From the IMG/VR virus record IMGVR_UViG_3300033153_005726, positions 64,001 through 86,423 of that record: a stretch of DNA of 22,423 nt. The stretch is one strand, 5' to 3'. Position 1 is the stretch's first letter. Each line of letters begins with the position of its first letter. The stretch comes from a virus. Lineage: Duplodnaviria; Heunggongvirae; Uroviricota; Caudoviricetes. The notes under the pieces are model-generated. The model had not been told where the DNA came from. It saw nothing but the letters and a program-made list of their open reading frames with translations, and made no database searches. A program made the position numbers and the translations under genes. Of the stretch, positions 1 to 22,423 are shown piece by piece.

Positions 1-1827
1 AGGTACTTTAATATCCTTAAAATGGGTAAACGCATCACCAAGTTTTGCAATATTCTCTACAGTGATAGTTTTAAGGTCTATGTCATTCAAGACACTCAAC
101 CCTTCAGCAAACTGCTTTAGGTTAGGTACTTTAATACGTGTGAATTGTTTAATACCCATCGCAAGTGGGCGAAGCATCTTAATCCAATCTTCACGCAAGT
201 CCACTGTGTTTAGTTCGTTCAGCCCGTCAGCAAAGTTCTTAAGGTTAGGTGCTTTAGCATCTTTTAACTTTAAGATACCACTTGCTATATCAGTAAGGTT
301 TTGAGAAAAGTCATCAGCAAGCTTAATTTTGTTTAATTTGATTAACCCTTCAGCAAAGTTCTTAAGGTTAGGGGTAGAAATATCTTTGGGGAAATCTTTT
401 AACGCATCACCAATAGTTTTGAGTTTCTCAGGTAGCTTAGACTTAGAACCTATGTTAGCTTTATTGAGGGCAGAGATACCCTCAGAAAACCCTTTAAGGT
501 CAGGGAATACAGACACTTTAGGGAATTTTTTAAGTGCTTCTCCAATAGTTTCTATAGTAGTGGCGAACCCTTTCTCAATCTTTACTCCAGAAAGTATGCT
601 TATACCTTTGGCAAAACCTTTGAGGTCTGGCACCTTGACAGTATCAAAAGCATTAATAACGGGTTCAAGTTTAACAAGAGATTGTACAACAGGGTCTATG
701 TCACCAACGCCAGCTAATGCAGTAATACCCTTTGCAAAAGTCGCTAACTGCGGTGTTTTGGTCCCATCATACTTTTTAATAGATAAATAGAGTTCGTCCA
801 GTTTGTCAGATACATTTTCAATACGCCCTACTTTTATAGAAGATATTTCTTTAATACCTTTAGCGAATTGAGAAAGTTGTGGTACCTTAATGTCTTTGTA
901 TTCAACAAGGGCATCACGCAGAAATGTGAGGTGAGATGCTACATCATAAATCTTATCGCCATCAATCTTAGCAATTTTTTCAATACCAGAAGCGAACTGC
1001 CCTAACTGAGGAACCTTCAGAGATTCCATCCTACCATCACTGGTGGTTATATAGAGCTGCTTAATACTGTTAGCTAAAGTCTCAAACTTCATAGGTAACT
1101 TCGTTACCTTTGCGTTCATAACGGTATCTGCTAATAATGCAACACCTTCAGCAAATGGTTTGAGGTTGGGCACTTTGAGTTTATCTAACTTGGCTATGCT
1201 GGTAGCTAGGGTCTCAAACTTCATAGGTAACTTCGTTACCTTTGCGTTCATAGTGGTATCAGCGAGAATCTGAATACCTTCAGCAAACCCAGCTAAATTG
1301 GGTACAGATAATTTATCGTAGGGTTCTATACTTGCGTGAAGTTTCTCTAAAGCACTCGCAGCGGTAGTAATGGCATCATCATCAACATCTTTGAATGTTT
1401 TGAGACCATTGGCGAATTTCTGTAAATCTGGGAGGGATTTGATGTTATCAATCTGACCCAATTGCTTGAGTGAATCAATAATAAGTTGGAGACGTTTTGC
1501 ATCAGGAGCAGATACAGTTTGGAGCTCAGAAAGTCCCTTAACAAACCCGTCAAGGTTGGGCACCTTAACGGTGCTCAACCCACGGAGTTGTCTCAGTGTT
1601 TCAGTAAAGCCTTTAGGGACTTCTACTGTTGCCAGTGCCTTACCTAACTCACCAGCCCATTTAGCACTAAGCTGTACTGACTCTTCAACACCCTGCAGAA
1701 CTTGACGTACTGAGCCAAGGTTCAGGTTGGATGAATCAAGGGAATTAGAAAAACTCTCAAATACCTTTCCAAGGGTACCTGTTACATTAATTTCTATCTC
1801 AACTACTTTCTTAAATGAATTAGCCAT
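1..1827 (-). CDS. Tape measure protein, N-terminal 609 codons (runs off the window; absent from the ORF track)
   Basis: ATG at 1827 directly after a TAA (TAAATG). Reads MANSFKKVVEIEINVTGTLGKVFESF... and appears open to base 1 by hand translation. Lies immediately after the tail chaperone frameshift pair; helical, repetitive KVPNLxxFAxG(I/L) units. Confidence 0.85.
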   Translation of the reverse strand, partial: MANSFKKVVEIEINVTGTLGKVFESFSNSLDSSNLNLGSVRQVLQGVEESVQLSAKWAGELGKALATVEVPKGFTETLRQLRGLSTVKVPNLDGFVKGLSELQTVSAPDAKRLQLIIDSLKQLGQIDNIKSLPDLQKFANGLKTFKDVDDDAITTAASALEKLHASIEPYDKLSVPNLAGFAEGIQILADTTMNAKVTKLPMKFETLATSIAKLDKLKVPNLKPFAEGVALLADTVMNAKVTKLPMKFETLANSIKQLYITTSDGRMESLKVPQLGQFASGIEKIAKIDGDKIYDVASHLTFLRDALVEYKDIKVPQLSQFAKGIKEISSIKVGRIENVSDKLDELYLSIKKYDGTKTPQLATFAKGITALAGVGDIDPVVQSLVKLEPVINAFDTVKVPDLKGFAKGISILSGVKIEKGFATTIETIGEALKKFPKVSVFPDLKGFSEGISALNKANIGSKSKLPEKLKTIGDALKDFPKDISTPNLKNFAEGLIKLNKIKLADDFSQNLTDIASGILKLKDAKAPNLKNFADGLNELNTVDLREDWIKMLRPLAMGIKQFTRIKVPNLKQFAEGLSVLNDIDLKTITVENIAKLGDAFTHFKDIKVP

Positions 1828-2178
1828 TTATTTCTTCCCTACCATAAAAGAAGCCAATCTGTTCCAGTCCTTATTAACTTCTTCTTTAGATGGACCTTCA
1901 TCTTTAGAAGCAGTCTTTTTATTCATGCCACTTATAACTTCTTTTAATCCTTTATATTGTAAGTTAGCTCCCATCCATAGATGAGTCAACTGCTCTGCTT
2001 TATCCTCCTTTTCCTGTGCTACAACTGCTACGAAAAATACTCCTATTTCAGCAAGTGAATAAGATTGTATGCTCGGCCAAGAATGCCCATACGCAACTAG
2101 CTTTTGGACTGCTTTTGCGATTTGGGCTTCGGTGATTGGACCAGACTGAACCGTCCCGCCAAGCTCTTGAAGTTTCCC
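1828..2178 (-). CDS. Tail assembly chaperone -1 frame extension (lambda gpT-like part of a G-T fusion)
   Basis: The -1 frame opens right after a TGA, exactly at the GGGAAAC heptamer, and stays open for 116 codons (GKLQELGGTVQSGPITEAQIAKAVQKLVAYGHSWPSIQSYSLAEIGVF...MVGKK) to a TAA abutting the tape measure ATG. Confidence 0.85.
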   Translation of the reverse strand, partial: GKLQELGGTVQSGPITEAQIAKAVQKLVAYGHSWPSIQSYSLAEIGVFFVAVVAQEKEDKAEQLTHLWMGANLQYKGLKEVISGMNKKTASKDEGPSKEEVNKDWNRLASFMVGKK

Positions 2179-2540
2179 TCAAGTTTCTCTTTGGACTTCA
2201 TATTCACTTCGAGTACTTTATCAAGAATCTCCACAACAATATCAATTGGTAATTGTTGTAAATCTTCAGAAGCAATGTTTGATCCTTCTTCAAGGACGTC
2301 AGGAAATTGTTCAAGCAGAATAACGGCAAGTTTAAGCAGGTTTTCAGGTTGATTGTAATTTTCCCAATCTACACCTTCTTCTGAAAGGACTTTACCAAAA
2401 CCTTTTAATTTACGTGCGATGATTGCAAGTTGCTTGATACCAAGGGGGCGGATATCAATGGTTTGTTCGCCGATGGTGAGGGTGTCTCCAGGGAATAACG
2501 ATTCTAGGTTGAAACTTAACCTTATTCTTTCTTTAGCCAT
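2097..2540 (-). CDS. Tail assembly chaperone (lambda gpG-like)
   Basis: 147 aa, between the tail tube and tape measure genes, carries the slippery site, good SD (GAAGGAAG). Confidence 0.85.
   Translation of the reverse strand: MAKERIRLSFNLESLFPGDTLTIGEQTIDIRPLGIKQLAIIARKLKGFGKVLSEEGVDWENYNQPENLLKLAVILLEQFPDVLEEGSNIASEDLQQLPIDIVVEILDKVLEVNMKSKEKLEGNFKSLAGRFSLVQSPKPKSQKQSKS
2172..2178 (-). promoter_or_regulatory. -1 programmed ribosomal frameshift heptamer G GGA AAC
   Basis: Canonical X XXY YYZ heptamer in the correct phase (GAG GGA AAC); gtttccc on the + strand. Confidence 0.85.
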
Positions 2541-2573
2541 TTTCTTCTTCCTTCTTGTATAGGCTTAGTATGA

Positions 2574-2604
2574 ATGATGGAGGGCTTTTACACCCCCCAC
2601 CAGT
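2574..2604 (-). terminator. Hairpin after the tail tube gene (terminator/attenuator-like)
   Basis: TGGTGGGGGG-TGTAAAAG-CCCTCCATCA stem with G-U pairs; only a weak U tract. Confidence 0.45.
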
Positions 2605-2622
2605 ATGTAGCTTAGATACTTC

Positions 2623-3672
2623 TTAAGCGATGATAATATTCATGTAAGGACTATCTGGGTGTCCAGTCTCATCCTTCAGAATCTCACCAGTAAACCCAAG
2701 GGTTGACCAGTCATCACCAATCATAGCAGTATCACCACTTGGTGTCAAGGAACAACGCCATACTTCCAACTCTTGCTGAGTACCAGCAGGGTTATCAGAT
2801 ACGAAACGAAGTTTACCCTCAATCTGAGTTTCTTTAAATGCCTGAACCTCAGTATACTCTGGGGCATCAAAGTTGTAATGAGCATGAATATCAGTTCCAG
2901 GGGTGATACCACCACCGTCAACAATCTGCACACGGCCAATTACATCATCTTTCAATGCAAGATCAACGGTGTAATCCACGCCATACTCATAGAATACGGT
3001 ATCAGCAAGGTCAGAAAGTATAAGACCAACGATAGTAGCACTCTGCACTACAACTTCAGAAGATACAGTACAGGCACCAGTACCAGAAGTACCAGCAAGT
3101 ACATCAGAAGCAGCAAATGCAATACCATTAGTACTTGCAATAATCAAAGTACCATCATCAACGGCAGCACCAGCAGAAATAGAAATTACGTAACCTTCAG
3201 CTCCAGAACCTGTAGCAGTTACATCTTCACCTTGTACAAATAAGGCAGTACCAGCATCGTAAGGACATACATATGCCATCTCAATACCACGTGCAGCAAG
3301 GTCAGTACGCTTACCAGCAAATGGACTGAGTACAGTAGCAGCAGGGGTTGCACAGCCATTGGTGTCACCAGTAGCAGCAACAACAACATTCAGTTCAGCA
3401 AGGGTCAAGAGAGCAAGGTTCTCTTTATTAATTTCATCAAGGGTGAAAGAAAGACCAGGAGTAATCTGAGAGATAATCTCTTTATCTTTCGCTTTCAACC
3501 CACCACGAGAACTGAAATGCTCCAGTTTCTCAAGGGCAATGTTAAATGAGAAAGCAGGTGCGTTACCAAGGTCACGCTCACCAGTGAGTTCACCAGTAGC
3601 TTGATCTTTCTGGTCAAAGAAGACAACTCCTTTTCCAAGGGTATAATTGTCAGTATTTGGGGAAACAGCCAT
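2623..3672 (-). CDS. Major tail (tube) protein with internal insertion domain
   Basis: N-terminus NYTLGKGVVFF...ERDLGNAPAFSFNIALEKLEHFSSRGGLKAKD and C-terminus LRFVSDNPAG...SLTPSGD...GFTGEIL match the siphovirus tail tube pattern; synteny supports this. Confidence 0.85.
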   Translation of the reverse strand: MAVSPNTDNYTLGKGVVFFDQKDQATGELTGERDLGNAPAFSFNIALEKLEHFSSRGGLKAKDKEIISQITPGLSFTLDEINKENLALLTLAELNVVVAATGDTNGCATPAATVLSPFAGKRTDLAARGIEMAYVCPYDAGTALFVQGEDVTATGSGAEGYVISISAGAAVDDGTLIIASTNGIAFAASDVLAGTSGTGACTVSSEVVVQSATIVGLILSDLADTVFYEYGVDYTVDLALKDDVIGRVQIVDGGGITPGTDIHAHYNFDAPEYTEVQAFKETQIEGKLRFVSDNPAGTQQELEVWRCSLTPSGDTAMIGDDWSTLGFTGEILKDETGHPDSPYMNIIIA

Positions 3673-3696
3673 TGTGTAATCCTCCTTAGGATTTTA

Positions 3697-4122
3697 TTAA
3701 TTAAGTTCGCCTGTGTCTGTATAAAACATATTAAACACTAAACGCATTCCAAGTACATCGGGCAGACCGTAGCCTGTTGGACCTTCTGTGCGAATTTCTT
3801 GGATAAACGTGTTGTCGGCCACAACAGGGGTATCCGATAATACAACAGAACGCACATTTCTGTATAACTCTTTTACATCATATTCCCTATCAGTAATAAT
3901 TTCAAGAACAACTTCAAGTCGCCTTCTCATAGGGTAACCAAATTTTCCACGTGAAGATGTGTCTATTACTTCATCAACATCTTCAACCATAAATATACAC
4001 GGTAGGTAGCCTTCGTCAATAGGTTTTGTGGGTGAACGCTTAAACCCTTTTAATCCAAGGGCGTCTTTCGCAGTATAAATGCGGTCATAAATTTTAATCA
4101 ACCCATTTTCTCTATTTTGCAC
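3697..4122 (-). CDS. Tail terminator / tail completion protein
   Basis: 141 aa, immediately upstream of the tail tube; LPCIFMVEDVDE motif typical of terminator-like proteins; mainly synteny. Confidence 0.6.
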   Translation of the reverse strand: MQNRENGLIKIYDRIYTAKDALGLKGFKRSPTKPIDEGYLPCIFMVEDVDEVIDTSSRGKFGYPMRRRLEVVLEIITDREYDVKELYRNVRSVVLSDTPVVADNTFIQEIRTEGPTGYGLPDVLGMRLVFNMFYTDTGELN

Positions 4123-4612
4123 GCTGTAATCCGTCCATAATTATATTACCAACAGTTTTGGCAAGCCTATTGGCATATACATCTGTTATTATTTGGTTGA
4201 CAGTACCTCCCGGTGCTGATCTAGACCAAATACGTTTCTCTGCACCACCTGATCCAGGGGTTGTTAATTCTACAGTTTTTGGACCCATTTGAGGCCATGG
4301 TGCATTTCCTGGGATAACACCTTCTTCTATATACACACCATATCCAACTTGGTTGTACACAGAAAATTGTGCGATTTGTTTATTTGTGTCTTGTACTCTC
4401 CAGCCATGAGAATATCTACCTTTATCATATGGGGCTGCTTTCCTTAATAGGTCACGTACAATGTGGGCAGAACGAGATACATGTAAATAAATATTCTTCT
4501 CAGCTTCAACCATATTCTTTTGTAAAGAAGTGGTTAAAGAACGCAGGGCCTTATCATGCACAACAATAAGCTTACCCTTACTAGGATCAAACTTTGGTCG
4601 TCTCTTGGCCAT
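4112..4612 (-). CDS. Neck/tail completion protein (HK97 gp10-like)
   Basis: APYDKGRYSHGW...VYNQVGYGVYIEEG resembles the gp10 pattern (APvdTG.L..Sw...Ya.yvE.G); synteny. Confidence 0.7.
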   Translation of the reverse strand: MAKRRPKFDPSKGKLIVVHDKALRSLTTSLQKNMVEAEKNIYLHVSRSAHIVRDLLRKAAPYDKGRYSHGWRVQDTNKQIAQFSVYNQVGYGVYIEEGVIPGNAPWPQMGPKTVELTTPGSGGAEKRIWSRSAPGGTVNQIITDVYANRLAKTVGNIIMDGLQRAK

Positions 4613-4983
4613 TAGGTTTTCCTTAATAGTAAGATGTACAAGGCTTCTGCAGGATCTGTTTTATATGCAATAATAGCATACGTGATTGTATCGTCCCTGA
4701 CGATAACATCCCTAGTTGATAAAGAAGTTATACCATTATCACGTAACTGCTTGCCTCTGACAAGACCTTTTACGTCAGTTGGTTGGATTAAATTAGAAAA
4801 AGATAAAAATTGAACATCTCGCTCTGCGAAAGTATCAACTATTAAATCTATTGGGTGAGAAGTGCTTGTATCAACATCAAAGCCGTCTTTTTTGACCACA
4901 GTATATTGTGCTTTGTACACAAGGCTTTTAAATACCTTGAAAACAGTCACAGCAGCCTTTTGAAACGTCGTATTCAATGACAT
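4612..4983 (-). CDS. Head closure / head-tail joining protein
   Basis: 123 aa beta-rich protein between the adaptor and the gp10-like gene; synteny. Confidence 0.6.
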   Translation of the reverse strand: MSLNTTFQKAAVTVFKVFKSLVYKAQYTVVKKDGFDVDTSTSHPIDLIVDTFAERDVQFLSFSNLIQPTDVKGLVRGKQLRDNGITSLSTRDVIVRDDTITYAIIAYKTDPAEALYILLLRKT

Positions 4984-4999
4984 GGTACTTTGCCCTTAA

Positions 5000-5500
5000 T
5001 TATGCACGCATTAACCGCACAACTCCGATACCACTCTTTGTAGTTAATCCCTCAAGGATTTTCCAAATGTGGTCGGGGATTGTATCAGGTTTAGTATTAT
5101 ACAAACCATCATCAGCTTTAATCATTAATGATGCTGCACGTACCTCAGAAATACCAGCAAGGTCACTATCTTGTGTTCGGTCGCTACCAAGTGATGCTAA
5201 TGCCATTTCAAAAACAGCAGTTTTTACATCAGGTGGTATTACATCCTCAGGATACAATATAGCAACCTTATCGTATACACCAGAACGAGGCCAATCCATA
5301 CTTTGCGTACCAGTTGCACGGGTACCTTTCCAAGTAACGTGCCAATCAATGACTCGAGAAGCGGTAATCAGAGCTTGATCCTGATTCTCCTCTTCTTCCC
5401 AAGCACTTGAATGTGCCCTGTCAGCAAAATACGCATTAGCCTCGGCCAGCGTAACATAACTGTTGGTGGAAGCACCACCAACTGTGGCGTCTATAGCCAT
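5000..5500 (-). CDS. Head-tail adaptor (phage DnaT-like family)
   Basis: NSYVTLAEANAYFADR...ALITASRVID...QSMDWPR...IPPDVKTAVFEMAL, the characteristic pattern of this adaptor family. Confidence 0.8.
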   Translation of the reverse strand: MAIDATVGGASTNSYVTLAEANAYFADRAHSSAWEEEENQDQALITASRVIDWHVTWKGTRATGTQSMDWPRSGVYDKVAILYPEDVIPPDVKTAVFEMALASLGSDRTQDSDLAGISEVRAASLMIKADDGLYNTKPDTIPDHIWKILEGLTTKSGIGVVRLMRA

Positions 5501-5503
5501 AAT

Positions 5504-5737
5504 CTACTCCGCTTTTTTAGCAGTACGACGTTTCTTAGGTGCAGCCTTTTTAGGGGCTTCTTTAACTGACTTAACTTCTTCAGCTTTAGGCTCTTCTACC
5601 TTAGCTGGTTTTGGTTCAGGTTTGGGTTCAGGTTTTGGCTTAGATTCGGTACGTGACCAACCAGCATTTTCCATAGCTGGTATTTGCTCAACATTGGCAA
5701 TACAAGCAGAGCCACCCTTATACATTTTCACAGGCAT
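5504..5737 (-). CDS. Small hypothetical virion-module protein with Lys/Glu/Pro-rich tail
   Basis: SD AGAAGGAG; KPKPEPKPEPKP and KKAAPKKRR low-complexity tail; follows the capsid gene. Confidence 0.7.
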   Translation of the reverse strand: MPVKMYKGGSACIANVEQIPAMENAGWSRTESKPKPEPKPEPKPAKVEEPKAEEVKSVKEAPKKAAPKKRRTAKKAE

Positions 5738-5760
5738 TGATTTCTCCTTCTGTCAATTGT

Positions 5761-5788
5761 AGGGTGGCTCTGCAAAGAAAACCACCCT
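5761..5788 (-). terminator. Hairpin after the major capsid gene
   Basis: AGGGTGG...CCACCCT inverted repeat 25 nt after the stop codon; no clear U tract. Confidence 0.45.
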
Positions 5789-5812
5789 GCAATCAAGGGT
5801 TAATGTTCAAGA

Positions 5813-6979
5813 TTACTGAGTGTCACCAAGCAGGGTAATTCGGCGAGGATCATGTGCAAATGCACCACACAGTAAGTCAAGAGACATTGTGGTTTTCTTG
5901 GTATTGATGTCATACCCTTTTACGATTCGGATACTTACTCCGTTATTGGCGGCAGTAGCGGTAACTTTATCTCCGGGCATATCCAGCATTGGGAATGCAA
6001 CGGCAAGAGAACGGTCATCAAAAATAGCACCGTGAATATCAAATGTTGCAGCCTGTCCGCCAACGATGGTGATTGCAGCATCATCAGCGATGATCTCTGT
6101 AATAGGATCAACCAAGGTAACAGTGGTAGCAGCATTTACATCAGCTACTTCAGCAGCAACGATGAGAGGACGACGACAACCAGCAACCAAAATACGATCA
6201 CCAGCAAGAAGTGTCTCAGCAACAGTACCACCATCAAAGGTCAGCACTTTGAGGCCAATCTTGTTATTGGTAGCAACAGTGTTGTCGGTCAACAGCGTAC
6301 CAACAGCACCAAGGGTACCATTAGTGCGGGCAGATTCAGGGAATGTGATAGCAGAGTACCAATCCATACCCATTACGTGCCCCATCTTTCCTGTATTCAG
6401 GGTAGTCTCACCAGCAGCACCACGGGTCTGTGATTGATTGAACCAAGTTTGACCGAGCATTTTTGCTTCAGTATCAAGGTCGACCAGACAGAAACGGTTT
6501 GTGGCAAGTTGTTGCAGAGTAGACGCTTTACGGGCAAGTGCGATATCAGCAGCATCAACAAACAGGTCAGCAGAAGTATACAATCCAGCACCCTGAAGGA
6601 TTTTACCAGCAACATATTTCTCAGTCATCTCAGCGAGACGATAAGCAGCAGGGCGGATTACTTGATCACTGAAAGAATCAAGGTCAAGTACTTCTTCACG
6701 AGCAGTCACTTCAACGGAAACGTCAAGGTGCTTTTCAATCTGCATTGCACGACTGGATGTCTGAATGTCCTGAATGTTAATGGTACCAGTGAAATCTTCA
6801 GCAGCGTAATCACCATGTGTACGGAAGGAGACAGTGTCGCCTTTTTTCCAGCCATTTGCTTTGCTGGTAAACTCAGCAGTATTGTCCTTAGCACACATAT
6901 TGGTCACTACAAGAGCGTCCTCAAGGTGTGTAAGAGCTTCCTGAGCAATGATTGCGGGATGTTCCCATATATTGGCCAT
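5813..6979 (-). CDS. Major capsid protein, P22 coat-like (HK97 fold with insertion domain)
   Basis: IIAQEALTHLEDALVV...KKGDTVSFR...LDLDSFSDQVIRPAAYRLAE...SLDLLCGA pattern; strong SD GGAGG; follows the scaffold gene. Confidence 0.88.
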   Translation of the reverse strand: MANIWEHPAIIAQEALTHLEDALVVTNMCAKDNTAEFTSKANGWKKGDTVSFRTHGDYAAEDFTGTINIQDIQTSSRAMQIEKHLDVSVEVTAREEVLDLDSFSDQVIRPAAYRLAEMTEKYVAGKILQGAGLYTSADLFVDAADIALARKASTLQQLATNRFCLVDLDTEAKMLGQTWFNQSQTRGAAGETTLNTGKMGHVMGMDWYSAITFPESARTNGTLGAVGTLLTDNTVATNNKIGLKVLTFDGGTVAETLLAGDRILVAGCRRPLIVAAEVADVNAATTVTLVDPITEIIADDAAITIVGGQAATFDIHGAIFDDRSLAVAFPMLDMPGDKVTATAANNGVSIRIVKGYDINTKKTTMSLDLLCGAFAHDPRRITLLGDTQ

Positions 6980-7000
6980 CTTTAAATTCCTCCAAAGAAT

Positions 7001-7519
7001 TTAGGTACTTAGTACCTTTTTATCAATTAAATAATGCTTGGCGGGGCTATACCCACCCCAAGCTAAACACTGTTCAGCAGCATAACGAGCACAAACAGCA
7101 TTGATTTTGTTAACATACAAACCAAGATGCCTAAATTTACCACATACAGTTATTCTCGCAAGCCATTTTCCGTGATTTCTACCTACTCCTTTAATTCCAC
7201 TAGTCGTGTTATTTTTAGGTGTAGCTTGATTACGTTCATTATATGATTGAAAGCATTTCACTAAATTACAATACCGATCATCGTTCCGTATTCTGTTATC
7301 ATGATCAACTTGCCCATTAGGAAATTCCCCTTCCATATAAAGGATTGCTAAACGTCCTGCCCTATAACACTTACCCTTGATTTTAATTTGGGTATACCCT
7401 TTATGAGTAATTGTGCCAGCAACAGAACCAATCTTAATCTGTGCTCTACTAACTCTCCAAGTAAATAAGCCAGTATTAGGATTGTAACATAATAGTTTCT
7501 TTAATTCAACTTGGTTCAT
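7001..7519 (-). mobile_element. Free-standing HNH homing endonuclease with C-terminal AP2 domain
   Basis: LCYNPNTGLFTW...GY..IKIKGKCYRAGRLAILYMEGEFP...DHDNRIRNDDRYCNL...NTTSGIKGV...KWLARI...HLGLY; more AT-rich than its flanks. Confidence 0.9.
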
Positions 7520-7606
7520 TTTTAATCTCCATTAAAAATAACTCATATATAAATTGAGGCGGGGAGTGAGTTGCTCCTTTTCAACCGCTAAGTCTAGCCC
7601 CAAACC

Positions 7607-7639
7607 TTAAACATTAGCAGAATCTGGGATATTAGCCAT
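7607..7639 (-). pseudogene. Truncated duplicate of the capsid gene start (MANIPDSANV*)
   Basis: 7629-7665 is a near copy of 6969-7003 (SD GGAGG + ATGGCYAATAT). Confidence 0.7.
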
Positions 7640-7831
7640 TTTGAAATTCCTCCAAAAAGAATTTATGTTTAAATCGTTATAAGTTAATTTGGCCGATCAG
7701 TACTACTTCTTCTTTAATGAACTTTCCCAATGGCCTCTGGCCGTTCCCAATCCTCAGGATCGTTAGTAGGGATATCATTGTTATGTTATAGGCTAACAAT
7801 CTATTTGTCAACCTATAATTTTAAATTACTA

Positions 7832-8593
7832 TTATCCCGCCATTTGTGTCCTGAGGCGACGGTAACCTGCCATATCGCCTTTCTTGGCGAGGGCAGCAAG
7901 TTTCTCGGTTGTGTCCGCATCACCTGTAATGTTACCACCTTGTGCACCTGAACCTTCAGATGAAGGCCAGTAATGTGGGCTTACAGTTTTCAAACCTTCC
8001 ATCCATACAGATGGGGTTACGACATTACCGTCTTCATTTTTTTGCAATTTACCATCAGAAGTACGGGCTTCAACGCTACCATCAGTCCCAAGATTGAACA
8101 GGGTCTTCGCATGAAGTAATACATCAGGGATTGCTTCTGGTCGAATACCAGCTTTGATAGCAACAGCACGGAGAGCATCATCCATGATTTTAGTTTGGTA
8201 CAGTCCTTTATACTTACCTTTACCATCTGTCACCTCAAGTAATTTCTCACTCAAATCGGTAATAGCAGTATCATGTTCAAGACGCATTGTTGAGGTACGC
8301 TTCTCAAGAAGCTCATCAAATTTACCATCACGGATCATTTGGGCTTCTTCACTTTCATTAATGAACTTTAGTGCTTTAATAGCTTCCTCAGGATCACTGA
8401 TGTCGGCAAACTTCTGAAGTTTCTCTTGAATGGTTTTCTTCTCTCCGAGAAGTTCTTCATTCTTAGTTTTCAGGCCAGCAACAGCAGCAGATATCTTTGA
8501 ATCAATATCCTCAGTGTTTGCTTTCACTTCTGCGTTATAAGCCTCTTCAGCTTGTCCTCTTAATTTGTCATCTTCAATAAACGTAAAATCCAT
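7832..8593 (-). CDS. Capsid scaffolding protein
   Basis: Coiled coil GLKTKNEELLGEKK, C-terminal SPHYWPSSEGSGAQGG; sits between portal and capsid. Confidence 0.8.
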   Translation of the reverse strand: MDFTFIEDDKLRGQAEEAYNAEVKANTEDIDSKISAAVAGLKTKNEELLGEKKTIQEKLQKFADISDPEEAIKALKFINESEEAQMIRDGKFDELLEKRTSTMRLEHDTAITDLSEKLLEVTDGKGKYKGLYQTKIMDDALRAVAIKAGIRPEAIPDVLLHAKTLFNLGTDGSVEARTSDGKLQKNEDGNVVTPSVWMEGLKTVSPHYWPSSEGSGAQGGNITGDADTTEKLAALAKKGDMAGYRRLRTQMAG

Positions 8594-8651
8594 GGTATTC
8601 CCTCCAGGAATAGTTGCAGTAGTCTCTGACTACCAAGTCGTCCGTTGTGGA

Positions 8652-10220
8652 CTATTTTTTGCCCTTTTTAGGCTGTGGTTTCTTTTTCGGTGCTTCTAGT
8701 TCTTTCTTTTTATCTTTACCGTCATTATTATCATCTTTCTTGGGGTTGTCAATAGGATTTCCATCGTCTATCAAATCAGTCGCTGTAGAAACAGCTTCTT
8801 CAATTGTAAGGCCAGCTTCGTCAAAAACTTTTTTACCTTCAATGAGTTGCTCTATATATTCTTTTTCACTTATAGTCTGATCAAGTAAACCGGAACCTAC
8901 AAGATATTTATGAATAACACCAAGTGGAATAACATTTTGGCCAAAACCTTCAAGAATACTTCTGATAACATTAGAATCAGGTATCCCGTAAGTCAATGCG
9001 GATGGTGCATCAATAATAACATCGTCTTTATTAAATCCAGCCCATTTGCACATTAACTCAAGGCCACCTTTAACAGCATTGAGTGCAGAAAGGTACACAC
9101 TGTAGATACTAGCTGATTGTGTAGCCTGACGGATACGGAGTGCTTCAGCAGACTCAACACCTTTACGTGAATCAAGAATGGCAACACCATGACGAATAGC
9201 TTCCTCATATAAATCATCAATATGAGTCTTGACATGCTTTAATGCTGCTGTATCAGTTTCGGTATAAAAGATACGTGCCTGTGGGTCAGGTAGAACAATC
9301 ATTACTGAGGAGCCAACCACATTAGGTAGATCGTCATCATTAGAAGCGCCAACCATGCAAAGAGTTGGATTGCAACTAAGGAACTCGCTATTTGCGAGGT
9401 CTGCTTCTTTTCGATAAATCTGGATGGAACAATTAGCCACAGACAAAAGTGGGATAGGCTGATTGTCAGTACTATTGTTAATAGAACCAGCAACAAAAAG
9501 TGGAAGTTCATCAATTGTTGAGCCCATATAAGAAGGTTTTGTAAAAAAGTCAGTAAGCTCATGTCCTTTATCATCATATAAATGAGAAACGTAGTTACCA
9601 TCTTCCATACACAATACTCTGTATACATCAACTGTGTCATGCGAGAAAATATCTTCATCTGAAGGCATTGCTTCTTTCAAAACACCTAGAATGAGGTTTT
9701 TCTCTGAACCCATTGACTGCTCTTTCCAGTTAATAAAAGCTTCTGCATTGTATTTAACAAATTTGAACTGATTAGTTCCAGGGTCAATATCAACTACCAA
9801 TGGACACTTACCTGTTTGGAGAATCTCAATAACAATCTCCATAAACAACTGCTGAATAGTAATACCATCCTTTGTTGCTTCTTTAAGGATATACTCCATT
9901 TGTTTAGGGACGTTAAATTCAGGTAGTTTAGTTATAATGACACCCAAGGCACCTTGAAGTGCATACGAACAAATTTGGGGGTAATGTGCCCTCTCAATGT
10001 ATGCGTCATAGGCTTCAGCAAATTCACCTGTCATACCGCCAGGGCGTGGAAGGTACTTTTCAGTTTGCAATTTAATATGAGATTCACTTTGAATACAATC
10101 ACGGATTCTATCCCAATCTTTTTCCTGGGACATATAATTGGGATGTTTTAATGTAGGATCAGAACTTTCAGTAATTCTCTGTTTCCCTGCGAATACTTCT
10201 GCACCTTTATTAATAGTCAT
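8652..10220 (-). CDS. Portal protein (DUF4055 / SPP1-like)
   Basis: HPNY...WDRIRDC...EKYLPRP...YDAYIERA...PIPLLSVANCSIQIYRKEADL...ESAEALRIRQ; directly after TerL. Confidence 0.9.
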   Translation of the reverse strand: MTINKGAEVFAGKQRITESSDPTLKHPNYMSQEKDWDRIRDCIQSESHIKLQTEKYLPRPGGMTGEFAEAYDAYIERAHYPQICSYALQGALGVIITKLPEFNVPKQMEYILKEATKDGITIQQLFMEIVIEILQTGKCPLVVDIDPGTNQFKFVKYNAEAFINWKEQSMGSEKNLILGVLKEAMPSDEDIFSHDTVDVYRVLCMEDGNYVSHLYDDKGHELTDFFTKPSYMGSTIDELPLFVAGSINNSTDNQPIPLLSVANCSIQIYRKEADLANSEFLSCNPTLCMVGASNDDDLPNVVGSSVMIVLPDPQARIFYTETDTAALKHVKTHIDDLYEEAIRHGVAILDSRKGVESAEALRIRQATQSASIYSVYLSALNAVKGGLELMCKWAGFNKDDVIIDAPSALTYGIPDSNVIRSILEGFGQNVIPLGVIHKYLVGSGLLDQTISEKEYIEQLIEGKKVFDEAGLTIEEAVSTATDLIDDGNPIDNPKKDDNNDGKDKKKELEAPKKKPQPKKGKK

Positions 10221-10221
10221 A

Positions 10222-12723
10222 TTAAAATCTCACTTTACGTCTCTTCATTTTAGTAAATTTACGGGTCAATCCGTAACGGAGTGCATCCATTGCATGATCC
10301 TCTAAATCAGAATCAATATCCTCAGGTTTTTTATCATCAATCTGCTGAATAGGTAAAGTTCTAATGTGATGTCTTGCAGGTTCTTGGAAATAAAGTCCAG
10401 GATTTTCAAGGTCACCCCGTTTGGCTGCACCAAGCATAGTTCGCATCAAACCCCAACCAGCTACACGACTACCGCTTCCTTTATAAGCTTTCCGCCAATG
10501 TAACCCATGACGTTGCATATTAGATGCAAGTGAAGAACCATCACGTACTTCATAAATATTTGTATCAGCGGGTCCTGGCCTCACCCTTACTTTAAACTCC
10601 CTTTCAATGTTTCTGTCAACTTCTAAAACACGTTCAGCAATATCTTGTGATGTTGCACGGTCACCTTCGTTGACCGTTCCATTCCAACCGTATAACTCAT
10701 TTATAACAATTGAAGAGCCATCTGGGAAATAAGGTAATTCTTCATCAGGGGCATCAGGTTGCTCTCCATTACATTCTGCAATATAAGTAACTGCCCATGG
10801 TTTTGAAGAACCCCAGTCAAAACTTCTGATAACATCCCAACTTGACGGGATTTGGAAATAGGGAAGTATATGTTTTGCAGGATCCCATAAATCAGTGAAA
10901 AACCCACCAGCAATAATATCCCACTCACCAAGTACCCATGCTTTATACTTAACAGGATCATCAGCAGCAGCAGCTAAGATAGTATTAACATAATTTGGAT
11001 CTGCGTCAAGTAATGTGGTATTCTCACTCAGGCTTGAGGGTATATGAACCCTTGTTTTCATACTTTCTTTATCAAGAAAGAATTTCATTGCGGGCATAGG
11101 GTCGATAAAACGCTGCTTCACCCAACCATGTCCTGGACCTGAAGGGTTGCAGGTACTACGATACTTTCTTGGTACATCAGGGTCTGAACAACGGTTACAT
11201 GACATCATTGAAAGATAACATTCGTCTGTAGCCCAGTTTGTAAGCTCTTCCCAACCAATCCAAGGATATTCATGACCATGATAGTTCCAGTAATCACTTG
11301 GTACACGCATATATCGCAAATATAAGGTTTCGCCGTCAGGGAATGTCCATTTATGCTCACTTCCGTTATATTTGGCTCCAGGGAATATTTGACTGATCCA
11401 TTTCTTACTTTTATTGATTACATCGGTTAATTGAGTGTATTCTTCACGAAAAAGAATACCACGCCATTCAATACCATAGCCTACACCCACATGCTGCAAG
11501 AAATCCATCAAGAGTACATCAGTATTGTGTGTTACGATAAAATCATCTGTTAGGTAAAGTCCATTTGGATTATTTACCTTAATACACTGACATTCTTCTT
11601 TTCCTATCAAATCTATGCTAACTATTTTGCGCACTAACCTACCATGCATATAATCAGCGGCTTTATCTTTTTTACGTTGTAATCTAAACAGTTCTTTTTG
11701 TTCAGGCAACCGTATATAAAGACCCCAACCTTTTTTTGTTTTCTTATAAAAACCTTTAGGCCACTCTGCTTTTCTATACTTGAATTGGTTCCCACGCTTC
11801 CCACCAATCAGTGTAGACCACCCACCTAAACTACCAATCAAAAACTGAATGTCTTTTATTAATGTATAAGAAGCGCTAGAATAATAGGCTTTTCCATCAT
11901 GAGCCTCTCCGTCAGTATCCATTAAACCTTGTAGTAAAGCAATCCTATCTTCTATAGAAGCATAGAGGTATTTTTTAGGTACAAATTTTGTATCGCTTTT
12001 AGTTCCCCGTAATTTAGAATGCTTTAAATCGTCATATAGCGGATTGTTTCTACGTATTTGCAACCCTATACAACTACCATCTCCTTTAACAGTAGTCGTT
12101 TTGGTATTATAAAAACCAAAACGACTAACGTAATCAACTAATTCCTGATCACCTGTATGAAAACAAACATCTTCTCTACTAAGAGATCCATCCCCTAACA
12201 ACAACCCTAATAAATAAGGATCAAAAGAATGTTGTGCTTTACTACTTATTCCTTTATTAAAAGAAACAGGTTCTGGGCAAGGTATTAAAAAAGTATTTCC
12301 AGCTTTTACTTTTTCTATAAGTTGGGTAGTTGTATAAATGTATCCACTAAATTGTAATGGGGCATATATTTTGTCTTTATTTCTGGATTTATTCCTATTG
12401 GCTACTTTTCCATACCATAAATGCTCATCAGTGCAGTGAGTGACACTACCATCTGAAAATTTAATTCTATATACATCTTGAACCCCTTGTGGGTACACAC
12501 CAATAACAGTACTGCACGTACCATCTGGGTTGAAGACACGGCTACCTATTTGCATTTCGCCTACAGTACGTTCCCCGTATGGGGTCTGCACAGGTGATGA
12601 TAGTGGTTGAGCTTTCCCACCACCACGGTTTCCGGCAATTAATGCCTCATCAGCAGGGCAAGTCAGGAACTTTTTCTGACTTCCAGGATGTGGTTGCCAT
12701 ATGACTTTATCTTGCGCAATCAT
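10222..12723 (-). CDS. terL: Terminase large subunit precursor (470 aa after removal of a 363-aa intein)
   Basis: Walker A GNRGGGK|T split by the intein, Walker B IGWEELT, TCNPSGPGHGWVK, nuclease residues FDWGSSKP and DHAMDALRY. Confidence 0.95.
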   Translation of the reverse strand: MIAQDKVIWQPHPGSQKKFLTCPADEALIAGNRGGGKAQPLSSPVQTPYGERTVGEMQIGSRVFNPDGTCSTVIGVYPQGVQDVYRIKFSDGSVTHCTDEHLWYGKVANRNKSRNKDKIYAPLQFSGYIYTTTQLIEKVKAGNTFLIPCPEPVSFNKGISSKAQHSFDPYLLGLLLGDGSLSREDVCFHTGDQELVDYVSRFGFYNTKTTTVKGDGSCIGLQIRRNNPLYDDLKHSKLRGTKSDTKFVPKKYLYASIEDRIALLQGLMDTDGEAHDGKAYYSSASYTLIKDIQFLIGSLGGWSTLIGGKRGNQFKYRKAEWPKGFYKKTKKGWGLYIRLPEQKELFRLQRKKDKAADYMHGRLVRKIVSIDLIGKEECQCIKVNNPNGLYLTDDFIVTHNTDVLLMDFLQHVGVGYGIEWRGILFREEYTQLTDVINKSKKWISQIFPGAKYNGSEHKWTFPDGETLYLRYMRVPSDYWNYHGHEYPWIGWEELTNWATDECYLSMMSCNRCSDPDVPRKYRSTCNPSGPGHGWVKQRFIDPMPAMKFFLDKESMKTRVHIPSSLSENTTLLDADPNYVNTILAAAADDPVKYKAWVLGEWDIIAGGFFTDLWDPAKHILPYFQIPSSWDVIRSFDWGSSKPWAVTYIAECNGEQPDAPDEELPYFPDGSSIVINELYGWNGTVNEGDRATSQDIAERVLEVDRNIEREFKVRVRPGPADTNIYEVRDGSSLASNMQRHGLHWRKAYKGSGSRVAGWGLMRTMLGAAKRGDLENPGLYFQEPARHHIRTLPIQQIDDKKPEDIDSDLEDHAMDALRYGLTRKFTKMKRRKVRF
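11524..12612 (-). mobile_element. Intein with LAGLIDADG homing endonuclease, Ala1 start, class 3 WCT signature
   Basis: Starts AQPLSSPVQTP, block B TDEHLW, LAGLIDADG motifs YLLGLLLGDG and LLQGLMDTDG, block F CQCIKV, ends IVTHN followed by Thr+1. Confidence 0.93.
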
Positions 12724-13155
12724 TTAGTCAGAAACCCTTACACCAGTGGGGCGTTCACGAGGGGTATCAACAAGAACAACCTGTACACCTTCTTTTGAAA
12801 TGGTATCCCTTCGTTTATACATTTCTTTATCAGAAAAGTCTAAATGAGAACCTTCATCTTGCATAAATTTCCTGCGTGTTTCAATTAACTCAGGGTTATT
12901 TTGGTACGCTTGTTTTATTCTACGTGAAAACTCACCAGGATGCTCTTTAAAATACTTTTTAGCAGCTTTACTTCGTTTTCTACCCATGGCTCGACCACAA
13001 CTTTTTTGAGTATTTAAAAGCATAGCTTCAGGGTTAAAATTACGTAAGGAATTCTCACTGCGTATAGCTGCACTATTCTTATATCCAATAGTACAGTACA
13101 TTCTACCTGTTTTTAAACAACGCACTTTCCGTGCAGTCTGCTTTTTACCAGCCAT
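12724..13155 (-). CDS. Basic hypothetical protein, possibly a NUMOD-type DNA-binding remnant
   Basis: 143 aa, very basic; RKVRCLKTGRMY resembles NUMOD1-like starts; tightly packed between TerS and TerL. Confidence 0.5.
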   Translation of the reverse strand: MAGKKQTARKVRCLKTGRMYCTIGYKNSAAIRSENSLRNFNPEAMLLNTQKSCGRAMGRKRSKAAKKYFKEHPGEFSRRIKQAYQNNPELIETRRKFMQDEGSHLDFSDKEMYKRRDTISKEGVQVVLVDTPRERPTGVRVSD

Positions 13156-13157
13156 GA

Positions 13158-13766
13158 TTAATTCTCACCTTCCCATTCTTTCTGGGATTGTTGGGCAGGT
13201 ACCATGAGTACACCAGCAGTAATGTTTAAATTTTTACTCTCCATTTTATCAGAGTATCCAAGTTTATTTCCTGCAAGAAATTTAAACAGGCCAGTATTGT
13301 AACTTCGGTTATCAAGGTTTTCTTTACCTTCACGTAACCACCAAGCCTCATGCATATCTTTACCAATATCATAAGCGGTATTGAAATCAGCAAATCTCTC
13401 AGACCACCCTCGCAGGGTAGTTACACTAACCCCAAATTCAGCAGCAATCTCAACATCGCTTAATCCCTCTCGGCTCAAAGCAATGAATTGTAAAGGGTGA
13501 CCATCAGGATCGTATTTGGTATTCATCAAAGTACCTATAGGAATTTCTCTGACTTCCAATAAGTTCTCTTTAATCACAGGGTCACCACCACACCGTTTGC
13601 AAATCACTCCTTTACCAACAGCATTATGCGTGCACCCTTCAGTCATGCATTGTTCTTTAGGGTATCGTTTAATAACTTTTATCTTGGGTTCACTTTTAAG
13701 TTTTTCAGGCCGTCTTAACTTTTTCTTACCTGACCCAACGCTTAACCTTCTACGTAATTTAGACAT
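13158..13766 (-). CDS. terS: Terminase small subunit with N-terminal Cys4 motif and HTH
   Basis: TKYDP...GLSDVEIAAEFGVSVTTLRGW..RFADFNTAYDIG...EAWW is a typical TerS HTH; located upstream of TerL. Confidence 0.8.
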   Translation of the reverse strand: MSKLRRRLSVGSGKKKLRRPEKLKSEPKIKVIKRYPKEQCMTEGCTHNAVGKGVICKRCGGDPVIKENLLEVREIPIGTLMNTKYDPDGHPLQFIALSREGLSDVEIAAEFGVSVTTLRGWSERFADFNTAYDIGKDMHEAWWLREGKENLDNRSYNTGLFKFLAGNKLGYSDKMESKNLNITAGVLMVPAQQSQKEWEGEN

Positions 13767-14031
13767 GAGATAAATCTCCTAAAGCATTTTGATACATCCT
13801 GATATCAAGAGTCTGGTCAAGCATATCAGCAAGTAAAGTATCTACAATAAATCCACTAAGTCCTTTGGCAGTATCCCCTTCCCATTCATCCATAATACTG
13901 TGGCATACGTCAAGGACATGATCTTGAACCTTCTGTGCATCATTACCACAAATAACATAGTGCAGGGCACAAACACTATCCCTGATTGAAACTGAGGTAA
14001 CTCTACCATTTATTCTTGTTGATACTTTCAT
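13759..14031 (-). CDS. Hypothetical protein, first gene of the late operon (possibly ribbon-helix-helix-like)
   Basis: 90 aa; the beta-strand-like start KVSTRINGRVTSVSIRD is reminiscent of RHH proteins; overlaps the TerS start by 8 nt. Confidence 0.5.
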   Translation of the reverse strand: MKVSTRINGRVTSVSIRDSVCALHYVICGNDAQKVQDHVLDVCHSIMDEWEGDTAKGLSGFIVDTLLADMLDQTLDIRMYQNALGDLSHV

Positions 14032-14086
14032 TCCCTGTACACTCTTTCATTCCCTGTACACTCTTTCATTCCCTGTACACTCTTTC
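14025..14086. repeat. 3.3 x 19-bp tandem repeat CTTTCATTCCCTGTACACT
   Basis: Exact copies at 14025, 14044 and 14063; each carries AGGGAATG on the minus strand. Confidence 0.95.
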
Positions 14087-14112
14087 CTTCTATTGGATGA
14101 TCAATTGATACC

Positions 14113-14141
14113 AGTGTACATGTTATCTTTTTATCTGTCAA
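14113..14141 (-). promoter_or_regulatory. Sigma70-type promoter for the morphogenesis operon
   Basis: TTGACA-N17-TACACT on the minus strand. Confidence 0.8.
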
Positions 14142-14241
14142 GTTAAAAAGACACCTCAAATACTACCAATGCTTTTATCTAAAAATTTTGGGGTATTACA
14201 GGAGTATTATAGGGGTACTTTTAACTTCTTCAGAACAAACA

Positions 14242-14285
14242 GGTCAAGAGATGGTCAAAGAATGGTCAAGGGATGGTCAAGGGAT
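14242..14285. repeat. 4 x 11-bp tandem repeat GGTCAARRRAT
   Basis: ggtcaagagat, ggtcaaagaat, ggtcaagggat, ggtcaagggat. Confidence 0.9.
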
Positions 14286-14353
14286 GTCTAAATCCTTTGT
14301 GGGTATACAAAGATGTAAAAGCAAGGAGGTGTGAAGTCTGATTGTACTCTTGA

Positions 14354-14397
14354 TGGTTGAATTTCAACCAACTAGGAGGCAGCATTTCAACCAACTA
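14354..14397. promoter_or_regulatory. 17-bp palindrome TGGTTGAA-T-TTCAACCA plus a repeated half site
   Basis: Perfect 8-bp arms; ATTTCAACCAACTA is repeated at 14361 and 14384. Confidence 0.5.
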
Positions 14398-14464
14398 ACT
14401 CTTATACTACTACTGATAGTATATTACTTCGTAATATACCTACCCTCCTACGTCGGGTTCGTAA

Positions 14465-14503
14465 TTAAATGATGTTTTTAAATGATGTTTTTAAATGATG
14501 TTT
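14465..14503. repeat. 3 x 13-bp tandem repeat TTAAATGATGTTT
   Basis: Exact copies at 14465, 14478 and 14491. Confidence 0.95.
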
Positions 14504-14698
14504 TATTTCACTACCACTTCACAGTACCTTGCATAAATAAAGCAGCTCAGGGAATAAAAAGAAATACCTTGATAAAACCTTGTACCGCCCCGTACAGCGT
14601 TTTTTACATACTGGGTATGCCATTGTACCATTAAACCTGTTACAGACGCATGAGCAGCTCTACAGAGGTCTTTAAAGGTTCTTGGTGATGCTGGTTAT

Positions 14699-14894
14699 AA
14701 GCGTAAGCGTGAATATAAGCGTAAGCGTAAGCGTAAGCGTGAATTGATAACTAAAATACCACGATAGCACGATAAAAAGCTGTCAGGATGAGAAAAGCGT
14801 AAGCGTGAATTGATAACTAAAATACCACGACAGCACGATAAAAAGCTGTCAGCGTGAATTGATAACTAAAATAATACGCTAGTACGATAAAAAG
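14699..14894. repeat. AAGCGT hexamer runs plus 3 x ~50-bp direct repeat AGCGTGAATTGATAACTAAAATACCACGATAGCACGATAAAAAG
   Basis: Long units start at 14736, 14802 and 14851 (third more diverged); eight AAGCGT copies. Confidence 0.95.
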
Positions 14895-14999
14895 TTCTCC
14901 GCTATAGATGCCCCCGCCCCTGTTTCAAACAAAAGGCATCAAAGTAAAACCAAATGAAAAAACAACGCTAAAACAGGTATTTAAAAGTGAAATTAAACC

Positions 15000-15027
15000 T
15001 TGCAATAGTATATAAACACTGCATAAT
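15000..15027 (+). promoter_or_regulatory. Probable sigma70 early promoter
   Basis: TTGCAA-N16-CATAAT in AT-rich context, followed by hairpins at 15036-15056 and 15063-15076. Confidence 0.6.
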
Positions 15028-15104
15028 AAATCATGGCAAGTGAATAATCACTTTGCTATATAGCTGAATTTTCAGCAAAAATTCATACCTTAAAGGGTGA
15101 TAAA

Positions 15105-15809
15105 ATGAAAGTAACAAAAAACAGTAGTAATGGTAATGGCAACAACGTAGCAAAAACATCAAAAATTCAAGTAGTTAGCATTAATAACAGGCGTGCAATA
15201 AATGCACCCACTACTGTACCGCAAGTAGTTGAAATGACTGATGTTTTTAAGCAAGTGCAATCACTGAGTAGTTTAACAGTTGAAAATGGGTATTTACTTG
15301 ATGCAAGTGGTTGTTATTACTCACCATTTGGGCATGGTAAAAAACGTGAACTGGCTAAAATGGCAAACAACGCCCAAATTGATGTGGCCTTGTGTCAAGG
15401 GGCCGTAATGATTGATATTTTAGTAAGTGATACTGATACGCCAAGTAGGGTATGCAATAGGCATAATGAGTATGATATTGAAAAACGGCCTGAATGCAAT
15501 AACACACTAAATCAGCTATTTACACTTGATTTAATTTATAATCACTTAGCATTTTTAAGTGGTAAAGGTAATGGCAAAAATAGCCTACAAAAACGGTTAC
15601 TTAACACACTTGACAAAGCCACTATTGAGCAAGTGAATGACATTGCTAGCCAGGTACATGAAATCATTACAAAAATGTGGGTTACGTGTGAGCATATGAT
15701 AAACACACGTGATGGTAGTAAAAAGCATAGTGCTCAACAGTACCAACAAACCTGTGAAATATCAGGTACTTACGGCAGGTCATTCAGTACCAAAGCAGCA
15801 ATTGTATAG
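15105..15809 (+). CDS. Hypothetical early protein, paralog of 20326-20814
   Basis: SD variant AAGGGTG; shares SPFGH, ID.ALC.G and HL.FLSG..NGKN.L..RL with the paralog. Confidence 0.85.
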   Translation: MKVTKNSSNGNGNNVAKTSKIQVVSINNRRAINAPTTVPQVVEMTDVFKQVQSLSSLTVENGYLLDASGCYYSPFGHGKKRELAKMANNAQIDVALCQGAVMIDILVSDTDTPSRVCNRHNEYDIEKRPECNNTLNQLFTLDLIYNHLAFLSGKGNGKNSLQKRLLNTLDKATIEQVNDIASQVHEIITKMWVTCEHMINTRDGSKKHSAQQYQQTCEISGTYGRSFSTKAAIV

Positions 15810-15821
15810 CTGGTAACTAAC

Positions 15822-15848
15822 ACCTTGCCAGCATAGTGCTGGCAAGGT
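15822..15848. other. Perfect 12-bp inverted repeat between early genes
   Basis: ACCTTGCCAGCA-TAG-TGCTGGCAAGGT; no U tract. Confidence 0.9.
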
Positions 15849-15882
15849 AACTAACTGATAACACATAACAAAGGACAACAAA

Positions 15883-16044
15883 ATGACAATTACAATCAAT
15901 ACGCAAACTACTGAAATCATTGACAATAATGACCTACAGCAATTAGCTGATGATTGTCAGCAACTTACTGAAATCATTGATGAATTTAATGACCTGAATA
16001 CTGATATTGATTATGAGCTACTTGATGGTACAATCATCAAATAA
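15883..16044 (+). CDS. 53-aa highly acidic protein (not in the ORF track)
   Basis: SD AAGGA, MTITINTQTTEIIDNNDLQQLADDCQQLTEIIDEFNDLNTDIDYELLDGTIIK; 13 D/E versus 1 K. Confidence 0.8.
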   Translation: MTITINTQTTEIIDNNDLQQLADDCQQLTEIIDEFNDLNTDIDYELLDGTIIK

Positions 16045-16147
16045 GTGAACAATTACAATGAGTTAGCTATGTTAGCTCATTGTGCTGGTTTACTTATAAA
16101 CCAAATGGCAATATTGCCAACAATAACACCTACTTAGGGGTAACAAC

Positions 16148-16825
16148 ATGAACTTAATTGAAAGTAATGACTACCAAACAACCCGTTTAAATAACCGTTT
16201 TAACTCATTAAATTTGAATGACCTGCAAGCTGAGACGGTAATTTGTATAGCATATGCAATATGCTATACACTTGATGAATATGAAAATTTCATGAATAAA
16301 ATCAGTATTGCAGGCACTATCGCTGATAATGTTGATGATATAGTAAAGCAGTTTAATATTGCTCATTTTGTTGGCTGCGATGATGTACTTACCGGACCAC
16401 AATGTATAAGTGAATTCACTGAAATTGAAAATAAGTATAAACACCCCACGGCAATAACGCCAACCACCCCTACAACTGAGGACGTAAAAATGACTGATTT
16501 ATCAATGACTAATTTAACTGGTAAAATTGAATCAAGTGAACCTGATGTATGTTTTGAATCATTGAATGCTATGAACATCATGTTTTGTGTAATGAGTATT
16601 GATCCAATGCTTGAATATGCACAAGCCACAAAAATTGTAAATTCAATACGGTATGCAACAAACCACGTTGAGTTTGACTGGACACCAAGTTTACAACTTG
16701 ATGAAGTGAGCCAAGTAATTTTCATGGTAAATGATAAGTACAATAAAAGTAATGCTGATTTTGATGCTTCACAAATGCTTGATATGTGTGATTACGAACA
16801 CAAAAACGCATTTAAAATAGTGTAA
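16148..16825 (+). CDS. Hypothetical acidic protein, possible internal start at 16490
   Basis: SD variant TAGGGGT; 225 aa open frame. Confidence 0.8.
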   Translation: MNLIESNDYQTTRLNNRFNSLNLNDLQAETVICIAYAICYTLDEYENFMNKISIAGTIADNVDDIVKQFNIAHFVGCDDVLTGPQCISEFTEIENKYKHPTAITPTTPTTEDVKMTDLSMTNLTGKIESSEPDVCFESLNAMNIMFCVMSIDPMLEYAQATKIVNSIRYATNHVEFDWTPSLQLDEVSQVIFMVNDKYNKSNADFDASQMLDMCDYEHKNAFKIV

Positions 16826-16840
16826 TCATTAATCATTAAC

Positions 16841-16874
16841 TAGTTGCTGGTAGCAATAACGCTACCAGCAACTA
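16841..16874. other. Perfect 14-bp inverted repeat between early genes
   Basis: TAGTTGCTGGTAGC-AATAAC-GCTACCAGCAACTA. Confidence 0.9.
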
Positions 16875-16891
16875 CTACCTAGGAGAACGAC

Positions 16892-17314
16892 ATGAACGCA
16901 ATACTTATTAACGGTTTGGCAATAACTTATACAGTAACGGCAATATTTGACTATAGAGAAAACTACGCAGCCAACGACTGGGATGGCGAAGGTCACTGTC
17001 CACAATGCTGGAAGTGTAAATATGGCGATGATATACTGGTCGCTGATGGTATCACACAAGAAATGCTGGATGATGCAGCGTTCATGGAAACGCTGTATGG
17101 GATGGCAAGGGAGCATGATTATGGCAACGATTATGCTACTAATTGGTTCAGTCACTTTGATGTCTCACTCTCTGGTGCACCAACAAGAGATGAGGAAATG
17201 GACCTGGAGATGATGGAATGGGAAAGTAACATGGCTAGGGAAGCAGCATATGAGGAAGTGGGCAGTGACGGATACTGGATGACAGTAGCGGAAAGCATGG
17301 GTTATGAAGCGTAA
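16892..17314 (+). CDS. Hypothetical acidic phage protein with ENY..DWDGEG.CPQ.WK motif
   Basis: SD TAGGAG; the motif recalls a conserved uncharacterised phage family (from memory, not searched). Confidence 0.8.
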   Translation: MNAILINGLAITYTVTAIFDYRENYAANDWDGEGHCPQCWKCKYGDDILVADGITQEMLDDAAFMETLYGMAREHDYGNDYATNWFSHFDVSLSGAPTRDEEMDLEMMEWESNMAREAAYEEVGSDGYWMTVAESMGYEA

Positions 17315-17434
17315 GACGTGAAGGGGGTGGGTATCTTGACTGATACCGCCTCGTTATAAAGGGGTGGGTATACAGGGGTATACCCATCACATCTAAACAG
17401 GGGGATATAGACAGCCCCCATATAGGAGAACAGT

Positions 17435-17659
17435 ATGAAACGAGTAGCATGGATTACAAATGAGACAATCACCGTATGTGAAGTACCTGAAATTGACCTG
17501 TACGACCCTAGAGACGGTGAGTGCCAAAATGCATATGGGGTGCATACGGTAGCAGTGGACGGGGATATTAGTGATTATCATATTATCAACGTTATGGAAA
17601 CGGCATTTCTTGATTGGAGCACTGTTGACTATATTTGTGCAGAGCGGCATAGCAAGTAG
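17435..17659 (+). CDS. Hypothetical acidic protein
   Basis: SD TAGGAGAACAGT-ATG, 74 aa. Confidence 0.75.
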   Translation: MKRVAWITNETITVCEVPEIDLYDPRDGECQNAYGVHTVAVDGDISDYHIINVMETAFLDWSTVDYICAERHSK

Positions 17660-17672
17660 ACACCTGGATTAC

Positions 17673-17701
17673 TTGCTAAACGATGGTATATATACTATAC
17701 T
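17673..17701 (+). promoter_or_regulatory. Sigma70-type promoter
   Basis: TTGCTA-N17-TATACT followed by AAAAATAAAAACAC. Confidence 0.7.
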
Positions 17702-17768
17702 AAAAATAAAAACACACGGGGTATGTCACCTACGACATACCCCACAACAACCCTTAGGAGGGTATATC

Positions 17769-17987
17769 ATGACTACAAATAAACAAGTAGCTCAAACGAC
17801 AATAGCAGTTCAACATGGTGGCGACATTGACCATATCACTAAATGGGTTCATGCTGTCCGTATGACTGATGAAAATGATATGGGTACGACATTCACCCGT
17901 ATAGCCACTTGGTTCAATGAAACTTGGGAGGTTACCATTTATGAAGGCAATCAGTATGCTGCCGACATAATCAGCAAAACACTGTAG
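17769..17987 (+). CDS. Hypothetical protein (72 aa; start corrected from 17571)
   Basis: SD TAGGAGG directly upstream of ATG 17769; MTTNKQVAQTT... Confidence 0.75.
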   Translation: MTTNKQVAQTTIAVQHGGDIDHITKWVHAVRMTDENDMGTTFTRIATWFNETWEVTIYEGNQYAADIISKTL

Positions 17988-18049
17988 GACAAAACTAAAG
18001 GGGTGGCTCACTTACGAGGTGCCTCTTAATTCAAATTAGGGGACATAAC

Positions 18050-18448
18050 ATGGGACAGTATGGTAAATACAGTATTGAAGACAAGTTTAATTTCCACCCT
18101 TGTATTACAGTGACCGACTTTGCTGGACAAGGGGTGCCGCAGGAAGTGCAGGACGTACTTGAGGAATTAACCACCGACCTTAATCATGTTGAGGTACTTG
18201 AGGACATCAAAATTGCATGTTCATCAAATACAGGATGCTGCCCGAGTGATAAAGGTCCTGTTGAGTGGAGCGTAGGATCACAATATGAGGGTGGCTCTAC
18301 CTGTATATGGACGTCATATGAAAACAATGGGGTATACAGGTGGGTATACAGAGAGAGTTGGTCCGGTAATGACCATGCAGTAATTAACCAAGGACGGGAA
18401 GTGGTAGCTGATTGTTTGTGTCTTGCGACTGAAGGAAACCCTTACTAG
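18050..18448 (+). CDS. Hypothetical protein
   Basis: SD TAGGGGA, 132 aa. Confidence 0.75.
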   Translation: MGQYGKYSIEDKFNFHPCITVTDFAGQGVPQEVQDVLEELTTDLNHVEVLEDIKIACSSNTGCCPSDKGPVEWSVGSQYEGGSTCIWTSYENNGVYRWVYRESWSGNDHAVINQGREVVADCLCLATEGNPY

Positions 18449-18523
18449 GAGAATACAATGCACGCCTTGAGAGAGCGAGGGTATATAACCGTAGGTAAGA
18501 CATTGATTTGATTACCAAACTAC

Positions 18524-18552
18524 TTGACTTTAGATGGAATGTTTGGTACTAT
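18524..18552 (+). promoter_or_regulatory. Sigma70-type promoter
   Basis: TTGACT-N17-TACTAT followed by AAAAATAAAACAC. Confidence 0.75.
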
Positions 18553-18618
18553 AAAAATAAAACACAAGGGGCTGACCACCTACGGACAGCCCCACTATAA
18601 CCCCTAGGAGGGTATAAC

Positions 18619-18933
18619 ATGGCACGCATCAAACGACAGTTAATAATCAGGCGTGATGGTGAGACCACTGAAAAAACGGTATACACACCACAGGTCGTAA
18701 AACGTCCATCACCTAAAACATGGGAGAAGGTATGTATGACAGGTAGCACCGATGAGCAGCGTAAACGCCTCACCAATGGACAGTGGGCTGAATATAGTGA
18801 GCTCCGCAGGGGTTTACACATCATTGATCCAAACATGATGATTGAAGACGCAAGCCTCAGTACATTGCGGGACATCATGCGCACTGTTAATATCATGGAC
18901 TGCAAGGTGGCTATTCACCGTATGTCCGTATAA
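18619..18933 (+). CDS. Hypothetical basic protein
   Basis: SD TAGGAGG, 104 aa, Arg/Lys-rich. Confidence 0.75.
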   Translation: MARIKRQLIIRRDGETTEKTVYTPQVVKRPSPKTWEKVCMTGSTDEQRKRLTNGQWAEYSELRRGLHIIDPNMMIEDASLSTLRDIMRTVNIMDCKVAIHRMSV

Positions 18934-18999
18934 CACAACTGGGGTGGCTACGACAGCACCTCACAATTTACCCCTAAAGGGGTACACTAGGAGAACAGT

Positions 19000-19395
19000 A
19001 TGAAAATTTTAGTAGACCAAACAAGCTTTCAATCCCAGGATTATGCAGGCATCACCGACCCAGTAGCATCACTGTCCATTATTGAGGTACCTGATACGAC
19101 CAATGTGCAATTGATTAACAACGGCACTTCCTGTAACTTTATTTGGTTGGATGAACCTGATCAATACCCTATCATCCGCAATATTAATATCACACTGGAT
19201 GATGTGTTTATCAACCCTATGTGCGACACTGCCCCTGATCATATTTATGATGCCTTTGCATTTGACAAAGGGGACGTGCCTGCTGCAGGACAGCCTGATG
19301 ATGAACGGTTTAGGATGTCAGTAGCACTGCATCATCTGTATTACCGCATTGTTATCACTGAGGACATCATGGCCATTTACGCTGATTACTTATAG
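19000..19395 (+). CDS. Hypothetical acidic protein
   Basis: SD TAGGAGAACAGT-ATG, identical to that of 17435. Confidence 0.8.
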   Translation: MKILVDQTSFQSQDYAGITDPVASLSIIEVPDTTNVQLINNGTSCNFIWLDEPDQYPIIRNINITLDDVFINPMCDTAPDHIYDAFAFDKGDVPAAGQPDDERFRMSVALHHLYYRIVITEDIMAIYADYL

Positions 19396-19521
19396 GATAC
19401 CTAACCAACCATATAGTAGTGTCCTCTAAATAGTTAAGGGCTGTAAGTAGGGGACATTACTACAATTGTCTACTTTCACCGCCTAGGGCAAAGTAGATAA
19501 AACCTAACACAAGGATACCAT

Positions 19522-19860
19522 ATGAATTTCTTACTTATCGCAGCTTACAGGGCAGGTTATCAAATGTACGGTCCTGAATCAGGGCATGTCTACTTTTCGT
19601 TTTACTCTACTGATATCGTCCATACCACACTATCTGAACGTATTGAAGAGGATGAGGAGAACGGGTATGATCCTGAAGACTTTGGTTTACTTGGGACACA
19701 TGAGTATGGCTTTACCTTGGACGGGGTGGGTATTGATTGTGCCGACACCCTTATTTCAGAACATGCTACCCATGACACTTTTTACACTTATCATCCTGAA
19801 GTGGGTGTCTCAGTAATAACGGGGTGTAATGCAACACTGAGATGTGGTTCTAAAGAGTAG
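19522..19860 (+). CDS. Hypothetical acidic protein
   Basis: SD AAGGA, 112 aa, ERIEEDEENGYDPED. Confidence 0.75.
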   Translation: MNFLLIAAYRAGYQMYGPESGHVYFSFYSTDIVHTTLSERIEEDEENGYDPEDFGLLGTHEYGFTLDGVGIDCADTLISEHATHDTFYTYHPEVGVSVITGCNATLRCGSKE

Positions 19861-20225
19861 TAATCGGACGCTCACACGTCTAACAGGGGGTGGCATCTGC
19901 CTTGGTATGGCCTAATAAAAAAAGACGGGTACAGGGCAACCTCACGTCTTCGTCCTTCAAAAAGGACACCTGTCGTCTAAAACAATGTATCGTCCCGATT
20001 AGGGGTGGCACGTCCTTTCCACGACGATAGGAATTAGACAATACCGAATTAGAAATATTAGACGACCATATACTTTCGGGTCGGTATTTCATTTATTGGA
20101 CCAAAGGAGTCTGGGTCGCAATATAACAACGGGGATATGGACAACCACTCGTCCATGTCCATATATACCGTAGGTATATAGGACACCCTTAGAAATAAGA
20201 AGGAAACTATTTTCAAATAGAGGAA
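19861..20225. ncRNA. Candidate structured RNA/ssDNA element (unclassified)
   Basis: At least eight stems in 370 nt with no credible ORF; no family recognised. Confidence 0.35.
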
Positions 20226-20233
20226 ACTTTTAC

Positions 20234-20267
20234 TTGCAAATAGACACGAAACTTTGTAAATTATAAT
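20234..20267 (+). promoter_or_regulatory. Sigma70-type promoter
   Basis: TTGCAA-N17-TAAATT with an overlapping TATAAT; preceded by TAC like the other two early promoters. Confidence 0.65.
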
Positions 20268-20325
20268 TATCAATGAGGCACACCACTAATGGGAGCCTCA
20301 CATATAAACCCTAGGAGGGTACAAC

Positions 20326-20814
20326 ATGACAAATCTTAACACTTTCAAAGCTATTGCCGAGAGAGCAGTCAATTCACCTAAGATAGCTGAAATTACAGAC
20401 GCCAATGCTGCATTGGATGAGCTTAGACTTCTGAATCTGCAGGGGCAGATGCAAGGTAATCGCCACTTGTCACCGTTTGGACATAACGCTACTGCTACCA
20501 ACGGGGATATTGATTTTGCTCTGTGTCGTGGGGAGCGTTTGTTGGACGATGTGATTGACAAAGTAAGTCGTTTCAAGAAGACACGTAAGGCTGACTATAG
20601 TACAGACAGAGGCGCATTGGCAAAATGTGTAGATCAGCACTTGAAATTCTTGTCAGGCCGCAATAATGGTAAGAATCGCCTTGCAGACCGCCTTATACGC
20701 TTCATGGGTGAAGATAAAATGGCACAGGCCATTGAAATGGAAGCTCAGATACACGCTATCATGTCACCTATTTACGATAGGATGCACACTGCATACCTTG
20801 CCACCTATAAGTAG
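20326..20814 (+). CDS. Hypothetical early protein, paralog of 15105-15809
   Basis: SD TAGGAGG; shared motifs as above. Confidence 0.85.
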   Translation: MTNLNTFKAIAERAVNSPKIAEITDANAALDELRLLNLQGQMQGNRHLSPFGHNATATNGDIDFALCRGERLLDDVIDKVSRFKKTRKADYSTDRGALAKCVDQHLKFLSGRNNGKNRLADRLIRFMGEDKMAQAIEMEAQIHAIMSPIYDRMHTAYLATYK

Positions 20815-20830
20815 GACGATATAGGCTGAA

Positions 20831-20872
20831 GGGCACTCATTTACCACGATACAGGGTGGGTGAGTGCTCTTT
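20831..20872 (+). terminator. Hairpin/terminator after 20814
   Basis: GGGCACTCAT...GTGAGTGCTC followed by TTT. Confidence 0.55.
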
Positions 20873-20955
20873 GAAGGACTGCTCAGGAAGCATGCGGGGG
20901 AAACATGAAGGACTGCATGGGAAACATGAAGGACTGCTCAGGAAGCATGCGGGGG
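20872..20955. repeat. 29-bp direct repeat TGAAGGACTGCTCAGGAAGCATGCGGGGG x2 with partial copies
   Basis: Copies at 20872-20900 and 20927-20955; partial TGAAGGACTGC at 20906. Confidence 0.9.
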
Positions 20956-21020
20956 ATAACATACTGCCCAGGAAGCGTATAGGACTATACGGGGATAATA
21001 CTCACATAGGAGGACACAAC

Positions 21021-21092
21021 ATGAAAATCATCATAGCGATTATAGACATCATGGTATTGATAATGATACTGGTAGGAATAGCCAAGATATAG
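21021..21092 (+). CDS. 23-aa hydrophobic membrane peptide
   Basis: SD AGGAGGA, MKIIIAIIDIMVLIMILVGIAKI. Confidence 0.55.
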   Translation: MKIIIAIIDIMVLIMILVGIAKI

Positions 21093-21149
21093 AATAAACT
21101 GGAAGTAGAAAGAACACGTAACTAACTAATATCACAGGAGTAAATCATC

Positions 21150-21437
21150 GTGAAAAATAAATGTATTTCCGGGATCTCATATAGGAGCGTGAATGCAGCG
21201 AAAGAATCATTACACCGACAACAGGACTATGGGTGCCGTGTTAAGAGAGCCTACAGATGTAAGGAATGTGGGATGTTTCACTTAACAAGTAGTTCACGGC
21301 CATACCATAAAGAAGGAAGGGGGAGGGGGAAGAATAAGAGAATAAATGCCAAGACAGCCTTTTTAAGAAAGATGCTTGAGAGAAGAACTGCTAAACAGTT
21401 ATTACTAGGTAGACAACTCATGGAAGAATTAGTATGA
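21150..21437 (+). CDS. Basic putative zinc-binding protein
   Basis: GTG start with SD CAGGAG; C...RAYRCKECGMFHLTS. Confidence 0.75.
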   Translation: MKNKCISGISYRSVNAAKESLHRQQDYGCRVKRAYRCKECGMFHLTSSSRPYHKEGRGRGKNKRINAKTAFLRKMLERRTAKQLLLGRQLMEELV

Positions 21438-21515
21438 ACGGTGGGGGAGGAGTTAAGAACGGTGGGGGAGGAGTTAAGAACGGTGGGGGAGGAGTTATGA
21501 ACGGGGAGGAGTTAA
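21436..21515. repeat. 3 x 21-bp plus 1 shortened repeat GAACGGTGGGGGAGGAGTTAA
   Basis: Copies at 21436, 21457, 21478 and a 17-bp copy at 21499; each contains GGAGGAG. Confidence 0.95.
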
Positions 21516-21518
21516 GAA

Positions 21519-21815
21519 ATGGGTATCACTATTAGAGTAGGAGTTATTGCTATTGCTATTGGATTTGCTATAGCAGATGGAGTAGCAAGCAAGGATAGCG
21601 GTCACGAAACTTACCCTATTAAAGACTGTTGCCAGAACGGAGTGGGAAACCAGAACGGAGTGGGAAACCAGAATAAGTTGTTTGAATACCGTGCAGAGGA
21701 AAGGGACAAGAAGTTTATTGAAGATACAAAGTATAAACAAAGAAGGAGGGAAGAAAGGGCTAGAGAGAGGAATGAAGACTTTGATTACAAGATAAACCTT
21801 ATACTAGAGAATTAG
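21519..21815 (+). CDS. Hypothetical protein with N-terminal signal/transmembrane segment
   Basis: ITIRVGVIAIAIGFAIA; QNGVGN duplication (18-bp repeat at 21631-21672). Confidence 0.7.
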   Translation: MGITIRVGVIAIAIGFAIADGVASKDSGHETYPIKDCCQNGVGNQNGVGNQNKLFEYRAEERDKKFIEDTKYKQRRREERARERNEDFDYKINLILEN

Positions 21816-21818
21816 GAT

Positions 21819-22091
21819 ATGACTGAATGTAAGAGAAGTGCTGCTGGAAAAGGATACGTAGAATTGTGTTGTGGGACATGTTACAATGTACAAGAGTGTA
21901 CTGTACTAGACATTACCAATAAAGAAGATTGTACTGGATGGAGTAGTGCAGAAGAAGTATGCACTAGGTGTAAGTTTAACAAGGGGGAGGAAGATGTATT
22001 GAGACATCCCTTAGACGATAGGGATATGGTAGCCGTGGTAGAAGGTACCAAGGTGTGCATTTACTGCAAAGAGTGTAAAGAGGAAATATAG
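21819..22091 (+). CDS. Cys-rich hypothetical protein
   Basis: CxxC-type motifs CGTC, CTRC, CIYCKEC. Confidence 0.65.
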   Translation: MTECKRSAAGKGYVELCCGTCYNVQECTVLDITNKEDCTGWSSAEEVCTRCKFNKGEEDVLRHPLDDRDMVAVVEGTKVCIYCKECKEEI

Positions 22092-22237
22092 CTGAATTGG
22101 GCTGAATTGGATTCTATATGGGGTGGCTTAGATCTATACGGTTGCAAATAGACATAACCCCCTGTATAGTATATGTATCAGTGTATGTATCAATGGGTAA
22201 CTCAATAAAGGGATACCCGTAACGTAGGAGACTTAAT

Positions 22238-22423
22238 ATGTCAGTTCCATTGAATAACGAAGTATCAACTGTTAGCGTGAAGAAGAAGAGTGCACGTAGC
22301 AAGACCATGTGTACTATGACGAAGGTGTTCGATGCGATGAATGAAACCCGTCAGCAGTACCAGGATGGGTTGCTTCACAGAGGTGAGGCAGTAAGGATTA
22401 TGCAAAGGAAGTTGGAAGAGTTA
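22238..22423 (+). CDS. Hypothetical protein, 5' part (runs off the window)
   Basis: SD TAGGAG, MSVPLNNEVSTVSVKKK..., open to the window end. Confidence 0.7.
   Translation, partial: MSVPLNNEVSTVSVKKKSARSKTMCTMTKVFDAMNETRQQYQDGLLHRGEAVRIMQRKLEEL

What the first reader, a model, noticed from the sequence alone, without database searches (positions are those of the whole stretch)
14909..16880. Sharp-edged zone stripped of VGA/TCB trinucleotides: GA occurs only as TGA
Seen: from 14909 to 16232 I count about 80 TGA/TCA but only one AGA/GGA/CGA/TCT/TCC/TCG (GGA at 15873, inside a Shine-Dalgarno). Composition alone would give several dozen. Even the SDs avoid GGA (AAGGGTG at 15105, TAGGGGT at 16148, versus TAGGAG for later genes), and Arg is never AGA or CGA. 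About 8 exceptions appear in 16233-16880, then usage is normal. The left edge is abrupt (CGA, TCT, TCC and AGA all occur in 14885-14908). The pattern holds on both strands and in coding and noncoding DNA. Known context: leading ends of T5 and T7 are shaped by restriction avoidance, and phage CAjan installs preQ0 deazaguanine in GA and GGC contexts. Inference: this is first-entering DNA selected to lack a very short target. The target could belong to an unknown host system that cuts or marks (A/C/G)GA, or to a phage hypermodification at VGA/TCB that must be kept off DNA read first by host RNA polymerase. Either would be an undescribed specificity.
Basis: partly seen in the sequence, partly recalled or inferred. 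Interest (0 to 1): 0.92.

Follow-up and report, generated by a model that had tools for sequence, protein, structure and literature searches.

The report
Word-free first-entering end of a phage
The roughly 2 kb of this phage genome next to its packaging site, probably the first DNA to enter a cell, has been rewritten by selection to lack one three-letter DNA word, and related phages lack other short words at the same place, which points to an unknown activity that reads only 3-4 bases.

Summary
Window 14909-16881 (1973 bp) holds 9 VGA/TCB against about 127 expected. The first 1324 bp hold 1 against 85. No other part of the 86-kb contig comes close.

Codon or amino-acid use does not explain it. 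Synonymous resampling of the first gene expects 44 and finds 0, and a paralog 4.5 kb downstream carries 34 in 489 nt.

The zone starts exactly at a conserved C-rich element beside the terS-side repeats, which looks like a cos site. It covers the leader and three early genes, and it ends at a strong hairpin.

More than 15 uncultured relatives have a 1-2.2 kb zone at the same place. The banned word differs by lineage: VGA, VGAD, GGAW/GGAA, GAAG, GGY, CCC or YCCA. Homologous first genes (51% identical) obey different bans.

Selection acting on the DNA is shown; a deaminase footprint is excluded. I found no deazaguanine genes, and bulk-genome palindromes argue against a genome-wide mark at VGA.

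My best reading (0.55) is first-entering DNA that offers no target to a cutter reading 3-4 bases, whether from the host or the phage. An earlier scan note (e1-3409407) saw a similar island in another phage.

The parts
13158..14031 (-). Start of the late operon, transcribed away from the zone: a 90-aa ORF (13759-14031) and the small terminase subunit (13158-13766). TerL, portal, scaffold and capsid genes follow further left.
   Evidence: PHROG hits. Both ORFs are conserved in all relatives.
14698..14906 (.). AAGCGT runs and three direct repeats of about 50-66 nt on the terminase side of the boundary. They are candidate terminase-binding repeats, like cosB. VGA/TCB occur freely here.
   Evidence: Relatives have their own 2-3 direct repeats at the same side of the boundary.
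14910..14944 (.). Conserved boundary element: a C-run, about 12 nt, an A-run, then GG(G). This is a candidate cos or end site. The word-free zone starts at its first base.
   Evidence: Alignment A2 of 8 lineages. Further copies in L026, L032, L035, L038 and L060-L099.
14909..16881 (.). The VGA/TCB-free zone: 1973 bp with 9 occurrences against 127 expected. The core 14909-16232 has 1 against 85.
15000..15027 (+). Weak sigma-70-like promoter match (TTGCAA-16-CATAAT) in the 196-nt leader.
   Evidence: This is a consensus match only.
15105..15809 (+). z1, the first early gene: 234 aa, pI 8.8, 0 VGA/TCB. It belongs to a very divergent family that supplies the first gene of the zones in relatives. 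Function unknown.
15883..16044 (+). z2: 53 aa, pI 4.05 (13 D/E, 1 K/R). A candidate DNA mimic or inhibitor. Its likely ribosome-binding site holds the only GGA of the core.
16148..16825 (+). z3: 225 aa, pI 4.28, with no detectable relative. It carries 8 of the 9 exceptions.
16841..16874 (+). Perfect 14-bp hairpin that closes the operon. Normal VGA/TCB density resumes 8 nt later.
   Evidence: Folding energy -24.8 kcal/mol, z -6.6. Analogous hairpins in G006, L029 and L001.
20326..20814 (+). e11, a paralog of z1 lying outside the zone, with 34 VGA/TCB in 489 nt. It serves as an internal control.

Best explanation
The zone is a 'stealth' leading segment. It is the last 2 kb before a cos-like packaging site, and it comprises the leader and the first early operon (z1-z3), closed by a strong hairpin. 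Selection has rewritten it at the level of codons, dipeptides and non-coding DNA so that it carries no (A/C/G)GA on either strand. The ban is strongest for RGA followed by A, G or T and leaky for VGAC.

The likely logic runs as follows. If packaging starts at the site and runs into the terminase genes, this segment is packaged last and ejected first. It then sits in the cell alone while its genes are expressed. During that time any copy of the word would be a target for a DNA-cutting activity that reads only 3-4 bases. A segment without the word cannot be hit.

It is either a host immune function or the phage's own early nuclease. For a host function (about 0.3) I think of something like a CRISPR PAM, or an unknown restriction-like system. 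For the phage's own nuclease (about 0.2-0.25) I think of an enzyme that shreds host DNA, as has been proposed for T5 A1.

Shown: the purge, that it is caused by selection, its exact boundaries, its conservation in place, and the switching of the word between lineages.
For: (1) Size and uniqueness of the purge.
(2) Selection, not codon habit. Ser TCT is used 0 times in 33 although it is 38% of Ser codons elsewhere. Arg AGA is 0 in 12 (27% elsewhere). Dipeptides [EKQMW][DE] number 1 against 12.5 expected. Synonymous resampling gives 44 against 0 observed.
(3) Homolog controls. P0002 is 43% identical to z1 but lies in normal DNA. At 19 word positions where the residues are conserved, the window uses other codons, including multi-step swaps such as TCC to AGT and AGA to CGG. 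The paralog e11 carries 34 words in 489 nt.
(4) Natural experiment. The first genes of L029 and L065 are 51% identical. One has 0 VGA and 7 CCC/GGG; the other has 28 VGA and 0 CCC/GGG.
(5) The same 1-2.2 kb zone lies upstream of terS in more than 15 relatives, with other words. Observed against expected: L001 VGA 0/146, L062 VGA 0/150, L099 GGAA 0/35, L085 GAAG 0/29, L065 GGG 0/33, and the complete genome G006 GGT/ACC 0/39.
(6) Each zone starts at the conserved C-run element flanked by terS-side repeats. Each ends near a strong hairpin after the last zone gene.
(7) In the complete relative G006 the zone sits at the single divergence point between the early and late strands.
(8) The near-total absence of the word (pooled AGAD 1 against 294) fits a target where one copy is costly.
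(9) Precedents. EcoRI sites or CRISPR targets matter in T5 only inside the first-step-transfer DNA, and Davison proposed that this DNA lacks the sites of the phage's own nuclease (bioRxiv 10.1101/866236). How T5 DNA escapes A1 is still open (bioRxiv 10.64898/2026.04.02.716235). In Murciavirus, Type I motifs in the leading region decide sensitivity (PMC12455610).
Against: No termini were mapped, so 'first-entering' rests on analogy with lambda-type packaging and on the conserved boundary element. No nuclease, restriction system or CRISPR type with any of these words is known to me. A host system that reads 3 bases would need to protect about 6% of the positions in its own genome. The zone genes have no recognisable nuclease or anti-defence fold. 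VGA-type zones do not share a clearly conserved gene beyond the divergent z1 family, which weakens the idea of a nuclease encoded in the zone. The bulk genome itself avoids 6-bp palindromes, so it is not generally shielded from nucleases by zone products. G006, and the YCCA clade at my approximate boundary, lack the C-run element.
Confidence: 0.55

Rival explanations
1. Modification-free island. The phage marks VGA covalently everywhere in its genome, and this one operon is kept free of the word so that it enters as plain DNA. Plain DNA might be needed for transcription by the host polymerase, or to escape restriction that depends on modification.
For: Phage base-modifying enzymes do read words of this size. 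The DpdA enzymes of iggy and CAjan act at GA, and that of CAjan also at GGC and GGT (PMC10484667). Hypermodification of T occurs at TG/TC (PMC6449724). The words seen here (VGA, GGY) echo the GA and GGC/GGT classes. The portal is about 27% identical to Queuovirinae portals. G006 encodes an N6/N4 DNA methylase. An earlier scan note (e1-3409407) read a similar island in this way.
Against: No TGT/DpdA or QueC gene in the 86-kb contig, in complete G006 or in four other large relatives. The genome carries ThyX, so T is probably ordinary. A mark at TG/TC does not fit, because TGA and TCA are abundant in the zone. Seurat, which encodes the deazaguanine genes, has no word-free zone. In the bulk genome, 6-bp palindromes that hold the word are avoided more (O/E 0.54, n=5) than those without it (0.82, n=39), and the words sit near expectation there. 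That palindrome sample is small.
Confidence: 0.12
2. Primase-site-free terminal segment. The word is the template recognition site of the phage's own DnaG/T7-type primase. Written on the template strand, the words TCB, RCC, CCC and CTTC would give primers beginning pppGA, pppGU/GG or pppAAG. No Okazaki primer could then start in the last 2 kb on either strand. This could serve to leave long single-stranded tails for joining genomes into concatemers, or to keep the packaged end free of nicks.
For: The words are 3-4 nt long, as primase sites are (own knowledge: T7 GTC, T4 GTT/GCT, Aquifex CCC). All of them can be written with a pyrimidine core. G006 encodes a primase with a zinc ribbon and a Toprim domain. 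The nested specificities VGA, VGAD and GGAW look like one protein family drifting. A terminal repeat would explain two sharp edges.
Against: One priming event inside the segment should cost little, so near-total absence (0/146, 0/150) and the recoding of proteins seem excessive. Other words are depleted in the same zones as well: GAAG in all nine, also GAGG and GATC. One primase does not explain that. The distal edge follows the end of the operon, which replication has no reason to respect. No terminal repeat was seen in any assembly.
Confidence: 0.1
3. Protection against the packaging nuclease. The last DNA packaged moves slowly through the terminase, and the word is the preferred cutting context of the TerL nuclease. 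Banning it would prevent premature cuts before the cos site is reached.
For: The zone abuts the putative packaging site on the side that is packaged last.
Against: This predicts a gradient governed by how full the head is, not an edge at the end of an operon. No such sequence preference of TerL nucleases is known to me. It does not explain the extra depleted words.
Confidence: 0.05
4. Mutational footprint. A context-specific deaminase or other mutator has repeatedly hit this exposed end, converting TCB to TTB and VGA to VAA.
For: AAA/TTT and CAA/TTG are mildly enriched in the zone, 1.36 and 1.46 times.
Against: At conserved residues the replacements are synonymous and of every kind, including transversions and three-base swaps. 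Only 9 of 70 aligned word sites (5 VGA, 4 TCB) read VAA or TTB in the window. The proteins stay intact and conserved. Other lineages ban words, such as GGT/ACC or GAAG, that no single deamination rule would remove.
Confidence: 0.01

Closest known systems
T5 first-step-transfer (pre-early) DNA and Davison's 'A1 restriction enzyme' hypothesis (bioRxiv 10.1101/866236; 10.64898/2026.04.02.716235)
   Same: In both, a discrete leading segment with its own early genes enters first. Only targets inside it matter for EcoRI and CRISPR. [quoted passage not shown] Genome size is also similar, about 110-125 kb, in a long-tailed siphovirus.
   Different: The segment here is about 2 kb, not about 10 kb. No homolog of A1 or A2 is recognisable in it. 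No terminal repeat is shown. T5's own segment lacks no 3- or 4-mer at all, whereas this one lacks a whole class of 3-mers.
T7-type leading end (own knowledge: early promoters near the end, gene 0.3/Ocr first, entry driven by transcription up to a terminator)
   Same: Early genes point inward from the putative end. Small acidic proteins are encoded first (z2 pI 4.05, z3 pI 4.28). A strong hairpin closes the unit.
   Different: No homology to Ocr. Entry driven by transcription is untested. T7 is not known to purge a 3-nt word there.
Location-dependent avoidance of restriction motifs in the leading region of Murciavirus phages (PMC12455610), and leading regions of conjugative plasmids (PMC11541004, PMC13478746)
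   Same: What decides survival is whether the motif is present in the first-entering region. These regions are hypervariable and are thought to carry anti-defence genes.
   Different: Those cases involve ordinary Type I motifs present in a few copies. Here a degenerate 3-nt word with about 130 expected copies is removed completely, and the word changes between relatives.
Genome-wide avoidance of restriction sites or PAMs in phages (PMC4246573, found but not read; earlier scan notes e1-3484318, e1-3414802)
   Same: Depletion of short words on both strands by selection. The bulk of this genome also avoids some 6-bp palindromes: CAGCTG 0/17.8 and AGGCCT 0/7.1.
   Different: The 3-nt ban here is confined to one 2-kb block with base-sharp edges. 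The same word is at normal frequency in the other 84 kb.
DpdA-dependent 7-deazaguanine modification at GA, GGC and GGT in Queuovirinae (PMC7544227, PMC10484667)
   Same: The word size and letters resemble the target classes of DpdA. The structural genes are distantly related.
   Different: No dpdA or queC gene. Seurat shows no word-free block. TGA is exempt here, although the GA motif reported for iggy carries no 5' restriction.

Membership tests
T5-type first-step-transfer region | Lies at the physical end that enters the cell first | not testable with these tools
There is indirect support only: a conserved boundary element beside terS-side repeats.
T5-type first-step-transfer region | Encodes A1 (metallophosphatase) and A2 homologs | tested here: not met
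z1-z3 have no significant PHROG or Pfam family.
T5-type first-step-transfer region | Is part of a long direct terminal repeat | tested here: inconclusive
   Assemblies run through both edges, and no end repeats were found in the relatives. A collapsed repeat cannot be excluded without read depth.
T5-type first-step-transfer region | Followed by an injection stop signal (repeats, palindromes) | tested here: inconclusive
   There is a strong hairpin at 16841-16874, and tandem repeats or hairpins at the distal edges of L001, L007, L029 and G006. Their function is untested.
Restriction-site avoidance | Word depleted on both strands beyond what composition and codon use predict | tested here: met
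Restriction-site avoidance | Word equals the recognition site of a known restriction system of the host | not testable with these tools
   The host is unknown (no relatives in bacterial genomes). To my knowledge no restriction enzyme with VGA, GGY or CCC specificity is described.
CRISPR PAM depletion | Word has the size and asymmetry of a PAM and must be absent on both strands | tested here: met
   The words are 3-4 nt, asymmetric, share a YC/GR core and are banned on both strands. This is a resemblance only.
CRISPR PAM depletion | Word matches the PAM of a CRISPR system in the host | not testable with these tools
   Host and spacers are unknown.
DpdA / 7-deazaguanine-modified phages | Encodes DpdA (TGT family) and preQ0 synthesis genes | tested here: not met
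   PF01702 and PF06508 are absent from G000 and from complete G006. PF01702 is also absent from G003, G004, G007 and G008, and PF06508 from G003, G004 and G007. The controls were positive.
Lambda-type cos region (cosN-cosB next to terS) | Conserved short element flanked on the terminase side by repeated binding sites, upstream of terS | tested here: met
   Alignment A2; repeats.
Lambda-type cos region (cosN-cosB next to terS) | Staggered cut giving cohesive ends at the element | not testable with these tools
   Needs virion DNA or raw reads.

The most novel reading that the evidence does not exclude
This phage group carries a lineage-variable DNA-cutting activity that reads only three to four bases (VGA, GGY, CCC, GGAA, GAAG or YCCA) and acts while only the first 2 kb is in the cell. 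One possibility is a pre-early phage nuclease that shreds the host chromosome, with the pre-early operon immune simply because it lacks the word. That would give the first sequence-level answer to the old T5 question of how a phage destroys host DNA without destroying its own. It would also define a new class of nucleases with ultra-short, programmable specificity.
Probability: 0.22. Interest if true: 0.95.

Novelty: new variant of a known kind. Interest (0 to 1): 0.82.

Why it matters
Target avoidance in first-entering DNA is known in principle from T5, T7, Murciavirus and plasmid leading regions. I found no report of a base-sharp 2-kb block from which a degenerate 3-nt word has been removed completely, or of relatives banning other 3-4-nt words at the same place.

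The pattern is a footprint of something that reads very short words, shorter than any restriction site I know of.

The hypothesis that early phage DNA is immune to a nuclease because it lacks the sites becomes directly testable. It also offers a simple sequence signature (motif-free gap plus boundary element) for locating the leading end and the immediate-early, probably anti-defence, genes in uncultured phages.

Tried and rejected
- Deaminase or mutational footprint: rejected, because the replacements at conserved residues are synonymous and of every type and because of the L029/L065 pair.
- DpdA or deazaguanine: no TGT or QueC gene, and Seurat shows no zone.
- Thymidine hypermodification at TG/TC (PMC6449724): does not fit, since TGA/TCA are enriched and ThyX is present.
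- DNA end lying in the tail tube, with zone length tracking tape-measure length: G000 has a 3875-aa tape measure and a 1.97-kb zone; G006 has a 1754-aa one and a 2.22-kb zone. No relation.
- General avoidance of 4-bp palindromes inside the zones: only GATC is depleted consistently.
- Function of z1: no PHROG or Pfam family, no usable Atlas hit, and a poor AlphaFold model (pLDDT 54) with no fold match in the PDB.
- z3 has no detectable relative.
- A T5 analogue: its first-step-transfer DNA lacks no 3- or 4-mer.
- The organisation of M6 upstream of terS differs and gave nothing.
Metagenome records cannot be searched by family. No relatives turned up in bacterial genomes or in the cultured-phage collection at DNA level. 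No end repeats were found in relatives' contigs.
Full report
OBSERVATION. The window is the last 22.4 kb of an 86,423-bp uncultured-virus contig (IMG/VR record, CheckV about 69% complete). Sliding counts show 26-53 VGA/TCB per 500 nt everywhere except around 15-16.8 kb, where two consecutive windows hold none.

CGA 14885, TCT 14896, TCC 14898 and AGA 14906 come first. After that there is nothing until GGA 15873, then AGA 16233, then seven more up to 16795. Normal density resumes from 16882.

Against the rest of the genome, 14909-16232 has 0 AGA/TCT (45.5 expected), 0 CGA/TCG (12.2) and 1 GGA/TCC (27.6). TGA/TCA rise to 81 against 59.5. The whole unit 14909-16881 has 9 against 127. In the whole contig the two longest gaps between these words, 967 and 360 nt, lie here; the longest elsewhere is 135 nt. 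Five of the nine exceptions are VGAC.

NOT CODON HABIT, NOT MUTATION. TCT is the commonest Ser codon in the genome (38%) but is used 0 times in 33 in the zone genes. AGA is 0 in 12 (27% elsewhere) and GGA is 1 in 18. The ban reaches the proteins as well. Dipeptides whose first codon cannot end in T and whose second is Asp or Glu occur once against 12.5 expected.

I kept the three proteins and resampled synonymous codons at genome usage. This gives 44.4 +/- 5.4 words in z1 (0 observed), 8.7 in z2 (0 observed) and 42.1 in z3 (8 observed).

Three homolog comparisons point the same way.
- z1's only database relative is P0002, 43% identical, and it lies in DNA with normal word density. At 19 word positions where the residues are conserved, the window uses other synonymous codons. 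These include TCC to AGT and AGA to CGG, which no deamination path produces.
- z1 has a paralog in the same genome, e11 at 20326-20814 (29% identity, E 2e-17). It carries 34 words in 489 nt against 0 in 705 nt for z1.
- In two relatives the homologous first genes (51% identical) obey different bans. L029 has 0 VGA/TCB and 7 CCC/GGG; L065 has 28 VGA/TCB and 0 CCC/GGG.

The cause is therefore selection on the DNA sequence itself.

ANATOMY. To the left, on the minus strand, run a 90-aa ORF, terS, terL, portal, scaffold, capsid and tail genes. The 950-nt gap between the strands carries several tandem repeats. The last are AAGCGT runs and three 50-66-nt direct repeats ending at 14906.

The zone begins at 14909 with a C-rich element at 14910-14944. 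It then holds a 196-nt leader with a weak promoter match and three genes: z1 (234 aa, basic), z2 (53 aa, pI 4.05) and z3 (225 aa, pI 4.28). It ends 8 nt after a perfect 14-bp hairpin at 16841-16874, with folding energy -24.8 kcal/mol and z -6.6. The ribosome-binding site of the next gene is the first place where the words return. The zone is thus one leader-plus-operon unit. None of its genes, nor the next seven ORFs tested, matches a PHROG or Pfam family, and no Rfam family matches.

RELATIVES. There is no cultured relative at DNA level. The C-terminal half of TerL is 51% identical to Pseudomonas phage M6/YuA. The portal is about 27% identical to Queuovirinae portals.

Searches with portal and terS found about 28 distinct viral contigs (14 by portal, 28 by terS, many shared) and 59 metagenome contigs. 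Wherever enough sequence lies upstream of terS, a word-free block sits at the same place. Observed against expected counts are below.

- VGA: L001 0/146 in 2123 bp; L062 0/150 in 2046 bp; L061 1/98; L012 5/108; L029 8/105
- VGAD: L007 8/128
- GGAW: L034 4/52
- GGAA: L099 0/35
- GAAG: L085 0/29
- GGG/CCC: L065 0/33
- TGGR/YCCA: L013 9/44; L014 10/44
- GGT/ACC: the complete 123,866-bp genome G006, 0/39 over 2224 bp (GGC 5/18). This block is unique in that genome.

Pooled over the VGA-type zones, AGAD is 1 against 294, GGAD 8 against 217, CGAD 11 against 102 and VGAC 68 against 112. GAAG/CTTC is depleted in all nine zones examined (39 against 184), and GAGG and GATC in most.

The zones start at a conserved element: a C-run, about 12 nt, an A-run, then GGG. 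It is aligned for eight lineages and recognisable in at least ten more. It is always preceded on the terS side by lineage-specific direct repeats. The banned word occurs up to within 0-12 nt of the element and then stops.

At the far edge, strong hairpins follow the last zone gene in G006 (24-bp perfect arms), L029 and L001. In G006 the zone sits at the only point where the early and late strands diverge.

The zone genes are mostly unrelated between lineages. The exception is the first gene, which forms a very divergent family with shared FGH and HL..L.KR motifs. VGA-type and CCC-type phages come from the same sample series.

WHAT IT IS NOT. The phage Seurat, which encodes dpdA and the preQ0 genes, shows no motif-free gap, and the T5 first-step-transfer DNA lacks no 3- or 4-mer. 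The signal is therefore not a general property of such phages.

TGT/DpdA and QueC are absent from this contig, from complete G006 and from other large relatives, with positive controls. ThyX is present, and TGA/TCA are enriched. A thymidine mark at TG/TC, as inferred for M6, ViI and phi W-14 (PMC6449724), therefore does not fit.

If VGA carried a protective mark genome-wide, restriction palindromes that contain it should be tolerated in the bulk genome. Instead they are avoided more (O/E 0.54, n=5) than the others (0.82, n=39), and the words themselves are near expectation in the bulk. The sample is small, but the result points against the modification reading. An independent check of the earlier scan note e1-3409407 on another phage pointed the same way.

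The bulk genomes also show ordinary avoidance of 6-bp palindromes (G000: CAGCTG 0/17.8; G006: CTGCAG 0/19.8 and GGATCC 0/13.6). Classical restriction pressure therefore acts everywhere, and the 3-nt ban is something extra that acts only on this block.

MECHANISM. A conserved element with terminase-side repeats just upstream of terS has the layout of a lambda-type cos region (own knowledge). If packaging starts there and runs into terS, the zone is packaged last and ejected first, with its genes pointing inward.

A segment that sits in the cell alone until its products act is exposed in a way the rest of the genome is not. This is documented for T5, where EcoRI sites and CRISPR targets matter only inside the first-step-transfer DNA (10.1101/866236). 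It is also documented for Murciavirus (PMC12455610).

The near-total removal of about 130 expected sites, at the cost of constraining the proteins, fits a target where a single copy is costly, which most simply means cutting. The nested specificities (VGA, VGAD, GGAW) and the common YC/GR core of all the words suggest one evolving family of readers.

The candidates are these.
- A host function with PAM-like or restriction-like reading, about 0.3.
- The phage's own early nuclease, to which the pre-early DNA is immune because it lacks the sites, about 0.2-0.25. Davison proposed this for T5 A1, and the question is still open (10.64898/2026.04.02.716235).
- Rivals outside this frame: a modification-free island (0.12), a primase-site-free end (0.10; G006 encodes a zinc-ribbon/Toprim primase), protection from the packaging nuclease (0.05), and a mutational footprint (0.01).

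NOVELTY AND LIMITS. Avoidance of targets in leading DNA is a known kind of adaptation. What I found no report of, in four literature searches, is a sharp-edged block completely purged of a degenerate 3-nt word, bounded by a conserved end element, with the word switching between relatives. The scan had noted one similar VGA/TCB-free island in another phage (e1-3409407).

Several things remain unknown: the host, the termini, any DNA modification, and the function of z1-z3.

Noticed in passing
window 10222-12723 (minus strand): TerL is 833 aa long. Residues 400-827 are 51% identical to the TerL of Pseudomonas phage M6/YuA. The first 400 residues match other terminase ATPase families and primase/helicase P-loop families. 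This suggests an extra or duplicated N-terminal ATPase module, or an insertion. G006 has an 892-aa counterpart.
   Followed up: no
G006 (loci L050, L054, L055): 8739-11132, 95797-97806, 101933-104035, 104787-108551: The complete relative carries four intein-like insertions, in a DEAD/ResIII helicase, a 5'-3' exonuclease, a clamp loader and a family-A DNA polymerase. The polymerase also has an N-terminal uracil-DNA-glycosylase domain.
   Followed up: partly
G000 outside the zone; G006 outside its zone: The bulk genomes avoid particular 6-bp palindromes completely. In G000: CAGCTG 0/17.8, AGGCCT 0/7.1, GGATCC 2/10. In G006: CTGCAG 0/19.8, GGATCC 0/13.6, AACGTT 0/9.3, TTCGAA 0/8.1. This is ordinary restriction-site avoidance and is separate from the zone.
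   Followed up: partly
window 14025-14090, 14242-14285, 14465-14504: Three further short tandem-repeat arrays (units of 19, 11 and 13 nt) lie between the start of the late operon and the terS-side repeats. They may be late promoters or operators, or packaging signals.
   Followed up: no
L001:8192-9113: In this relative the zone includes about 900 nt of non-coding DNA at 28-30% GC, with nested 24- and 28-nt inverted repeats (8618-8751). This is a long structured leader that is also free of the word.
   Followed up: no
All nine zones examined (window 14909-16881; L001, L012, L029, L007, L034, L013, L014, G006): GAAG/CTTC is depleted four- to five-fold in every zone whatever its main banned word (39 against 184 in all). 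GAGG/CCTC (16/84) and GATC (16/64) are depleted in most. These are second-tier avoided words shared across lineages.
   Followed up: partly
window 15105-15809 and 20326-20814: The first gene of the zone has a paralog among the later early genes. An earlier scan note on another phage also saw a VGA/TCB-free island over one copy of a duplicated gene. A word-free spare copy of an early gene may therefore be a recurring design.
   Followed up: partly
G006 88269-89039 and 3902-4843: The complete relative encodes an orphan N6/N4 DNA methylase and a DnaG-type primase (zinc ribbon plus Toprim). Neither gene lies in the held part of the window's genome.
   Followed up: partly

Follow-up and report, generated by a model that had tools for sequence, protein, structure and literature searches.

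The ~2 kb next to the probable packaging (cos) site of an uncultivated long-tailed phage are almost completely stripped of the trinucleotides AGA, CGA and GGA on both strands (VGA/TCB), with 1 site in the strict zone of 1324 bp where 85–91 are expected. The same zone of 1.2–2.1 kb, with 0–3 sites where 85–150 are expected, lies at the same place in at least 8 relatives from independent metagenomes. A preliminary description, made from the sequence alone, had reported this depletion and had inferred that it marks first-entering DNA selected to lack a very short target. The depletion it described is confirmed by exact counts. Its interpretation is supported in part: selection on first-entering DNA remains the best reading but is not proven, whereas a phage hypermodification kept off early DNA, which it had offered as a second option, finds no support.

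Depletion of VGA/TCB in the strict zone

We analysed a stretch of 22,423 nt (the window; positions 64,001 to 86,423 of the 86,423-bp IMG/VR record IMGVR_UViG_3300033153_005726, contig G000, classed as linear and 69% complete). The features of the zone and its surroundings are collected in Table 1. The expected count for the strict zone is 85 when derived from the 3-mer frequencies of the rest of the genome and 91 when derived from the rest of the window. Of the trinucleotides that contain GA or TC, 55 TGA and 26 TCA are retained. The left edge is abrupt, with CGA 14885, TCT 14896, TCC 14898 and AGA 14906 immediately before it. The exceptions in the relaxed part that follows are AGA 16233, TCG 16320, CGA 16378, GGA 16394, 16480 and 16680, TCC 16603 and CGA 16795, and normal use begins at GGA 16882.

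Table 1 Features of the zone and neighbouring genes (window coordinates)
Position	Strand	Feature	Description
10222..12723	-	Large terminase subunit	833 aa; C-terminal half 51% identical to TerL of Pseudomonas phages M6/YuA
13158..13766	-	Small terminase subunit (HTH)	Transcribed away from the zone; used as the anchor for finding relatives
13759..14031	-	90-aa gene	Heads the terS operon; conserved in relatives at 87–94 aa
14032..14888	.	Repeat-rich intergenic region	Between the terS operon and the C-run; normal VGA content; 19-bp unit x3.5, 11-bp unit x4, 13-bp unit x3, TAAGCG x7, 49/66-bp units x2; sits where cosB (small-terminase binding sites) would lie
14889..14936	.	Conserved cos-like site	AAAAAGTTC, a spacer, a C-run (CCCCCGCCCC at 14911–14920), TGT, then CAAACAAAAGG; contains the change from normal use to VGA-free; candidate cohesive-end or terminal cut site; same element at the near edge in L005, L006, L009, L010, L014, L015 and L018
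14909..16232	.	Strict zone	1 VGA/TCB, 81 TGA/TCA; non-coding DNA, ORF1, ORF2 and the first 85 nt of ORF3
15000..15027	+	Sigma-70-like promoter	TTGCAA, 16 nt, CATAAT, upstream of ORF1; consensus match only
15105..15809	+	ORF1	234 aa, pI 8.8; small phage-only family (basic, 200–240 aa) that is the first zone gene in the VGA clade; Shine-Dalgarno AAGGGTGA avoids GGA
15873..15875	+	Single exception in the strict zone	GGA in the Shine-Dalgarno-like AAAGGAC, 10 nt before the ATG of ORF2
15883..16044	+	ORF2	53 aa, very acidic (pI 4.1; 13 D+E, 1 K+R); small acidic second genes (56–71 aa, pI 4.1–4.5) follow gene 1 in L005, L006, L010 and L014
16148..16825	+	ORF3	225 aa, acidic (pI 4.3); no family match; holds the 8 exceptions of the relaxed part
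16233..16880	.	Relaxed part of the zone	8 VGA/TCB, about 45 expected
16843..16875	+	Perfect 13-bp hairpin	Closes the zone; read directly from the sequence; next gene (ATG 16892) uses TAGGAG

We then examined, as the preliminary description had set out as a test, whether the count is near expectation given codon and amino-acid use and whether equally deep troughs occur elsewhere. In 1-kb windows across the contig the mean is 63 VGA/TCB and the lowest value elsewhere is 38, compared to 1 in the zone. The longest VGA/TCB-free gaps, 967 and 360 bp, both lie in the zone, while the longest gap elsewhere is 135 bp. Resampling of synonymous codons with the genome's own usage gives 44.4 ± 5.2 sites for ORF1 (observed 0; lowest of 2000 resamplings 28), 8.5 for ORF2 (observed 0) and 41.9 for ORF3 (observed 8). 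The protein sequences are shaped as well: dipeptides that force a VGA, [MWKQE][DE], occur once in 512 residues compared to 2.5 per 100 elsewhere. An unbiased scan of all 2- to 4-mers over the contig ranks AGA/TCT at this place as the top outlier. The pattern is symmetric between strands, independent of reading frame and also holds in non-coding DNA, so it acts at the DNA level, and mRNA-level explanations (endoribonuclease or tRNA-based) were set aside for this reason.

Position and conservation of the zone

The near edge lies within a few nucleotides of the conserved C-run, which is followed by about 0.5–1.1 kb of repeats and then the terS-terL-portal-capsid operon, as in a cosN-cosB-terminase layout. 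In a lambda-type map this is the position of the last-packaged, first-ejected DNA. The physical end and the order of entry are inferred here from gene order only, and contig ends, which we tested as a possible mark of physical ends, do not pile up at the C-run.

Among the relatives, whose loci are designated L with a number, L005, L010 and L014 have 0 sites in 2.0–2.1 kb (136–152 expected), L011 has 0 in 1742 bp, L006 has 0 in 1235 bp, and L009 and L022 have 2–3 in about 1.2 kb. L015 and L018 are cut by contig ends, and L007 is leaky. The pooled strict zones have 0 sites in 10.5 kb. All of these loci fall in one TerS clade (support 94/93), although zone gene 1 is only 12–21% identical to the window's copy; the constraint is therefore old and actively maintained. 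In L007 the genes of the zone are inverted relative to the C-run, yet the zone stays next to it, so that position rather than direction of transcription is what is kept. L011 has two further VGA-free gene cassettes 1–4 kb further in, separated by VGA-rich repeats. Tandem repeats, of the kind that might act as a stop signal for entry, lie 50–150 bp beyond the far edge in L005 and L014 and between the cassettes of L011, but none lies at the far edge in the window. Partial depletion of GA-containing words in more distant relatives may partly reflect AT-rich non-coding DNA, and we do not count it as the same feature.

The complete 123,866-bp relative G001/L013, from another clade, instead lacks ACC/GGT over 2224 bp at the same place (0 compared to 38–44 expected), and GCC/GGC is also low there (5 compared to 25). 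This gap is the top outlier among all 2- to 4-mers of its genome. A target that changes between lineages at a fixed position is what an enzyme specificity predicts.

The zone proteins are ORFans. Megablast and tblastn of the zone and of ORF1 against 50,697 phage records found no match, and ORF1 has no relative in IMG/VR by peptide patterns. PHROG and Pfam scans of the zone proteins, of other early ORFs and of zone proteins of relatives found nothing, and a profile search of 1.8 billion representative proteins with the gene 1 family returned only 26 hits, all without a name. The AlphaFold model of ORF1 (pLDDT 72) has no recognisable nuclease fold and no Foldseek match at E <= 0.001, and its best VIA-align Z was 5.6, to generic helical proteins. 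The ESM Atlas gave no usable hit for ORF1, for the L014 homologue or for the 379-aa zone protein of G001, and the latter has no homologue in 5.8 billion proteins. A complex prediction of ORF1 (residues 38–234) with ORF2 gave no verdict. Rfam and tRNA scans of the region found nothing.

Candidate functions of the zone

We propose, with moderate confidence, that the zone is the terminal 1.3–2 kb on the far side of the cos site from the terminase genes and that this DNA is in the cell, and must stay intact and readable, before the phage is safe from an enzyme acting on double-stranded DNA at the three-base context VGA/TCB. Cutting or nicking is the most likely action. In this view, the zone carries host-type (sigma-70) promoters and the first genes to be expressed, a conserved basic protein of 200–240 aa and then a tiny very acidic one, a pair that looks like early host-takeover or anti-restriction genes. 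One site would then be costly, so that all sites would have been purged on both strands, down to codon choice, allowed dipeptides and Shine-Dalgarno sequences, variants of which, such as AAGGTGA, dodge GGA. The rest of the genome would keep its sites because it enters later or is covered by the early products. The analysis itself establishes the depletion, its edges, its position at a conserved site beside terS, its conservation and the change of motif between clades, whereas the physical end, the order and pausing of entry, and the existence and nature of the enzyme are inferences. The enzyme may be a host immune enzyme or the phage's own early enzyme that destroys host DNA, which we consider about equally likely; MAG labels of distant relatives are unreliable as a guide to the host. 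Several points weigh against the proposal. No enzyme with a VGA/TCB or ACC/GGT target is known and none was identified here, a bacterial restriction system with a three-base site would have to protect one host site every 16 bp, and a variable host system fits poorly with the same motif being kept across a deep phage clade. The zone proteins have no Pfam or PHROG match and the ORF1 model no nuclease fold, contig ends do not pile up at the C-run, the window lacks tandem repeats at the far edge, and T5 itself shows no total loss of any 3-mer in its first-step-transfer DNA. The additional cassettes of L011 need an extra assumption, such as displaced former zone modules. The claim of the preliminary description that the specificity is undescribed stands, as we found no paper that describes a VGA/TCB target.

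A bolder version, which we consider unlikely but not excluded, is that the zone reveals the substrate specificity of an undescribed, phage-inherited enzyme, VGA/TCB in this clade and ACC/GGT in another, that is made from the first-entering DNA and destroys or disables host DNA. The zone would be immune simply because it lacks the target while the rest of the genome waits outside, the conserved basic zone protein would be the enzyme and the small acidic neighbour its brake. This would be the mechanism proposed but never shown for T5 A1.

Of the alternatives, modification by the phage itself, by methylation or a bulkier group at VGA/TCB, appears unlikely. Immediate-early DNA would then have to stay unmodified, either because host RNA polymerase cannot use modified templates or because host modification-dependent (Type IV) nucleases, which read short degenerate contexts, would cut the first DNA to enter. 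Short degenerate contexts are typical of viral methyltransferases and of modification-dependent nucleases (McrBC reads R-mC; chlorovirus enzymes read CCD or RAG), and relatives carry DNA methyltransferases: G001 has an N6/N4 type and a split C5 type, relative G002 has a C5 type, and relative G004 has a D12 and a C5 type. The cassettes of L011 would fit a requirement tied to genes, and a modifying gene could lie in the missing part of the contig. However, a profile search with PF01702 (TGT/DpdA) gave no hit in G000 or in the five relatives G001–G005, two of which are complete, while the control genomes all scored, and G000 has no hit for three methyltransferase families in its 86 kb; these searches leave out whole records of the NCBI and ENA contigs of the VGA clade. 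Phage CAjan, cited in the preliminary description because it installs preQ0 at GA and GGC, has no long GA/TC or GGC/GCC gap, with a lowest GA/TC count of 78 per kb compared to a mean of 108. Fully modified phages such as T4 are transcribed by host polymerase, and in L006 and in the window the strict zone ends inside a gene rather than at the end of a transcription unit.

A mutational footprint is likewise improbable. Here, a context-specific DNA deaminase of host or phage would edit C in TCB on the first-entering DNA at each infection and erode the target away. Two- to three-base degenerate contexts are the hallmark of cytosine deaminases, the expected products are enriched in the zones (AAA/TTT 2.3-fold, CAA/TTG 1.45-fold) and most zones have lower G+C than their surroundings. 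Yet G+C barely drops in L006 and L010, GC-rich words such as GCGC, AGCC and GCCC are also enriched, which suggests compensation rather than decay, VGA-rich repeats directly abut both edges, and no anti-phage DNA-editing deaminase of this kind is known. Slightly less likely still is a packaging runway, in which the terminase nuclease, once armed by a nearly full head, could cut only at VGA-type sequences and a site-free stretch would force the final cut to fall at the cos site. The geometry is the same as for first entry, an agent inherited with the phage would explain the deep conservation and the change of motif between terminase clades, the constraint weakens with distance from the site in the window and in L006, and the zone, at about 1.6–2% of a genome of 100–125 kb, is near the usual imprecision of headful sensing. 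On the other hand, a conserved site-specific cos-like element suggests sequence-directed cutting, which needs no runway, no terminase is known to have a three-base cutting preference, the far edges are abrupt in L005, L010 and L014, and the promoters and early gene pair are left unexplained. CRISPR PAM avoidance was set aside because TTCA and other TCA contexts are kept, NCC is only partly avoided in G001, and processive type I nucleases would not spare PAM-free cassettes. Absence of any special function, by chance, codon bias, low G+C or acquisition of the module from a donor whose DNA lacks VGA, is very improbable: the zone has lower G+C (0.35 compared to 0.41) and unusual amino-acid content, but this is contradicted by the synonymous resampling, by the non-coding DNA, by the recurrence in independent metagenomes with edges anchored at a conserved site, and by the lack of any comparable place in 86 kb or 124 kb.

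Comparison with known systems

Avoidance of defence targets in first-entering DNA is known, but only for long and rare sites. Here, a three-base degenerate word expected once every 16 bp is lost over 1.2–2.1 kb, at a cost in codon choice, ribosome-binding sites and protein sequence. That the trait is held across a deep clade of uncultivated phages, while another clade avoids a different word at the same place, implies a DNA-acting activity with a very short context that has not been described. The zone also gives the target of that activity and a ready-made resistant and sensitive pair of substrates, so that the enzyme could be searched for directly, and a frequent-cutting or context-specific DNA enzyme would be of interest as a tool.

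Genome-wide avoidance of restriction sites in phages likewise reflects selection against short words recognised by DNA-cutting enzymes, but is known for 4–6-bp palindromes and is partial, whereas the word here is non-palindromic, degenerate and three bases long, and its loss is local and almost complete. The contexts of CAjan-type 7-deazaguanine modification by DpdA look alike, since GA resembles VGA and GGC is part of the GGY avoided in G001, but no TGT/DpdA was found in the genomes searched and CAjan itself has no zone free of these contexts. In APOBEC3 footprints in animal DNA viruses, a two- to three-base cytosine context (TC) is depleted on both strands as the mark of a host enzyme; those footprints are partial and genome-wide and favour loss of TCA, the one context kept here. 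Chlorovirus frequent-cutting and nicking enzymes (CCD, RAG, RGCY), used to degrade host DNA, are virus-encoded and have 2–4-base degenerate targets, but chloroviruses protect their own DNA by cognate methylation rather than by a site-free zone, and no homologue was found here.

The proposed logic is that shown for T5 first-step-transfer (pre-early) DNA and for the leading ends of T7-like phages. In T5, a terminal segment enters first, carries pre-early genes under host promoters and has an inner boundary marked by repeats. EcoRI and CRISPR act on T5 only through sites in this segment, which naturally lacks EcoRI sites, and it has been proposed that the T5 nuclease A1 spares this DNA because its sites are absent there (10.1101/866236). 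How T5 DNA escapes A1 is still unknown (10.64898/2026.04.02.716235), and the zone offers a concrete test of this old question, how the first DNA to enter escapes the destruction that hits host DNA. The T5 segment differs in being a 10-kb terminal repeat with A1, A2 and dmp, of which no homologues were found among the zone ORFs by PHROG and Pfam scans; the only metallophosphatase gene of the contig lies far away, beside an SbcC-like gene. T5 avoids 6-bp sites, and our scan of its segment finds no total loss of any 3-mer, only about 2-fold less AGA and 5-fold less AGAG. For our phage, two-step entry is proposed by analogy only. Among T7-like phages, absence of a Type I motif from the first-injected region, rather than from the genome as a whole, decides infection in Murciavirus with the Type I system Mme2I, and the first genes encode anti-defence proteins (PMC12455610). 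T7 Ocr is an acidic DNA mimic. Those targets are long bipartite Type I motifs of which a genome has only a few copies, whereas here about 90–150 potential sites per zone have been removed and the protein sequences have had to adapt.

Extent of VGA/TCB depletion

The count of VGA/TCB trinucleotides is exact. The strict zone (1324 bp) contains one VGA/TCB and 81 TGA/TCA, where 85 VGA/TCB are predicted from the rest of the genome and 91 from the rest of the window. The observation made in the preliminary description therefore holds, and the eight exceptions beyond the strict zone, as well as the cluster of CGA, TCT, TCC and AGA directly preceding it, are as listed there. The window represents the last 22 kb of an 86,423-bp IMG/VR contig (G000). 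In 1-kb windows across this contig, the mean is 63 sites and the lowest value elsewhere is 38, whereas the zone has 1. The longest site-free gap outside the zone is 135 bp, compared to 967 and 360 bp inside it, and an unbiased scan of all 2- to 4-mers ranks this place first.

We resampled synonymous codons to assess whether amino-acid or codon use causes the depletion, and find that it does not: resampling gives 44.4 +/- 5.2 sites for ORF1 (observed 0), 8.5 for ORF2 (observed 0) and 41.9 for ORF3 (observed 8). In addition, the dipeptides that would force a site are almost absent. The loss is the same on both strands and in the 196 bp of non-coding DNA at the start of the zone, so it acts on DNA, not on RNA or translation.

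Coordinates of the zone, its surroundings and related features in relatives
Sequence	Position	Strand	Feature
Window	14885-14908		Cluster of CGA, TCT, TCC and AGA
Window	14909-16232		Strict zone
Window	15873		GGA, the single VGA/TCB of the strict zone
Window	16233-16880		Eight VGA/TCB exceptions
Window	14032-15104		Intergenic region from which genes diverge
Window	15105-15809		Zone gene 1 (ORF1)
Window	20326-20814	+	Paralogue of zone gene 1
Window	20898-20949, 21436-21518, 21632-21673		Tandem repeats, units of 18-21 bp, between early genes downstream of the zone
Window	10222-12723	-	TerL, 833 aa
Window; G000	1-1827; 54200-65827	-	Tape measure protein, 3875 aa
G000 (L001)	16003-17775		ThyX (flavin-dependent thymidylate synthase) interrupted by an intein with an HNH/NUMOD endonuclease
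L001	4678-5244		NUMOD homing-type endonuclease between the SbcC-like and SbcD-like genes
G001 = L013 (record IMGVR_UViG_3300033144_006696)	L013 6740-8960; record 23370-25594		Stretch of 2224 bp without ACC/GGT
L011	4727-5292 and 5952-6598		Two further VGA/TCB-free islands, each covering one whole gene (130 and 168 aa) with its flanks
L010	6993-7205 and 8620-8648		Arrays of GGCT/GGGCT units inside a VGA-free zone
L057 (phage T5, NC_005859)	1-9600		First-step-transfer DNA

Genomic surroundings of the zone

The contig is a siphovirus, with tape measure protein, portal, major capsid protein and terminase on the minus strand and DNA ligase, SbcCD-like genes, dNMP kinase and ThyX on the plus strand. 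The length of the tape measure protein would predict a tail of well over 500 nm, whereas relatives have tape measure proteins of 1740-2459 aa. The contig is rated 69% complete by CheckV, and no DNA polymerase, helicase or primase was seen among its ORFs; the missing part probably lies between the window's right end and contig position 1, and would hold the replication genes. TerL is considerably longer than in several relatives (466-481 aa), and its first 400 residues match P-loop, primase or helicase-loader PHROGs. As the TerL of the relatives L010 and L014 (803-810 aa) carries a Pfam intein domain, an intein or other insertion is likely here too.

From the intergenic region, the terS-terL-portal operon runs to the left, and ORF1-3 and further small early genes run to the right. 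Between terS and the zone lie about 860 bp of tandem repeats with normal VGA content. The zone begins 3 nt before a C-run and contains a sigma-70-like promoter, Shine-Dalgarno sequences that avoid GGA, a basic 234-aa protein, a 53-aa protein of pI 4.1, an acidic 225-aa protein and a closing hairpin. The paralogue of zone gene 1 (profile E 3e-12) has the same S-x-F-G-H ... D motif and lies 4.5 kb further into the early region, where VGA content is normal; similar second copies occur in the related loci L005, L006, L014 and L022.

Conservation in relatives and a different word in another clade

TerS homologues led us to contigs from many metagenomes (loci designated L), and the same zone lies at the same place in the following ones. 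We find 0 sites in 2121 bp in L005 (149 expected), 0 in 2034 bp in L010, 0 in 2067 bp in L014, 0 in 1742 bp in L011 and 0 in 1235 bp in L006, while L009 and L022 have 2-3 sites in about 1.2 kb. In L015 and L018 the zone is cut by the contig start, and L007 is leaky, with 31 sites against 137 expected. In every one of these loci that is long enough to judge, the zone is the longest site-free gap by more than tenfold. Pooled, the strict zones give 0 sites in 10.5 kb. TGA/TCA is slightly enriched there, yet within the allowed TGA contexts of the pooled zones of the window, L005, L006, L010, L011 and L014, TGAG is about 2.7-fold depleted and CTGAG almost absent (2 against about 25 expected), hinting that G after GA, and C/G two bases before it, still matter to whatever reads the motif. 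CAGCC/GGCTG is about 5-fold enriched in the pooled zones, partly because of the GGCT/GGGCT arrays of L010. All these loci fall in one TerS clade (support 94/93), which also contains sublineages with only partial depletion.

The near edge always lies within a conserved element of about 50-65 bp: AAAAGTTC, a spacer, a C-run, TGT, then CAAAACAAAAGG. This element has the look and the position of a cos site, with the repeats as putative binding sites for the small terminase. Gene 1 of the zone belongs to one small family, whose members are only 12-21% identical to the window's copy and of which only 26 representatives turned up in a search of 1.8 billion proteins. The constraint has therefore outlasted most of the protein sequence. 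The family motif is G-H in all loci with a strict zone and G-R in L007, L009, L016 and L017, whose zones are leaky or partial; since these four may form one lineage, we consider the link a lead only.

A complete 123,866-bp relative from another TerS clade (G001/L013) has no ACC/GGT over 2224 bp at the same position (38-44 expected) and few GCC/GGC (5 against 25), whereas TCC and CCC are normal there. This gap is the top outlier of its whole genome. The zone of this relative holds an unrelated 379-aa ORFan, and the gene 1 family is absent from that genome. A third clade (L012, L044, L048) shows gaps of about 800 bp for GGA/TCC only.

Interpretation and comparison with known systems

In a lambda-type layout, the DNA on the far side of cos from the terminase genes is packaged last and leaves the capsid first. 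For the phage studied here, this order is inferred by analogy with cos phages, as is the DNA-acting enzyme invoked below from the pattern of avoidance, whereas the depletion, its position and its recurrence in relatives are read directly from the sequences. The best reading is that the segment is an immediate-early module that must survive and be read before the phage has dealt with an enzyme acting on DNA at a three-base context. The suggestion in the preliminary description that this is first-entering DNA selected to lack a very short target is partly supported. In L007 the zone stays next to the C-run even though its genes are inverted, which ties the trait to position. The enzyme may be the host's or the phage's own. 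A phage-inherited enzyme is favoured by three points: (i) the same word is kept across a deep clade, (ii) the word changes together with the zone's gene content, and (iii) T5 A1 has been proposed to be a nuclease whose sites are missing from the first-entering DNA (10.1101/866236), a question still unresolved for T5. The direct precedents favour a host enzyme, and against both options, no candidate enzyme was found. This reading leaves unexplained that the strict zone comes in two lengths, about 1.2-1.3 kb and about 2.0-2.1 kb, and that L011 has two further VGA-free gene cassettes inside the early region, separated by VGA-rich 19/38-bp tandem repeats, which may be displaced former zone modules.

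Alternatively, the phage's own modification, also raised in the preliminary description, could be kept off early DNA. However, no TGT/DpdA was found in this contig or in five relatives, CAjan, which modifies GA and GGC, has no such zone, and the strict zone ends inside genes in the window and in L006. As relatives carry DNA methyltransferases and this contig is incomplete, modification is nevertheless not excluded. A deaminase footprint fits the enrichment of AAA/TTT, but neither the enrichment of GC-rich words nor the unchanged G+C in two loci. A packaging runway shares the geometry, but is at odds with a site-specific cos element and does not explain the gene content. Chance, codon bias and foreign origin are excluded by the codon resampling, by the recurrence in relatives and by the unbiased word scan.

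We found no description of this feature, or of an enzyme with this target, in the literature. Avoidance of a defence target in first-entering DNA as such is known, and the same logic has been shown experimentally for T5 first-step-transfer DNA with EcoRI and CRISPR (10.1101/866236) and for the leading region of Murciavirus with a Type I system (PMC12455610). The zone described here differs in that the word has three bases and is degenerate and non-palindromic, the loss is total, it is conserved across a family of uncultivated phages, and the word differs between clades. In T5 first-step-transfer DNA, we find about 2-fold fewer AGA/TCT and GAG/CTC and 5-fold fewer AGAG/CTCT than in the next 30 kb, while the low GAACC count reflects tRNA genes in the comparison region; no word is lost completely.
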